From a virus: 64,000 nt of DNA. Positions within the stretch are counted from its first letter, which is position 1. Each line of letters begins with the position of its first letter. Shown in pieces: positions 1 to 64,000 of this stretch. The stretch is from positions 9,411 to 73,410 of IMG/VR virus record IMGVR_UViG_3300026473_000011. One strand, written 5' to 3'. The position numbers and the translations under genes were made by a program. The notes beneath the pieces are model-generated. The model saw only the letters and a list, made by a program, of their open reading frames with translations, was not told the DNA's origin and did no database searches.

Positions 1-766
1 GGCGCGGTTCATTGAGCATGGTCAGATGAGCCAAGGCGCTCTCCCCAGCCCAACGCGCGTCCGTCACTTGCACAATGCGCTTTTCGTAGGTCCACAAGGT
101 TCTGAGAACCGGTGTGCGCAAGTGGGGCTTGGCCCTTTCCCAAAGATCACGGCGGGTACTTTGGAGCTTGAGGTATTTGGCCCGGCCTCGCACTTCCAGT
201 TCAAACAGTTCGAATTGCAACAACTCGCGCACAGCCCGTGTGGCCGTCATCCCGGCATAACCTAGCGCTGCAGCTTCTTCAAACGGATGCCAGGTTTCCG
301 AGACCGGATGGTGATTCAAAAACCAGATCAACAGCGCCTGAGTGGCAGGGCTAAACAGTTCCTGCTCCCTACGAGGTTCAGCGCCAAAGCGCTCGGTCAA
401 AATCAGGCCCAGCTGCGGTGCGAAAAGCTGCCTGTCAGGAACCACAAAGGCCACACCGTGCGCAATCAGTTGCTTGCGCTCACCGGGGGCAATCTCTGGC
501 AATGCGATGATGACTGGCGCATCCAACAACTCACGCAGCAGTTTGGTGTGTTGGCTTATTTGCTGAGCAGCCAGTGGCTGATGCCCTTTGACACAGGCCA
601 GTGTGATCGGTTGTCCCAGCAGCTCGCCGGTCAACACGTCATAGGTTTCTTGAAGGAAATACGTCAGCTCAGCGGTTCTTGCGCTGCTAGCCACGCGCAC
701 GGCTTCCCCTCCGATGACCTGGTTCAAGTACCGGACGGTTTGCTGGAGAAGCGCTTTATCTAACAT
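1..766 (-). CDS. AbiEi-like/MarR-annotated wHTH protein, putative type IV TA antitoxin (partial, runs off the left edge)
   Basis: Not in the ORF track. Manual translation from ATG at 766 gives an open frame MLDKALLQQTVRYLNQ...FVVPDRQLFAPQLG...FSPATQALL...LGYAGMTATRAVREL...AGESALAHLTMLNEPR to the window edge. Confidence 0.65.
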   Translation of the reverse strand, partial: MLDKALLQQTVRYLNQVIGGEAVRVASSARTAELTYFLQETYDVLTGELLGQPITLACVKGHQPLAAQQISQHTKLLRELLDAPVIIALPEIAPGERKQLIAHGVAFVVPDRQLFAPQLGLILTERFGAEPRREQELFSPATQALLIWFLNHHPVSETWHPFEEAAALGYAGMTATRAVRELLQFELFELEVRGRAKYLKLQSTRRDLWERAKPHLRTPVLRTLWTYEKRIVQVTDARWAGESALAHLTMLNEPR

Positions 767-821
767 ACGGACAGAATCTAACATTGTTAATGTTAAAAGT
801 CAAACTCTATGTTAGATTCTG
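758..821. promoter_or_regulatory. Inverted-repeat operator upstream of the AbiEi-like gene
   Basis: CAGAATCTAACAT (772-784) and ATGTTAGATTCTG (809-821) form a perfect 13-bp IR; a further ATCTAACAT copy lies at 758-766 over the start codon. Confidence 0.65.
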
Positions 822-824
822 CTC

Positions 825-1799
825 TCAAAGGCTTGACGGCTCCGCCCAGACCAGCCGATACAGCCCCAGCCTGCGCTGCCGACTGACCAGTTGTTCATAC
901 GCATGCAATGGCCCCTCGTAGGCGGGATCGCCTCGGTTTGCCGCCTTCAGCTTGAACACGTCCATGGGCTTTTCGCTATCGAGTCCTGCCGCTCGCATGA
1001 TGAATTCCGACGATTGAGCCCGATCACGGTGCGCCCACAGGGCTTCAAACACCCGGGTCTGGGCATCGGTCAAACGAATGGGGCCGTGCGGCCAGTCCTC
1101 CAGGTGCACCCAGGCGAAGTCTTCACTGAACGGCCCATGGACAGTCACGCTCGGGATGCCATCTTGCAGGGCATCGGCTTTTTCACCCCGGTCCGGATCG
1201 AGCAATCGCAATGCCAAACCGTGCAAGGCAAACCGGTCCTCGAGCTGCCACCAAGTAGCCATCCCCGCCAGAGGGTCCAATGGTTGTCGCACCAACGGCC
1301 GTGGCGTGATGACCCAGCTTTGGCTGCGTGGCTCAGGTCCATGAAAAATCCGCAGCCCATGACGCTCGACCAGATCGATGCGGCGAGCCAGCACCACCGG
1401 CCGCTTCTTGTACCGACCAATGTCCCACACACCATCGACGATGTGGGCGGTGCTTGCTTGTGGCGAGATGTCCAGTGCGCCACGCAGCTTTCGGATCAGC
1501 CATTCATCGTCCAGGCGCCAATTGCGCTGACTGGCTGGATCCAGGGCAAACGGACCACAGTCCGGGCACTGCACCATGAGCCCATCGTCCGTCCTGAAGA
1601 TCGGTCCACGGTAAAGGCCACAGAAAGCGCAAAGTGCATCCTGGCTGTTGACCACACCGGGTACAACGGCCTTCACCTGTTTGAGAACCTGTAGAGCCGC
1701 AATTTCTTCATCGTGCAGGCTGCTCTCAAAGGATGCACTGCCTCGCACGAACATCAAAGCGGCCAAGCTGATGGCTTGCTGATTGAGGGTCAACTCCAT
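825..1799 (-). CDS. Hypothetical protein with CxxC...CxxC zinc ribbon and possible C-terminal winged helix
   Basis: 324-aa ORF; CAFC...CPDC; 7 bp downstream of the 413-aa gene. Confidence 0.7.
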   Translation of the reverse strand: MELTLNQQAISLAALMFVRGSASFESSLHDEEIAALQVLKQVKAVVPGVVNSQDALCAFCGLYRGPIFRTDDGLMVQCPDCGPFALDPASQRNWRLDDEWLIRKLRGALDISPQASTAHIVDGVWDIGRYKKRPVVLARRIDLVERHGLRIFHGPEPRSQSWVITPRPLVRQPLDPLAGMATWWQLEDRFALHGLALRLLDPDRGEKADALQDGIPSVTVHGPFSEDFAWVHLEDWPHGPIRLTDAQTRVFEALWAHRDRAQSSEFIMRAAGLDSEKPMDVFKLKAANRGDPAYEGPLHAYEQLVSRQRRLGLYRLVWAEPSSL

Positions 1800-1806
1800 T
1801 CACACC

Positions 1807-3048
1807 TCACTCGAACAAGTTGCCGTCCATGGTCGCAGGCTCCTCCTGCTCTCGTGCTGTCTTGAGGACCTGCTGCGCCTTCAAGATGCCCAACTGGACC
1901 AGATAGCCCTCAAGTTGGGAACGCAGCTTCTCATCGAACTTGTGCAGGTTCAGTCGCCCCTTGCTGGTGATCTCCACACTGACCACCTGGCAGCGGCTTT
2001 TACCCCGCATCGGCGCCAGATAGAAGTTGAGAACAGCAGCTTGGATCGTCCAGCCACGAGCGAGCGGATTCTCAGCAACGAAGTAGTCCTGCAGCAGCTC
2101 CGTCACGCAGCGTTGATCGCTGGACGCACTGGCCGTACATTCCATCTTGAGTCGTCCGCATCCACTGACCACGGTCACGCTTTTGACCTGCAATCCGACG
2201 AATCCGTCATCAATCGCCTGCGGAATGTTCAACCCCAAGCGCAACGTGGACAAGTTCAGGCGCGGCGTCTGGATCCGCTGTGCATCGGCATCCACACCAA
2301 GCAGGTGCTTGGCGAAGGCCTCACACAACATGGCGTGGTACTTGGCCCCGCCACGGATGATGGTGCGAGCGACTCCGGTGGCCTGTGCGTATTCCAGCAC
2401 CATGTGGATGTTCGGGCTGCCCACCCTACGCTGCAGCTGACTGCCCTCGAATTCCAGTTTGGCCGTGGCCAGGTCCTTGGCGTGGATGGAGACCAGCTGC
2501 GTACCGCGCGCCCGGTCCAACACATTGACCACGCAAACCTCGCCACAACCCAACTCCCGCTGATAAAAGCCTTTGATGGCATCACCGAATGAAGCGATCG
2601 ACTCCTCGTCACGCTTGATGGTTCCCTTGAGCCCCAGGTCATGCTGCTGAGCTTGTTGACCGTGGTGGTCCAGGTATTCGATCTCGGCCGCCGCCTCAAA
2701 CAGTGCCGGGTGATGGACGTACAGCCAGAAGGCCCGGTGCAGGTCGTTCTTGCAAGCGATGAGTCCCATCAATTCGGTTGGTCGGTCATGCGCAGCCTGA
2801 AACATGGCCTGCTTGCCCAAGGGATGGGCCAGCAGCGTGCTGGCGTGCAGTCCAGCCACGATGCGGTCGCGCATAGCGGCATTCGGATGCAGCTGAATCA
2901 AGCCAACCAGGCTCTTGGAGGCTTGGATCGAGTCATGCCAGATCCACCCCTCGGGCATAGGCAATGTGTGGCGTTCGATGAAGGTTTTGAGGGTGTCGTC
3001 GACAGGCAGGTTCAGCAAGATGTCGGCGTAGGTCTGAGTGCGGCTCAT
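1807..3048 (-). CDS. Hypothetical protein of the serine-recombinase element
   Basis: 413-aa ORF with AGGAG RBS; divergent from the DUF2924/recombinase genes. Confidence 0.75.
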   Translation of the reverse strand: MSRTQTYADILLNLPVDDTLKTFIERHTLPMPEGWIWHDSIQASKSLVGLIQLHPNAAMRDRIVAGLHASTLLAHPLGKQAMFQAAHDRPTELMGLIACKNDLHRAFWLYVHHPALFEAAAEIEYLDHHGQQAQQHDLGLKGTIKRDEESIASFGDAIKGFYQRELGCGEVCVVNVLDRARGTQLVSIHAKDLATAKLEFEGSQLQRRVGSPNIHMVLEYAQATGVARTIIRGGAKYHAMLCEAFAKHLLGVDADAQRIQTPRLNLSTLRLGLNIPQAIDDGFVGLQVKSVTVVSGCGRLKMECTASASSDQRCVTELLQDYFVAENPLARGWTIQAAVLNFYLAPMRGKSRCQVVSVEITSKGRLNLHKFDEKLRSQLEGYLVQLGILKAQQVLKTAREQEEPATMDGNLFE

Positions 3049-3142
3049 TCGTTATCTCCTTTGTTGTTGTTTGTTTTGGCAATGAGGCGTCTCAACCCCC
3101 TAATCTGAAGACCTGGGGCTTGGGATGAGTTTTGCCGGATTG

Positions 3143-3177
3143 CTGGATAAATATACAGCTTTTTACAGCTTTGTCAA
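3143..3177 (-). promoter_or_regulatory. LexA (SOS) box overlapping a leftward sigma-70 promoter
   Basis: CTGGATAAATATACAG (3143-3158) is CTG-N10-CAG; a perfect TTGACA lies on the minus strand at 3172-3177. Confidence 0.65.
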
Positions 3178-3340
3178 AACCGCTTATCCAAGCCGCTTGG
3201 CTGTTGGCCTTGTCTCAAAAAATCCAGGATTTATGCGGATTTCCAGCTCGTGTCCCTCAATGGCCCGCCAAAACACGTTACCTCTGGAGGGGCTCGCTCA
3301 TACGATTTATGGACGGTTTTTTCACCAAATTCCCCCCCCC

Positions 3341-3580
3341 ATGACAGATCACCTGAACCCCTCCACAAGCCACCTCGGCAAACGCTCTGAAAAGAGCGGT
3401 TTTCTCTCCCTGTCGCAGATCAGTGAACTGATGGCGCAAGGCGCTGTCAGTCAACACCAGATGCTGAGTGAAGCCCACAGCAGTCAGGTTTACGCCACTG
3501 ATCTCGATGAGTTCGTGGACTTCCATGCTTGGCAGAGCGTGAATGTGAACCCGTCTACACAACAAGGAGTTCAAGCATGA
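3341..3580 (+). CDS. Small hypothetical protein
   Basis: ATG at 3341; stop overlaps the DUF2924 start (ATGA). Confidence 0.4.
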   Translation: MTDHLNPSTSHLGKRSEKSGFLSLSQISELMAQGAVSQHQMLSEAHSSQVYATDLDEFVDFHAWQSVNVNPSTQQGVQA

Positions 3581-4059
3581 AGCAGCGATCCATCACCCCA
3601 CGCGAACAGCGCAGCCTCGACCAACTCAATGCCATCCAGCGCAAGGTCGCAGCCCTTGACGACTTGAAGATGCCCGAGCTCTGGAAAGTCTGGGATGTGC
3701 ACTTTCCGCGCCGCCCGGTTCACCCCAACCGCAAGTTCTTGACATCTCGTCTGTCTCACCGATTTCAAGAACTGGTCTTTGGCACCCTGCCACAGTCCAC
3801 CCGGGAAAGGCTGGCCGACTATGGCCAGCAACTCTCCAAGATCAAAAGTAAAACCCCACTCAAAGCGGTGGCCATGCCCGGCGCAACACTGGTGCGGGAA
3901 TTCGACGGCAAGGAATACAGGGTTCAAGTGCTGGCCGACGGTCGCTACGAATACAACCGGCAGATTTACGGCAGCTTGTCGGCGATCGCCAAGACCATCA
4001 CCGGCACACAGTGGTCCGGACCTGCCTTTTTCGGCCTCAAAGCCAAGGGGGAAGCATGA
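3577..4059 (+). CDS. DUF2924 domain protein
   Basis: PGATLVREFDG...YGSLSAIAKTITGTQWSGPAFFGL motif; AGGAG RBS; coupled to the recombinase. Confidence 0.9.
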   Translation: MKQRSITPREQRSLDQLNAIQRKVAALDDLKMPELWKVWDVHFPRRPVHPNRKFLTSRLSHRFQELVFGTLPQSTRERLADYGQQLSKIKSKTPLKAVAMPGATLVREFDGKEYRVQVLADGRYEYNRQIYGSLSAIAKTITGTQWSGPAFFGLKAKGEA

Positions 4060-5399
4060 GCATGCTGACGCCCAAACGCTGCGCGGTCTATTGCCGTGTT
4101 TCCTCTGACGAGCGACTGGACCAATCGTTCAACTCCATCGATGCACAACGCGAATCGGGCTTGTCCTATGTCCTCAGTCAGCGAAACGAGGGCTGGGTCC
4201 CTGTGCAAGACACCTACGAGGATCCGGGCTACTCGGGCGGGAACATGGAGCGCCCAGGTCTCAAGCGCTTGATGGCTGACATCAAGGCAGGCAAGGTGGA
4301 CATGGTGGTGGTCTACAAAATCGACCGCCTCTCCCGCTCCCTGGCTGACTTCGCCAAGATGGTCGAAGTTTTTGACAAGCACCAGGTCAGCTTCAGCTCG
4401 GTGACCCAGCAGATCAACTCGGCCACATCAACCGGGCGACTGATGCTCAACATGTTGCTGTCATTTGCTCAGTTCGAACGTGAAGTGACCGGCGAGCGCA
4501 TCCGCGACAAGATTGCCGCCTCCAAGCGCAAGGGGTTGTGGATGGGTGGCGTAGTGCCGCTGGGCTATCGGGTTGAAGACCGTCAACTGCTGATTGATCC
4601 TCAAGAGTCAGAAACCGTGAACTGGATCTTTGACGCATATGTCAGCACAGGCTCCACCACGCTCATGATCCAACAAATGAAGGAACAAAACCGCTTGACG
4701 AAATCAGGTCGGCATTTCTGCAAACAATCACTCCACAAGGTCCTGAAAAACCGGGTGTACCTCGGGATGATTTCGCACAAGGGGCAGTTCTACGCTGGGG
4801 CCCACCAGCCCTTGATTGACCAGGCCAAATGGGACTGCGTGCAAGAGATGATGGCACGCACCAGCGAGGCCAAGAACCAGGCCACCTGGGCAATGAAGGC
4901 GCGCACCGAGTTCCTATTGCGTGGTCTGATTTACAGCTCCGGCGGTGACCTGTACTTGCCAATGGCGACACAAAAAAAGTCAGGCAAGGTCTATCGATAC
5001 TACGTGCACAACAAGAAGATGCACGAAGGTGCCAGCCAGAGCAGCATCCCGAACCAACCGGCTGAACCCCTCGAGCAAGAGGTGACGAAACAGGTGCTTG
5101 ATTTCCTGCGCTCGGGCACGATGCTCACCCAATACTGGCAACGTATCCAGTCCATCAACCCTGGCATTCCAGAACCGCAGGCGGTCGTGCTCATCTTGCA
5201 GCGCACGGCGAAGATTTGGGATAACTACTTTGATCAGGTGAAAAGCCACATCATCCGAAGTCTGGTGGAGCGGGTCACGCTGCATGAGGACGATACGGTT
5301 GAGGTCAGTTGGCGCACGGATAACTGGATACCGCTACTGGAGACCATGAAGCCCAGAACAACGGGTGCAGAGATGTTGGAACTGGAGATGCCCGCATGA
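4056..5399 (+). CDS. Large serine recombinase (integrase)
   Basis: AVYCRVSS catalytic motif, YKIDRLSRS, FAQFERE and a recombinase domain. Confidence 0.95.
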   Translation: MSMLTPKRCAVYCRVSSDERLDQSFNSIDAQRESGLSYVLSQRNEGWVPVQDTYEDPGYSGGNMERPGLKRLMADIKAGKVDMVVVYKIDRLSRSLADFAKMVEVFDKHQVSFSSVTQQINSATSTGRLMLNMLLSFAQFEREVTGERIRDKIAASKRKGLWMGGVVPLGYRVEDRQLLIDPQESETVNWIFDAYVSTGSTTLMIQQMKEQNRLTKSGRHFCKQSLHKVLKNRVYLGMISHKGQFYAGAHQPLIDQAKWDCVQEMMARTSEAKNQATWAMKARTEFLLRGLIYSSGGDLYLPMATQKKSGKVYRYYVHNKKMHEGASQSSIPNQPAEPLEQEVTKQVLDFLRSGTMLTQYWQRIQSINPGIPEPQAVVLILQRTAKIWDNYFDQVKSHIIRSLVERVTLHEDDTVEVSWRTDNWIPLLETMKPRTTGAEMLELEMPA

Positions 5400-5830
5400 T
5401 GGAAACGGCTGCCAGCAAAGTCATGAGCGACGACAACTTTCGAATCACCACGCGCGTCCCATTCAAACTCAAACGCCGACCGGGTATCAAAAAAGTTGTG
5501 ATGGCACCTGAAACGGCCGAAGGTCACTTGAATGGCGAGTGCATGGACAAAAGCAACCAAATTGCCTTGCTCCAAGGGCTCGCTCGAGCACACTACTGGC
5601 AGCGATTATTGGATTCGGGCGAGGTCCGCAGTGGATCAGAAATTGCCAAGCTGGAGGGACTTGACCCGAGCACAGTCAATGAACTGCTGAGGCTGACACT
5701 CTTGGACCCGTCTTTGGTGATGGAAGTCCTCGAAGGGAGGCAGCCTCAAGAGGTCAGCATGATGTGGTTTACACGGAATGCGCTACCCGATTTGTGGCAT
5801 GAACAGTTGAAGCCAAGGCCAACCACCTGA
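5396..5830 (+). CDS. Recombinase-associated HTH accessory protein
   Basis: LARAHYWQRLLDSG...SEIAKLEGLDPSTVNELLRLTLL; ATGA overlap with the recombinase. Confidence 0.8.
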   Translation: MMETAASKVMSDDNFRITTRVPFKLKRRPGIKKVVMAPETAEGHLNGECMDKSNQIALLQGLARAHYWQRLLDSGEVRSGSEIAKLEGLDPSTVNELLRLTLLDPSLVMEVLEGRQPQEVSMMWFTRNALPDLWHEQLKPRPTT

Positions 5831-5996
5831 AAATGTGTCAGCCCTGCGCTGTCTGCCCATCTGACAATTTGGCGATGACTGCCTTCCGGTCAGTTTGATT
5901 GCATCCCTAAGGAACCATTCATGTGTTTGATAAGCATGGAAGAACCATCAATGCGGTTTAAATAGGTCAACTAATCACCACAACTTGGTCGACCCA

Positions 5997-6320
5997 TCAG
6001 ATGCCTTCGAGTTTGCGTAAGAGTGACGGATGTTGACTCCTTGCCTCTTCAACCGCTGCAGATATTGCAGTCAGATTCTCGGATTCGCAAGCCTTCACGA
6101 GCATAAGTATCGTTCCGCGCAGATCATGCACCTCCTCCATCGAAGCCTTCTTTGGCTCAGGAAGGTACTCTCGATTCCAAGAGACGCCGCGCAGTGCCTC
6201 TCGCGCTCGTAGTGAAATCCAATCCAGTCTTTTTGTTTGTTGCCGAGCTGCATTTGCAATCCTCGAAATATGGTCTAGCGCATCGCGCAGGAGAGCAATT
6301 TCTTCATCCGAATTCATCAT
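5997..6320 (-). CDS. Hypothetical protein
   Basis: 107-aa helical ORF with GGAG RBS. Confidence 0.55.
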   Translation of the reverse strand: MMNSDEEIALLRDALDHISRIANAARQQTKRLDWISLRAREALRGVSWNREYLPEPKKASMEEVHDLRGTILMLVKACESENLTAISAAVEEARSQHPSLLRKLEGI

Positions 6321-6402
6321 CTGGATCTCCAGGGGCAGTTTAGCTGAGCTTCAGAGTTCGCCTGAAGGATTGGAGCGCAAATCCTCAAACCAGCCTGCGA
6401 CA

Positions 6403-7326
6403 TCATGGAACGTTCAGTACAAACAAGCCCATCCAACCTTGCGGCACTGACTGCACATCTACCGGATTCATTGCCCCCATGAATGCGCCTGTCCAACCGC
6501 TGAAAACTTGCTTGTACATAAACCCGCGACCATCAAATACTTGATTAGTTGTCAGTGTGAGTGTCGTCGAATAGACGTAGGCATCTTCAATGGCGTCATT
6601 GAAGTACCGCTCGCCATTTCGAGAAGGATCTTCTTTCATTGTTCGCGTGATGAAATTTGCATCGTCGCCAAACTGACCTGGCTTACTCCAGAAAAATTTC
6701 CAATACCCATTTCCATAGCCTACCAAGTAACACCGCGTTGGTTGTGGCAACGGTGCAAACTGAGGAACGACACCAAAATCCGAGATATCAGAAATCTTTG
6801 CTTGCATGTGAATCGCACCCACAAACACCGCACTGATCTCATTTCCATTTTTATGGGTGGCTACTGCTCTGGCTGTGGCTACATCTGCACCTTGAACTGT
6901 TCTGTTCAGGAACTCAAGAAGATCACTACAGAGCTTCTGATCTGGGTTACCTTTCCCAAGATAGATATCAGGCGTGGGGTACGCCCGCTGCCCGCGAAAG
7001 GAAAGCATCTCGAAAACTTGGATGAATTTATCTTGCTCATCCTCATTTTTAAAGACCAATTCAGACACGCCGCCACCTTGGTCAGACCACGTGAAAGCAC
7101 TTGCATTCTGATATTGGGAAATTTTCTGAAATACTTCACTGATAGCGGATGGAAGCGCAAATCGCAATAAATTTGTATCCCCGGACTTGAGGCATTGAAT
7201 TTGCATCAAATCAGCCAGTACTGTGATCAGGAATCCATCATTATTCCTAGAGCTCACTGCCATTTCTTTGGCAGAATTTACTCCAGAGACAAATGTTTGC
7301 TTTGCTTGCTCTCGTTGTCGTTCCAT
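6403..7326 (-). CDS. Hypothetical protein
   Basis: Start chosen at ATG 7326 (GAAGGAG RBS); 307 aa; aromatic, beta-rich C-terminus. Confidence 0.65.
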   Translation of the reverse strand: MERQREQAKQTFVSGVNSAKEMAVSSRNNDGFLITVLADLMQIQCLKSGDTNLLRFALPSAISEVFQKISQYQNASAFTWSDQGGGVSELVFKNEDEQDKFIQVFEMLSFRGQRAYPTPDIYLGKGNPDQKLCSDLLEFLNRTVQGADVATARAVATHKNGNEISAVFVGAIHMQAKISDISDFGVVPQFAPLPQPTRCYLVGYGNGYWKFFWSKPGQFGDDANFITRTMKEDPSRNGERYFNDAIEDAYVYSTTLTLTTNQVFDGRGFMYKQVFSGWTGAFMGAMNPVDVQSVPQGWMGLFVLNVP

Positions 7327-7596
7327 AGTCACTTCTCCTTCATGCCGGGAAAACATCGTTGAAATATCCAAGGCTAGACCATCGGCCAGGGGCTGATTTG
7401 GGGTTTCTTGCCCTTCTTGCGCGCAGCAGAGATTGTCTGGAGCCGGTTCGCTCGGGGTATGGCCTGCCCGTTTCCCAGTGGAACACACTTTGAAATGAAA
7501 AACCGAGCAGCTTGTTGGCCGACAATTCTTTTGAGACGTCCCGAGCATCACCCGATGGGACATTCCACTGAGTGATGTGTGACTTCAGACTTAGGA

Positions 7597-7890
7597 TCAC
7601 CGTCTAGGAGCTGTTTCATCCCGAATTTCAGTGATCTGCACCGATTCGTCGTAATCAAAGTCGTCTGAATTGGCCCCCTCTGTCCAGTACTCCCTTGCGT
7701 CAAATGGAACCCCGTCGAGATAGACATTCATGATGGTGTGTCGATACATACGAGCCGACATTTTTACCTTTTCCATTTGCGTATAGGCATCGTACTCGTC
7801 GTCTGCTTCAACTATGAATTTCCAAGCCTCATTTCGTCCAAGTGGAATGTCGTTGTTGGTTTTATTGTGGATGACGTAACTCAGGATCAT
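7597..7890 (-). CDS. Small acidic hypothetical protein
   Basis: ATG 10 bp after the upstream stop; 97 aa. Confidence 0.55.
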   Translation of the reverse strand: MILSYVIHNKTNNDIPLGRNEAWKFIVEADDEYDAYTQMEKVKMSARMYRHTIMNVYLDGVPFDAREYWTEGANSDDFDYDESVQITEIRDETAPRR

Positions 7891-7900
7891 TTTTAATCTT

Positions 7901-8875
7901 TCATTTGGTTTCGTATATATTTCTGAAGTAACCTTGCCTTGACCACTTACCTGGACTTCCCATTGGGTCCCAGCAGGTTGTCCGAACGCGCGACCCCACA
8001 AGCTCTTTGGCTTTTTTGGTCACTGCCCCATCCCTGTCAAAGGTTGCAGTTTTCATGTGGCGACGAGTTCCATCAGCGAGGACCAGAACCGTGCAAAACG
8101 ACCCTCGAATCATTACGCGCTCATTCACCTCGATCAATGTATCGGGTGCAGAAAGCGTGGCCACACTGCTGTCTTGTTTGGCAGCGGCTACCTCGATTTG
8201 GTACCGCGCTTCACCCTCTTTGATCCGGGCTTCGAGTTGATCGATCTTCGTTTGTTGCTTAGATCGCTCGACTTCCAATCCCTCGACTGCGCTGATGGCT
8301 TCTTTGGCTACCTTTTCCATCCGATCAGCTTTATTGCGGGCCAACTCGGCCTCCTCCCTGGCCATTTCCAAGTTCTTAATAAGTCGAACGGTATCAGCAC
8401 GAGCTTGGGCGGCAACGCTTTCAAAACGCGCAATGTCCTTGCGAGCAATGCTCGAACTCATGTATTTCAAAAGACCGGCCGAGTCAGCCAAACGTCCCTG
8501 CACATAGAGAGGATGCATTTCCAGGAGGTGCTCAACAGTTAGGAACCCATCCTTCCGGAGTGCTGTCATTGTGTTTGATAGACCCCACTCAGTATCCCTG
8601 TTTCCTCTCCAAACGGTAACAAGAACTGGAGTCATGTCTTGTGGGTTATGAGCCAGGACGAAATGTCCTTGATACTCTTCTGAATTTTCATTTCTTGGAT
8701 CTCGAAACTTAGCATCCACATGAAATCGATCGGGGTACCCAGGGTCGCCCCCCAAATCCTTAATGATCTCCAGTTCCAGCGTCTGATTAGCATCAAAATG
8801 CATGCCAAAGCGAAGCGGCAGTGAATCAAAATTTGCGTGACTACTTCTGATCACGCGGACTGTAATGGTGCGCAT
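7901..8875 (-). CDS. Unknown protein with central coiled coil, paralog A
   Basis: 324 aa; shares extended motifs with 11381..12430. Confidence 0.85.
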   Translation of the reverse strand: MRTITVRVIRSSHANFDSLPLRFGMHFDANQTLELEIIKDLGGDPGYPDRFHVDAKFRDPRNENSEEYQGHFVLAHNPQDMTPVLVTVWRGNRDTEWGLSNTMTALRKDGFLTVEHLLEMHPLYVQGRLADSAGLLKYMSSSIARKDIARFESVAAQARADTVRLIKNLEMAREEAELARNKADRMEKVAKEAISAVEGLEVERSKQQTKIDQLEARIKEGEARYQIEVAAAKQDSSVATLSAPDTLIEVNERVMIRGSFCTVLVLADGTRRHMKTATFDRDGAVTKKAKELVGSRVRTTCWDPMGSPGKWSRQGYFRNIYETK

Positions 8876-8917
8876 GTTTTCCTCTTGCCTTTCTATTGAT
8901 TAAGTGCCTCTCACTGC

Positions 8918-9580
8918 TCAATGGGCCTGAGGAGCAGGGACTACGGGTTGCTCGTGATGCCGCCATGCCCTTCCTCTCCAAGCTGGATCTCGCCAGGCAG
9001 CAGGATGCATGCGTTTGATAGTTTGAAGCCCCGGAATCACCTGCTGAATGGCCACTTCAACCAGCGATCGGAGGGGAGGATTGATTTCAAAATCATTGCC
9101 TTTGGTACAGCAATTCATCACCTGGTCACCAGATCTGAACGTGGCTTGGAGCCGATCCTGGAAATTTTCTTTCCCTCCTTGTGCCCAAACAGCTCGAAAG
9201 ATTCGGTCGCGATATACCGCTGTGCTACTGCCCAATGAGCATTGATATTGAATGGCGTTCAGCAGAATCAAGCCATACTCGCCTAACCTTGTTGGGTCAA
9301 ATGCATCCGGCAAGTACTTACGAATCATTTCACCCGTAAACCCTTTCGCGGGGCCGGGTGCATCAACAAACTCGTCGTTATGAGGTGACTCCAGCACAAG
9401 GATTAGGCAAGGACCTACTGCCCTTTGTCCGACTGGGCACCTCAATGGAAACAAAGATTGACCAATGATTTCGGCCAAAGTACCTACGTACTGATCAGGG
9501 CAGGCTCTTTGTTCAAACGGACGGCCTTGCAAAGCCACTGCGCCATCCACGATCCGCTCAAATTCGACAGCTTTTACCAT
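8918..9580 (-). CDS. Putative uracil-DNA-glycosylase-superfamily protein
   Basis: ILVLESPH (motif A-like), LLNAIQ and HPAAW (motif B-like); AGGAG RBS. Confidence 0.55.
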   Translation of the reverse strand: MVKAVEFERIVDGAVALQGRPFEQRACPDQYVGTLAEIIGQSLFPLRCPVGQRAVGPCLILVLESPHNDEFVDAPGPAKGFTGEMIRKYLPDAFDPTRLGEYGLILLNAIQYQCSLGSSTAVYRDRIFRAVWAQGGKENFQDRLQATFRSGDQVMNCCTKGNDFEINPPLRSLVEVAIQQVIPGLQTIKRMHPAAWRDPAWRGRAWRHHEQPVVPAPQAH

Positions 9581-9612
9581 TTCGCACTCCTAAGTCTTGT
9601 TGCTCTAGAAGT

Positions 9613-9726
9613 TGCGAGATCCGTGCCAACGAGGAATTTAAATTAAACCCTTACGAATCAATAGGTTACGAGAGTTTTTCCAGAATTTGAACGTAAATTT
9701 ATTTACTTTAATGTAAATTTTTTATG
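9613..9726 (-). promoter_or_regulatory. Sigma-54 promoter with IHF site and upstream activator palindromes
   Basis: Minus-strand TTGGCACGGATCTCGCA (9613-9629); IHF consensus AATCAATAGGTTA (9656-9668); GTAAATTTATTTAC palindrome (9693-9706) plus a degenerate copy (9713-9726). Confidence 0.8.
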
Positions 9727-9728
9727 AT

Positions 9729-11258
9729 TTAAACGCTTGGACCATCTTCCATTCCCAGCCGCTTCATCCAGTTTGAAAGTGTCTGGTGATTGGTGAATCC
9801 GAGTAGCTTCGCCGCCCCTGCTTTGCGCCATCCGGTTTTTTGAAGTGTCTGCTTGATGCAGTCGCGGGCAATTTCATCCAGGTAGTCTTGCAAAGTAAGC
9901 CCATCACTAAGAACTGGCCGATGGAATGAATTGGTTTCATTGGAAACAGGCAGTAATGCCGACTGAATATCCTGCCCCGTCAGTTCAGCTCCTTGGGACC
10001 ATATCACCGCGCGCAGCAACGTGTGATAGAGCTCACGCACATTGCCAGGCCATGCATAGCTCTGAATCGCCCTCGCGGCTTCTTTGGTCAGGTGTTTTTG
10101 TTGAGCCTCCGGCTTACCGGCTGCATCTGCATTGATATTGCCCAGGAAGTGCTGAGCAAGTAGCATCACATCGCCTGTCCGGCTGCGAAGCGGTGGCAGC
10201 TGAAGAATGCCAACTGCAAGACGGTGAAATAGATCTTCCCTGAATCGACCCGCCGCCACATCAGCGGCCAAATTCCGGTGAGTTGCGGCCAAAATGCGCG
10301 TATTGATTGGGACAGGCTTTGATTGCCCCATGGGTGTAATCTCTTGAGACTGCAAGGCTCGCAGAAGGCGAACTTGTGTATCCAACGGCAGATCTCCTAC
10401 CTCATCAAGGAAGAGCGTTCCACCAGATGCCTCCAGAAAACAACCTTTTCTGTCATTGGTGGCACCTGTGAACGCCCCCTTTTTATGACCAAACAACTCC
10501 GAGTTAGCCATCTCTGGAGATATGGCTCCGCAATTCACAGCGATAAAGGGACGATCTGCTCTTGAGCTTGCTGCATGAATCGCCTCTGCGAACAACTCTT
10601 TGCCCGTACCGGTTTCGCCAAGAATCAAGACTGGAACATCGTATGCAGCAATGCGTCGGGCCAGGCTAATCTGATCCGCGACAACCTGACTTCGGTGAAT
10701 AATTTTTTCGAACTCTGGCGCAAGCAACTGAACGGCGCCTGTGAGTCGGTTAACCCGATCGCCGGTGCGCTGCAGGTACTCGGGTAAGAAGTCGTTAGCA
10801 AGATCGAAGGGGAAATCGACCGTCTCGACACCTCTCTCTCTAGATGTCTGGATCAGCTTGGCTGGAAAGCGAGTTTTGGCCAGAATGATCCAAATGGCCG
10901 CCATGGCTGGCGTGCCAGGACTTAGGTGAAAAGTCAGTGAAACGTCATCATGCGGGAGACCAGCTTGACTGAGATTTGAGCTGACCTGGGTATAAATATC
11001 CGAGTAATCAATTGGGCTGACTAGATCGACGCTATATAGATCAATCGCCGAGGCTTGGTACCCAGTGATTGACTCGAGCCAGACGCAGAAATTCCGGCTG
11101 CGTTCAAAGTCATAGTTGGACAACAGATAGACCCTGTCATACAGGGGTTGGCCGAGCAAGGCTGTGGCAATCGGCCCTAGATCCGCACCTCTCCTGCTCT
11201 CGGCGCACTCGTGATCAGCTGCACCGATCCACGCAACAAGCCAAGACTTTGAGTTCAT
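9729..11258 (-). CDS. RtcR-like sigma-54 enhancer-binding protein (CARF-like N-domain, AAA+, HTH)
   Basis: [35 protein letters not shown]; N-terminal [10 protein letters not shown]. Confidence 0.9.
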
Positions 11259-11380
11259 TCTTAGAATGATATGCTAACAAGCCACTCCGTTGCGGCTGGA
11301 GCCGACTCTCAAAATTCAGTTGCCAATTGAGATGAGCGATTCAGTATGAGGCTGTTGCCTCACATTAACTAAAGGTCATT

Positions 11381-12430
11381 ATGCAAATGAAAAAGTCGAA
11401 TGAGGCGAAGGGAACCAGTTTGAGTGATCTTGGAAAGCTAAGGAATTCTCTGAAAAGTGCTGATTTTCAAGAGCAGATCAAGCTAAAGGTCAGTCAATCA
11501 CCTTTGCTGGTGGTTCACGTGCCAAGCCAGGAACATGCCAACTGCGACTCCCTTCCGCTGCGGTATGGTATGCATTTTGAGACAGACTCGACGATTACTC
11601 TGAGTCGAATCACTATTACAAACAAACCCCAGAAAAACACAGACCGCATTAGCCTTGACGCATATTTTCTGGATTCAAACAACAAAGAGCAGTTTGGGCA
11701 CTTCATAGTTGGCGCTCGCAGGGGCTATGACGAACCGGTTCTCGTCACAGTTTGGCGTCACGATGCAGACACGGAGGAGCATCTCTCTGATGTCATGCGG
11801 AGCCTCCGGGAATGCGACTTGCTCTCACCTCAGGCTCTAATGGAGCTTCACCCCGATTACATCAGCGGAGACATCTCCAAGCACGCAGACCTCGTGATGA
11901 TTCTTGGGAAGAGGATGAGTGACGAGCAAATTAAAAAAATGGGAGAGGCTGTTAGTGCATCAGAACAAAGGACAAACGCGGCGATTGCAGAGCGGAATCA
12001 AGCACTGGAAATTGCCGAGACATTGAAGGGGACGGTTCAGCAGCTGAATGAGGTCAACGCCACTCAAAGCAGCACCATTGCAGAGCAGAGATCAACCATC
12101 CAAATGCAACAGATGGACATTGATCGACTCAAGCGTGAGCAACAAGCAGCACAGAGATCGGACAGTCAAGTCACCTTGTCTCCACCGGATCTACTGGTGG
12201 ATGTGCTTGAGAGACAAATTTATCGAGGATCGAGCTGCACAATCCTTGTCATGGGCGACAACACCCGACGGCACATGAAGACAACGACATTTGACCCAAC
12301 TGGATCAGTGACCGCGCATGCAATAAGTCTGAAGGGCAAGCGTGTTCGTATTTCTTGCTGGGATCCAATTAGTCAGCCTGGAAAGTGGAGCAGCCAAGGC
12401 TATTTCAGGAATGTGTATGCCGTTGAATAA
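11381..12430 (+). CDS. Unknown protein with central coiled coil, paralog B
   Basis: 349 aa; homologous to 7901..8875. Confidence 0.85.
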   Translation: MQMKKSNEAKGTSLSDLGKLRNSLKSADFQEQIKLKVSQSPLLVVHVPSQEHANCDSLPLRYGMHFETDSTITLSRITITNKPQKNTDRISLDAYFLDSNNKEQFGHFIVGARRGYDEPVLVTVWRHDADTEEHLSDVMRSLRECDLLSPQALMELHPDYISGDISKHADLVMILGKRMSDEQIKKMGEAVSASEQRTNAAIAERNQALEIAETLKGTVQQLNEVNATQSSTIAEQRSTIQMQQMDIDRLKREQQAAQRSDSQVTLSPPDLLVDVLERQIYRGSSCTILVMGDNTRRHMKTTTFDPTGSVTAHAISLKGKRVRISCWDPISQPGKWSSQGYFRNVYAVE

Positions 12431-12735
12431 CTCACCTGCCGACTTGTTTATGCAGCGATTACTGACCGTGGAATTCTGAAACTGAATTCATGCTAACTGG
12501 TGCCAAGCGTTCTTACCGGGTTCAACTCCCCTATGCCTAGCCACTGGCAAGGTCCAACCCAATCGCCGGAACCCGCTTGATTACTTGCTCATGCTAACGG
12601 ACACGTCCACAAGGCGACAGAGAAAAAAGAGAGAAATGTGGTCTCTGAGGACAAAAATCGGGGAAATCTGACCCGTCGCGTCCACAAGAAAAAACGCGGA
12701 GGCCCGCAGAAACAGGGCCTTCCGGGAAAGAAAAA

Positions 12736-12760
12736 GGGGGACAGAGAAAATCTGTCCCCC
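12736..12760. repeat. Perfect hairpin/inverted repeat
   Basis: GGGGGACAGA-GAAAA-TCTGTCCCCC. Confidence 0.7.
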
Positions 12761-12912
12761 GTGTGTGGTGGTGGATGGTTGACCACTAGAAAATTCTCTC
12801 TTCGTACTCAAGCGTGCGTGGTAGCAAATGAGCGGTAGTAGATCATAAGCCACTGGACTTCCGGGAGGAAGTACGCGTGAATGCAGCTCCGTTATCTTAA
12901 GGAGCATGCAAA

Positions 12913-13320
12913 GTGAGCACAAGCCTAACTGAAATCGAACTTGCAGCTCGATGGGCCATGAGTCCCAAGACCCTCCAGCGCTGGCGTTCGACACACCGGG
13001 GCCCTGAATACCTCAAGCTTGGCAAGAAGATTCAGTACCCGCTGGCGGCCATCGAGGATTACGAGAACCAAATCAGAACCAACATTGCGTTCGCAGGTGC
13101 CGAAGAAATTTTGCTCTTTCTCCAGCAAGCTGGCCAAGCTGACCTCGATCAGATCCGCGCTGCATGTCTGGGCGGCAAAAAGTCACGCGGCCAAATCCAG
13201 AATCACCTTTATCGGTTGACGCGCTGCACACCACCTCGGATCAAGGCCACCATGCTGGCACTGGAACCGAGCTCTCCGGTCATGACTGTCGTCTACAGCC
13301 TTTGCTCAGACGATGCTTAA
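12913..13320 (+). CDS. AlpA/excisionase-like HTH protein
   Basis: LTEIELAARWAMSPKTLQRWR...GPEYLKLG; AGGAG RBS with GTG start. Confidence 0.8.
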   Translation: MSTSLTEIELAARWAMSPKTLQRWRSTHRGPEYLKLGKKIQYPLAAIEDYENQIRTNIAFAGAEEILLFLQQAGQADLDQIRAACLGGKKSRGQIQNHLYRLTRCTPPRIKATMLALEPSSPVMTVVYSLCSDDA

Positions 13321-13951
13321 TCGGCCGCTGTCCTCACAAGATCTTGCCGATCGATGGGGCATTCCCACAGGCACCTTAGCCCTTTGGCGGCAACACGGAA
13401 AAGGCCCCTGCTTCATTCAAGTCGGAAGACTGATCCGCTACCCCGTTGCTGAAGTCGAGGCATTTGAACGTCGGATGAAAAATGAACGCTCCTGGAGCAA
13501 ACGCATCTCAGTCACTGCATTAATGGAAATGCCGATCAAAAAGATTGGCCGCTTGCGGCGATCCAAATTTTCTGAGAAGAAATCACAAGCCATCATCCAG
13601 ACCTACCTCACCCACTTGTCCGACCGTCAGCCTTCCTGCTGCCAGCGAAAAGCCATTGATGACTTCAGAACCCTAATGACGCTCAGCATCACCTCCCGCG
13701 ATTCCGACGAGATTGAACTAGGAGACCACAGGGAAAATTTGACGCCTGAAGTACTTTTTGTCGACTTGATCAACAACCTCGAGAAAACAAGCGCTCTGGT
13801 CAACGCTGTATTGGATCAGGCATGCAGCAAGTTACGCCACCTCAATCGCCCCGAACTTCTACGGGCGGTCGGCAACTTCGGCGACATGGTCACACGCCGC
13901 AGAGTCAATGCACTTCTCTTTCATAACTTCAAATCCGGCATTAGGAATTGA
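13313..13951 (+). CDS. AlpA/excisionase-like HTH protein with C-terminal extension
   Basis: DLADRWGIPTGTLALWRQHGKGPCFIQVGRLIRY. Confidence 0.75.
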   Translation: MLNRPLSSQDLADRWGIPTGTLALWRQHGKGPCFIQVGRLIRYPVAEVEAFERRMKNERSWSKRISVTALMEMPIKKIGRLRRSKFSEKKSQAIIQTYLTHLSDRQPSCCQRKAIDDFRTLMTLSITSRDSDEIELGDHRENLTPEVLFVDLINNLEKTSALVNAVLDQACSKLRHLNRPELLRAVGNFGDMVTRRRVNALLFHNFKSGIRN

Positions 13952-14022
13952 ACCGACGTCCACACATCCGAATCAGATGTCCCCTCGGCCATGTGGATGT
14001 CGTTTTGCCGATTCGGCCGAAT

Positions 14023-15138
14023 TCAATTTGACAGCTCATAGCTCGTGCTGCGCCCGCCACCAGGCGCTTTCTTGAGCACCCCCAGCTCCAGCAACTGAGT
14101 GATGTCGCGCAATGCGGAGTCGGGCGAGCATTTGGCGATGGCAGCCCACTTGCTGCTGGTGAGTTTGCCTTCGAAGCCATCGAGCAAACGGTTGATCAGT
14201 TTCACCTGCCGCTCGTTCAGTGGCGTGCCTGCCCACCGTTGCCAGAAGCGCGCCTTGACCAGCACCGCATCCAGAGTGGTTTGCGCACTGTCCAGAGCGC
14301 GCGCCAATGTGCCAAGGAACCACGACAGCCAACCGGTGACGTCGAGTGTGCCTTTTTGTGTGCGTTCGAGCACATCGTAGTAGTCCCGACGATCCCGTTG
14401 GATTTGTGCAGACAGGCTGTAAAAACGTTGTGGACTGCCATCGGCGCGTGCAAGAAAGAGGTCTCCCACCGCTCGGGCGATGCGACCGTTGCCATCATCA
14501 AAGGGGTGCAAGGTCACGAACCACAGATGCGCCAAGCCCGCTTTGATGAGTAGCGGCTCGCCCGTTTCCTCGTTGGCCCAGGAGAGAAAGCGCTTCATTT
14601 CGTCAGGCAGACCCCGCGCGGGTGGTGCCTGAAAGTGGACCTTGCGCCGCCCTGTCGGGCCAGAGACAACTTGCATTGGCCCATCGGCATCATCACGCCA
14701 TTGGCCGACCGCGATTTTGCTCATGCCGGAGTACCCGGTGGGAAACAGTGCCGCATGCCAACCGAACAGTCGATCAGAAGTCAGCGATTCGCAGCTGCGT
14801 GTGGTGGCGTCAAGCACCATCTCAACCACGCCTTCGATGTGCCGATCCACCGGTGCAACCGCGCCAATGTCCACGCCCAGACGGCGTGCGATGGACGAAC
14901 GCACAGATTCGACATTGAGCACCTCGCCTTCGATTTCACTGGTCTTGACCACATCTTCTGTCAACGCAGCAAGACTGGCCTGGTCGCGTAATGCCAGCCC
15001 TACGTCTGCCAAACGACCCAGCAATACACCTTGAGAACGACTGACATGCGCCAACAGCCCGGCCAGAATTGACAAGTCGTAACGCCAGTTGGGCCAGCTG
15101 TCGGTCTGCCAGATGTAGAGTTTTTCTCCGCTATTCAT
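14023..15138 (-). CDS. Fic family protein (DUF4172-type N-terminus, C-terminal HTH)
   Basis: HPFDDGNGRIAR; YIWQ...WP N-terminus; GGGRSTSY end. Confidence 0.93.
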   Translation of the reverse strand: MNSGEKLYIWQTDSWPNWRYDLSILAGLLAHVSRSQGVLLGRLADVGLALRDQASLAALTEDVVKTSEIEGEVLNVESVRSSIARRLGVDIGAVAPVDRHIEGVVEMVLDATTRSCESLTSDRLFGWHAALFPTGYSGMSKIAVGQWRDDADGPMQVVSGPTGRRKVHFQAPPARGLPDEMKRFLSWANEETGEPLLIKAGLAHLWFVTLHPFDDGNGRIARAVGDLFLARADGSPQRFYSLSAQIQRDRRDYYDVLERTQKGTLDVTGWLSWFLGTLARALDSAQTTLDAVLVKARFWQRWAGTPLNERQVKLINRLLDGFEGKLTSSKWAAIAKCSPDSALRDITQLLELGVLKKAPGGGRSTSYELSN

Positions 15139-15201
15139 GCGGCAATTAAACACCCAATTTCCCGCAAAAACAAGTCATAGACCGCATTTTTTGCGGGAAA
15201 T
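15128..15201. promoter_or_regulatory. Operator-like repeats at the fic promoter
   Basis: 14-bp IR ATTTCCCGCAAAAA/TTTTTGCGGGAAAT (15157-15201); CCGC-N7-GCGG boxes at 15128-15142 and 15182-15196. Confidence 0.55.
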
Positions 15202-15465
15202 AAGTTAAATATTCACCGCAATCAGTCCTCGATGCACGGTCAATGACTGAGTTAATTAACTCAACAAAGCACAAATGGGGAAATGGCCGTCCTCCTCTTT
15301 GCCGATCATTGTGGGCAATTCTGTATCACCTAAGCTGCAAATAGTCTTCTGGATTTGAACCCACATCTACAAGTCGTCTGGCTAAGTGCATCTTCAACAC
15401 CCCGCCTAAATCGGACTCTTTCCACACTTAATGGCAATATGGACTAACTATCACCGGAGACCAAA

Positions 15466-16080
15466 ATGAACGATCAAAGTCACAGCGCCACCATGGAGGA
15501 CAAACAGCGTTATGTGGCGCTGGACCTTGAATACAACCAACCCAGCGGGACCATCATCCAAGTTGGCGTCGCCATCGGTAGCGCTTCGCAAAACCAGCAA
15601 CAGTACATTGTCCGGCGATGGAATCTGCAAGTGGATGAGCCCATCACCGAGTTCATTACACAACTCACGGGCATCACCAATGAAGACTGCAGTGCAGGCG
15701 TGGGCCTCGCGCAATGTGCGCAAGAGCTTGGAGACCTACTGCGTGAGCAAGACGTATTCGTCAATCCAGTCACTTGGGGTGGAGGGGACTCGGCCGACCT
15801 GCTACGGGCGTTCGCTCAAGCGCAGATCGAGTTTCATCATTTCGGCCGTCGCTGGATTGATGTAAAGACTTGGACCACATTGCTGTCATTGGCGCGAACG
15901 CCCACTGCCACAGTTCAGCATGGCGGCTTGTCCAAGGCCATGGCGCGCTACAAGCTTCAGTTCGTGGGCAAAGCCCACCGCGCTGATGTCGATGCGTTTA
16001 ATACGCTGCGACTGTTTTTTGCCATCCTAGATCGTCAGCGCACCCTTGAAGGATGCGCCGCACAGATGAAAAATCTTTAA
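15466..16080 (+). CDS. DEDDh 3'-5' exonuclease
   Basis: ALDLEY, TWGGGD, HRADVDA. Confidence 0.85.
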   Translation: MNDQSHSATMEDKQRYVALDLEYNQPSGTIIQVGVAIGSASQNQQQYIVRRWNLQVDEPITEFITQLTGITNEDCSAGVGLAQCAQELGDLLREQDVFVNPVTWGGGDSADLLRAFAQAQIEFHHFGRRWIDVKTWTTLLSLARTPTATVQHGGLSKAMARYKLQFVGKAHRADVDAFNTLRLFFAILDRQRTLEGCAAQMKNL

Positions 16081-16145
16081 ACGAAAAGTGCGCAGCGACA
16101 CAACTTCAAACCCGGCCGGGAGAATTGAACCCAAATCCACAGCTA

Positions 16146-16454
16146 TCACTTTTGGCTAGCATGCAACGGCTGTGCATGGAGCTTGATTCCCAGTGCAGCA
16201 GTGACTTTCAGGATAGTGGCGAAGCTGGGGTTACCTTCCCCTGACAACGCCTTGTAGAGGCTTTCCCTACCCAGACCCGTATCGCGCGAAAGTTGCGACA
16301 TGCCCTTGGCTCGGGCAATGGTGCCCAGCGCCTTGGCAATAAAGGCGGCATCATCACCCGCCTCTTGCAGGCAAGCTTCCAAGTAAAGTGCCATGTCCTC
16401 ATCCGATTTGAGGTGTTCTGCACTATCCCATTTCCGTAGCTTAAGAGCAGTCAT
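16146..16454 (-). CDS. Addiction module antidote, HI1420-type HTH
   Basis: WDSAEHL...ALGTIARAKGMSQLSRDTGLGRESLYKALSGEGNPSF. Confidence 0.92.
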   Translation of the reverse strand: MTALKLRKWDSAEHLKSDEDMALYLEACLQEAGDDAAFIAKALGTIARAKGMSQLSRDTGLGRESLYKALSGEGNPSFATILKVTAALGIKLHAQPLHASQK

Positions 16455-16469
16455 CTGCCACTCCTTCAT

Positions 16470-16554
16470 TTGACGCTCCAGATCTCGCAGCGTGCAATAG
16501 ACCCGAAAGCCTGAATCAAGGCAAACTGTATCAATTGGGATACATTGATGTCAA
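16470..16554 (-). pseudogene. Possible remnant of the cognate RelE/HI1419-type toxin plus retained operator/promoter
   Basis: A short stretch translates SGFRVYCT (cf. PGYRVYF); palindrome TGTATC-N6-GATACA at 16527-16544; TTGACA at 16549-16554. Confidence 0.4.
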
Positions 16555-16868
16555 TCCCACCGAAACGGCAAAACCAACTTCATCACCTCAACATTAAAGA
16601 AGTCTTTAATTTGCCAGCGCACATTCAAGAGCTCTTTAAAAAGCCTATAGCACTGACCACAATGCTGCCCAAAAGCTGTGCTACGGACTGAGCGTCGCGA
16701 TGGAGCTCCAAGTGCACTGCTACGGTGTACCGGCTGGCCATGCCATAGTGGGCTCCACCCCTACAGAAATTGCCATTAGATTGGCATGTACTACTCATGC
16801 AACTCATTGACATGTATGATTTTTTCTGTAAAATAAGTGTGAAGTAACCACCCCCATTGGAAGCAGGC

Positions 16869-17528
16869 ATGAAGGTCGTTGACAGGCTTCGTAGATCCAT
16901 TGCCCAACGTCATGACCGAGTGATTCTTCGCTCAGAATTGACGGGGATGTGCAGCCCCTCCCAGCTCACCAATGCTTTGACTCAGCTCATCAATGAAGGA
17001 TCCCTGATGCGGGTGAGCTCCGGGGTCTACTCCAAAGGGAACATGAGCTCTGAAAATTCAGCTCTCTCGCCCTCTGGAGTTCAAGACATAGCGGCAGAAG
17101 TCTTCAGAAAATTAGGCCGTTCCATTAAAAGCGTCAGAACTGAATCAGATCCCAACCATGCAGTAGTTGTCATTGACGGAGGAAGTCATCGACTCAGCCG
17201 CAAATTCAAAATTGGCGATACCAAGATCGAATACTCGAGTCCGAAAACCACATGCCAAGCCCCCATCAATCTCCCCGATGACGTGGATGCTTTGCCCAAG
17301 AAAAATGTGAGCGATTTTGTCTACAGATTCGCACAGTCACGTCACGTGACTTTCAAGCGCTCTGGACTGGACCAGTGGGCAGAGGCAGTTACCCGTGCTG
17401 CCGGAGACGACGTGAAGCTGGATGAGACCGGCAAGCTTCTGGTCACCCTTAAAAAGAAGCATTTCATCAATGGACGGCAGATGGCTCGCTTGATGACAAA
17501 TCATCTGAGAGAGCACCATCGTGCTTGA
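16869..17528 (+). CDS. AbiEi-like wHTH protein with extra C-terminal domain, probable antitoxin
   Basis: ALTQLINEGSLMRVSSGVY; overlaps the fic start. Confidence 0.65.
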   Translation: MKVVDRLRRSIAQRHDRVILRSELTGMCSPSQLTNALTQLINEGSLMRVSSGVYSKGNMSSENSALSPSGVQDIAAEVFRKLGRSIKSVRTESDPNHAVVVIDGGSHRLSRKFKIGDTKIEYSSPKTTCQAPINLPDDVDALPKKNVSDFVYRFAQSRHVTFKRSGLDQWAEAVTRAAGDDVKLDETGKLLVTLKKKHFINGRQMARLMTNHLREHHRA

Positions 17529-18294
17529 TCCATTTGGTGACTTCGAAACCCGAGGCTATTTACAAAACGTTGAAGGCCTCAAAAACCTGGATGAAGTCAA
17601 GGTGTTGGAACACACCTTCTTCGAGGCCAACCTGGAAGACGCATTCCATTTTTTGAGGGAAATTAAGGGAGCACTGACCTACAAGCACTTCCTGAAGGTC
17701 CACTACATTCTGTTTAATGACTTCTACCCATGGGCGGGGCAAGACAGATTGCAGCTGGGCGTGGGCTCCCTCGTCGAAAAAGGGAATTTTCAATTTGAAG
17801 AGTCGTCTATGGCACAGCGCGCCGTCGAGTGGGGCCTGGAAATGGGAAACAACCCGGCAGTGTTGACCAAAAAGCCTGGCGTGGTGATGGGGCAGTTTGC
17901 ATGGGGCCACCCATTCCTTGATGGCAACGGGCGAACAATGTTGCTTGTTCACACAGAGCTATGCGCTCGAGCCAACTTCTCGATTGATTGGACGAACTCC
18001 AAGAAGGCAGACTACCTCCAAGCTTTAACCAATGAGCTGAGAACGCCGGACAAAGGTCTGCTGGATGCCTACTTCCAGCCGTTGATTCAGAAATTGCCCG
18101 AACGAAAAGTTTGGATTGAGCACATCAAAACTTTGTCTGGACTAGATGGTGCAAATACTGAAGACGACAACATGTCGTACACCGCTGATGATGCGCTGGC
18201 CAGACAGCGCTACGAAGAGGCCAACAAGCTGAGAAAAAGAAGCCTGCAAGGCCATCCGAATCCAGCAAGTGAGATTACCTCTCGGGACGTCTAA
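17521..18294 (+). CDS. Fic/DOC cell filamentation protein
   Basis: YPWAG, HPFLDGNGRT. Confidence 0.9.
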   Translation: MLDPFGDFETRGYLQNVEGLKNLDEVKVLEHTFFEANLEDAFHFLREIKGALTYKHFLKVHYILFNDFYPWAGQDRLQLGVGSLVEKGNFQFEESSMAQRAVEWGLEMGNNPAVLTKKPGVVMGQFAWGHPFLDGNGRTMLLVHTELCARANFSIDWTNSKKADYLQALTNELRTPDKGLLDAYFQPLIQKLPERKVWIEHIKTLSGLDGANTEDDNMSYTADDALARQRYEEANKLRKRSLQGHPNPASEITSRDV

Positions 18295-19420
18295 AGTCGA
18301 AGCGAACTACATATGACGATGGCAACATTTCGCTCTGCTTGTAGAGTTCATCTGCAAGCATTGGGCGCAATTCAAACGGTTTTCCAGTAGCGTCGAAGAA
18401 CACCAGATAGAAAAAATATGCTCTTTGGTGTTCTTTTGAGATAGAGACTATGTGTTCGTTATCTGACAAGAAAAAACGGTGACCTTCACCACCGGGAAGC
18501 TTACCAACTGCCTTGACCTCGATACATCGTTGTAGCTTTGGCGACGAATGCGACAGAAAGTCATAGCCATAGCCGGGCCGATCTCTCCGATCTTCAATTT
18601 TTAAGACAAGTTCCGGCTGGCCAATTCCTACTAGACGCTGCCGTTCCCATTCGAGTGCATACGCCTCCGCCATCTTGCCGATTCGGTCTCGCTGATTCTG
18701 AATATCTTCGAAATTGACCTTGCGATGGAATTTCCTCTTCGGTACAAGGACTGTTGCCACCGATTTTCGGTCATCGTTTCTGAAATAGGTTTGGTACAGG
18801 AACGACATGAACTTTGGATTGCTCCATGTTCGAGTGGTCTTGTTCGAAAACTTGGCAACCAATAGCGAGTGTTGATATTCGCTGGACGAACGATCATCGC
18901 CAAAACCAAGCGCCGCCCCGAGCATTGCCAGATGATCTGCACTACAGACATTAAGGAAACGGTCAGGGAAGTACAGACTCAGAATCTTGGCTTTGAACAT
19001 CTGAGACAGCGGATTCTTGTCAATTTCACCAAAATCCAACTGAGATGCTTGTCCAAGCCGAATTAGCTGCAACACAGCAGTCTTTACGGAATGAAACGCA
19101 TCGTCTTTTGTTTCTCCAAATCGGCGAACGAAGCGATATTTCTTTTGAGGATCTGTTTTTGTTTTCCCGAAGTAGATACCGAACTTCTCAGAAGTTGCCC
19201 CTTGGATATTTGCCCACGGCCTAGTTTTAGCTTCAACATGTGCACAAAACGTCGGTCGCTGATGACCAATGACGTAATCGTCGAGTTCTAGGCGTGGAAG
19301 TCTCCCCAAAGGAAACGCTTTGAGAAATTCACCGCGCGCTTGAGCGGCAACATCCTCACGGGTCACGTCATAAGTGCTCTCAAAGGCACTCAAATGCACT
19401 GCATCGAATCTAAGCATCAT
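18275..19420 (-). CDS. DUF3883 PD-(D/E)XK nuclease domain protein
   Basis: IGKMAE...GYGYDFLS...IEVKA...FFLSDNE. Confidence 0.8.
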   Translation of the reverse strand: MMLRFDAVHLSAFESTYDVTREDVAAQARGEFLKAFPLGRLPRLELDDYVIGHQRPTFCAHVEAKTRPWANIQGATSEKFGIYFGKTKTDPQKKYRFVRRFGETKDDAFHSVKTAVLQLIRLGQASQLDFGEIDKNPLSQMFKAKILSLYFPDRFLNVCSADHLAMLGAALGFGDDRSSSEYQHSLLVAKFSNKTTRTWSNPKFMSFLYQTYFRNDDRKSVATVLVPKRKFHRKVNFEDIQNQRDRIGKMAEAYALEWERQRLVGIGQPELVLKIEDRRDRPGYGYDFLSHSSPKLQRCIEVKAVGKLPGGEGHRFFLSDNEHIVSISKEHQRAYFFYLVFFDATGKPFELRPMLADELYKQSEMLPSSYVVRFDFRRPER

Positions 19421-19556
19421 TTATCCCATCATTATTTAGACGGCTAGATTAGCGTACGACTCGGTTTTTCTCACAATCTTGTTGTGTTAGCAAAATTACG
19501 GTTTTTTGATTTGATAATTTTTCGACTCAATTGATCAAGCAGCGTAGACCTGCAGG

Positions 19557-20729
19557 CTACCTTGGCTCTCCATATGCCTCACCCGTAAGCAACATTAGCG
19601 ACAATTCTGGCTTTGATTGGCGAAGAGCTTCAATCGACGCAACATAGCGTCTCGGCTCAGCGTGTGGAATGGCTACACCGTACTTTGCATTCCAATCTGA
19701 TGGACGCATCTCGAAGCATGCTAGGCCGGTACCCAGGGTAATGAGCTTGCTACCCAGCGGCGTCATAACCAGCCGACACCCACCCAAAATTGTCATGCTA
19801 TTTTGGTAACGCGTCATCGCTCCTAGGAGCTGCCGATAGGCTTCGAACGGTTGAGACTCCTGTGCATATAGGATATTAGCCGTCGGCGTCTTGCGACTAT
19901 CAAACAGCGACTCCCGGTATTCAACAAGAAGGCGATCGGCACGGCGCGGGTCCTTGGATGGATGCGGCACAACAGGACAAACCTCAGCCTCTGCCGGAAT
20001 CGAGCCAGCGATCTTCTGAAGTTGGTTGACCCGCCCTTCGCCAAGTACCGGAAACCACACTAGAGGCCAGTCTTGCACGCTTTCTAGCTGCCAAGTCGCG
20101 AAAAAACCTGGGATATTAACAAGGTCGTTGCTTGGGTCTTCGGCTCGAATTTGTCCATCAAGTTTGGCATCCTCAGCAACTAACACTTGAAAGTTGACAC
20201 CGTTGGCATACAGGGGGTGGGTGCCCCCTTCCACAATCACTTTGCTAGGCACCAACTTTTGCAGGATGTTAGTAAGAAGCGCGAGGTAAGTTGCCCGTGG
20301 CAATGAACTGACGTCCAAAATGATGTCCGTCTTACCGTCGATCTCATCAAGGACGGCCTTTACCCTCTGGCGTAGCACGTCACTAGCACTTGTTTCTTCC
20401 TCGTCTTTCGATCGCTCGATGGTTACAGAGACTGTTTGACCCAAAGGTGTAAATACCGCTTCGAGCGCGACTGCGTTCTCCTGCGTCAGCGTTTCGACAT
20501 CTTCATCCAGTTCGTAACCGTCAAAACCGAGCAGCAGCAATTTGGCACTCACGGTCTGCCTCCTGCCCCCCTGCTGTCCCCTCACGAATTCGCGCATCAC
20601 CGACTGCGCTCGCACATCAAAGCCACGACCAGCGATGTACAGCAACTGGACCGGCCGATCCTTAAGCAGGTCATCCCACAGTTCGTGAACGCCATCGCCG
20701 CGGCGAAAAACATAGTGATCCCAAAGCAT
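19557..20729 (-). CDS. Unknown Rossmann-type (possibly divergent CARF-like) protein, last gene of the operon
   Basis: 390 aa; IAGRGFDVR, IILDVSSLPR, TPLGSK; 1-bp gap to the ATPase gene. Confidence 0.7.
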   Translation of the reverse strand: MLWDHYVFRRGDGVHELWDDLLKDRPVQLLYIAGRGFDVRAQSVMREFVRGQQGGRRQTVSAKLLLLGFDGYELDEDVETLTQENAVALEAVFTPLGQTVSVTIERSKDEEETSASDVLRQRVKAVLDEIDGKTDIILDVSSLPRATYLALLTNILQKLVPSKVIVEGGTHPLYANGVNFQVLVAEDAKLDGQIRAEDPSNDLVNIPGFFATWQLESVQDWPLVWFPVLGEGRVNQLQKIAGSIPAEAEVCPVVPHPSKDPRRADRLLVEYRESLFDSRKTPTANILYAQESQPFEAYRQLLGAMTRYQNSMTILGGCRLVMTPLGSKLITLGTGLACFEMRPSDWNAKYGVAIPHAEPRRYVASIEALRQSKPELSLMLLTGEAYGEPR

Positions 20730-20730
20730 G

Positions 20731-22644
20731 TCAGCTCGTCTCCAGGCTCTTGCGGTTGGGCGTAAAACGTCGCTCCATCCATTTCATTAGTTCACCTGCG
20801 GTGACGTCTCGCCACCCCCCCATCTGCAGCGGAAGACCGAAATGAGCACAGAGTGAGCGATTGAGGTAGAAAACTGTTCCGCTATCGCGCGACCCAGTGG
20901 CCTGACTTTCACGCTGCACCAGGAGGTTTTCTGCAGCACATTCGGCTAACACGCGTTGCAAGGTCAGCCCTGGCGTGCCAAACGCGCCGGGAGTGGTCAA
21001 CTTGGCTAACTCTGCGCGTGACAGACGAACACCCGTCACACCGGGAGCGTAAGGCGCATTCGGTGCAAACGTCTGCTCGTAGCAGAACGCACCGATAGAA
21101 TCCACTAATCTTTGAGCACGGGTGCCTTCGGTATGTGATTTAGGAATGAAATCACGCCTGCGAGCGGCGGCCTCACGTAGCAACTTATCTTGTTCCACCG
21201 GGGAAAGAATAGGCTCAGATTTACGCAACACCTGCTTGGCCTGCAGGCCAACATAAAGCGCTGCGGCAAGCCCCAGCAGTTCCTCTACATTGTTCGTCGC
21301 CATAACGCACAAACGGTCGAATCCAAAGTAATAAGGTATACCCAGCTCTTCGTGCATGAATAACTCTGCAGCGTTGCGAACCTGGGAGCTATCGCGGTCC
21401 TCGAGCTCCTCCTCGGTCAAAGTCAAGTCCAAGGACATTTGGCGTTTCGATTCATCTCGCACCAGCAGAATTCTTGTAACGTAGAGTTCAAGCAGTGATT
21501 TCAGGTTCTGATCGGTCGTGTACTGGTCCGCACGTGCCAACCACTGGGCATAGCGCTGATTGGATTGATGACGCTCAACTTCACTACGGAAGCGTTCAAT
21601 ACCCTCGGCAACCTGAGCTCGCACCTCACTGCTTACCAATTCGTCGCGCAAACATTGCGTGAAAGATCCCACCGGTACTGCGTCCTGATTTTTCATACGC
21701 CGATCCAGGATATTCTGCGCATAGGAGACGAATTGGTTCACCCCTTTGGCATCGCTCCACATCCTGTCAAGGTTGTATTCACGCAGATCGCGCCCCTCGC
21801 GGGCACCCTGTGAGAGTAGTTCAGTGCCGAGTGCAACGGTACGTTCTGCTAACCAGATTGGGAGGGCGGGACGCATTACAGTCAGCTCGTCTACCAGAAG
21901 CGCCCTTTGCTTACGACGCAACTTGTGCATGTCATCGACCATCAGGAGCCGCTTAGCGGCAACAGCCCGCCCCTCATGGACGAAAATAACGGACTGCAAC
22001 CAAAGTACGCCTTCAAATCGGAACTGAACGGGTAGCGCCATGTTGACAGCTCCCGTGAACGTGTCTAACTGAGCATAAACCTGTTGCTCGTGCTCCTCGG
22101 CCCAGGTCGCCAACTCCAAAGCGTTCGTTATTGCCGGGATGCCCTTTAGGCCATCCAGGGCAGAATGGTCGAGTGACACTTCAGCCAATTGCTCAGGAGT
22201 ACTAAAGCCCAGCAACGCCCCCAAGCTGCGTAGCGTTCGCAGCACAATTCGACAATCCAGCAGCGCGCGGAAAAGGCCCTCGTGCTGCAGGCTTTCACTG
22301 GCAGGCAGATCGGCATACCCCGATGCGCAACTAAGATACACACCCAAAAGCTGCGGGCTTTCGCCTTCGGTTAGTAGTCCGCGATTCAGTAGTTTTTGGA
22401 AGGACTCTGACAATTCGGGACGATTGCGAGAGTGCCAGAAAGCACGTAGCGCGGACGGAGTGAATGCCCGCAGCAAAGTGGTCTTACCAGCACCAGGTGT
22501 GCTGCGAAACACGTGAACCGCACCATCGAATGCATCTTCGGCCAGTTTTTCTAAAATCTTTGGCGAGAAAAGACGTACAAACTCCATATCCGAAGTCGTG
22601 CGCTCAGACATTCGCTCCAGGAAAGGATTAACGTTGTATGCCAT
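20731..22644 (-). CDS. P-loop ATPase, ORC/CDC6- or STAND-like
   Basis: NPF N-terminus, STPGAGKTT Walker A, LLMVDD Walker B. Confidence 0.8.
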   Translation of the reverse strand: MAYNVNPFLERMSERTTSDMEFVRLFSPKILEKLAEDAFDGAVHVFRSTPGAGKTTLLRAFTPSALRAFWHSRNRPELSESFQKLLNRGLLTEGESPQLLGVYLSCASGYADLPASESLQHEGLFRALLDCRIVLRTLRSLGALLGFSTPEQLAEVSLDHSALDGLKGIPAITNALELATWAEEHEQQVYAQLDTFTGAVNMALPVQFRFEGVLWLQSVIFVHEGRAVAAKRLLMVDDMHKLRRKQRALLVDELTVMRPALPIWLAERTVALGTELLSQGAREGRDLREYNLDRMWSDAKGVNQFVSYAQNILDRRMKNQDAVPVGSFTQCLRDELVSSEVRAQVAEGIERFRSEVERHQSNQRYAQWLARADQYTTDQNLKSLLELYVTRILLVRDESKRQMSLDLTLTEEELEDRDSSQVRNAAELFMHEELGIPYYFGFDRLCVMATNNVEELLGLAAALYVGLQAKQVLRKSEPILSPVEQDKLLREAAARRRDFIPKSHTEGTRAQRLVDSIGAFCYEQTFAPNAPYAPGVTGVRLSRAELAKLTTPGAFGTPGLTLQRVLAECAAENLLVQRESQATGSRDSGTVFYLNRSLCAHFGLPLQMGGWRDVTAGELMKWMERRFTPNRKSLETS

Positions 22645-23750
22645 CAGAACTCCCGATGACGGCTGACCCTAGGGAACAGCCCGTGCGGCTTGAACTGTTC
22701 CGGCCCCCACAAAATATAAACCGAGTTATTCGGCGTGTTGTGTCCCAAAACCACTGGCAATGCACATCCGGCGAAACCCAGACTAGCCTCATTTGTCCCG
22801 CCTACGAGGAAGTGCTTATCGACCACACTACTGTTGGAGTAGGCAGGATTAGCAAGTAGCGCTTGCAAAGCAAGATTGACATTGTTGGTAAGCGAGACCT
22901 CAGGCTCGATTGGACACAGCACGCGCACTTGCAGAGGCTTGAAGCCATGATCCGTCGTGAACCGCTCTGACCAATATTCAATGTGGTCAATCGCCTGACG
23001 GGTTGCGGTGTAAAGCATTAAGAACACTTCATAGTGCGACGGGTCAACCATGCCACTCTGATGTAGCCGTTGGTAGATCTTTGGCAATTTTCCCTTGAAC
23101 CGGCGAGAAGTACCGTCGTATCGGATGTAGGTATTGCCGCTACCCGAGAAGTCATCTAGTAACCAGATCAGATTGAAGTGTGGAGCATCTGACACGAATC
23201 CAGCGTGTGTCAACGATACTTTCAACCCTTCGAGCATGTCTTCAGCCTTTTCATCACCCAGCTCATAGGCTTGCCAGATCTGCTCGTTACTGATCTCTCC
23301 ATCGCTAGCACGCCGCAATTCGTTGGTTCTCGCACCATCGCTCAAACCTAGATAAAGAGATGTCAAGCGCAGCTGCTCAAAACGTCGATGACGAGCAATT
23401 TCCTGGACTCTGAAGGAGGGGATCTCATGTTCTTCAGATACTAATCGGATACGCTCCTGCACGATCCAGTCGCGGTAAGCAGTTCGCACCAAATGGGAAA
23501 ACTCGGTATCAGAAATGAACACCAAGTGTTCCATGACCAGTTGCAAAGCGGCCTGCCGATCCTGAGGTTCGAACTGATGAAGCCATAACGCCAAGCTCTC
23601 AATGAAGCGACGCCCTGGCCCGAAACGCTGGTAATGGTCATATTTGAAGTCGGCTAGGAGTTGCAGGGTAGGCAACACCTGTGGGACGATTTCCAAATCG
23701 TCCCAACCCATAACCTTGGCCAGTAACTTGGCTGCATTCTGGTCATGCAT
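22644..23750 (-). CDS. Phosphoribosyltransferase-fold protein (PRTase-CE-like)
   Basis: LIWLLDDFSGSGNT PRPP-binding loop; LSDGA; HNTPNNS...LFPR C-terminus. Confidence 0.8.
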   Translation of the reverse strand: MHDQNAAKLLAKVMGWDDLEIVPQVLPTLQLLADFKYDHYQRFGPGRRFIESLALWLHQFEPQDRQAALQLVMEHLVFISDTEFSHLVRTAYRDWIVQERIRLVSEEHEIPSFRVQEIARHRRFEQLRLTSLYLGLSDGARTNELRRASDGEISNEQIWQAYELGDEKAEDMLEGLKVSLTHAGFVSDAPHFNLIWLLDDFSGSGNTYIRYDGTSRRFKGKLPKIYQRLHQSGMVDPSHYEVFLMLYTATRQAIDHIEYWSERFTTDHGFKPLQVRVLCPIEPEVSLTNNVNLALQALLANPAYSNSSVVDKHFLVGGTNEASLGFAGCALPVVLGHNTPNNSVYILWGPEQFKPHGLFPRVSRHREF

Positions 23751-25728
23751 CGTCAGCAACTCCGTTGTCCCGCGCCTCAGGAAGATCCAGCCGAAATACG
23801 CCACCATCCTCTAGCGTAATTCGATCCAAGTACCACAGCGTAGCATCGACATCACGCTTCTCCGCGGGCGCAAGCTTCCAAGCCCGGTCTAGTCGGCGCG
23901 AAGGCATGTCCACACTTAGCGAGTATCGGTGCTCGAGCAACGCGGCATCATTACCCGGCCACGCCCCCTGATCACCCAAAGTCAGGATTTCGTAGGGGTC
24001 GACCTTGTTCTTCTGAATGATGTCGGCCACAAGAGCAGACTTGCTGACTCCTTTAGCAAGAATATCGACCGAATGCTTGCTCCGAACCATGGTGGAGAGA
24101 TCGAGACCCGCTTGACGCAGAGCGTCGGCGATAACAAACCACATACCATCGGTCGTCAACCCTTCGGAAAACCGGACGCTGACCTGGTAGGGATGCGTAG
24201 TTCGATGTGTCAGGATTGGCACCCCCATCGACTTCAGACGTACCACGATGCGCGTCACATGACTGAGAAACTCGCTGGTCTCAGTCGAAGGTACTGGTGG
24301 CGTATCCGCTGCAGCAATCCAGCCCCCGTTGTATAGACCCAGCTTGATTCTAGGCAGGACGTCGCGCGGCATAACTTCTTCTAGGCAGGTCTGAATCGAC
24401 CCTCCTCGACCAGAGGCAATGCCGACCACTACACCTGCACGTGCCAAACGTACCAGATGCTCCACGATACCGAGCGGCGGCGGCAATTCCTTGGTCTGAG
24501 AACTGCAAAGTGTGCCGTCATAGTCGAATACCAAAGCTTTGAAGCGCTGCGCACGAATCGTGTCAGCAAAGGCTCTTGCCGCACGGCGCATGGTTCCATG
24601 ATCTCTCCGAGAAGGCCAATGCGCCCCTAGAACCTCATACTTGGATTGCTCCTCCGCTGGGCCTGCCGGCTGTGGCAACGGGATGACATCACGCAGATTC
24701 GCATAATGAATCTCTCTACCGTAGGTTGGCACCTTCGGCCGCCCTGGGTCGACACCGAGTTCGCGACCGACTGCTGCAACTAAATGCATCTGCGCTACAA
24801 GGCCAGTTATCAGATGAACCGGATCAGAGCCAGATAGCGGCATCGTCAGTGTCGGAATTTCACTAGGAAACTTGCTGCGCATTTCGTTCCACAGCTGGCC
24901 CAGAGATGGTTCGACCAGTGCCAAGATGGCGCAATCCTTCGGTCGCTGCGCTAACCACAAGTGTCGACCATGAGCAAACGAACGAAGATCGGCCAATTGA
25001 GTGTGCAGAAGCGCGCCCTCTGACAGCTTAGATTCCAAGTCAGTGGCTACAGCTCTCAGCAGCGGCGAATAGACGACCGTGAGTGCACCACGTTTAACCG
25101 CCTCGACAACGAATGGCCGGGCTACCCCAAGCCATTCTTGAACAGTCTGTTCACCCAATCGCAATTCTGTGACATTCGACGGCATGAGTTGAGGACGGCC
25201 ATTGAGCTCCCCGTATGCTCGCGCCACCAGCACAGCGTCGAGCAACAGACTGTTGGTAGCAAGGTAACCATCCTTCTTCTCCAACTCAAAAACGTACGGC
25301 TTCACGCCCGAAAAATCCTGAACATGCTCCATAAGTGGGCTGTTCTGCCGATTAGTCAGCACATGCACCGTACGCGAACTGAAGCGTCGTGCGCGCTCAA
25401 GCGCCTCCACAATGTCGGGGTTTTTACCTTCAGCCGATATAAGAAAGACTGGGCTAGAGGAAGCCAATGATGGCGAGCAGATGATCTCCAGCGGTGTCGA
25501 GGGCCGAGAGACTCGGCCGGTGTAGGCTTCATGCAAGCTGCACAACAGGGATGCCACAGTGAAGGATCCTCCCGAACCCACACCGATCATGCTTGCTTCA
25601 GCGGTACTGGCGATTGCTAGTTTTAGCGCTCCGATGTCGGCGGCGCACGCCGCCGAGTAGGTATTACCCAACTGTGCGAGTTCACCCTCATAGTGGTTGG
25701 GCGACAACGCTGCTCCGTCAGCAATCAT
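23743..25728 (-). CDS. SIS phosphosugar-binding/isomerase domain fused to a HAD (IIB-like) phosphatase
   Basis: GVGSGGS, ISAEGKNPD (SIS); FDYDGTL, ASGRG, GVSK, GD...GND (HAD). Confidence 0.85.
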   Translation of the reverse strand: MIADGAALSPNHYEGELAQLGNTYSAACAADIGALKLAIASTAEASMIGVGSGGSFTVASLLCSLHEAYTGRVSRPSTPLEIICSPSLASSSPVFLISAEGKNPDIVEALERARRFSSRTVHVLTNRQNSPLMEHVQDFSGVKPYVFELEKKDGYLATNSLLLDAVLVARAYGELNGRPQLMPSNVTELRLGEQTVQEWLGVARPFVVEAVKRGALTVVYSPLLRAVATDLESKLSEGALLHTQLADLRSFAHGRHLWLAQRPKDCAILALVEPSLGQLWNEMRSKFPSEIPTLTMPLSGSDPVHLITGLVAQMHLVAAVGRELGVDPGRPKVPTYGREIHYANLRDVIPLPQPAGPAEEQSKYEVLGAHWPSRRDHGTMRRAARAFADTIRAQRFKALVFDYDGTLCSSQTKELPPPLGIVEHLVRLARAGVVVGIASGRGGSIQTCLEEVMPRDVLPRIKLGLYNGGWIAAADTPPVPSTETSEFLSHVTRIVVRLKSMGVPILTHRTTHPYQVSVRFSEGLTTDGMWFVIADALRQAGLDLSTMVRSKHSVDILAKGVSKSALVADIIQKNKVDPYEILTLGDQGAWPGNDAALLEHRYSLSVDMPSRRLDRAWKLAPAEKRDVDATLWYLDRITLEDGGVFRLDLPEARDNGVADDA

Positions 25729-26333
25729 GCAGTTGCGGCCGCCCGTTTGGAGTCAAGCTTCGTACTCATCTTCGATGTCTTTTTAGCTACAACCGAATGC
25801 TTGGCGGCACTCTTGCGTGCAGGGCGTTGCATTGCATACACCGCACGAAGCTCCATCAACATCACCCCCAACATGTTCTCCCCCTTTCCTCCTACCTCAC
25901 CCCAAAGTCGATTAACGGCGTTGTTGACGGTGCCCGCCTCCACAAGCCTGGCCTCACCGGTGGACAACAGAAGCTCACGCAGGTCTGCGTGCTGGTCGAA
26001 CTTAGCACGCAGCACCGCACGCATTCGGTCGAATTTGATCTGAGCCCAATCGGGCACCACATCCCAGACATACAGACCGTGTGCCGCCATCGCGGCCAGG
26101 GCAGGAGTCGGCGCGTTGAGAATCCACTGGCGTACCGCCGGTTTGATCGCCTTGCCTGCCTGATATGCGTGTTCCGAGGTTGGGTAAACCGTCCCCTCAA
26201 ATTCCACAGGACACCTAAACAGATTACTGAAGGCGCCGAACGGCTTCTCGTTTGCGCGGTAAAAACGAATTTCCTGGACGGCAATGCTGTCGGTGGCTGG
26301 GCGTTTGCGCGCTGTCTGCGGCGTCTTAGTCAT
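25725..26333 (-). CDS. NADAR (YbiA-like) N-glycosidase
   Basis: FSNLF, YPTSEHAYQAGK, AKFDQH, LLSTG, LVE, WG, GENMLG..LMELR. Confidence 0.92.
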   Translation of the reverse strand: MTKTPQTARKRPATDSIAVQEIRFYRANEKPFGAFSNLFRCPVEFEGTVYPTSEHAYQAGKAIKPAVRQWILNAPTPALAAMAAHGLYVWDVVPDWAQIKFDRMRAVLRAKFDQHADLRELLLSTGEARLVEAGTVNNAVNRLWGEVGGKGENMLGVMLMELRAVYAMQRPARKSAAKHSVVAKKTSKMSTKLDSKRAAATA

Positions 26334-26518
26334 TGGAGGGATTCCTTGGAAGATTGTTCGGGGCTCAGCCCCAACACGCGGCAGTGATTGACGATCAAAA
26401 TTTCCAGCAAGCTGGTTAAGCTGCGGTGGTCATGCTCTGCCGCAGCCTCTGCTGCGGCCTTAATCTTTGGATCAATCCGGACAGTGATCGTGGCAGTCTT
26501 GATCTTGGGACGTCGCAT
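26330..26518 (-). CDS. Ribbon-helix-helix regulator
   Basis: KTATITVRIDPKIKAAAEAAAEHDHRSLTSLLE; overlaps the NADAR start. Confidence 0.8.
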   Translation of the reverse strand: MRRPKIKTATITVRIDPKIKAAAEAAAEHDHRSLTSLLEILIVNHCRVLGLSPEQSSKESLQ

Positions 26519-26562
26519 GATGATCAATTGTCAATGTATGAAAGGGGAATGTGAGCGCTTAA

Positions 26563-26585
26563 ATGTACTGCATTTTGCGGTACAT
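26563..26585. promoter_or_regulatory. Imperfect palindrome upstream of the RHH operon
   Basis: ATGTACTGCA-TTT-TGCGGTACAT. Confidence 0.5.
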
Positions 26586-26790
26586 AAAAGTACACATGTC
26601 TTTCGCAACGGCAATGATTCTGAAAGATTTGTATTTTTTGAATATTCACCAACACCTCCAGTTCCCCAAAGATTTATGACAGCTTGATGTGTTCAAGTTC
26701 AGAAGAAATTCTTTAAAAATTGGATGCACTCCTCAAAACAAAGATCTTTGTGTCACTCCTTGGTCAAATTTGAGCATTCTGTGCAGTTAA

Positions 26791-26827
26791 AGTACATCAT
26801 ATCATCATAATGATGATATGATGTACT
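26791..26827. promoter_or_regulatory. 37-bp perfect palindrome, probable WYL regulator operator
   Basis: AGTACATCATATCATCAT-A-ATGATGATATGATGTACT. Confidence 0.75.
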
Positions 26828-26865
26828 GGAAATTAGCCTATCTGCAAGCAAAGGTTATTACTGGC

Positions 26866-27756
26866 ATGAAAGCCCAGCGCGTCGAGAACTTGAGTCACGC
26901 CCAGCGCGAGCGACTGGCCTACATCGACTTTCGCCTGTACTTCCTCGGTGAAATCGGTCGTCCCGACCTGATTGAGCGTTTCGGTGTGGCTCCGGCAGGT
27001 GCGACGCGCGACTTGGCGCTTTACCGTGAAATCGCGCCGCAGAACATCACCTTTGACGGTAGAAATAAGATCTATCGCATTGGGCAGGAGTTCGCCCCAG
27101 TGTTCGACCACGCACCTCAGCGCGTGCTGTCAGCGCTGGCTCTTGGCTTTGGCGATGGCGTGAACGGGACAATGCAGTCCTTGCTGCCGTGTGAATCACC
27201 CACTTCCTTGAGCAGCCCAAAAATGGATGCGCTGGCCCCAGTCTGCCGGGCGATCCACGCCAACCGGCCAATCGCCATTCGCTACCAATCGATGAGTAGT
27301 GGAAAGACCGAGCGGATCATTGTGCCATTTGCCCTCGTGGATACCGGTCTACGCTGGCACGTCCGCGCCTTTGACCGCAAGAGCGGAGAGTTTCGGGACT
27401 TTGTCGTCACCCGTATCGAAGCGCCGACGCTGCTCGACGAGGAGCCACGGGCCAACGAACGTCCGGATAACGATATCCAGTGGACGCGCATCGTCGAGCT
27501 GGACTTCGTGCCGCATCCTCGCCTCGAGCGCCCTGAGATCATCCAGATGGACTACGGGATGACCGACGGCTCGATTCGGATGCGCGTGCGCGCAGCTGTA
27601 GCAGGCTACATGCTGTTACGCTGGAGTGTGGACTGCTCGTCCGACCACCATCTCAAGGAAGAACAGTATCGCCTATGGCTCAGCGATCCGCTTGCGCTTT
27701 ACGGCGTAGAAAATGCAAAGCTCGCGCCAGGATATCGATCACCAATCAGTATTTGA
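26866..27756 (+). CDS. WYL-domain transcriptional regulator (BrxR/CapW-like)
   Basis: RLAYIDFRLYFLG wHTH; RWHVRAFD...FRDFVVTRI WYL. Confidence 0.92.
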   Translation: MKAQRVENLSHAQRERLAYIDFRLYFLGEIGRPDLIERFGVAPAGATRDLALYREIAPQNITFDGRNKIYRIGQEFAPVFDHAPQRVLSALALGFGDGVNGTMQSLLPCESPTSLSSPKMDALAPVCRAIHANRPIAIRYQSMSSGKTERIIVPFALVDTGLRWHVRAFDRKSGEFRDFVVTRIEAPTLLDEEPRANERPDNDIQWTRIVELDFVPHPRLERPEIIQMDYGMTDGSIRMRVRAAVAGYMLLRWSVDCSSDHHLKEEQYRLWLSDPLALYGVENAKLAPGYRSPISI

Positions 27757-27794
27757 AGAAATAACAAAATACGAATCGAAAAGAAAATAAAACT

Positions 27795-29341
27795 ATGACT
27801 AGTATCCAACAACGCGCCGAACTACAACGCCGCATCTGGCAAATCGCCAACGATGTACGTGGGGCAGTCGACGGCTGGGATTTCAAACAATATGTACTCG
27901 GCGCCTTGTTTTACCGCTTCATCAGTGAAAACTTCGCCAGCTACATCGAAGGCGGTGATGACAGCATCCAATACGCCGAGTTGACAGATAGCGTGATCAC
28001 TCCAGATATCAAAGACGATGCGATTAAGACCAAGGGCTATTTCATCTACCCCAGCCAGTTGTTTGCCAACGTGGCTGCTAACGCTAACACCAGCGTAAGC
28101 CTGAATACCGACCTTGCTACCATCTTTGCCGCCATTGAAGCGTCCGCCAACGGCTACCCCTCCGAACAAGACATCAAAGGCCTGTTTGCTGACTTTGACA
28201 CCACCAGCAACCGCCTCGGCAACACTGTCAAAGACAAAAATGCCCGGCTCGCCGCAGTGCTCAAGGGCGTAGCCGAGTTGGACTTCGGCGACTTCGACGC
28301 CAGCCATATCGACCTGTTCGGCGATGCCTATGAATTCCTCATTTCCAACTACGCTGCCAATGCCGGTAAATCGGGCGGCGAGTTTTTCACGCCGCAACAT
28401 GTGTCCAAGCTAATTGCCCAATTGGCGATGCACAAGCAAACCAGCGTCAACAAGATTTACGACCCCGCCTGCGGCTCCGGCTCGCTGCTACTGCAAGCCA
28501 AAAAGCACTTTGACGCGCACATCATCGAGGAAGGCTTTTTTGGGCAAGAAATCAACCACACCACTTACAACCTGGCGCGGATGAACATGTTCTTGCACAA
28601 CATCAACTACGACAAGTTCAACGTTCAGCTTGGCAACACCCTGATCGACCCGCATTTTGGTGATGACAAACCCTTCGATGCCATCGTCTCTAACCCGCCC
28701 TATTCGGTGAAGTGGATCGGTTCGGACGATCCCACTCTGATCAACGATGAGCGCTTTGCCCCGGCGGGCGTTCTGGCTCCCAAATCCAAAGCCGACTTTG
28801 CCTTTGTGCTGCACGCGCTGAGTTACCTCTCGAGCAAAGGTCGCGCCGCCATCGTCTGCTTTCCCGGTATTTTTTATCGCGGTGGGGCCGAGCAAAAGAT
28901 CCGTCAGTATCTAGTGGATAACAACTACGTCGAATCCGTGATTTCGCTAGCGCCTAACCTGTTCTACGGCACAACCATCGCCGTGACCATTCTGGTGCTA
29001 TCCAAACACAAAACCGACACCACCACCCAGTTCATCGACGCCAGCGGCCTGTTCAAGAAAGAAACCAACAACAACGTTCTGCTGGACGCGCACATCGAAC
29101 AAATCATGGCCGTGTTCGACAGCAAGGCGAATGTGGATCACGTTGCCCAATCTGTCCCTTTCGAGAAAGTGGCCGCCAACGATTACAACCTGTCGGTCAG
29201 TAGCTACGTCGAAGCCCGCGACAACCGCGAAGTCGTGGACATCAAGTCACTCAACGAGAAGATTGCAAACATCGTAGTGCGACAGACGGAGTTGCGAACG
29301 CAGATTGATGCCATCGTTGCGGAGTTGGAAGGAGAGGAAGC

Positions 29342-29345
<4 letters not shown>
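27795..29345 (+). CDS. hsdM: Type I R-M methyltransferase subunit
   Basis: [20 protein letters not shown]. Confidence 0.97.
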
Positions 29346-30563
<1,218 letters not shown>

Positions 30564-30564
30564 G

Positions 30565-31773
30565 ATGAGCAAAACGCTAACCGAAATCGCTCAACAGCTG
30601 GGAGCCGCCGACAAAAAGATGCAGCTGATCTATGCCTTCAACGGCATGGGCAAGACGCGCCTGTCGCGGGAATTCAAGCAGCAGATTGCGACCGAGGCCG
30701 ACGGCGATGAAGACGCCGATCCAACCGCGCTGTCGCGCAACAGAATCCTTTATTACAACGCGCTCACGGAAGATTTGTTTTACTGGGATAACGATCTGGC
30801 GGGCAATGCCGAGCACAAACTGAAAATCCAACCAAACTCGTTTACCGACTGGGTGCTGAAGGATCAGGGGCAAGACCAGAACATCATCACAACCTTTCAG
30901 CGTTACACCAGCGATAAGCTCACACCGCGATTCAATGAAGAATATAAAGTCATAGGCAATGACGACAAGGAAAGCACCGTCAAAGCCTTCTCTGAAGTAA
31001 CTTTCTCTCTTGAGCGTGGCGATGATGAACACTCCGGAAATTTGAAAATTTCCAAGGGCGAAGAAAGCAATTTCATCTGGAGCTTTTTCTACACGCTGAT
31101 TGAGCAGGTAATTGGCGTTCTCAATGTTGCCGAGCCGGAAGAACGCGAAACAGACCAATTCGATCAGCTGAAATATATTTTTGTTGATGATCCGGTTAGC
31201 TCACTGGATGACAATCATTTGATTCAGTTGGCCGCGGATTTGGCGCAGCTGGTCAAATCAAACGAATCCAGTGTCAAATTCATTATCACGACGCACAATC
31301 CGCTTTTCTTCAATGTGCTTTGCAATGAGTTTGGTAGCGATGAAAAAACCGAGCGCTACAACTGGAAGGCAAAGTGGTTCAGCAAGTCACGGCTGGAGAA
31401 AAATGCGGACGGCAGTCTTCAATTGGTAGAGCAGCCAAACGATTCTCCGTTTGCGTATCACCTGCATCTGCTATCGCTGCTTGAAGAGGCAATAAAAAGC
31501 GGTCAGATCGAAAAATATCACTTCAATCTTCTCCGGAACATTCTCGAAAAGACGGCAACATTCCTCGGATACAAAAGGTGGGAACACCTTCTGCCGGAAA
31601 CAGACGACGGCTTGCCCAACCCGTACGCAAAGCGAATTGTGAACTTCTCAAGCCATTCGAAACATGCTGCCGAAGAAGTGTCACCACTGAAACCTGAAGA
31701 GAGACAGGTTCTGGAAAAACTGGTCAAGCACGTTGTCGAGCAACATCGATTTTGGCAGGAAAAAACCACATGA
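30565..31773 (+). CDS. prrC: PrrC-like anticodon nuclease (ABC ATPase + HEPN)
   Basis: [33 protein letters not shown]; lies between hsdS and hsdR. Confidence 0.85.
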
Positions 31774-34700
31774 TCGAATACAGCACCATCGCCGAATCGA
31801 AACACTTCATCGTCCTGGACAAATACACACAGGAATGGAAAGTCGCAGAAAGTTACCAGAGCGAAAGCGATCTAGAGCGGGAATTTGTTCAAGATCTGGT
31901 CAATCAGGGTTACGAGTATCTACCCGGCCTCAATACGCCTGAGTCCCTGCTTGCAAATGTACGCGTGCAGCTGCAAACGCTCAACAACATGCAGTTTGCA
32001 GATGGCGAGTGGTTGCGTTTTGTCGAGACCTGGTTGGACAAGCCTAGTGATGGCATCGTTGAGAAAACCCGCAAGATTCACGACGACTATATCCACGACT
32101 TCGTCTTTGACGATGGGCGCATCCAGAACATCTACCTGCTGGATAAGAAGAACATCGCCCGCAACAAGGTGCAGGTGATCAAACAGTTCGAGCAGACTGG
32201 CAGTCACGCCAATCGCTATGACGTGACGATTCTGGTGAATGGCCTGCCGCTGGTTCAAGTGGAGCTAAAAAAGCGCGGCGTCGCGATTCGTGAGGCTTTT
32301 AACCAGGTGCACCGGTACAGCAAGGAGAGCTTTAACAGCGAGCATTCTTTGTTCAAGTATCTGCAGCTTTTTGTGATCTCCAACGGTACCGACAGCCGCT
32401 ACTTCGCCAACACCACGGCACGCAACAAGAACAGCTTCGACTTCACCATGAACTGGGCGAAGGCGGACAACAGCCTGATCAAGGATCTGAAAGACTTTAC
32501 CGCCACCTTCTTCCAGAAGCACACCCTGCTTAATGTGCTGCTGCATTACTCGGTGTTTGATGTCAGCAACACGCTGCTGGTGATGCGCCCGTACCAGATT
32601 GCCGCCACGGAGCGCATTCTGTGGAAAATCAACAGCGCGTATCAAGCCAAGAACTGGAGTCAGCTTGAGGGTGGTGGCTTCATCTGGCACACCACCGGTT
32701 CGGGCAAAACCCTGACCAGTTTCAAGGCGGCGCGTTTGACCACGGAGCTGGACTTCATTGACAAGGTGTTTTTCGTGGTGGACCGCAAGGATCTGGATTA
32801 CCAGACCATGAAGGAATACCAGCGCTTTTCACCCGACAGCGTGAATGGCTCGGACAGCACCTCCGGGTTGAAACGCAATCTGGAGAAGGACGACAACAAA
32901 ATCGTCGTCACCACCATCCAGAAGCTCAACAACCTGATGAAGAGCGAAACCGACTTGCCGATCTACGGCAAGCAGGTGGTGTTCATTTTTGATGAATGTC
33001 ACCGCAGCCAGTTTGGTGAAGCCCAGAAGAACCTGAAGAAGAAGTTCAAGAAGTTCTATCAGTTTGGCTTTACCGGCACGCCGATCTTCCCGGAAAACGC
33101 CTTGGGCGCAGAAACCACTGCCAGCGTGTTTGGCCGCGAATTGCATTCTTATGTGATTACCGATGCGATCCGTGATGAAAAGGTGCTGAAGTTCAAGGTG
33201 GATTACAACGATGTGCGCCCGCAGTTCAAGGCCATTGAAACCGAGCAGGATGAGAAGAAACTCAGCGCGGCGGAAAACAAGCAGGCTTTGCTGCACCCGG
33301 ACCGTATCCGCGAGATCACGCAGTACATCCTGAACAACTTCCGCCAGAAAACCCACCGTCTGCAAGCGGGCAATAAAGGCTTTAATGCCATGTTCGCGGT
33401 CAGCAGCGTGGACGCAGCCAAGCTGTATTACGAGTCGTTCCGGGATCTGCAGAAAGGTAGCCAAACGACACAGCGGCCATTGCGAGTGGCCACCATCTTC
33501 TCGTTTGCGGCCAACGAGGAACAGGATGCGGTCGGCGACATTCAGGACGAAAGTTTTGATGTCTCGGCCATGAACAGTAGCGCCAAAGAGTTTTTGAGCG
33601 CAGCCATCGCGGACTACAACGCGCTGTTCAAAACCAACTTCAGCGTGGACAGCAACGGTTTCCAGAACTATTACCGCGATCTGGCCAAGCAGGTCAAAGC
33701 CAAGGAAATCGACCTGCTAATTGTGGTAGGCATGTTCCTGACCGGCTTTGACGCCCCCACGCTGAATACCTTGTTCGTGGACAAAAACTTGCGCTACCAC
33801 GGGCTTATGCAGGCTTACTCGCGTACCAATCGCATTTTTGACGCCACCAAAACCTTTGGCAATATTGTCACCTTCCGCGATCTGGAGCAGGCGACAGTCG
33901 ACGCCATTACCCTGTTCGGTGACACCAATACCAAGAATGTGGTGTTGGAGAAGAGTTACAAGGAGTACATGGAAGGCTTTACCGATGCGGCCACCGGCGA
34001 GGCGCGGCGGGGATTTTTAGAGGTGGTAAAGGAACTTGAGCAGCGTTTTCCTGACCCTGCAGCCATTGAAAAAGAGGCAGACAAAAAAGCCTTTGCGAAA
34101 CTGTTTGGCGAATATTTGCGCGTTGAGAATGTGCTGCAAAACTACGATGAATTCGCCAGCCTGAAAGCCTTGCAAAGCATCGATTTGACCGATCCAGCGG
34201 CGGTGGAAGCGTTCAAGGCCAAACACTATTTGAGCGATGACGATCTGACATCACTGCAAGCTATAACGCTCCCTGCTGAGCGGAAAATTCAGGATTACCG
34301 CTCGACTTACAACGATGTGCGCGACTGGCAACGCCGTGAAAAAGCAGGGACTGAGAAGGATAAATCTGCTATCGATTGGGATGATGTGGTCTTTGAAGTG
34401 GACCTGCTTAAGTCACAGGAAATCAATCTGGACTACATCCTTGAACTGATCTTCGAACACAACAAAAAGATCAAGAGCAAGTCGGACCTGGTGGATGAAG
34501 TACGCCGGGTGATTCGTGCAAGCCTGGGTAATCGTGCCAAAGAGAGCTTGCTGGTCGACTTCATCAATCAGACTGATCTGGACCAGATTGGCGACAAGGC
34601 CAGCGTGATCGATGCCTTCTTCACCTTTGCGCAAGCGGAGCAGCAGCGTGAGGCGCAAGAGCTAATCAGTGCGGAGAACTTGAATGATGAGGCGGCACGT

Positions 34701-34877
34701 CGCTATATCGCTACTTCACTCAAGAGAGAGTTTGCCAGCGATAGCGGCACGGAACTGAACGCCGTGTTGCCCAAGATGAGCCCACTGAACCCGCAATACC
34801 TTACGAAGAAGCAGAGCGTGTTCCAGAAAATCGCCGCTTTTGTGGAAAAGTTTAAAGGCGTGGGTGGGAATGTCTAA
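31770..34877 (+). CDS. hsdR: Type I R-M restriction subunit
   Basis: [35 protein letters not shown]. Confidence 0.97.
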
Positions 34878-34898
34878 AAGGCTTCAAGGGGAATTTTT

Positions 34899-35840
34899 AT
34901 GACATTGAATTTAGCGCAAACCGTACTTAGCTACTTGAAGGCTCGGCCGGATGAGAAGTTGACTGCCCGGCAGATTGCCGAGTGGATTTTTGCCACGTTC
35001 CCAGAGGAATGCCAAGCGAAGAAACAGAGCAGCCAGTTCGTGACCACTGACGCTGAGCTGGTGCAACAGCTGGTCGCAGAAATTAGCTCGCAGCGTCCGC
35101 GTTTGCAAAGACGACACCCAGAGTTGAAGACGACCGAGGGTCGACCGCGCAAATACTATTACTCGGAAAAATCTGACATTGCCGAAGTCGCGGCGGCTGA
35201 GAGCGTAATTGCAGCCTCAACGGCTGAGAGTGGTGATGTCAAGCTCGGTGAACATTCCTTGTACCCCTTACTATCGTCATACATGTGGGAAGAGTTCGGT
35301 ATCTATTCGAAGCGCATCGACGAAAAGCGATCGTCGAATAAAAGAGGGCCCAATGGCAACCGTTGGCTCTACCCGGACGTGGTCGGAATGGAAGATTTGG
35401 GCGCTGATTGGCATCAAGAGGTCCGAGATTGCGTGAATCAATATTCCGATAAGCGCACCAAGCTGTGGTCGTTCGAGGCCAAGCTGTTGATTAACCGATC
35501 GAATGTTCGCGAATGCTTCTTTCAGGCTGTTTCCAACTCGTCATGGGCCAATTTCGGCTATCTTGTCGCAGCGGAAATTGAAGGCCAGGACACGCTCAAA
35601 GAATTGCGAATGCTGTTCGCAGCGCATGGTATCGGCCTGATCAAATTAGATGCTGACAACCCGACTGAAAGTCAGGTGCTGATTCCAGCCCGTGAAAAGG
35701 ACGAGATCGATTGGGACATGGCCAACCGCCTGGCAACAGAAAATCGGGATTTTCTGAAATACGTGACGCTGGTAAAACAGTTCTACCAGACCGGTGAGGC
35801 GCGCCCGGCGGATTGGGACGTTCCGGAAATGAAGGACTGA
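34899..35840 (+). CDS. HrgA/COG2958-like protein (wHTH + PD-(D/E)XK)
   Basis: NRWLYPDVVG, WSFEAK, FFQAVSNSSWANFGYLVA. Confidence 0.85.
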   Translation: MTLNLAQTVLSYLKARPDEKLTARQIAEWIFATFPEECQAKKQSSQFVTTDAELVQQLVAEISSQRPRLQRRHPELKTTEGRPRKYYYSEKSDIAEVAAAESVIAASTAESGDVKLGEHSLYPLLSSYMWEEFGIYSKRIDEKRSSNKRGPNGNRWLYPDVVGMEDLGADWHQEVRDCVNQYSDKRTKLWSFEAKLLINRSNVRECFFQAVSNSSWANFGYLVAAEIEGQDTLKELRMLFAAHGIGLIKLDADNPTESQVLIPAREKDEIDWDMANRLATENRDFLKYVTLVKQFYQTGEARPADWDVPEMKD

Positions 35841-35844
35841 CGGA

Positions 35845-36135
35845 CTATTCCAAATGGCCGATTACGTCGAGACGTTGGTCACCGCGCTGAAATACGCCGA
35901 ACCATGCATCGCGCGAGTCAGCATGCACGCGACCAAGCAACAACGCGAATCCCTCGCTGTCGCACCCCTTCGAGGTGGCAAAGTCGGTTGTATCGAATTT
36001 AGCTTCGCGCACCTGCGTCGTGGCCACAGACTTCATGGCCGATTCGAATAAGTTGAGCAATTTTTCTTTCAGATCGACATCGATGTTGCGAGCGATGACG
36101 TCGTCGATGATGGCACTCTTGAATCTGTAGCTCAT
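35845..36135 (-). CDS. Small hypothetical protein (moron-like)
   Basis: AAGGAG RBS; has its own promoter-like motif upstream. Confidence 0.65.
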   Translation of the reverse strand: MSYRFKSAIIDDVIARNIDVDLKEKLLNLFESAMKSVATTQVREAKFDTTDFATSKGCDSEGFALLLGRVHADSRDAWFGVFQRGDQRLDVIGHLE

Positions 36136-36246
36136 TTCATACTCCTTTAATCGTGCTGACATGAACGCTCTTTTGCACGCCAACACCAAGTTCTTCAGAA
36201 GACTCTAGGATCAGGTGTTGCTTCGTCGCCAATAGTTCTCCGTAAT

Positions 36247-36744
36247 TTATTGAAGAGTTTTTGACTCGCGCTCATACCACCGCTGAATTTCAATGAGCAT
36301 CAACGTAGTCTGCGCAGCATCCCTGCTCAGTTGCTCGCAGCTCACTTCTCCCGCATCTCCTGAGGGAGCAGGTAGAGGGTCGGAGCGGGCTGGAGCAACT
36401 CCGGCGGGAGCTTCGGGAACGGCGGACAGATCCCTGCCACCGGATGAGGGGATGTTGCACACCCCGCCAGCGCGACTGTCAGGCTGGCGATCAGCCAGCA
36501 GCTTTGACCTTTTTGTGTATTCATTTGAGATTTCCTGCGTGATTTGAGATTGGGTCAGCCGCACATCGGCTACGTGCTGCTCTTGCATGGCCTGGGCCTG
36601 CGCGATCTTTTGCTTCTCGGCATCCCAAGCTTTCTGGACACGGGACTCCCCCATCTGCACTCCGCACAACAACGCCATGAGCAGCAGGAGTGCTTCCAGG
36701 ATGTGCGACCAGTTGGCCAGCAAGAATCGGGGGAGCCAGTTCAT
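36247..36744 (-). CDS. Rz-like i-spanin
   Basis: N-terminal TM segment then coiled coil; follows the endolysin. Confidence 0.75.
   Translation of the reverse strand: MNWLPRFLLANWSHILEALLLLMALLCGVQMGESRVQKAWDAEKQKIAQAQAMQEQHVADVRLTQSQITQEISNEYTKRSKLLADRQPDSRAGGVCNIPSSGGRDLSAVPEAPAGVAPARSDPLPAPSGDAGEVSCEQLSRDAAQTTLMLIEIQRWYERESKTLQ
36342..36524 (-). CDS. Rz1-like o-spanin lipoprotein nested in Rz
   Basis: Lipobox LAGC and Pro-rich mature part, in an alternate frame inside Rz. Confidence 0.75.
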   Translation of the reverse strand: MNTQKGQSCWLIASLTVALAGCATSPHPVAGICPPFPKLPPELLQPAPTLYLLPQEMREK

Positions 36745-37205
36745 GCAGTGCCTCCGTCCAAGTCCAGCAGGTTGTGCTGCTTGATCAGGCCAACGACCTT
36801 GTCCGCATATGCGGGGTCGGTCGCATAACCCGCCTGCGCCAGTGCCTTGGCAAAACCCTGGGCCGTGGTGCAAGCAAAGCAGGCCTTGTAGCGGGGGTTG
36901 CGCTTGAGGAACGCGGCGTGGTCATCGATGCTGGCCTGCCAGCTTGGGTACTTGCGCCAGAGAGCTGGCACCACCACCCACTGCCCTTTGATGAACTCCT
37001 TGGTATTCAGGGTCAGGGTCTGGCCGCGCCAGAGGCTGTCCGCTTTGATCCCAAAGAGGTTGTTGCCATTCTTAGCCAATCCAGACTCCCCCCAGGCGGA
37101 CTCAAGGGCGGCCTGTGCGATCGTGATGCTGGCGGGAACACCCGTGGCTTTGGCTGACGCGATGGCGGCCGTGGTGAGCCGCATGATGAATTCACTGGGA
37201 TTCAC
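36741..37205 (-). CDS. Endolysin, glucosaminidase/FlgJ (GH73) type
   Basis: AQAALESAWG, NNLFGIKA, GYATDPAY. Confidence 0.93.
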   Translation of the reverse strand: MNPSEFIMRLTTAAIASAKATGVPASITIAQAALESAWGESGLAKNGNNLFGIKADSLWRGQTLTLNTKEFIKGQWVVVPALWRKYPSWQASIDDHAAFLKRNPRYKACFACTTAQGFAKALAQAGYATDPAYADKVVGLIKQHNLLDLDGGTA

Positions 37206-37585
37206 AGCATCTCCTTCACGTCCTTGGCCACCTCGTCAATGGAGTCGTCGCGGCGCTTGTCAATGAAGGCAAAAGTCCAACGCACCATAGCCCACCCAGG
37301 CAGGCCACAGGCAAAGATCAACCCACCCAGGGCGCACAGCCCCATGGTTGAGAAGGCCCAGTGGTGCAGTCCGAAATGCTCGACGGTAATGGCGCCGCCA
37401 CCAATGCTGGACACCACGGTACTGATCAGGCCCACGGCCCACTCCCGTTTGTTGCGTGGCGGGGTCATCAGCATGACCACCACCGCAGCCAAGGTGGCTC
37501 CACTGGCGGCTGCGGCTGCAGTTCCACCCAAGGCCTTATAGGCCACCGCTGCTCCGGCGACCCCGCTGCTTGTCGGTTCTGGCAT
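37202..37585 (-). CDS. Putative holin
   Basis: About three hydrophobic segments, charged C-terminus, upstream of the endolysin. Confidence 0.75.
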   Translation of the reverse strand: MPEPTSSGVAGAAVAYKALGGTAAAAASGATLAAVVVMLMTPPRNKREWAVGLISTVVSSIGGGAITVEHFGLHHWAFSTMGLCALGGLIFACGLPGWAMVRWTFAFIDKRRDDSIDEVAKDVKEML

Positions 37586-37595
37586 TCGTTTCTCC

Positions 37596-37628
37596 AAAAG
37601 AAAAGCCGCCAGGGCGAACCATGGCGGC
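37596..37628 (-). terminator. Intrinsic terminator-like hairpin after the radical SAM gene
   Basis: GCCGCCA-N10-TGGCGGC followed by TTTTCTTTT on the minus strand. Confidence 0.55.
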
Positions 37629-37665
37629 AAAGAACAAGAAATTGATATGGATTGGTGAGTCAGGC

Positions 37666-39087
37666 CTATGCGGCAACGACTTCAATCGGAAACGTTTTTC
37701 GTTTGTGCAACGTCGGGACAACTGTCTCCATGTCACCCCCCGTTTCTACGAAATCCAGACTGATGACCTCCAAACCGGGATGCCTGCTTCCTCGGATGGC
37801 ATCTGCCTCAATTCGCGTCAGGATCAGGCCCTGGGTCTGGTAATACAGCGCAGCAGCCATGACCGCCAGGTTGTGCGAGAACGAGTTGTCACAAGCGTGG
37901 CTCCAATAGTCGCCCTCAAGGAACAGACAGGCACCCTTGCACAACTGCACCACAGGGCAGCTTGGACATTCATGGCGCGTGCTGAAGTGGTAGGCCGTGT
38001 TGAGTGCAATGTCGTCAAACAGTTCAACATGCCCGATCCTGTGCTTCGTCGAGGCACTCATGTTCTGGCATGTCATGACATTGCCCTTCATGTCCACCGC
38101 GATCGAATCATCCCGGTCCATACCGCATTTCTGGCCCAGGGAAGCCAGCGGTCTGGACTGGGCTTGCGCGCGCATGAATTCATCGACCTTGTCGCGCATC
38201 GTCCCCACAGCCATGCCCGAGCCGGTCACCAGCTCCCAGAACATCTGGTGGCGATAACGGTCGTGATCTGCCCCTTCCAGAGACAGCGACATGCCCCCCT
38301 GGTCATAAGGCAGCATCACCTCTTCGGTGGCCAGCACAATGGCCTGAACTGGCAGGTCAAGCTTTTCAGCGAAGAAATGCCGAACGGCCTTGAGGGACTG
38401 GTTGTGCCGGTGCAGCACTGTGTTGAAGCTCATCCGGTCCAGTGGCATTCGCCGGGACACCCAGCGCTTGATTTGGGCCAGCTTCTCGGGGTCTTCCAGC
38501 GGATCTGGCCCTCGGAAGGACTGCGCAGGGCCGTCATGTGACAGGCCGATCCCGATGTCCAGCGCCTCCACCCAGGCCAGCTTTTCATCATCAAAGAGCG
38601 AGCCGTTGGTCACGATGGACAACTGCGCATTGGGGTAACGCACCTTGACGGCTTCACCCAGTGGCTTGAGCAGCTTCCAGTACACAAAGGGCTCGCCACC
38701 CCAGAACTCAATCTTTACATCTGCGCCCTGCCCGTCCGTGCCTCCGGCAAACCAGCCTTCAAGCTGCTGCATGAATGGAGCGACATCTTCAGGGTGACCG
38801 TCGATGTCATGGGGTTGGTGGGCCTGAGAGCAGTACTGACAGGTGTAGTTGCACTTGAGGCCCAGCTGCAGTTTCAGGTGCCGGATGGCTCTCGATTTCC
38901 CTGTAGGATTGCTCGGGTGATGTACATGCCAGAACGGCTGCCATTGCATGTCCTGCTGCTTGGGGAACGCCTGCGGGAGGGGCAAAGCCTCCCCACTGTT
39001 TTTCCACACCAAGCTGGAATAGTTGGGATCGTAGAGAGCTTGCCGTTCAAAGCCATTGCGCCCATTGAGAGTGAGCGTGAATGTCAT
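37666..39087 (-). CDS. Radical SAM/SPASM-domain enzyme
   Basis: CNYTCQYC, FWGGEP, VTNG, SHDG; SPASM C...C...CPSCPVVQLCKGAC...C. Confidence 0.93.
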   Translation of the reverse strand: MTFTLTLNGRNGFERQALYDPNYSSLVWKNSGEALPLPQAFPKQQDMQWQPFWHVHHPSNPTGKSRAIRHLKLQLGLKCNYTCQYCSQAHQPHDIDGHPEDVAPFMQQLEGWFAGGTDGQGADVKIEFWGGEPFVYWKLLKPLGEAVKVRYPNAQLSIVTNGSLFDDEKLAWVEALDIGIGLSHDGPAQSFRGPDPLEDPEKLAQIKRWVSRRMPLDRMSFNTVLHRHNQSLKAVRHFFAEKLDLPVQAIVLATEEVMLPYDQGGMSLSLEGADHDRYRHQMFWELVTGSGMAVGTMRDKVDEFMRAQAQSRPLASLGQKCGMDRDDSIAVDMKGNVMTCQNMSASTKHRIGHVELFDDIALNTAYHFSTRHECPSCPVVQLCKGACLFLEGDYWSHACDNSFSHNLAVMAAALYYQTQGLILTRIEADAIRGSRHPGLEVISLDFVETGGDMETVVPTLHKRKTFPIEVVAA

Positions 39088-39293
39088 GGCGTGGGCTCCT
39101 CAAACGCGATGGGATAGGCCTCACGGCAGACCTGGGACGGGTCAACGCCGGGCATCGTTGCCAGATTGAATGTGTGACGACCTGAGGCTTTCCCCTCAGA
39201 ATTAGTGACCAATACGGTCATCACCAGGCTCGACGCATCGACCTGTACGACCTTGACCTCGTAGCCCGGTCGGGTTTGAAGATTGAGATTCAT
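39084..39293 (-). CDS. Small hypothetical protein
   Basis: 69 aa; ATGA overlaps on both sides. Confidence 0.7.
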   Translation of the reverse strand: MNLNLQTRPGYEVKVVQVDASSLVMTVLVTNSEGKASGRHTFNLATMPGVDPSQVCREAYPIAFEEPTP

Positions 39294-40003
39294 TGATTTG
39301 ACTCCATGGGATGGACTTGGGCGTGCGCCCGGATCTGTTCGGCTGACCAGGTTTGGTCACCGCCAGAGTCGTCACGGTGGGTGAAGCGGACATTGGTAAC
39401 GATGGCGACCTTGTCGCTTGCGGGATCGAACAGCGGAAACGTGGAATGCTCCAGATAACCCGGAAAAATGAACAACGCCCCTGGAAGGGGCGTCTGTGCG
39501 AAGAGCTTGTTTTCGTGCCGGAGCATCCAGTTGGCCTGCACTGGTCTGGGGTCGTGAAAACACAGGGCGCCAGGCATTCCGACTTCATTGCGTCCCTCTG
39601 TTGGACCTAGATGAACCCGGGGGTAATAAGTGGCCACCAATTGGTTGCCGACATGTCGGTGCGGGATGGCCCACTTTCCCAAACCGCGCTGGCGGTTCAC
39701 GAAGGTGTTGTAGGTCATGGCCAGATCAGAAGGCTCTAGCGAGGGATACGCTTGCCGTACATAGCTGGCGACTCTGTCCTCGATGCAGGCCAGCAATCGC
39801 AGTAGTTCTGCACTGGGCTGCTCGCGCATCATCGACACCGTGTCAGCACGATGTGAAAGCTTCGCAGCGTTCTGGGTGTGGCGCTCGTAAAAACGCTCGG
39901 CTTGCTGCGTCAACGACTCGCGCACATCCTCAAGCTCATCAAGCTGATCGATCAGAACGTGGCTGGGCCACAGGCTCAGCAACCGGGGTGAAGGGGGTGT
40001 CAT
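39290..40003 (-). CDS. 2OG-Fe(II) oxygenase-like protein (TIGR02466-like)
   Basis: PHRH...ATYY...FHDPR...FPGYLEH...IVTN. Confidence 0.8.
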   Translation of the reverse strand: MTPPSPRLLSLWPSHVLIDQLDELEDVRESLTQQAERFYERHTQNAAKLSHRADTVSMMREQPSAELLRLLACIEDRVASYVRQAYPSLEPSDLAMTYNTFVNRQRGLGKWAIPHRHVGNQLVATYYPRVHLGPTEGRNEVGMPGALCFHDPRPVQANWMLRHENKLFAQTPLPGALFIFPGYLEHSTFPLFDPASDKVAIVTNVRFTHRDDSGGDQTWSAEQIRAHAQVHPMESNQ

Positions 40004-40794
40004 CGTGTCAGATCTCCATCAAGAATCATCTGTACTGGGTGTTTGCGGCCATAGAACCGGTTCGGTCGGTAGGTTCTGCTGGGGTGGTCAAACTCGATCC
40101 AAGGCCAGACACTGAAATGCATGCTGCAGCGGCTTCCCATCCAGGAGTCCCGATTGACCAGCGTGTGTTCGTAACCCGAGCAGTTCATCCACAGGCATTC
40201 ACCGAGGTTGAATTTCAGATCACCTACGCCATCGATGGACAAGGCCACACCGGACGATACCGCCAGACAGATGTCCAGCCGGATCTCCTCGAAGACCGAG
40301 GTATCCCGGTGTGGATGAACCAGGGCCTCATCGCGTGGGTTGGGCGGGACCAGAACCGTCAGACGCCCGGAGCCAACCGTGAGCGTGAACTGATCAAGCA
40401 TTGCTCCGATCTCCAGGTAACACCCGACAGGCGAGCGATGCACAAATGCCAGATGGTCTGCACCGCTAAAGCGGCCTGGGTTTTTACAAAGATAGGGGTC
40501 CATTGCGGTCACGGGCTGCCCCGTATGCGCCAGAGACAGATTGCGGAAATAACCTGGACTGGCCTCACTGACCTGAGTCTCCCAGACCTGCGAATCGAAG
40601 CGATCGAACGCCATAGCAAAAGCTTGCTCTAGCCGACTGGGAACCTCGACGCCAGGCACAGCTCGGATCGCCACGAGCTGGTCCAGCGCAGAGTCGGATA
40701 CCGCCGCTACGGCTGATTCAAAGTCTGTCTCTTGCCGCAAGTACGCGGCCACCGTCATGTGATTGGGGATGCTGTCTGCATGTACCTCCCACAT
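40000..40794 (-). CDS. Aspartyl/asparaginyl beta-hydroxylase-like 2OG-Fe(II) oxygenase
   Basis: HPHRD...R...GE...HTLVN...R motif order; start at the TGATG overlap (40794). Confidence 0.65.
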   Translation of the reverse strand: MWEVHADSIPNHMTVAAYLRQETDFESAVAAVSDSALDQLVAIRAVPGVEVPSRLEQAFAMAFDRFDSQVWETQVSEASPGYFRNLSLAHTGQPVTAMDPYLCKNPGRFSGADHLAFVHRSPVGCYLEIGAMLDQFTLTVGSGRLTVLVPPNPRDEALVHPHRDTSVFEEIRLDICLAVSSGVALSIDGVGDLKFNLGECLWMNCSGYEHTLVNRDSWMGSRCSMHFSVWPWIEFDHPSRTYRPNRFYGRKHPVQMILDGDLTR

Positions 40795-41597
40795 CAGCTC
40801 ACCTCTACCGAGGCACTGACCTTGTGGCTGAAATACTTGAATCCGACCTTGATCAGCCCACGGTCCTGAGCCGACAGGCCAAGGGCCATCCAATTGAAGT
40901 GCGCCTCGCCATCAACGAGGGCCACCTTGGTCTTGGGCAGAAATCCTGCTTCACATTCAAGGTAAAGGACGCCACTGCGTGTCTCAACCGCAGGCATGCC
41001 ATTGGTCTCGTAGACCGGCTGGATCAGACGCACGCTACAGGGAACGGTTGCCCCAGCTGCACAAGTGACAGGCACATCCAGTTCGAGGGATGGGAGAACT
41101 GCGTTGTAGAGCGAGACCCGCGAGCGCACTTCCACGAACTCGGCAAAGCCCTCTGGCGACATAGATTCGGGTGAATAGACAAGTACCGCCACTTCCTCAA
41201 TTGGGCTGTCCTCAAAGGGCACAAAAAACAGCACCGTACGCGGATGCAGCGGTCGCCCCAACAGGAACGGATTCTTGTGCAGGTTTGTCTGCGGGAACAC
41301 CGAGTGCAAATGACCCAGATCGTCCCAGCCAAACCGAGCTTCAAGGGCCCAGTTGGTGTGGATGCCCCAGTGCTTGCCTAGGTCGGTGTGTGACTTGATG
41401 GCTTGCGGATCGAAAACAAAGGGGCGTGAGCCATATTCCTTTTCGTGGGTCTCCGGGTGAATTCGCCACGGTGTCACGGTGATCGTCTGAGCCTGCACAT
41501 CGCGCTCGACACGGTAACTCACCGGAAAAGCGCCAAACGATTCGGCCGGCGACGGGATATTGAACAGCCGTCCGCCAACGGTGCTGCTGTCAGTCAT
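40794..41597 (-). CDS. Hypothetical tail-fibre-associated protein, beta-rich C-terminus
   Basis: True start ATG 41597 with AAGGA RBS; 267 aa. Confidence 0.75.
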   Translation of the reverse strand: MTDSSTVGGRLFNIPSPAESFGAFPVSYRVERDVQAQTITVTPWRIHPETHEKEYGSRPFVFDPQAIKSHTDLGKHWGIHTNWALEARFGWDDLGHLHSVFPQTNLHKNPFLLGRPLHPRTVLFFVPFEDSPIEEVAVLVYSPESMSPEGFAEFVEVRSRVSLYNAVLPSLELDVPVTCAAGATVPCSVRLIQPVYETNGMPAVETRSGVLYLECEAGFLPKTKVALVDGEAHFNWMALGLSAQDRGLIKVGFKYFSHKVSASVEVS

Positions 41598-41608
41598 GGT
41601 GATTCCTT

Positions 41609-42625
41609 TCAGCAGTCCGTGCTGCAGTTGCAATTGCAGTTGCAGTTGCAATTGGTGCGGCAATTGAAGGCTGTGTTGCCGCAATTGCAGTTGGTGTAGC
41701 TTCCACAGTTGCAGTTGCAATTGCAGGCTCGATACCAACGGTGGTACTCGCCGCCACCGATCTCGTCTTGAGCCAGGTAATAACCGTCGTAGTTCCACGC
41801 AATGGATGGGACGGCGTTGTAGGCGTAGGTCGTCCCTCCGACACCGTCGTACTGACCTGAATTCGCACAGTAGTTGAATCCCAGACCCCAGGTCCACCAG
41901 CTGGTATTGGAGGGCTTGAAATAAGCATTGCCTGCGCAATTTCCCGTGGGCAGGATGCCGTTGCAATTGCCTGTCAGGTCGTCGTAGTACTGGTTGCTAC
42001 GTCCCATCTCGCCAATGTCCTGGCCATCGTTCAGTCGATATCCAGTGTTACGTGCGTTGTCTGCAGCACCGGACTGCGATGAATAGATCACAGCACCATT
42101 GGCCATGTACAGCGAGCCGGTCATCGTGTCGCCCGCCTTGGCCAGACGACTCGTGAGGTCAATGGGTACGGTGGCATTGCCAGTGGCATCCGGTGCGTTG
42201 CCATTGACTGAGCGCACGAAGGCCGTGGAGTCATAGCCATCGAGCTTGTCGGCGTCTGCCGCCTTGGCGGTGATTCCTAGGTATGCGGCATTGTGGTTGT
42301 GGCCCAACGAGGCATAAGCCGCATCATGGTTGTGCCCGGCCAATGCAAAGCCGGTCGAGTCGATGCCATCGAGCAAATCTGCATTGGCCACCTTGCCCAC
42401 CGTGGCCGACAGGTCGATGACCATCTTCCAGGAGGCCGGGCTCACCACCGTGAGGATGTAGAGCTTTTGCTCATCGGTCCTGAAGCATGGCATGCCCAGC
42501 TGCAAGTTCACAGTCGGGAATGCCGTTCCACTGCAGAGTGACAAGGCAGTCTTGTCGTTATTCAGGATCTGCGAGAGCGAATCCGAGAGCGTCGTCGAGG
42601 ATGGGATTTCGGTGTAGTTCTGCAT
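41609..42625 (-). CDS. Tail fibre protein with C-terminal Asn-Cys repeat tract
   Basis: ADxLDG repeats, GHNH x2, SVNG and GDTMTG fibre motifs; last 38 aa contain 13 Cys and 12 Asn. Confidence 0.85.
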   Translation of the reverse strand: MQNYTEIPSSTTLSDSLSQILNNDKTALSLCSGTAFPTVNLQLGMPCFRTDEQKLYILTVVSPASWKMVIDLSATVGKVANADLLDGIDSTGFALAGHNHDAAYASLGHNHNAAYLGITAKAADADKLDGYDSTAFVRSVNGNAPDATGNATVPIDLTSRLAKAGDTMTGSLYMANGAVIYSSQSGAADNARNTGYRLNDGQDIGEMGRSNQYYDDLTGNCNGILPTGNCAGNAYFKPSNTSWWTWGLGFNYCANSGQYDGVGGTTYAYNAVPSIAWNYDGYYLAQDEIGGGEYHRWYRACNCNCNCGSYTNCNCGNTAFNCRTNCNCNCNCNCSTDC

Positions 42626-42636
42626 TTGGTTTCTCT

Positions 42637-43827
42637 TCAGTAACCCTGTGCGACCCAGGAGATGGCACCCGTCACGCGGGTGCCGGAGGTGTTTTCAAGA
42701 ACAGCGGTGAAGCCAGTGATGGAGACCGTCCCCAGGATTCGTGGAACGGCGATGGTGGTGCCACCCTTGAAGGTCAGCGTGACTTCGGGTGCCACCCGGA
42801 ACTGCCGGGCAAAGAGCACCACCACGCCACTGGCGGCCGTGACCACCTGCGCCGTACCCCGGTCAAAGACATCGGGCACGTCCACCGTTACGCGCAGGCC
42901 ATCGATGTAGCCCCGGTCTGCATTACTGGAGGTCAGGATTGCCCTGAACAGGGCGCGCTGGTAGGTGTAGTCGCCCTGGATGAAATCCCGGAAGTTGGTG
43001 TACCCGGGCGGATGGCCGGACTCCAGGATGTCCATGAAGTCCTGCTCCGTGATTTCCGTATTGGCCACGATCATGTCGCTGATGACGCCATTGGCCCGGC
43101 GCCGGTATTGCTCGGCAAGGTTCAGCGCTTCACTGAGCTTCAGAGTCTGGGCCCGCCGCAGTGCCTCGGCGATGGCAAAGCCTTCGCTGATGGCCAGGCG
43201 GTAGGCAACCGTGCGCCCCAGCGCCTCGGCAAAAGCGAACGACTCCGAGACCCGTTTGACCTGCGAGCGGGCCAACGCATCACTCATGGCAAAGCTCTCG
43301 CCCTGCGGCTTGGTCAAGGCCTTGGCTGGCTTTTCTGCAAAGTTCAGGTTTTCTGCAACCCGCAGGATGTAGGCAATGAGGTCCGTGTAGGTCTCGGCCA
43401 GCGCCAGCGATTCAAACTTGCGGAGCACCAGTTGCCTCGCCAGCTCTTCGGCCACCTGAAACACCTCGAACACAGCCTTGGTGCCAGAGCGGGCGTACTT
43501 CTCGGCGAAGGTCAGCGACTCCACAAAGCGCAGCACGAAGGCGATCAGGTCGGTGTAGGTCTCCACAAAATTCAGCGTCTCGAACTTGCTGAGGGTCACC
43601 GCACGGCTGGCTTTTTCCGAGAAACTCAGGCCCTCGGAGCTGCTCTTGATGCCCAACTTCTGGACCAACTCGACAAAACTCAGGTCCGTGGCCACGCTCA
43701 GGGCGTAGACCGCTGGATAGGCACTTGACCAGTTCTTGCCTGCCGTGGCGCTGCTCCAGGCGAACTTTCCCGAGGTCCAGTTGTAGTTCGCCCCCGGGGC
43801 GCTGGAGACGTTGACAGTCTCGGCCAT
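42637..43827 (-). CDS. Tail-associated protein with internal repeats
   Basis: Repeated ETYTDLIA and E-x-F/L-x-F/L-x-E units; located between J and the fibre. Confidence 0.7.
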   Translation of the reverse strand: MAETVNVSSAPGANYNWTSGKFAWSSATAGKNWSSAYPAVYALSVATDLSFVELVQKLGIKSSSEGLSFSEKASRAVTLSKFETLNFVETYTDLIAFVLRFVESLTFAEKYARSGTKAVFEVFQVAEELARQLVLRKFESLALAETYTDLIAYILRVAENLNFAEKPAKALTKPQGESFAMSDALARSQVKRVSESFAFAEALGRTVAYRLAISEGFAIAEALRRAQTLKLSEALNLAEQYRRRANGVISDMIVANTEITEQDFMDILESGHPPGYTNFRDFIQGDYTYQRALFRAILTSSNADRGYIDGLRVTVDVPDVFDRGTAQVVTAASGVVVLFARQFRVAPEVTLTFKGGTTIAVPRILGTVSITGFTAVLENTSGTRVTGAISWVAQGY

Positions 43828-43840
43828 CTCACGCGCCCGA

Positions 43841-44287
43841 TCAGCTCATGGTGAAGGTGAAGACGGCCGTGAGGCTGTCATCAACCCCCTTGTTGACCAC
43901 CGGAAAAACCACCCTGTCGAACATGATGCCCGCTGCAGCCGCATTGAAGACCCCCGCCTCCGTGAGAGCCCCGGTGGCGTCGCCTGCCGCATAGCTGGCC
44001 GTGAAGGTGAACACCTTGGTGCCAGCGGTGTGGGCGTAAGTGGCCACGTTGCGCTTGATCTCGGTCACCAGCGCCGTCTGCGTGGCGGCAGCAGCGGTGG
44101 TGCCAGTGCCCACCGCGATCCAGCCCATGACGCCCGGGCGGCTGCCCGCGTTGCCAATGGCGTCGGCCACAAAGTCGAAGCCGCCATTGACAATGATGTT
44201 GTCCTTGTGGACCACTTCGACCTCGCCCGTGGGCTTGGCCAGCACCAGCGTAATCGAGCCTTTGATGCTCATGCCCTCTTCCATCAT
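43841..44287 (-). CDS. Virion tail-associated protein
   Basis: IAVGTGTT, LTEAGVFN motifs typical of tail/collar proteins. Confidence 0.7.
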   Translation of the reverse strand: MMEEGMSIKGSITLVLAKPTGEVEVVHKDNIIVNGGFDFVADAIGNAGSRPGVMGWIAVGTGTTAAAATQTALVTEIKRNVATYAHTAGTKVFTFTASYAAGDATGALTEAGVFNAAAAGIMFDRVVFPVVNKGVDDSLTAVFTFTMS

Positions 44288-44371
44288 GGGTCATTCCCTT
44301 TCTTTGGGGTTTGCAAATGAAATGGGCGCCACACCTTGCGATGCAGCGCCCGTGTTTGGGGAATTCCCCGT

Positions 44372-47300
44372 TCAATAAAGCTTGAGTGCCGTGTATCCGG
44401 CCGTGGGTGCCAGTGCCTTGCTGGCACTTTGCACATCACCGCCCATCTTTCCGACAAAGAGCCTGCGCTCGGTGGCCGTCTGGCATACGCCCAGGCAGAT
44501 CCGGTCGCTGACGTTCACGGGGTATGGCACCACGATTCGGTTAAAGAGCTGGTCCTCCAGGAAGAAGGAACCCGCCACCGCATCGAAGCCAACCAGCAGG
44601 CTCACACCCGTGCCAGTGGCAGTCCAGATGACCGAGGTGGTGATCTGGTTGGGGATGAACCAGAAACTCACATGGAAGATGCCGGGGATGCTCACGGCCC
44701 AGGAAACCCTGGTCGTGTCCTTGACCAGCACCCCGCTGCCGTAGCGCCCGTCGCCATAGCTCACCCCAACGGCTTCCCCGCCACCCGGACTACCGTACCC
44801 CGACAGCGCCCCGTTGAGGCGCCAGCCGTACAGTTCGTCTGCCTGCAGCGCATCCTCACGCGCCATCTGAAACCGCGCCTCGATGCTCTTGAGCGCACCG
44901 TCGTAGGTCCACTGCCGCTTGGCCGCATTGCTGCTCCAGACGTAGTTGGCCGTCAACCAAGTCTCCCGGTCGTCCAGCGTGGCCCCGATGCTGGCCAGCA
45001 GCGTGTTCTGCGCCCGGTAGCTGGTGGGCAGGTTCACCTCGAAGAGGTACTCCGACTGCGTCACACCGCTGTCCATGCGCAGCACATCCTCACTGTTGAC
45101 CGACTCGACCGAGGCAAAGTGCTTCACACCGGGGAACCGGGTAGCCTGCGCATCGATGGTCACCAGCAGGTTGGCGTTTTGCGGCTGGGCCACCACGGTG
45201 GAGACAAAGGTAGCCTCATCCGAGTAGATGCCGGGCGATGCGATCGCCTTGATCCAGAAACTGCGCTCACCGTCAAAGCCCGAGGGCAGCGTGAAGCTGC
45301 TGGACTTGACCTCGGCAATGAAGATCGAGGTGTCCCAGGCTGTGCCTTCGCGCAGCTCATAGGCCACCACCTCCGGCTCGGCATTAGGCAGCCACCGAAA
45401 CTCCAGCCGGTTGGCCGACTGCACCACGTCGAACTGTCGCACCGACGCAGGAGCCAGCAGAGTCAACAGAAAGGTGGTGACGTGCTGGCTGTACTTTCCA
45501 GAGGTGTCGAAGGCCCGGATGAAGTAGTTGTACTGGCCCGATTCGCTCTGGTCATGCACGAGTTGGGTGCCAGCGGTCTGCCCAACCAGAGTACCCGCAT
45601 CCCAGCCCGTGCCAACGCGAACCTCGTACCCGGCCAGATCGGCATCGGTGTTGGCGCTCCAGCTCAGCAGCAGATCGCTCGTGCGGCGCAGGACCACAAA
45701 GTCCTGCACATCATCGGGCGGCTGCAGCTTGCCCAGGATGGTCTGGCTCAGGGTGGCCGAGGCTCCAAGCTTGCCGGAGACCCCCACCGCCCTCACCGTG
45801 AACACATAGTCCCCGGTGTCGGCGTTGCGGACTTCCAGATAGGTGCCAGAGACCCGAGGCAAGGTGACGGTGTTGCCGCCATTGACCCGATAGCTCACCT
45901 GGTACTCCAGAGACCCGAATACCTGCTCCCAGCCCACCTGGATGAGCACGAGGGCCTGGTCTTTGACACGGTACAGGCTCTCGGTGACTGCCAGCCCCGT
46001 GGGGGCCAACGGCGTGGTGGAAAGCACCGTGATGTCCCGTGGCTGCAGGGCCAGACCCTGCTCGATCGCGCCGTACTTTTCCGGGTTGTGAGCCAGTGCC
46101 GTCACTTCGTGGATGCCCGGCTCGCTTTCGGCGACCTGCACCACCCTGAACAGTTGGACGTCGACCTGCGTGGAGGCCAGCACCCAGATGGCCCCCACCT
46201 GTGGGGCCGTGGAAAAAACACTGGTCACGCCGACCGTGCGGCCAGACAGGGAGCCGACTTGGCGCTCCTCCACTGACCCCGTGGGCAACACCACCGAGAT
46301 GCGCCAGGAACCTGTCGGCAAATCCTGGTCCAGCGTGACGCTGGTGGTGGCGGCTGCCGCGATACGACCACCCAGCCTCAAGCCACCACGGCTGACATCT
46401 GCCACCTTGATCACATCACCCGGGCGCACCACTGCACCTTCGAGCCCGGTGCGGAAGGTGATGATTTCCGATTCGGACTGCTCCGAATACAGCAGCCACT
46501 TGCCCACCCGGTTGGCCTGGCCCCGGGAGGTGCAACCCATGGCCACAACATCGGCCTGCACAACGCCGTAGCGGGCAATACCCGCCATGTCCTCGACGTA
46601 TTCCACCTTCTGGCGGTAGAAGTCATCCGGGTCGGTCCAGCTGACCAGGGCTACGGTGTGCCGTGCTTTGGCTGAGGACCCCTGGTAGGCGAATTCGCCA
46701 TCGATCACATTGGCGGCCGTGAACTGGTAGACCGGATCCTGCGGCGCATCCTGGGTGACGGTGATGGCACCGCCCGACCAGTAAGCCATGCCCCGGAAGA
46801 TCGAGGCCATGTCCTGCACCACTTTGTAGGCCTGCTCGCGGCTTTGCAGGTACAGGTTGCAGGTGAAGCGCGGCTCATAGCCGCCCAGGCCATTGGGAAC
46901 CAGCTCGTCACAGTAACGAGCCACCCGGTACAGCGCCCACTTGTCCACCTGCGACTCGGGAATGAAGCTGCCCAGTCCGTAGCGGGTACTGGTCACCAGG
47001 TCATAGAAACACCAGGCCGGGTTGTCCGTCCAGGCCACCTTGAAGGTGCCGTCCCAAACCCCGGCATACGACCGGGTCTCGGGGAAGTAGTTCGAGGGGA
47101 TCCGAACGCGCAGGAGCTTCAAGTCATAGCTGCGCCTTGGGATCGAGGTGAATTGGGATGCATCCACCCGCAGGGCCATCAGGGCGCTGTTTGGGTAGCG
47201 CAGCTTGCTCTCGATGACCTCGGTGTAGGACTCCAGAAACGTCTTGTTCTGCAGGCTGGTCTGGGTCGAGTCGGCCGTGATGCGGCGCAGACGCACATCC

Positions 47301-47881
47301 CAGGGGCCCGTGCCAGTCAACGGGATGTAGTAACTGCGCTGGTAGCGGGAAGTGGTTTTTCCCGAGACCGTGTCCGAGAGAACCTGCACAAAGCCTGCGC
47401 CGTGCGCCTGCACATCGATGGCGTAGCTGACCGAGGTGCCGTTCAAGTCTCCGTTTGTCGTGTCCTGCAGCGTCAGGGTCGGGATGCTGACCTTGATGCG
47501 CACGGCATCCACATCCGGGTCGTTGATGGTTCGCACCACCGGCTGGTTGGCCTTGCATTCGACCCCCACGGCCACCTCGTTTTCGACTGAAGAAAAGCCA
47601 GGGATGTAGCCTTGCTGCTGGGTGCCGGGACGGGTTTCGAGCGTGACGCCCGTGAAGTTGTAGCTGCCATCGGGATTCTGGATCGGGGTGTCGTCCAGGT
47701 AGACCGACTGCAAGTCAGCGGCCAAGCCTTCGATCTCCCCCTCGCAGACGAGGTCCACCACCCGGGCATAGGCCTTGGAGCGCAGGCTGTCGGGCGCTTC
47801 CTGCGCCACACGGGCGCTGCCGCCACCACTCTTGCCACCACCTCCTGCGCCGATGATCAGAGAAGCGCCATGGGTGCTCAT
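44372..47881 (-). CDS. Host specificity/central tail tip protein (lambda J-like)
   Basis: EGEIEGL, WTDNPAW, EPRFTCN, FnIII-like repeats. Confidence 0.93.
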   Translation of the reverse strand: MSTHGASLIIGAGGGGKSGGGSARVAQEAPDSLRSKAYARVVDLVCEGEIEGLAADLQSVYLDDTPIQNPDGSYNFTGVTLETRPGTQQQGYIPGFSSVENEVAVGVECKANQPVVRTINDPDVDAVRIKVSIPTLTLQDTTNGDLNGTSVSYAIDVQAHGAGFVQVLSDTVSGKTTSRYQRSYYIPLTGTGPWDVRLRRITADSTQTSLQNKTFLESYTEVIESKLRYPNSALMALRVDASQFTSIPRRSYDLKLLRVRIPSNYFPETRSYAGVWDGTFKVAWTDNPAWCFYDLVTSTRYGLGSFIPESQVDKWALYRVARYCDELVPNGLGGYEPRFTCNLYLQSREQAYKVVQDMASIFRGMAYWSGGAITVTQDAPQDPVYQFTAANVIDGEFAYQGSSAKARHTVALVSWTDPDDFYRQKVEYVEDMAGIARYGVVQADVVAMGCTSRGQANRVGKWLLYSEQSESEIITFRTGLEGAVVRPGDVIKVADVSRGGLRLGGRIAAAATTSVTLDQDLPTGSWRISVVLPTGSVEERQVGSLSGRTVGVTSVFSTAPQVGAIWVLASTQVDVQLFRVVQVAESEPGIHEVTALAHNPEKYGAIEQGLALQPRDITVLSTTPLAPTGLAVTESLYRVKDQALVLIQVGWEQVFGSLEYQVSYRVNGGNTVTLPRVSGTYLEVRNADTGDYVFTVRAVGVSGKLGASATLSQTILGKLQPPDDVQDFVVLRRTSDLLLSWSANTDADLAGYEVRVGTGWDAGTLVGQTAGTQLVHDQSESGQYNYFIRAFDTSGKYSQHVTTFLLTLLAPASVRQFDVVQSANRLEFRWLPNAEPEVVAYELREGTAWDTSIFIAEVKSSSFTLPSGFDGERSFWIKAIASPGIYSDEATFVSTVVAQPQNANLLVTIDAQATRFPGVKHFASVESVNSEDVLRMDSGVTQSEYLFEVNLPTSYRAQNTLLASIGATLDDRETWLTANYVWSSNAAKRQWTYDGALKSIEARFQMAREDALQADELYGWRLNGALSGYGSPGGGEAVGVSYGDGRYGSGVLVKDTTRVSWAVSIPGIFHVSFWFIPNQITTSVIWTATGTGVSLLVGFDAVAGSFFLEDQLFNRIVVPYPVNVSDRICLGVCQTATERRLFVGKMGGDVQSASKALAPTAGYTALKLY

Positions 47882-48471
47882 ATCGGGATCTCATCCACAT
47901 CAATGCCCGCGCTGATCACGGCCGAACCGACGATGAGGCGGCCGTAGCCCACCGGTACAGGGTGTCCCTGCGCCGTGGTGTTGACCGCCCCGTTGAAGAC
48001 ATAACTGGGCTGGTTGCCTGGGCGCTCGGACGGGTCCTGCGCCTTGGCCGTTGGAGCAATCATCTGGGCCACACCACCCAAAATCATGGAAGTGCCCACC
48101 GAATACAGCGTGGCCTGAGACAGAAATGAACCTGCTGCGGCCCAGCCCATCGGGTTCCACCATGACACGGCGATCAGCGCAGCACCCAAAAGAATCTGGC
48201 CCAGACCGTTGCCTCCTGCCCCGGATACGACCGGGGCGATGGTGATGCGTTGCTGGCCACTGGGCTCGTGCAACCGGTCCAGGCTCAAAGCATCACGCCC
48301 GGCCAGTACCCGGTAGCCCACCCCGCGCTCACCCGAGGCCACCAGCTCCCGCTCGAAGCCGGAAAAGTTGGCACAGAGGGCTCGCACGGCCTCGGCGGCT
48401 GAAGCCACCGCCATCTTGTGGCGTCGCCCGAAGCGCTTGCCCAGTTCACCGAGAAGAAGGATCGTGACCAT
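47878..48471 (-). CDS. Tail assembly protein (lambda I-like)
   Basis: LGKRFGR, NTTAQGHPVPVGYG. Confidence 0.9.
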   Translation of the reverse strand: MVTILLLGELGKRFGRRHKMAVASAAEAVRALCANFSGFERELVASGERGVGYRVLAGRDALSLDRLHEPSGQQRITIAPVVSGAGGNGLGQILLGAALIAVSWWNPMGWAAAGSFLSQATLYSVGTSMILGGVAQMIAPTAKAQDPSERPGNQPSYVFNGAVNTTAQGHPVPVGYGRLIVGSAVISAGIDVDEIPI

Positions 48472-49177
48472 GCAAGAACTCGTGTCTCAGTGTGTGGGTG
48501 GTGATCTTTTGCCAATAGCCGCCATAGACATCGCGACTGGAGAGTCTTCCCTGCAGGTGGTGCAGGATCAGACCATCGCCCAGGTAAATGGCCGCGTGAT
48601 TCGGTACAGGCGAAGCCACCTGCATGAGCAGCACGTCCCCGACGTCCATGTCGTCTGAACTCACAGCAGAGAACCCTGCTGTTTCAAAGTTGTCCAAATA
48701 GAGATTCCCGCCGCGCTTCCACCACTCGTCAAACCGGGTGAAGTCCGGCAGATCAATGCCCCGCTCCTGGTCATACCAGTCCCGGATCAGGGAGTAGCAG
48801 TCGAGCACGCCATGGGCCCACTCGCGCCCAACCAAGGGAGCAACGTAGCCCTGAGGCTGCAACTCGATCCACTGACTGGCCGGGAAACTCACGATGAACC
48901 AGGGCAGTGCCGTGGCCTCGCATGCCACACGGTCAGCCTGACTGGGTTCGGCAGGCAAATTCGGGTGGGAGTGAAACACCCCCACGATCTCGCCAAGCTG
49001 GTCAGCGCGCACATAGTCCTCGGGGTGGATCACGAACTGATCCGTCCCCACGCCGATGTTGCGGCACGGGACATAGGTCTCACGGCCCTTGCGGATGACC
49101 AGCAGGCCACAGGCCTCGCGGGGAAACTCCCGCGCAGCGTGGGCCAGCGCCAGCGTCTGGTTAACTTCAAGCATCAT
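48446..49177 (-). CDS. Tail tip protein K-like (JAB + NlpC/P60)
   Basis: EACG, HSHP, DCY, NHAAIYLG. Confidence 0.92.
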   Translation of the reverse strand: MMLEVNQTLALAHAAREFPREACGLLVIRKGRETYVPCRNIGVGTDQFVIHPEDYVRADQLGEIVGVFHSHPNLPAEPSQADRVACEATALPWFIVSFPASQWIELQPQGYVAPLVGREWAHGVLDCYSLIRDWYDQERGIDLPDFTRFDEWWKRGGNLYLDNFETAGFSAVSSDDMDVGDVLLMQVASPVPNHAAIYLGDGLILHHLQGRLSSRDVYGGYWQKITTHTLRHEFLHGHDPSSR

Positions 49178-49878
49178 CGGATCAACCCCGCTGCAGGAAA
49201 CCCGCCGAAGGGCAGCTCGGCATTTGCCCCAAAGCGTTTCTGGCAGGAGATCAGGCGTTTGCCACAGGCGTCCTGCGCACGCGAGCTCACGGTCTCGTCA
49301 TTGGCATTGAAGTACGCGGTGCCGCTGTAGCCGCACTCCGATCCACGGTACTGCCAAGGGCAGACGTTCTGCACGATCTGACGCCGGGGCAGCGACACCC
49401 CTTCCAGATCAAAGGCAGCGGCCAATTCGAACTCGACCACATCGCGGGTTTCTCGCGACTTTCGGTCAATGAAATACACATCGTCGGCAAACTCGGCTGA
49501 AGGGTCGGCCGTGGGGTTGGCGCCTGAGGCAAAGTTCACCGCATCCAGGTACTTCAAGAGCGTGCGCTTGCGGGTGACCTTGGCCCCCACCAGGTCCTGG
49601 TAGGACAGGATGAGCGCGGTGATACTGCCCGTGACGTTGGCCACCTTGAGCTTGGGGCGCGGCACCTGGCCGTTGCCGTTGAACTCGAAGCCTTCGGCCT
49701 GGATGGGGAACGGCTCATAGGTGTTGCCCTGCCAGACCACCTGGCGGCGCAGCTCGTTGGTTCCTGCATGAAACCGCACCACCCCCTCGTTGAAGAGAGC
49801 GAGGTCCAGTACAAAGAGCTCGATGACCGCACTCGGAGCCAGCTTCTGAATTTCTGAGGTGATCGATTGGCTGGTCAT
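49174..49878 (-). CDS. Minor tail protein L-like
   Basis: CPWQYRGSECGY...CGK...C.RFG. Confidence 0.93.
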   Translation of the reverse strand: MTSQSITSEIQKLAPSAVIELFVLDLALFNEGVVRFHAGTNELRRQVVWQGNTYEPFPIQAEGFEFNGNGQVPRPKLKVANVTGSITALILSYQDLVGAKVTRKRTLLKYLDAVNFASGANPTADPSAEFADDVYFIDRKSRETRDVVEFELAAAFDLEGVSLPRRQIVQNVCPWQYRGSECGYSGTAYFNANDETVSSRAQDACGKRLISCQKRFGANAELPFGGFPAAGLIR

Positions 49879-50213
49879 GACAGATCAAACACCTGCCGGA
49901 AAGTGGCGTGGATGTTTTCCAGATTGGGTTCTTCGATGCTGCGGCTCCATTCCTCGCAGAGGAACTTGCCCGCAATGCCGCTTGGGGTGGTCCAGTCAAA
50001 GGACTGCACCGCGCCCCGTGCGCGCAGAAAGTTGTCGATCGCAGCCGCGTCTGCCGTGGACTTGCCCCGAAACTCGAGCGACCAGACCTCGGGCTGGGTG
50101 TTGATACCGTAGGCCAGGCGCTGCTCGTACCCGTCCCCAAAGGAAACCTTGCGGACATTGGGTTTGACGGTGAGGGATGCCCCGATCGAGGCGATCCATG
50201 TGAATGTCGCCAT
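49875..50213 (-). CDS. Minor tail protein M-like
   Basis: FGDGYEQR, FDWTTP. Confidence 0.9.
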   Translation of the reverse strand: MATFTWIASIGASLTVKPNVRKVSFGDGYEQRLAYGINTQPEVWSLEFRGKSTADAAAIDNFLRARGAVQSFDWTTPSGIAGKFLCEEWSRSIEEPNLENIHATFRQVFDLS

Positions 50214-50237
50214 ACTGGCCTCTCAGTTCTTTTCCAA

Positions 50238-52685
50238 TCAGCCCATCCTTCGAGGATCCAGCAGCCCTCCTGCTCTCTTCTGGTTGAGCAACTCCTGGCG
50301 CACCGCGCTGGAAATCGCCCTGCCCAGCTCCTTGCCCTCGCCCGCGTTGGTGGTCACCCCGCCCTCGACCACATTGACCGAGACGTTGAAGACATCCCCG
50401 CCCCCAGACGAGGTCTGGCTCATGGTCACCGGGATGGATCGGCCGTCTGGCAGCGGCACATAGGCCTCGGCCATGGAGCCCTCGCCAAAGACTGCGAGCT
50501 GCGGCGTGGTGGCCACCCCGCCACTGGCGTACGCCCTCAGCGGCAAAGGGCCCGAAGAGGTCATGACCCCGCCATCTGCAAAGCCGAACAGGCTGCCGAG
50601 TGCTTTGGCCATGGGCAGCGTGACCGCACGCTGGATCTGGATGCGGATCAGGTCCGAGATGATAGAGGTGGCCAGGGACTTGAAGTCCAGCTTGCCCGTC
50701 ATCACGAAATTGGTGAGCGCATCGGTCATACCGTTGAACGCCTTGGTGGTCACCGCCTCCATCTGCTTGCCCACCTGCTCGGTTTCTTCACCGAGGGTGC
50801 GCAGTGCCTTGGCAAAGCCTGCGCCCGGGTCCGAGAGTTCCAAGGCACGCTGGCCCAGTAGCTTCGCGCCATCGGCAGCCTGTCGGGCCGCCTCTTCAAT
50901 GCGCCGGAAAGATTCGGCCAACTTGTCGTTGCCCGGGGTGGCTTCCACCATTTCCCGGGCCTTGGCTGCAAAGTCAGCCAGCTCGTCCGCACTGGACTTG
51001 CGCGCAGCGGACAGGCGCCTCAGGGCATCAATCTCACTGATCGAACCGGTCTCGCGCAGGACCTTGATCTGCTCTTCCGTGGCGCGCAGTTGGCCCTGGC
51101 TCCTGGCCACCTGCTCCTGCAGGTCCTTGAGCGTTTCGCCGGGCAGCTTGATTTCCCGTTCGAGGTTGGACTGCTGGGCTTCGCGCTCAAGCTTTTCCCG
51201 GCGCAGGGTGATCTCCGAGAGCTTGTCCTGGAGCTTCAATTTGTCCTGGGTGGTCTTGGCCACGGTGGCCAGGCCCCGTTTCAGGATCGACTCTTCCTGC
51301 GCATACAGCTCGGCAAGCCGGTCCGTGAATTCCTGCTGAGCGTTCAGCCGTGCCTCGCTAGCTTCACGATAGCTGATGTAGCCCTGTCCCTCGTACAGAT
51401 CGATGATCTTCTGTCGGTCCTTCAAGAGGCCCGTCTCGACATCCGTCAGCCCTTGCAGCTGCTTGATGTCGCTCTCGATCTTGGCCATGGCCGCAGCAGT
51501 GAGTGCGCCCGTGGCCGAGTTGTAGTTCAGTTTGGGCTTGGCCGCCTCACCTGCTGCTTCGGTCTCACCCCGGTTGATGGCATCGAACCGTTCCTTGACC
51601 GCATCCGCCAGCAGCGGCATCTTCCACAGGTCGACATAAGTCTGGTTGGCCTTCTCAACGATCGCATTGCGTTTTTCCAATGCGGTCCTGAGGGTGGCCT
51701 GGTTCTCCTCGGAGAACGGGTTCAGCCCCTTGCCACCGGCGAGGAATGTGCCCAGGAGTTCAATGTCAGCCCACACCGCCTCGAAGCTGCCCATGACCGC
51801 CTTGGCCATCTGGATCACACCGCGCAGCGCATCGATCACGATCGCAATGCCGTAGGCCGTGTCCTGCGCCCAGGTCTTGAGCGTGCCATCGTCGCGCAGC
51901 TTGACCATGGCGTCCGCCGTGTTGTGCGTGCCCAGCATCACGGCTTTGAGTTCACTGACCAGCTCTTCTAGCGCAGGCAGTGCCGCCGTCACGATGGTCT
52001 GTGCCACAAAATTGTGCTCAGCCCGCATCCGGCCCATGGCCTTGGAGGCTTTCTCGGCCGACTCGATTTCGGCTTCGGTGAGCCGGATGTTCAGATCCTG
52101 ATTGGCGGCCAGGTCCTTGAGGAAGGGCAGCAGGCCTGCGCCGGACTTGCCGAACAGTTCGAGCGCAATGGCCGTCTTGCCCGCCCCGTCCTCAAAGTTC
52201 GAGAGCTTCAGAGCAATGTCGTTCATCACCTCCGCCGGATCGCGCAGGTTGCCCCCTGCATCCTTGGCCTTCACGCCCAGAAACTGCAGGGCCTGCGAGG
52301 CGCCTTTGGTCTCATCGTCCACCCCGGCCAGCCCCTTGGAGAGCTTGGTCAGGCCCACCCCGATCTGCTCCATGGCCACCCCTGAGATGGTGGCCACGGG
52401 TGCAAAGCCGGACAGCGCGGTGGCACTCGCCCCAGTCTGCTCAGCCAGGTCCTGCAGGGCGGCCACAGTTTCGAGCGTGTGCATGACCAGCTCTTTGAGC
52501 GCCCCCACCGATTCCACGCCAATGGCGATGGCAAAGGTGGTCTTGGCAACTTCGGCCACCTTCTCCAGGGAACCACGCATGGATTCGGCGTGGCGCTCCA
52601 GAAGCAGCGCACTCTTGCCAAGGTCTTCCCGGAAGTCGGCCGTTTCTGCAGCGAGTTTGACGACCAGGGAGCCGATATCAGCCAT
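50238..52685 (-). CDS. Tail tape measure protein
   Basis: 815-aa helical protein with a lambda-type C-terminus. Confidence 0.92.
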   Translation of the reverse strand: MADIGSLVVKLAAETADFREDLGKSALLLERHAESMRGSLEKVAEVAKTTFAIAIGVESVGALKELVMHTLETVAALQDLAEQTGASATALSGFAPVATISGVAMEQIGVGLTKLSKGLAGVDDETKGASQALQFLGVKAKDAGGNLRDPAEVMNDIALKLSNFEDGAGKTAIALELFGKSGAGLLPFLKDLAANQDLNIRLTEAEIESAEKASKAMGRMRAEHNFVAQTIVTAALPALEELVSELKAVMLGTHNTADAMVKLRDDGTLKTWAQDTAYGIAIVIDALRGVIQMAKAVMGSFEAVWADIELLGTFLAGGKGLNPFSEENQATLRTALEKRNAIVEKANQTYVDLWKMPLLADAVKERFDAINRGETEAAGEAAKPKLNYNSATGALTAAAMAKIESDIKQLQGLTDVETGLLKDRQKIIDLYEGQGYISYREASEARLNAQQEFTDRLAELYAQEESILKRGLATVAKTTQDKLKLQDKLSEITLRREKLEREAQQSNLEREIKLPGETLKDLQEQVARSQGQLRATEEQIKVLRETGSISEIDALRRLSAARKSSADELADFAAKAREMVEATPGNDKLAESFRRIEEAARQAADGAKLLGQRALELSDPGAGFAKALRTLGEETEQVGKQMEAVTTKAFNGMTDALTNFVMTGKLDFKSLATSIISDLIRIQIQRAVTLPMAKALGSLFGFADGGVMTSSGPLPLRAYASGGVATTPQLAVFGEGSMAEAYVPLPDGRSIPVTMSQTSSGGGDVFNVSVNVVEGGVTTNAGEGKELGRAISSAVRQELLNQKRAGGLLDPRRMG

Positions 52686-52699
52686 GTTGCTTGCCTACG

Positions 52700-53008
52700 T
52701 TATGCGCGAACTTTGTGCGCGAACATGGCCTTGAAACGGGCCACATTGAGCTGGGTTTCATCTTGAGGTTGTTGAGGTTTCGGCTTTTCGAGGAACGGCA
52801 TGAAGTCCTCAGGCTTGAATGGCCCTGTATCCTTGGCCCGGTGGGCATTGGCAAAGGTGGAGGCCACCACACCACTCCTGTAATCAGCCCGATAGTCCCC
52901 AAAGGGCTCGAGCTGGTAGTACGCCATCCACTCGGTCAGCTCATCCGAGCCCATCGATGCGAGCATCCCGCGCACCGGCAGGCCTAAAGCCAGCGCCAGC
53001 CGGAACAC
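52700..53008 (-). CDS. Tail assembly chaperone, frameshift extension (gpT-like)
   Basis: In the -1 frame from slippery A AAA AAC at 53038-53044. Confidence 0.8.
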   Translation of the reverse strand: MFRLALALGLPVRGMLASMGSDELTEWMAYYQLEPFGDYRADYRSGVVASTFANAHRAKDTGPFKPEDFMPFLEKPKPQQPQDETQLNVARFKAMFAHKVRA

Positions 53009-53031
53009 AAAGCACCGCGAGGGATGGGCGA

Positions 53032-53370
53032 TCAGGCGTTTTTTGCGGCGTCCACCTGATCGGCGCCAATGCCGTTCAGGCGCTGGGACACGGCAAAAAC
53101 CCGGTCCAGCGCCTTTGCGCTCTTGCCGCCCAGGGCGGTGATGTCAGCGTCGCTGAAAAGACGGTTGCCGCTTTCATCACACAGGGTCAAGGACACCAGG
53201 CGGGCGCGGACGTTCTCAAGGCGGCCTTCCTTGCCAATGAGGCTGGCTTCGAAGGCATCGCGGTCGGTACCGGTCATGGTTCTCACCTGCACCTCGCCGC
53301 CCCACTCGGGCACGGGCACGGTTTCACGGGGCAGATCGTCAGATTGGAGGATTTGTTCACGGGTCAACAT
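53032..53370 (-). CDS. Tail assembly chaperone (gpG-like)
   Basis: VPEWGG; ends AAKNA; lies between the tail tube and tape measure genes. Confidence 0.85.
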   Translation of the reverse strand: MLTREQILQSDDLPRETVPVPEWGGEVQVRTMTGTDRDAFEASLIGKEGRLENVRARLVSLTLCDESGNRLFSDADITALGGKSAKALDRVFAVSQRLNGIGADQVDAAKNA

Positions 53371-53382
53371 GGGTCTGTCTCC

Positions 53383-53793
53383 TTAAGCCTCGGTGATGTC
53401 GCCATCGATCTCGATGGTCACGGAGGCCTGCACCACCGCATCCACACCGCCTTGCACGCTGAAGTGCGTGACATAGCCGTAGAAAGTCCAGGTGGCGGGG
53501 TTGGTGTCGGTGAAAGTGATCTTGAACTGGCGACGCACGCGGTTGGCGCGGTCGGTTCTCAGGCCCTGATGGACCAGATCGTCGGGGTTGTAGTGCAGGG
53601 TCAGAGACAACTGACCCTCGTCACGCAGGCCCACACGCTTTTCCTTGGCGGTGGAGGCCAGATTGGTGACGTCGATCACGGCGGCCTGCCCACCAGGCCC
53701 CTGGAACGAGACCACGTTGGGGATGGTTTCAAAGGCGGTGGCGCCAAACCGGGCAATGGCAATGCCCTGCGCGGTGATTGCGGTGCTGCTCAT
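53383..53793 (-). CDS. Major tail tube protein
   Basis: IDVTNL...GLRDEG; position. Confidence 0.85.
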   Translation of the reverse strand: MSSTAITAQGIAIARFGATAFETIPNVVSFQGPGGQAAVIDVTNLASTAKEKRVGLRDEGQLSLTLHYNPDDLVHQGLRTDRANRVRRQFKITFTDTNPATWTFYGYVTHFSVQGGVDAVVQASVTIEIDGDITEA

Positions 53794-53809
53794 GCATGCG
53801 CTCCTTGTT

Positions 53810-54160
53810 TCACGGTGAACCCACCGTCCGGTGGTAGGTGTAGTCCACGCTCACCCGGTACAGCCGGGCCTGATCTTCAAATTCGGACAGCCCCATACGC
53901 ACATCGGCGACGGTGCTCTTGTCGGCCAAAAGCGCAGCCAGGACTTGGTCTTGCAGGTACAAGGCCTCCTGGTACGTTCTGGCATAGGTGTCGACCTGCA
54001 CGCGCACGCGCTGCAAGCCATGCGGCCCATCAATGCCGAAGATGTGCTCCTGCACGATGGGCGTGTAGACGATGGCCGGGTACTGGGTGTTTTCTGCAGC
54101 GACGAGCGCGTAGACCTCACCACCGGCCAGATCCTTGATGGCATCAAAGAAGTCCTGCAT
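53810..54160 (-). CDS. Tail terminator (DUF3168-like)
   Basis: YPAIVY, RVQVD; position. Confidence 0.8.
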   Translation of the reverse strand: MQDFFDAIKDLAGGEVYALVAAENTQYPAIVYTPIVQEHIFGIDGPHGLQRVRVQVDTYARTYQEALYLQDQVLAALLADKSTVADVRMGLSEFEDQARLYRVSVDYTYHRTVGSP

Positions 54161-54162
54161 GG

Positions 54163-54651
54163 TTATTTCCTGTACAGGTTCTTGGCTTCCTGCTCAATGC
54201 GCTCACTCAGCCGGTCCTTCATGGCCTGCGCCGCTTCGCGCCGCTTGGCCTCCAGGGCTGGCCGCAGGAATGGCCGCGCGCGCATCTTGCGAGTACCAAA
54301 CTCCACGAAACGCCAGTACCAGGCATCTTGGGAGAGGTTGCCCTTCTTGCCTTGCTTGCGGAACTTCTTGCCGTGACGTACCGTCACGAAGAAGGTCTGG
54401 CGCGTGAGGCTGGAGAGTTCTGGGATCTGTTTCATGATCACCGAGCGCCTGAGCGTTCCGGGTGGCGGCTGATTGGGTCCCAGAACCTCGGCCGCCTTGG
54501 GCGCCCGCAGACGGGCCTCGTCGCGGATGACCTTGGCTCCGGCATAGACCGAGACGCGCAGGCCGTTCTTCGCCACCCGGTCGGGCAATTCGCGCAGGGC
54601 TTTGGCCAATTCAGCCAGGCCCTCGACCTTGAAGCGTTCGTGTTTAGCCAT
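54163..54651 (-). CDS. HK97 gp10-like protein
   Basis: FVEFGT..M.ARPFLRPA. Confidence 0.9.
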   Translation of the reverse strand: MAKHERFKVEGLAELAKALRELPDRVAKNGLRVSVYAGAKVIRDEARLRAPKAAEVLGPNQPPPGTLRRSVIMKQIPELSSLTRQTFFVTVRHGKKFRKQGKKGNLSQDAWYWRFVEFGTRKMRARPFLRPALEAKRREAAQAMKDRLSERIEQEAKNLYRK

Positions 54652-54994
54652 CGTCCAGACCCTCGCTGGCCAACAGGACGACCAGGACGCGTTTCTCGTC
54701 CTCGTTCAGGGCCGAATGGATGTTGAAGATCCGGGACCGGTAGAGCACCCGGTACTGAGCCACCTCCTGTGGGTTGTCAAAGATGCTCTGGTAACGCACC
54801 GTGATCTGGTGCGTGAGTTCGGCCGAGATGCGACTGGCAATCACGGCCTCGCGCCCAGACAGGGGCTGGATGTCGGCCCACACGGTGGCCACATCAATCC
54901 ATGTACGGCTAGGTGCGCCCAGGCTGTCTTTCACGGTACTGGGGCGCTGGATCTTGATGCGGCGACCCAGCGTTCCGGCTCCGATCGGGTTCAT
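54644..54994 (-). CDS. Head closure/head-tail adaptor
   Basis: GTLGRRIKIQ, VWADI.PLSGRE. Confidence 0.88.
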   Translation of the reverse strand: MNPIGAGTLGRRIKIQRPSTVKDSLGAPSRTWIDVATVWADIQPLSGREAVIASRISAELTHQITVRYQSIFDNPQEVAQYRVLYRSRIFNIHSALNEDEKRVLVVLLASEGLDDG

Positions 54995-55614
54995 ATCAGG
55001 GGTACCTTGTAGGGATCGAGCAGGCCATCGATGAAGGGCAGCGGATCAATACGCCCTCGTGTCATCGATGCCACCTCCTCGCGGTGAACGTACAGAGAGC
55101 CCACGCGCAGCTTGATCCAGGTCTTGATGCCTTCGGGCACTGCCGAAGCATTGCCATACCCTGCATCAAAGATCACACTCACAGCCCCGATCTGAGGCAG
55201 GGCAATTGGCCAGATCTGGCCGAACACGGGCGTGATCCGGGCAGGTTCGCAGGCGCTATCGACGGTGTAGTTCGCCACTGGCATGACCTGCCAGGCGCCC
55301 GCCATGTCGAGATAGCGGATCTCCACCACCGAAGCCACAGGCGACTTGGGCAGCAAAACGGCATGCCCGGGCAGCGTGAAGGTCTGCCCTGCGGGCACAC
55401 CCATGAGACTGGGTCCGGGAAAGCCGTCGAGCACCATCCGCCAGCGTGCGGTGACAAGTTGCCGGTTGGTGATGGTCTCAGCCGCCTGACGGGCCGCCGA
55501 GATCAGGATCTGAATCAGGCTGTCGTCGTCATCGAAGTCCACCCGCAGGTGGAGCTTGGCCTCGGCAAGCGAGATGGGCTCCCCTGCGGGCGGAGTGATC
55601 AACTGCATGGGCAT
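54991..55614 (-). CDS. Head-tail connector protein
   Basis: EPISLAEAKLHLRVD. Confidence 0.9.
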   Translation of the reverse strand: MPMQLITPPAGEPISLAEAKLHLRVDFDDDDSLIQILISAARQAAETITNRQLVTARWRMVLDGFPGPSLMGVPAGQTFTLPGHAVLLPKSPVASVVEIRYLDMAGAWQVMPVANYTVDSACEPARITPVFGQIWPIALPQIGAVSVIFDAGYGNASAVPEGIKTWIKLRVGSLYVHREEVASMTRGRIDPLPFIDGLLDPYKVPLI

Positions 55615-55635
55615 GTGATTGCTCCACCCTCAGGT

Positions 55636-56082
55636 TCAGACCACCTGCGCGACCGCAGCCTGGTTGCTGGCGTCCCCCGGCGCAAAGCGGGGGTTAAAGC
55701 CCAGCACCTGCGCCGCAGTGAGGCTGGCCGCAACGGCCACGGTGAGCGACAGGCGCACATAGGCGAAGCCGTTAGTGACGTCCAGGTCGTCCGGGCGCAG
55801 GTTGATCAGGGCCTGCTTGTTGTCACCCGTGGCCTTGACGATCTGGGTGATGGCTTTGCCCGTCACGTCCTTGGCACCGGTGCCCGAAGCGTCGGTGGCC
55901 TGCTGGAGCTTGGCGTCCAGCGTGGCACCCGTGCCCAGGAGGCCGCTTTGCACGAGCGCCAGCAGGTTGTGGTGGTTGCCCGCCGAGATCCAGCCGGTGG
56001 TGACAGTGCCCACAGCCTGGCTGGCGGGATCGATGGTGGCCAGAACCGAGAACAGTTCGCTGCCTTTTGCATTGGGAAACAT
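55636..56082 (-). CDS. Putative head decoration/structural protein
   Basis: Ala/Thr-rich beta protein directly after the capsid gene. Confidence 0.6.
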   Translation of the reverse strand: MFPNAKGSELFSVLATIDPASQAVGTVTTGWISAGNHHNLLALVQSGLLGTGATLDAKLQQATDASGTGAKDVTGKAITQIVKATGDNKQALINLRPDDLDVTNGFAYVRLSLTVAVAASLTAAQVLGFNPRFAPGDASNQAAVAQVV

Positions 56083-56111
56083 CAGAGTTCTCCTTAAGTG
56101 AATGGCGACGA

Positions 56112-57428
56112 TCAGCGTGCGCCCAGTTGGACAAAGGGCGACATGGTCGTGCTGCCCTTGGCGGGGGAGATCGGCGCGGCGATCTTGGATTGGCCGTCCA
56201 TGCGGAACGTGGTGCGGAAAGCCGTGAGGTCCGCATCGAAGTACAGGTGCATGGAGGTGGCCGTCTGCATGCCACCGGCCTTGGTGATGGTCTGGTAGTA
56301 CGACAGGTCAGCCAGCAGCACGTCACCCGCAGAGCTGAAGGTGTTGGCGTGTTGCGAGACGAAGACCGGACGACCCAGCAAGGTGCCGTAGGGCGAGACC
56401 TGGATGCCACCCGGGTTCATGCCCGTGGGCAGGTAGATCGGGTAGTTGCCCAGCGTCAGCGTGAACAAGGCGGGCAGCACGTCGTTGTTGACGATCCACA
56501 CGGCCTTGCCAAAGGAGCCCGGCGGCAGACGCGAGATCATCTTGGCCAGGTTCTGTGCCAAGAGGGTCTGCGTGGTCTGTCCCGATTCCTTGGCCACCGT
56601 CACCGTGGTGGCATTGGTCATGCACCCCACTGGCAGGCCCGTGCCAGAGCCAAACAGGATCGACTCGTTAGTCTTCCAACGAATGGAGGTGGCGATCTTG
56701 TCGGGAAGGTAGGTCGACAGCGCATTGGTGTCGTCCAACAGTTCGTCCGTCACAGGCACCAGAGCCATCAGCTTTTTGAGGCGCAGAGTCGAAAGACCCA
56801 GGACTGGCTTGGTACCCACGGCCGATGCGGCTTCACCTTGCCAGTAGGCTCGGATGCCGTTGGTACCCCAGGGCGTGGTCTCGTCCTTGGGGAAGGCCAT
56901 GGTGTTACCCGTGATCTCCACGTTGTCTGTCATGGGCAGCAGGGAATCCTCGCCCAGCGAGAGCTGGAAGATTTCCTGGGCGAACTGGGGAGGCACGAGG
57001 AAACCGCCATCCTGCGCCGAGCCTTCGTTGCCGAAGCTGGCCGGTGCCACAGCACCACGGTTCATGCCAATCAGCAGTCTGTCATCGATCGAGGAACCGG
57101 GGTTTTGCGCATGGCGGACGGTTTTGAGGAACTCGCCAACGCTTTTGAAGCCATGCTTGGGATCGGATTCGGCGTTGCTGACCACCGTGATCACCGAGGC
57201 ATTAGGCAGTTGGGCTGCGTGGCCCATCTGCGCTTCCTCGGCAATCAAGGCCGCTTCACGGTCGATCGCGGCCGAGGTGGCTTCGATCCTGGCTTTGAGG
57301 GCTTCAAAAGCACTGACCTCTTCTTCGTTCATGTCGCGCTGCTCAGCGGCAGCGATATCGGTCAGGGCGCGTGCGTCCTTGACCAGGGTGGCTTTGCGGG
57401 CTTGCAGCTCGCGCAGTTGCTTGCTCAT
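56112..57428 (-). CDS. Major capsid protein, HK97 fold
   Basis: N-terminal coiled delta domain, GGFLVP, TLLGRPV. Confidence 0.95.
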   Translation of the reverse strand: MSKQLRELQARKATLVKDARALTDIAAAEQRDMNEEEVSAFEALKARIEATSAAIDREAALIAEEAQMGHAAQLPNASVITVVSNAESDPKHGFKSVGEFLKTVRHAQNPGSSIDDRLLIGMNRGAVAPASFGNEGSAQDGGFLVPPQFAQEIFQLSLGEDSLLPMTDNVEITGNTMAFPKDETTPWGTNGIRAYWQGEAASAVGTKPVLGLSTLRLKKLMALVPVTDELLDDTNALSTYLPDKIATSIRWKTNESILFGSGTGLPVGCMTNATTVTVAKESGQTTQTLLAQNLAKMISRLPPGSFGKAVWIVNNDVLPALFTLTLGNYPIYLPTGMNPGGIQVSPYGTLLGRPVFVSQHANTFSSAGDVLLADLSYYQTITKAGGMQTATSMHLYFDADLTAFRTTFRMDGQSKIAAPISPAKGSTTMSPFVQLGAR

Positions 57429-57549
57429 GGGTTTGACTCCAGAAATGAAAAACCGCCTGGTCGGAATGACTCAAGGCGGCGACAGGGATGACGACCAACG
57501 GGTCGCAGGAAGGCGCAACCCTCAACGGAGGGCTGCTAAATGAAATGGA

Positions 57550-58476
57550 TCAGATCAGCGCAAGAGCGTCACGGGCCTGTTTCAGGCGGGACTGACTGCG
57601 TGGCTTGGTGCTTCGCACGCTGACCTGCATCTTGGCCAGCACATCGTCAAAGGTGGCAATGCCGTCGACCATTCCAGCGGCCAGTGCGGCGTCAGCGCCA
57701 AGCACCCGGCCTTCGCCCATGCCCGAGCGCACATCGTTTGCCGAGACACCACGGCCTTTGGCCACGGCTTCGATGAAGGCGTTGTAGTAGTCATCCACTC
57801 GGGACTGCATGAAAGCCTGCGCCTGCTCATCGAGCGGAACATACGGGTTGCCCTCAACCTTGAACTTGCCAGCAGAGATCAGGGTGGGCTTGACCCCCTC
57901 CTCTTCCAGCGCCTTCGAGTAATCAAAGTGGGCCTGCCACACGCCAATCGAGCCCACCTCGCCACCCGGAGTGACGTAGAACTCGCTGGCTGAGCAGCCG
58001 ATCCAGTAAGCGGCTGAGGCCGCCAGGCTGTTGGCCACAGCAATGACCGGCTTCTGGGCACGGGCCTTGACGATTTCGCTGGCCAGTTCGGCCACGCCAT
58101 AGACGCTGCCGCCGGGGCTGTCGATGTCGATCAGGATCTGACCCACCTTGTCATCGGCCAGCATCTGGCGCAGGACCGAAGTGAACTGCTGGGTGCTGGT
58201 GCTGCCCGGCCCCGAAATGTCGTCGACCATGTTGCCGCGCTGCGTGACCACCCCGTACAGGGGCAGCACCGCGATGCCGGTGCCCGTGCTGGCGGCTGCC
58301 ATTTGTTTGCGGGTGTCTCGCAGCACGCGGTCGGTGTTGACCTGAAACAGGGTCTCGTCGCTGGGCGGCTCGCCTGCAGACCAGCGCGTCAGGATGCCGG
58401 ACATAGCCTGCAAACGCTCGGGCATCAGCGCCCAGGGCGTGGTCAGAAATTCAGAGAGCAGGAGTTGTTTGTTCAT
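57550..58476 (-). CDS. Prohead protease, S49 family
   Basis: IDSPGG, AASAAYW, GSIGV. Confidence 0.93.
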   Translation of the reverse strand: MNKQLLLSEFLTTPWALMPERLQAMSGILTRWSAGEPPSDETLFQVNTDRVLRDTRKQMAAASTGTGIAVLPLYGVVTQRGNMVDDISGPGSTSTQQFTSVLRQMLADDKVGQILIDIDSPGGSVYGVAELASEIVKARAQKPVIAVANSLAASAAYWIGCSASEFYVTPGGEVGSIGVWQAHFDYSKALEEEGVKPTLISAGKFKVEGNPYVPLDEQAQAFMQSRVDDYYNAFIEAVAKGRGVSANDVRSGMGEGRVLGADAALAAGMVDGIATFDDVLAKMQVSVRSTKPRSQSRLKQARDALALI

Positions 58477-59957
58477 GTGTTCATTCCAAGTTGAATCAGG
58501 GAAGCGGCCAGTGCGTCTTCCTCAAAGGGCTGTGTTTGCTGCTGCGCCCAGGCACTGACCTGACAGGCTTGCAGTGCGAAGGCCTGCGCAATCAGGTCGG
58601 TTTCGTTGACTCCCAGGGAGCCCTTTTTGGCAATGCGCCGGGCAAGCCGATCTGCGTTGGACTGCACCAGCCTGCGAAAGCGCAGGCTCGTTTCCTGATC
58701 GGCGGGAGCGATTTCTTCATCGGCAGGCGCCGGATCCGTGGATTCGGACTCCTGTTCGGCCTCTTCGGCATCCTCTTCCTCGACCATGTTCAGGGGCCGC
58801 AGAGGTTGGTCCAGGCCTTGCAGCGGGTTGAGGTTTTCTGCAATCCGTGCCTCGTTGCGGGTGAGCCAGCCGTTTTGGATGCCGCTTTGGTAGTAGGCCG
58901 AGCGACTGGCTGCATCGCCGCGCATCAGGTTGGCAAAGTCGAACTCGACTTCCAGCTGATCGCCGTCAAGCATCAAGTCCGCTTCGATCGAGGCCTCCCA
59001 GCGTTCGGCCCAGGGCGTCATGGTGTGCATGACAAATTCCAAACTCTGCTGCTCGATGTTCGAGAACGTAGCGCGATCTAAATCAGCAATCATGTGCGGT
59101 GGCACACGGAACAATCGGGCAATGTCTGTTATCTGGAACTTGCGCAGCTCCAGAAACTGGGCGTCCTTGTTCGTGACCCCCACCTCATGGAACTTCATGC
59201 CGTTTTCCAATACGAGCACCTTGCCCCGGTTGGAGCCGGATTGCGCCGCCTGATAGGAATCCCTGAACACCCGCTTGGCCTCAGGGTCCTTGAAGTTGCC
59301 CGGAAACTCGATCCAGCCGCCCGTGGGTTTGGCATCGTTCGTGAAGAACCGCGCCCCATAGTCCTGGGCGGCCAGGGCCATGCCCAGACTCTCCCGGGCC
59401 AGTTCGATCGGGCTCATGCCCATCAGACCGTCCGACGAGAGCCCCCGCAGGTGCCAGATCTGCCCGCGCGGGAATACCGTTTCATCCCCGTTTTGCATGC
59501 GCACCCGGTAGCGGAAGTCACCGCTGTCCATGACCTCCATTCGCACCCGATCGGGGTGGATGGGCATGAGCTCAGTGATTTGCCCTTTAGGGTTGGCGAT
59601 GATCTGGCAGAAAGCATTGCCCCTCAGGGCCAGATGCCCCTGCAGCATCTCGCGCCACTCAAAGGGGTTCTGGAACCGGTTGGGCTTGCGGGCCAGCAAG
59701 CTATAGAGCCAGTGATCGGTCACCCGGTCCTTGCCTCCGTCCTTGCGCTGGCGGTACACCACCACCGGAAGAGACGCCATGGTCTCCGACAGGATGCGCA
59801 CGCAGGCGTATACCGCTGCGAGCCGCAACGCTCCATCAGGCGAGACGCGCATGCCGGAGGCGCTGCGCACCGACACCGGCTCAAAGAAGAAGTCTCCCCA
59901 GGGGGAGCGGTCACTGCTTGAGGCTCTGAATCGATCGATGAATGTGAAAAGTCCCAT
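58473..59957 (-). CDS. Portal protein, HK97 family
   Basis: AVYACV, LRGNA, IARLFRVPPH, NEAR. Confidence 0.95.
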   Translation of the reverse strand: MGLFTFIDRFRASSSDRSPWGDFFFEPVSVRSASGMRVSPDGALRLAAVYACVRILSETMASLPVVVYRQRKDGGKDRVTDHWLYSLLARKPNRFQNPFEWREMLQGHLALRGNAFCQIIANPKGQITELMPIHPDRVRMEVMDSGDFRYRVRMQNGDETVFPRGQIWHLRGLSSDGLMGMSPIELARESLGMALAAQDYGARFFTNDAKPTGGWIEFPGNFKDPEAKRVFRDSYQAAQSGSNRGKVLVLENGMKFHEVGVTNKDAQFLELRKFQITDIARLFRVPPHMIADLDRATFSNIEQQSLEFVMHTMTPWAERWEASIEADLMLDGDQLEVEFDFANLMRGDAASRSAYYQSGIQNGWLTRNEARIAENLNPLQGLDQPLRPLNMVEEEDAEEAEQESESTDPAPADEEIAPADQETSLRFRRLVQSNADRLARRIAKKGSLGVNETDLIAQAFALQACQVSAWAQQQTQPFEEDALAASLIQLGMNT

Positions 59958-59961
59958 TGCC

Positions 59962-61668
59962 TCAGAGCACCATCAACTCATAGTCGGATCCCAGCACCAC
60001 CGAGTCGCCCGGTTTGATCGCCCTTGAAAGAGCCATGATCAGTGCCACGATGCCGTCTATCTTGTTTTCTGCTCGCTCCTTGCGTGGATAGATGTTGTCT
60101 TTGACGTCCGTGTGAGCCACCACGTTGCTGGCCATCCAGGCCAATACCGGGTCACCGTCATGGACGAGCTTCTTTTGCAGGACCAGGGCTTCAAGCGTCT
60201 TCATCGGTTCGCTGAAATTGAGTACCGTGGGACGCACCTCTATCATGGGCAGGCCCTCGGAGAGCATCCGGGTGGAAAGCTGTGTGGCCTGAAACGGATC
60301 GAAGGCCACGGCCTCCACGGAAAACCGGGACGCGATGTCCAGCAGATCGGCCTCGATCCAGCTGAAGTCGATCACGTTGCCCGGCGTCACAGACAGGCGT
60401 CCGGTGTGCGCCCAGCCCTCGTACTGGCTGTTGCCCGCAGCCTGGACCGTGTCTTCGGGCAGGTAGTACTTGCCAAACACGGCATATGCGTCGGGTGTGT
60501 CAGGGTGCTGAAACACCATGACCAGCGCCGCAATGTCCGTCTTGCTGGCCAGGTCCAGGCCCACCCAACAGGGTTGCCCGAGAAACTGGTCCAACTCCAG
60601 ATCTGGGTTGGTCCCCGCGTCCCAGGCTCGCATGTCCATCCAGGCCTTGTCCGCGCTCACCCATTCATTGAGGTGCTTGGTCTTGAAGTTGTTGACCGCG
60701 CTGGGCAACTGCATGGCCTTGGCCTGCAGGGGCACCAGGATCTCCTCGCGCACCGAGATGCCCCAGTTGGGGTTGGCCTTGATGAGGGAGTCCTTGATCG
60801 TCCAGTCGTCCCCTTCATCGAGGCCGTAAATGATCCCGAACTGAGAGTCATCCTCGAACACCCGGTTAAGGAGCTTGGTGACAAAGCTCCTGACCTCGTA
60901 GCAAATTCCTGAGCGGTTGCTGCCAGCAGTAGTGATCACCCACAGCAGCGAGTTGTCCCGCTTGCCGGTACCGGTCTCCACCACGTCATAGACCGTTCGG
61001 GTCTTGTGGGCGTGCAGCTCGTCAATGCATCCGAAGTGGATGTTCAGGCCGTCCAGCGTCGAGCCCTCAGCCGAGAGCGCTTCGAACTTTGAGCCCGTCT
61101 GCAGCACATGCATGTTGTGCGCCCCGACATTCACCGCAAACCGGTTCCGAAATCCCGGGCTCAGGCGCGCCATGGTCTGAGCATCGCCAAAGACGATGCG
61201 GGCCTGATCGCGGGTGGTGGCCAGTGAGTACACCTCGGCGCCGCCCTCTCGGTCGGCCGCGAGCATGTACAGACCCACCGCCGAGGACAGCGTCGACTTG
61301 GCATTGCCCCGTGGCACCTCGATGTAGGACCGCCTGAAACGGCGCTTGCCGTCCGATTTGACCCATCCGAATACCGTGGACAGGATGAACACCTGCCAGG
61401 GCTCCAGAACGATCATCTGACTGGCCAGTGGCCCTTTGACGTGAGGCAGGCGCTCAATAAAAGCGCACAAGTTGTCGGCTGGTCTGTAAGGCCTGCCGTA
61501 CCGGTCAAGCAGCTCCGGGTTGAACTGGTAGATGCTGCTCTTTCGTTTGAAGCGGATCAGGTCATCAAGTTGACGCTTGCAGGCCTTCTGAACCCACTCG
61601 CAGGTCAGGATCTCTCCCGATACGACGCGCTGTGCATATTGTTTTGCGCTCGCGGCATATCCACTCAT
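59962..61668 (-). CDS. Terminase large subunit
   Basis: PRGNAKST, IDELH, GLDLAS, KIDG. Confidence 0.96.
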   Translation of the reverse strand: MSGYAASAKQYAQRVVSGEILTCEWVQKACKRQLDDLIRFKRKSSIYQFNPELLDRYGRPYRPADNLCAFIERLPHVKGPLASQMIVLEPWQVFILSTVFGWVKSDGKRRFRRSYIEVPRGNAKSTLSSAVGLYMLAADREGGAEVYSLATTRDQARIVFGDAQTMARLSPGFRNRFAVNVGAHNMHVLQTGSKFEALSAEGSTLDGLNIHFGCIDELHAHKTRTVYDVVETGTGKRDNSLLWVITTAGSNRSGICYEVRSFVTKLLNRVFEDDSQFGIIYGLDEGDDWTIKDSLIKANPNWGISVREEILVPLQAKAMQLPSAVNNFKTKHLNEWVSADKAWMDMRAWDAGTNPDLELDQFLGQPCWVGLDLASKTDIAALVMVFQHPDTPDAYAVFGKYYLPEDTVQAAGNSQYEGWAHTGRLSVTPGNVIDFSWIEADLLDIASRFSVEAVAFDPFQATQLSTRMLSEGLPMIEVRPTVLNFSEPMKTLEALVLQKKLVHDGDPVLAWMASNVVAHTDVKDNIYPRKERAENKIDGIVALIMALSRAIKPGDSVVLGSDYELMVL

Positions 61669-61683
61669 CGTTTGCTCTCGGTC

Positions 61684-62145
61684 TTACCCAACAATGTCCT
61701 CCCAAAGATCGAGCTCTTCGCCCGGTCGCTCGTTTGGAATGGAGATGCGCGAACGCGATGCAGGCGTGAACCCCATCTCGATCGCAGCCTTGGTCATGAT
61801 CTGTGCCTGCTTGTTGGCAATGGCCAGATACGGCGACTGCATGGGCACACCGCTGTGGGGGGCCTTCACCAAGAGCCCCGTTTTGCCGATACCCGCCTGG
61901 GCCTGTCGGTACAGGTCTGCCGCGCAGGCCCAGATTTCAAGTACGGACATGTCCAGCTTGCGAATCAGGGTGGGCGGTGCGCATTCAAGCGCGTAGCGCC
62001 AGGCAGCCTTGGCACCCTCAGGCATGTAGTCCGGAGGCTCGACCAGCAAGCCCTCTGGGACGGGCTCGTGGTAATTGGTCCGGCATGGCTGCAAGGTCCC
62101 CTTGATCTGCTTGACTTGAGTCGGCAGTGGCTTGCGTCCGCCCAT
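61684..62145 (-). CDS. Terminase small subunit, P27 family
   Basis: GRKPLPT, MGFTPASR. Confidence 0.92.
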   Translation of the reverse strand: MGGRKPLPTQVKQIKGTLQPCRTNYHEPVPEGLLVEPPDYMPEGAKAAWRYALECAPPTLIRKLDMSVLEIWACAADLYRQAQAGIGKTGLLVKAPHSGVPMQSPYLAIANKQAQIMTKAAIEMGFTPASRSRISIPNERPGEELDLWEDIVG

Positions 62146-62310
62146 AAATCACCCGCTTGGTTTGATGTTCATTTGATGCACGGCCTTTGCTGCGCAGAGT
62201 CTTTGGAAAAGGGGATACCCCCCCTTGTTCAATTTGCACGCACAAAAATTTGCGCAAGCCCACGCATCTCGCTCGCCAGTCTGTAGAGATTCAGACCCCC
62301 TACCCCTCAG
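62146..62310. other. Probable cos region
   Basis: Non-coding gap between HNH and terS with G-rich GGGGTAGGGGG on the minus strand; positional inference only. Confidence 0.4.
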
Positions 62311-62687
62311 GACGGGGCCTGGTTACGCAGGGATGCCGTCTCTGAGGCGGTCTTCGCGTTGTGACAGGGCACGCACAGGCTTTGCAGGTTCGCTCGCTCA
62401 AAGCGCTCACCGCCTTGCTTGACCGGAACGATGTGATCAACCACCTTGGCGGGCTGCAGCACGCCCTTGGCCTGGCACCTGCAACAAAGCGGGTTATCCC
62501 GTAACACCGCTGCACGTGTGTTGCGCCACCTGGCCGATTGATAGAAGCCCAGCTCGGTGTCGAAGCCACGCCGCGCACGCCCGTACTCACGGTGCACTTG
62601 GGGCTGGTGATGGGTGCAGTAGCCGGGCGTCTGCAGCACCTGCGCGCAACCCGGATATCTGCATGGAGTGGGCGCACTTCGCGGCAT
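62307..62687 (-). CDS. Packaging-associated HNH endonuclease
   Basis: CCRC...VDHIVP...NLQSLCVPCHNAKT. Confidence 0.92.
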   Translation of the reverse strand: MPRSAPTPCRYPGCAQVLQTPGYCTHHQPQVHREYGRARRGFDTELGFYQSARWRNTRAAVLRDNPLCCRCQAKGVLQPAKVVDHIVPVKQGGERFERANLQSLCVPCHNAKTASETASLRNQAPS

Positions 62688-62793
62688 CTCAATCGTCTTT
62701 CAAGGAATAAGCGACAGCTTGAAAAATTGACTTGGCTTCATCTTGAATCAGAGCGTCAATCCATCACATCGGAAAGACGAAAGGAACAAACCG

Positions 62794-63012
62794 ATGAAGC
62801 AAGACAAGAACCTCAACAAGCTTTTTGAGCAGATCGCTCTGAAGCATTTTTTTATCGAAACGCTGGAGACACAGCACCGCGATCGCCTGGACTTCCACGA
62901 CGTCTCTGTCTGGGCCGTCAAGAGCGCACTGGAGGCTGCTTACGCCGCAGGCCACGCTGCCGCCACTGCAACAGCACAAAACAAATCAACAACATCGAAA
63001 GGCAAGCAATGA
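62794..63012 (+). CDS. DUF6900-like small protein
   Basis: IETLET..RDRLDFHDVSVW.VKSALEAAY. Confidence 0.8.
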   Translation: MKQDKNLNKLFEQIALKHFFIETLETQHRDRLDFHDVSVWAVKSALEAAYAAGHAAATATAQNKSTTSKGKQ

Positions 63013-63446
63013 AACTCACGGACACCCAACGCGCGCTGCTCGAAGCCGCTGCACAGCATCCTCAAAAGAAACTGACCCACTTCCCCGACACCCTCAAGGG
63101 TGGTGCACGCATCAAAGTGCTAACAGCCATGCGCAACGCACAGCTGATTGAGTCCAGCAAAACTGATCCCGAGGTGTACGTGGCAACACAAGCCGGTCTG
63201 CAAGCGATCGGCATCCAGACAACGCGCAGCACGCGCGAAGGCACCAAGCAAGCCGTGCTGATCGAGTTGCTCAAGCGCCCTGAAGGCGCCACCCTGGCCC
63301 AAATGACTGAGGCCACGGGCTGGCAGGTGCACACCGTGCGCGGAGCGATGGCAGGCGCCTTGAAGAAAAAGCTGGGCCTGGAGATCACCTCAGAAAAGCA
63401 GACCGGCACAGACCGCGTTTACCGCACCACCACCACAACCGTTTGA
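63009..63446 (+). CDS. DUF3489 domain protein
   Basis: GTKQA.LI.LLKRPEGAT...TGWQ.HTVRGA.AGALKKKLGL. Confidence 0.9.
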   Translation: MKLTDTQRALLEAAAQHPQKKLTHFPDTLKGGARIKVLTAMRNAQLIESSKTDPEVYVATQAGLQAIGIQTTRSTREGTKQAVLIELLKRPEGATLAQMTEATGWQVHTVRGAMAGALKKKLGLEITSEKQTGTDRVYRTTTTTV

Positions 63447-63453
63447 GGACCTC

Positions 63454-63813
63454 ATGAACCCGATCACTATCACCATCGAATCCAAGCCCACGACCATCAA
63501 CTTCGATGGCCGCGAATTGCAGGTTCAAAAGCTCAGCATCCCGCTGCCCTTTGGCCGCAAGCCTACAGACATCTCCGACATTGCCGCTTGCGGCGTCGAG
63601 GCGGTCTACGTGACCGAGATCCGGGAGATGGACCCCGAAGAATTTGATGGCTTCAAATTGAACCTGGGCAAGTCTCGCGACTGGCTCAAGGGCAAGGGAG
63701 GCGATTACTGGGATGGCCGGTTGTGCGTGATGGTGCACGCACCTGGTCGCCCCTACTTGTTCATCGATCCATCCGGAGGAGACAGCGTTCGCTACCTCGC
63801 GCGTCTGGGCTGA
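63454..63813 (+). CDS. Hypothetical protein
   Basis: GAGGA RBS; 119 aa. Confidence 0.7.
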   Translation: MNPITITIESKPTTINFDGRELQVQKLSIPLPFGRKPTDISDIAACGVEAVYVTEIREMDPEEFDGFKLNLGKSRDWLKGKGGDYWDGRLCVMVHAPGRPYLFIDPSGGDSVRYLARLG

Positions 63814-63879
63814 TCAGTCACAAATAAGCAACTGATCAGAAAGATTGCATGAAACGCTTTACTTCTCACGCAGGTAGAG

Positions 63880-64000
63880 CAATGGAATGGACTCCTCCGC
63901 CCCGAAAGGGTTACGGTAGTGGCTCTATCACCAACCAGGAGACTCAGATGAAACAAATCGCTGTGATCGGGATCGATCTTGCCAAGAATGTTTTTCAAGT
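63880..64000 (+). mobile_element. IS110-family (IS1111-like) element, left end and start of the transposase (ATG 63948)
   Basis: MKQIAVIGIDLAKNVFQ; left end CAATGGAATGGACTCC resembles IS1111-type sub-terminal IRs. Confidence 0.8.

Follow-up and report, generated by a model that had tools for sequence, protein, structure and literature searches.

The window analysed here comprises 64,000 nucleotides of a siphovirus-like record (IMG/VR record IMGVR_UViG_3300026473_000011) and carries, between a serine integrase and tail genes, an island with a six-gene operon on the minus strand (19557-26518). In order, the operon encodes an RHH-like small protein, a NADAR-family ribosyl N-glycosidase, a SIS-HAD fusion, a PRTase-CE phosphoribosyltransferase-like protein, an ORC/CDC6-like AAA+ ATPase and a stand-alone tandem-CARF protein, joined by overlaps of 4, 4, 8 and 1 bp and then a 1-bp gap. 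All six open reading frames that the first-pass annotation had called tightly coupled are present where it placed them, and its domain assignments were all reproduced, that of the RHH protein weakly. The neighbours are also as previously described: a NOV_C/DUF3883 protein (18275-19420), which is a PD-T4-1 homologue (2.3e-168), lies on one side, and a WYL gene (26818-27756) and a type I R-M locus (27795-34877) with an embedded PrrC (1e-145) lie on the other. SoFic is also found near the cassette. The RHH and WYL genes are separated by a divergent, AT-rich intergenic region of 299 bp (26519-26817), the probable promoter/operator region of the cassette. The single sigma-70-like match in 19300-26900 is on the minus strand at 26832-26804, and a perfect inverted repeat of 18+18 nt is located at 26791-26827; the repeat was not found in the 82 other loci searched and is therefore not conserved along with the cassette. 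RNA-library contigs span the whole 20-kb region; since they match both strands, transcription is not proven by them.

The SIS-HAD, PRTase, ATPase and CARF genes form a collinear core in 79 independent loci, spread over many phyla and including one archaeon, and such identical gene order places the arrangement far beyond chance. This four-gene core across phyla is new here. When counts are limited to loci with sufficient upstream sequence, the close clade, which includes the window, retains the ATPase in 53/54, the PRTase in 51/52 and SIS-HAD in 49/51, while a distant clade of about 30% identity retains them in 18/18, 16/18 and 17/18, respectively, so that the co-conservation analysis bears out the core in both clades. 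The junctions measure -8 to +2 bp across most loci, and in nearly all loci the start of the ATPase gene and the stop of the PRTase gene share 1 bp. Additionally, the four core proteins diverge together (Spearman rho 0.87-0.97, 62 loci). The distant clade carries a PfkB kinase in place of NADAR/RHH (15/18 loci), and sometimes also a dCTP-deaminase-like gene.

The last gene of the operon (19557-20729, minus strand; 390 aa) encodes two CARF-like Rossmann domains without an effector domain. The protein matches the PADLOC profile CARF6 (PDLC01910, 1.5e-125), and its model (pLDDT 88.7, pTM 0.91) aligns best by VIA-align with Can1 (6sce; Z 14.4, rmsd 3.4, 233 aligned, residues 28-361), followed by Csm6 (Z 12.2) and Can2 (Z 11.3), then by Card1, Cam1, Csa3 and SAVED domains. 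Specifically, D139-V-S-S-L-P-R145 conforms to the CARF signature [DN]X[ST]XXX[RK] that follows strand 4 (PMC4012209), and in domain 2 the residue K328 after strand 4 is invariant. The earlier label of Rossmann/CARF-like can thus be sharpened to a genuine tandem CARF, an identity that is new here, and the protein is predicted from its sequence and modelled fold to be a small-molecule sensor. One reading of such a sensor is that the cassette acts in trans as an ancillary of type III CRISPR-Cas or CBASS, the CARF protein sensing cyclic oligoadenylates from a Cas10 or CD-NTase encoded at another genomic site and turning on the PRTase and SIS-HAD. PADLOC groups CARF6 with cas-associated CARF families, and Can1 is a cA4-activated tandem-CARF nuclease. 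Among 30 host genomes, some of them incomplete, 6 have a strong Cas10 palm-domain match (E <= 1e-16), so that cOA sensing in trans is conceivable for these, but 24 do not, and the three strong matches placed by contig coordinates (G025-G027) are not near the cassette. Moreover, no cas gene appears in the top 25 listed Pfam/PADLOC families of the 135 nearest flanking ORFs, and on plasmids as on the phage-like record the cassette travels by itself. We regard this reading as quite improbable.

The adjacent ATPase (20731-22644, minus strand; 637 aa) matches PF24389 over residues 51-607 (2.6e-24; 86.4 bits, cut-off 27), with both Walker A (GxGK[ST]) and Walker B (hhhhD[DE]) kept in 70/72 homologues. 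Complex prediction covered a single pair, ATPase and CARF protein, and gave an ipSAE of 0.65 (runs 0.67, 0.62 and 0.65) against 0.00 for the best of three controls, a mark that 58/80 solved complexes and 2/110 mismatched pairs also reached. The runs have at least 82% of contacts in common, with a partner pLDDT of at least 80. The predicted interface includes the family-invariant W181, A182, E186 and D194 of the ATPase and the near-invariant G208, F209 and E216 of the CARF protein. The modelled complex supports binding between the two proteins and strengthens the earlier proposal of the ATPase as gate of the response; its predicted role is that of a switch linking sensor and effector. ORC-CDC6-like NTPases have been proposed as DNA sensors or switches in other immune systems (bioRxiv 10.64898/2026.10.19.760177), and the PRTase-ATPase-CARF order, as we infer here, parallels the effector-NTPase-sensor arrangement seen in STAND-type immune proteins. 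A search for fused PRTase-ATPase or CARF-ATPase proteins found none, which is weak as evidence.

The PRTase (22644-23750, minus strand) has 368 aa from its conserved start, which is M20 of the longest open reading frame (beginning at 23807) and is shared by 16/17 aligned homologues. An N-terminal helical region precedes a type I PRTase fold that is matched by PF24390 (4.4e-15; 56.7 bits, cut-off 27) and PADLOC PRTase_III-A (2.3e-14). The model (pLDDT 81.3) aligns with UPRTase (1bd3; Z 9.7, rmsd 4.0 over 170 aligned residues) and also with HGPRT (2xbu, Z 9.0), and the best ten VIA-align matches are all type I PRTase-fold proteins. The catalytic motifs are kept in 59-67 of 67 homologues, including the PRPP loop [LIVM]DDF[ST][GA]SG (67/67) and HN[ST]PNNS (64/67), while G344-x14-P359-N-N corresponds to the retron-PRTase motif Gx14PNNxP minus its last P (PMC12746101). 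The protein is predicted to be an effector. Its nearest characterised counterparts are the PRTase effectors of Retron-Eco11 and ShosT, both described as consuming PRPP or disturbing purine metabolism (PMC12746101, PMC11961720); in ShosT, the partner of the PRTase is a hydrolase, which drives the reaction by removing PPi (PMC11961720). A reversible adduct is not reported for either in the available text of these papers (PMC12746101, PMC11961720). Chp, a CARF-HAD effector, is described as depleting ATP and IMP (PMC12715507).

The SIS-HAD protein (23743-25728, minus strand; 661 aa) combines a double-SIS phosphosugar-binding/isomerase-like module (about residues 1-380) with a HAD-IIB phosphatase (about residues 395-640). 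The HAD half is matched by TIGR01484 (8.1e-11) and Hydrolase_3 (3.3e-07), while the SIS module is weak in Pfam (0.032; 14.5 bits, below the 25-bit cut-off). Searched against the PDB, the family profile matches the double-SIS protein 2aml (3.8e-7) and the sugar phosphatase BT4131 (1ymq, 3.1e-7), as well as a putative deglycase (3eua) and a GlcN6P deaminase (8eol). The enzymes closest to the SIS half are of the GlmS, FrlB and NagB-II type and carry out C-N chemistry on sugar phosphates. The catalytic motifs are kept in 61-66 of 66 homologues (GSGG 64/66, HGRH 64/66, DxDG 65/66, [ST]GRG 66/66, GD...GND 66/66). Since SIS-HAD is a core gene, it is more likely the working partner of the PRTase than the recycler that had been proposed. 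Its core status, by which a single enzyme never suffices, and the C-N chemistry of the enzymes nearest to its SIS half also favour a self-signalling scheme, in which SIS-HAD, the PRTase and PfkB or NADAR jointly make and trim a ribose-phosphate-derived messenger or nucleotide analogue, starting from a sugar phosphate and a base, the CARF protein reads it, and the ATPase or the analogue is the effector. In the distant clade, PfkB, SIS and HAD make up the isomerase/kinase/phosphatase trio of activated-sugar biosynthesis, a logic that presumably resembles GmhA/HldE/GmhB of ADP-heptose synthesis. The cassette shows no other enzyme that could generate the CARF ligand, most host genomes have no strong Cas10 match, and a biosynthetic role in general, whether signal or analogue synthesis, also fits the universal SIS-HAD and the kinase of one clade. 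However, the known CARF/SAVED ligands are cyclic or linear oligonucleotides whereas a PRTase makes a mononucleotide, the kinase is absent from the close clade, and the ATPase, spanned by PF24389, has no recognisable toxic domain. The PRTase, furthermore, falls in the PRTase-CE/retron type III-A effector family, whose studied member depletes PRPP (PMC12746101). We hold self-signalling to be doubtful.

The genomic settings bear on the function of the cassette as a whole. Twenty plasmids carry it, including 9 conjugative ones, and one copy is Tn7-like cargo beside Shedu. In the 135 flanking ORFs closest to the cassette, 116 Pfam families are represented, including integrases, relaxase/T4SS genes, transposases, N6_Mtase, Mrr and BrxL, and PADLOC matches in the flanks comprise BrxL, type I and IIG R-M, AbiEii, PD-T7-1/5 and MkoC; among 580 flanking ORFs, the PfkB gene forms the only cluster to recur beyond 3 loci. 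As first suggested, this self-contained, co-conserved unit in defence-island and mobile-element settings is better described as a defence/mobile cassette than as a housekeeping pathway. An ordinary operon for nucleoside, aminosugar or ribosylamine salvage or catabolism, riding mobile elements by chance, would agree with the housekeeping relatives of the N-glycosidase, SIS, HAD, PRTase and PfkB kinase, with the RefSeq labels (NADAR, HAD or hypothetical only) and with the few flanking genes of nucleotide metabolism, NrdD, IMPDH and GMP synthase being among the flanking housekeeping genes. We consider it very improbable: the neighbourhood has no conserved transporter or catabolic regulator, the ORC/CDC6-like ATPase and tandem CARF are invariant partners, the PRTase comes from an effector family, identity to the window's CARF protein is 56-91% across unrelated phyla with a patchy distribution, and the copies occur within defence islands, on plasmids, as transposon cargo and on a prophage-like record. 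PADLOC recognises single components and names no system for the gene set, in keeping with the first-pass annotation, and neither experimental work nor a named system was found for the cassette in the literature, although it has probably already been catalogued in comparative-genomics work.

Gene content, synteny, catalytic-motif conservation, folds and contexts, together with the predicted ATPase-CARF interface, lead us to favour, with a probability of about one half, a CRISPR-independent, mobile anti-phage system of sensor, switch and effector that would drain PRPP or nucleotides. Here, the inferred ligand of the tandem-CARF protein would be a nucleotide-derived small molecule and, in most hosts, not a cyclic oligoadenylate supplied by a type III CRISPR system of the host. 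The CARF protein would dock on the ATPase, which would serve as a conformational switch, possibly also as a DNA sensor, and license the PRTase-CE enzyme. By analogy with the retron and ShosT effectors, the putative substrate would be PRPP, consumed by phosphoribosyl transfer or hydrolysis. SIS-HAD may then isomerise or deglycate the ribose-phosphate product or co-product before dephosphorylating it, and the presumed direction of this chemistry would make the drain irreversible. The expected phenotype is collapse of nucleotide synthesis, leading to abortive infection. Counting against this reading are the lack of an evident enzyme that makes the CARF ligand, the sub-cut-off SIS match, the biosynthetic role that would also suit SIS-HAD and the kinase, the failure to find fused PRTase-ATPase or CARF-ATPase proteins, the housekeeping genes among the flanks and the 6 host genomes with a strong Cas10 match. 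In the window's clade, NADAR might regenerate the acceptor base, making the cycle catalytic, or detoxify basal product, and the RHH protein might regulate the operon. The accessory role in the distant clade might fall to the PfkB kinase, alone or together with the dCTP-deaminase-like enzyme.

The NADAR protein (25725-26333, minus strand; 202 aa) matches PF08719 (4.3e-24; 86 bits, cut-off 35.1) and TIGR02464 (4.7e-23), with [ST]xEHx[YFW]Q in 47/48 and NxLGxxLMxxR in 48/48 homologues. The RHH gene that heads the operon (26330-26518, minus strand; 62 aa from the ATG at 26518, with a TTG at 26527 as alternative start) overlaps it by 4 bp. The RHH protein has matches that are weak and all under cut-offs (YlcI/YnfO 0.0019, TacA1 0.0021, HicB 0.0081, RelB/DinJ 0.038, FitA-like RHH 0.044); it is probably a transcriptional regulator or antitoxin-like component. 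NADAR is present in 50/51 close-clade loci and RHH (by tblastn) in 33/51, and neither occurs at this position in any of 17 distant-clade loci; the two are add-ons of one clade and not core, which is new here. The original interpretation had the PRTase phosphoribosylate a macromolecule or base, be it DNA, RNA, protein or a nucleotide, as a toxic or signalling step, with NADAR and SIS-HAD erasing the product in a toxin-antitoxin-like manner, RHH as regulator and the ATPase as gate. Its co-conserved defence/mobile cassette with intact motifs stands, while the two accessory genes drop out of the core; with NADAR confined to one clade and the PRTase kept in both, the eraser is not essential to the mechanism. 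The tight coupling of NADAR in the close clade and the RHH gene at the head of the operon are in favour of erasure, and NADARs, as ribosyl N-glycosidases, are reported to replace Macro domains in DarT-DarG-like toxin-antitoxin systems (PMC9503650). Yet no ART/DarT-like enzyme is among the cassette domain assignments. We also know of no precedent for SIS-HAD chemistry on a macromolecular adduct, and erasure as the main mechanism seems unlikely. In favour of the erasure model, two distant-clade cassettes (L071 and L073) carry an opposite-strand NADAR 63-71% identical to that of the window, which suggests that NADAR was recruited repeatedly.

We propose that the six-gene cassette is best explained as an anti-phage system in which a CARF protein would act as the sensor, an ORC/CDC6-like ATPase as the switch, and a PRTase together with a SIS-HAD protein as an effector draining PRPP or nucleotides. 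The cassette consists of six minus-strand ORFs spanning 19557–26527, which encode, in order, an RHH-like protein (26330–26518, 62 aa), a NADAR protein (25725–26333, 202 aa), the SIS-HAD protein (23743–25728, 661 aa), the PRTase (22644–23750, 368 aa), the ATPase (20731–22644, 637 aa), and the CARF protein (19557–20729, 390 aa). The PRTase start was set at M20 of the longest ORF, because 16 of the 17 aligned homologues begin there. With this start, successive genes overlap by 4, 4, 8, and 1 bp, and a single base pair separates the last two, in agreement with the tight coupling described in the first-pass annotation. Every domain call made there was likewise reproduced in library searches, those for SIS and RHH weakly.

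The distribution of the cassette was examined by scanning one genome per species (185,579 species) with CARF-family peptide patterns, which returned 79 distinct cassette loci. Searches by tblastn with the window proteins recovered the same collinear order almost everywhere, and the expected conservation of the neighbourhood was thereby borne out. The loci form a close clade, to which the window belongs (CARF identity to the window 47–91%), and a distant clade (27–36%). Counting for each gene only the loci with enough upstream DNA, the close clade contains the ATPase in 53/54 loci, the PRTase in 51/52, the SIS-HAD protein in 49/51, NADAR in 50/51, and RHH, a short protein whose detection is limited, in 33/51; the exceptions include a truncated cassette (L032) and a locus with only a partial SIS-HAD match (L040). 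The distant clade contains the ATPase in 18/18 loci, the PRTase in 16/18 (two partial matches), and the SIS-HAD protein in 17/18 (one placed downstream), while NADAR at that position and RHH are each found in 0/17. Instead, a PfkB-family kinase gene immediately follows CARF in 15 of the 18 distant-clade loci (E 1e-10 to 1e-15). From these counts, the SIS-HAD protein, PRTase, ATPase, and CARF protein constitute the core, and NADAR/RHH versus PfkB are alternative accessories. Two Mesorhizobium loci (L071 and L073) carry the kinase plus an opposite-strand NADAR gene 63–71% identical to that of the window, and in three distant-clade loci SIS-HAD and PRTase are separated by a dCTP-deaminase/dUTPase-like gene. 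An apparent NADAR-SIS-HAD fusion in two loci (L035 and L037) was rejected, as a stop codon separates the genes.

The clade split bears directly on the chemistry. The first-pass annotation had suggested that the PRTase forms an adduct or signal, which NADAR and SIS-HAD erase or recycle under an ATPase gate; this reversible-adduct model is weakened by the absence of NADAR from one clade. Alternatively, the enzymes could build a messenger or analogue that is read by the CARF protein, a rival that draws support from the SIS, kinase, and phosphatase trio of the PfkB clade. The natural swap between NADAR/RHH and PfkB offers a ready comparison for dissecting the chemistry. The identities of the four core proteins to the window copy covary across 62 loci (rho 0.87–0.97). 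This is compatible with the core moving as one unit, but common descent by itself would also produce the correlation. The hosts include Beta-, Gamma-, and Alphaproteobacteria, Acidobacteriota, Nitrospiraceae, Chlorobiales, Brevifollis, and Trichlorobacter, and further a cyanobacterium, Bacillota, Phycisphaeraceae, Armatimonadota, and one Thermoplasmata archaeon. The sister PfkB form (L062–L079 and L082; e.g. L062:11089–12201 and L066:5047–5709), which is about 30% identical, by itself reaches Cyanobacteria, Bacillota, Planctomycetota, Armatimonadota, and a Thermoplasmata archaeon.

The putative sensor has no match in Pfam and matches the PADLOC model CARF6 (PDLC01910) over its full length, with residues 1–386 aligned to positions 1–347 of 348 in the profile (1.5e-125, 417 bits). 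CARF6 was reportedly defined in the CARF classification of Makarova et al. 2020. We built an AlphaFold model from 21 homologues (pLDDT 88.7, pTM 0.91), whose best structural match by VIA-align is Can1 (Z 14.4, rmsd 3.4, 233 aligned), covering residues 28–361 and hence both halves of the model. Further matches are Csm6 (Z 12.2), Can2 (Z 11.3, rmsd 2.2, 113 aligned), Card1, Cam1, VC1899, and Csa3, with SAVED domains at Z 8–9; each of the top 25 rows is a CARF or SAVED protein. Since the matches extend over both halves, the protein is predicted to contain two CARF-like domains in one chain, without an effector domain. Specifically, the stretch D139-V-S141-S-L-P144-R145 of domain 1 directly follows the fourth strand (135–139), and D139, S141, and P144 are invariant in the family, with R145 present in at least 90% of sequences. 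This stretch conforms to [DN]X[ST]XXX[RK], given in PMC4012209 as the CARF-domain signature with a conserved basic residue just past strand 4. In domain 2, the invariant K328 lies at the equivalent site after strand 318–324, with a spacing one residue longer. By its modelled fold and signature motif, the protein is a member of the CARF superfamily, and a nucleotide-derived ligand is its predicted input. Among 1.84 billion cluster representatives, profile searching found 879 clusters of the CARF6 family, 379 of them at E ≤ 1e-30; the best 150 of the 879 are stand-alone proteins, nearly all of about 360–400 aa and one of 559 aa. Dedicated searches found no fused or longer forms of either the CARF protein or the PRTase, each result being weak evidence, and profile searches of the PDB found no solved sequence relative of either family.

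The ATPase matches PF24389 (ORC-CDC6-like) at 2.6e-24 and 86.4 bits, against a gathering cut-off of 27, and its nearest ESM Atlas clusters carry the name ORC-CDC6 family AAA ATPase. Both the Walker A motif PGAGKT (50–55) and the Walker B motif LLMVDD (233–238) are found in 70/72 homologues. When the full-length ATPase was folded together with CARF residues 25–385 alongside controls, the pair reached an ipSAE of 0.65 (runs 0.67, 0.62, and 0.65), compared with 0.00 for the best of three controls. The ipSAE mark is met by 58 of 80 solved complexes versus 2 of 110 mismatched pairs, a calibration that is only rough with custom alignments. At least 82% of the contacts are common to the runs, and the partner pLDDT is at least 80. 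The modelling supports, rather than demonstrates, binding between the ATPase and the CARF protein. Additionally, the predicted interface falls on residues that are invariant across both clades, namely W181, A182, E186, and D194 of the ATPase and G208, F209, and E216 of the CARF protein, an independent hint of the same interaction. The CARF signature residues stay free in the predicted interface.

On the effector side, the PRTase matches PF24390 (PRTase-CE) over residues 75–380 (4.4e-15, 56.7 bits versus a gathering cut-off of 27) as well as the PADLOC retron type III-A model PRTase_III-A (2.3e-14). Its structural model has a pLDDT of 81.3, and the top ten VIA-align rows are all type I PRTase-fold proteins, the scores being middling and the matches consistent (UPRTase, Z 9.7, rmsd 4.0, 170 aligned; HGPRT, Z 9.0). 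The PRPP loop LDDFSGSG is conserved in 67/67 homologues, and the window protein contains G-x14-P-N-N; PMC12746101 describes Gx14PNNxP as a retron-PRTase-specific motif. The SIS-HAD protein combines two predicted enzyme halves. A profile of 18 homologues reaches, with its N-terminal half, the double-SIS structures 2aml (3.8e-7), 3eua (a putative fructosamine-6-P deglycase), 8eol (NagB-II GlcN6P deaminase), and 3hba, and, with its C-terminal half, the HAD-IIB sugar phosphatase BT4131 (1ymq; 3.1e-7). In domain libraries, the SIS half matches PF01380 weakly (14.5 bits against a cut-off of 25, E 0.032), and the HAD half matches TIGR01484 (HAD-IIB) at 8.1e-11 and 42.4 bits, against a cut-off of 41.8. 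HAD motif I (D402-x-D404-G) is found in 65/66 homologues, motifs II ([ST]GRG) and IV (GD...GND) are each found in 66/66, and K563 is invariant; taken together, the four HAD motifs and the GSGG and HGRH motifs of the SIS half are conserved in 61–66 of 66 homologues. The SIS half conserves GSGG and an E...HG(R)H pattern, the latter of which we take to correspond to the catalytic Glu and His of GlmS.

Of the two accessory proteins of the close clade, NADAR matches PF08719 (4.3e-24, 86 bits versus a cut-off of 35.1), with the SEH-type motif in 47/48 homologues and LGxxLM in 48/48; against the anti-phage family DS32_2 (NF053876), it scores 60.7 bits, below the equivalog cut-off of 240. NADAR is described as a ribosyl N-glycosidase in PMC9503650. 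The RHH-like protein gives weak matches only (~2e-3), with 18.4 bits for TacA1 (cut-off 21) and 12.9 bits for RelB/DinJ (cut-off 45.65). To our knowledge, NADAR, whose gene lies downstream of the RHH gene, is not a known toxin.

The flanks of the cassette are not conserved: among 580 flanking ORFs, only the PfkB cluster occurs in more than three loci, and the nearest 135 flanking ORFs contain 116 Pfam families. These include mobile-element genes (phage integrase in 3, rve in 2, TraG in 2, plus TrwC, TrbI, and a transposase), defence genes (N6_Mtase in 2, Mrr in 2, and BrxL in 1), and housekeeping genes (NrdD, IMPDH, and GMP synthase). Matches to PADLOC in the flanks, descriptive only, include BrxL, type I and IIG R-M, AbiEii, PD-T7-1, PD-T7-5, and MkoC. 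The cassette was also found on 20 plasmids, 9 of them predicted to be conjugative. On plasmid bgla_2p of Burkholderia gladioli BSR3, the copy is annotated as NADAR, HAD, and three hypothetical proteins, and the PfkB form occurs on a conjugative plasmid of Agrobacterium, in TniB/Mu-transposase cargo with a Shedu nuclease 6 kb away. Because the ATPase and the CARF protein are invariant partners of the enzymes and the contexts are mobile and defensive, a plain metabolic operon is unlikely.

Under the sensor-switch-effector reading, the PRTase would consume PRPP, by analogy with the retron and ShosT PRTases, and the obligatory SIS-HAD protein would remove or convert the ribose-phosphate product, making the drain irreversible. 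NADAR may recycle the acceptor base or shield the host from leak, and RHH may regulate transcription. The PRTase-ATPase-CARF order appears to mirror the effector-NTPase-sensor layout of STAND-type proteins, split into three subunits. The PRPP and ribose-phosphate chemistry is likewise suggested by analogy. For Retron-Eco11, a type III-A3 retron, PMC12746101 reports that the activated PRTase effector depletes PRPP, lowering it by about half, with abortive infection. ShosT, as presented in PMC11961720, is a PRTase fused to a PPi-removing hydrolase that drives the reaction, and purine metabolism is disturbed. Chp, a CARF-HAD effector, depletes ATP and IMP, according to PMC12715507.

A competing possibility is that the cassette is an ancillary module acting in trans for CRISPR or CBASS, with its CARF protein reading a signal made elsewhere in the cell. 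A strong match to the Cas10 palm domain (PF22335, E ≤ 1e-16) was present in 6 of 30 host genomes, some of which are incomplete, and in three host genomes (G025–G027) the Cas10 matches lie far from the cassette by contig coordinates. Weaker PF22335 matches, present also in the E. coli control, are probably GGDEF cross-hits. No cas families occur among the Pfam and PADLOC families listed for the 135 nearest flanking ORFs. Since strong Cas10 is confined to 6 of the 30 hosts and lies near the cassette in none of the three checked, these data argue against a type III CRISPR ancillary role, and the ligand is probably not the resident type III cOA. Going further, one could regard the cassette as an immune machine independent of CRISPR, in which a regulated futile cycle operates on ribose phosphate or the same enzymes make a new ribose-phosphate-derived messenger or antiviral nucleotide analogue, a proposal that we consider rather unlikely. 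As a futile cycle, the CARF-ATPase pair would detect an infection-derived nucleotide other than host-Cas10 cOA and activate PRPP- and/or ATP-burning enzymes: acting together, the PRTase and NADAR would on balance hydrolyse PRPP and recycle the base, the HAD phosphatase and the PfkB kinase would on balance hydrolyse ATP by way of a pentose, and SIS would divert the sugar beyond salvage. If either the futile-cycle or the messenger version were true, it would represent a multi-enzyme metabolic effector not yet demonstrated in bacterial immunity and would add a ligand class for a non-CRISPR family of CARF proteins.

Predicted conflict systems pairing PRTase-CE with an ORC-CDC6-like ATPase are said to have been defined by Nicastro, Burroughs, Iyer, and Aravind (NAR 2023). 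The cassette matches the Pfam models for both components (PF24390 and PF24389) above their cut-offs. Together with the PADLOC models for CARF6 and the retron PRTases, these families place the cassette in a kind of system that is already known, that of nucleotide-targeting effectors under NTPase and sensor control. It resembles type III-A retrons, such as Retron-Eco11 (type III-A3), in its PRTase family, PRPP loop, and G-x14-P-N-N, and differs from them in that an ATPase and a CARF protein stand in place of the RT-msDNA regulator, with SIS-HAD as an extra obligatory enzyme. No reverse transcriptase was matched among the six cassette ORFs in Pfam, PADLOC, or NCBIfam, and, unlike in retron type III-A, no winged-helix C-terminal domain was detected in the cassette PRTase. 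With Can1, other CARF effectors, and SAVED sensors, the CARF protein shares two CARF-like domains in one chain, arranged as a pseudo-dimer; in contrast to Can1 and the CARF effectors, it has neither a fused effector domain nor nearby cas genes. An HAD phosphatase in a nucleotide-depleting effector controlled by a ligand sensor recalls Chp and PUA-Calcineurin-CE-HAD, as outlined in PMC12715507 and bioRxiv 10.64898/2026.01.15.699771, whereas the cassette HAD is of the IIB sugar-phosphatase type, fused to a putative double-SIS module rather than to a sensor, and encoded beside a PRTase. The pairing of a PRTase with a hydrolase that pulls the reaction forward is reminiscent of ShosTA (PMC11961720); in the cassette, however, the hydrolase is a protein of its own, SIS-HAD, an antitoxin resembling ShosA is missing, and control lies with the ATPase and CARF protein. 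None of the six proteins matched ShosT or ShosA in PADLOC at E ≤ 0.1. Finally, the effector-NTPase-sensor order is shared with STAND/Avs-type and HINPO-type NTPase systems, from which the cassette differs in having its modules on separate polypeptides and a metabolic effector (PRTase plus SIS-HAD) in place of a nuclease or HEPN domain.

In the literature searched, this gene set is neither described nor studied experimentally, and earlier comparative-genomics catalogues may contain it. PRTase goes unmentioned in the main text of the CoCoNuT paper, Kaur et al. 2020, and the 2025 CRISPR classification, and RefSeq annotates three of the core proteins as hypothetical. Even if the neighbourhood has already been printed, the clade split, the modelled fold of the tandem CARF protein, the predicted interface between it and the ATPase, and the copy carried by a phage are new. 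If the cassette works as proposed, it would rely on a CARF sensor while encoding no signal generator of the CRISPR or CBASS type, would couple CARF to an ORC/CDC6-like ATPase as separate subunits, and would kill or arrest by turning several enzymes, instead of a nuclease, against PRPP and ribose-phosphate metabolism. The interest of this widespread cassette thus centres on a sharp and testable question, that is, the ligand of a CRISPR-independent CARF protein; its compactness (~7 kb) and its dissemination through plasmids, transposons, and one or more phage-like elements should make cloning and testing easy.

The phage-like copy is that of the window, whose record (73,410 bp) is classed as viral in its collection. 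At the record end (L083, record positions 1–9410) lie a ParB-methyltransferase and a primase, followed by a serine integrase (window 4011–5399), an island of about 30 kb that contains the cassette (GC 0.48–0.55 versus about 0.6), and then siphovirus genes, including tail fibre J (44372–47881), tape measure (50238–52685), TerL (59962–61668), and a major head protein, protease, and portal. This layout places the cassette in an accessory region between integrase and tail genes of a temperate-phage-like element. CARF6 homologues numbered 0 among 50,697 GenBank phage records, and no tRNA was found in the window. The cassette lies, as the first-pass annotation had it, between a DUF3883 gene and a WYL/type I R-M locus. 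The former (18275–19420, minus strand), there called a DUF3883 nuclease, is a full-length homologue of PD-T4-1 (PADLOC 2.3e-168; NOV_C 1.3e-09). The WYL-domain gene (26818–27756) is just upstream of the plus-strand type I R-M locus (27795–34877), which comprises hsdM (27795–29345), hsdS (29342–30052), and hsdR (31752–34877). A PrrC-like anticodon nuclease (30565–31773; PADLOC PrrC 1e-145) is encoded between hsdS and hsdR, the classic prr arrangement of PrrC embedded in type I R-M.

Other defence-like genes of the window include a SoFic-like Fic/DUF4172 gene (14023–15153; PADLOC SoFic 3.3e-40), a DEDDh/RNase_T exonuclease gene (15466–16080), and a pair formed by a DUF6088-like gene (16857–17528) and a second Fic gene (17521–18294). 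An RtcR-like sigma-54 activator is encoded at 9729–11258 (Sigma54_activat 9.7e-66; RtcR/CARF weak, 2.2e-4), and the four ORFs flanking it (6403–7563, 7901–8875, 8918–9580, and 11381–12430) have no Pfam or PADLOC match; the region 6403–12430 may form a second module of the island under CARF control. Where the island meets the tail module, a minus-strand ORF (37666–39087) has a weak radical SAM match (8.6e-06, below cut-off), and the nearby ORFs 34899–35840 and 36247–36873 have no family match. Positions 26791–26827 form a perfect inverted repeat (18+18 nt, 1-nt spacer) that overlaps both the start codon of the WYL gene and the sole minus-strand match to a sigma-70-like promoter. Because none of the 82 other loci has this repeat, it was not counted in the cassette; it may serve as an operator bound by the WYL or the RHH protein.

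The stretch was found in 10 metatranscriptome runs from riverine samples. Contigs of four runs cover all 30 bins of 15000–34900, with genes on both strands, and one contig (19091–26787) spans the whole cassette; these contigs are no proof of transcription, because they show neither strand, ends, nor level, and DNA carry-over is possible. In three of the four runs, contigs stop at 16864–16874 with an Illumina adapter as a loose end, and this position, at the start of the 16857–17528 gene, may be an RNA end.
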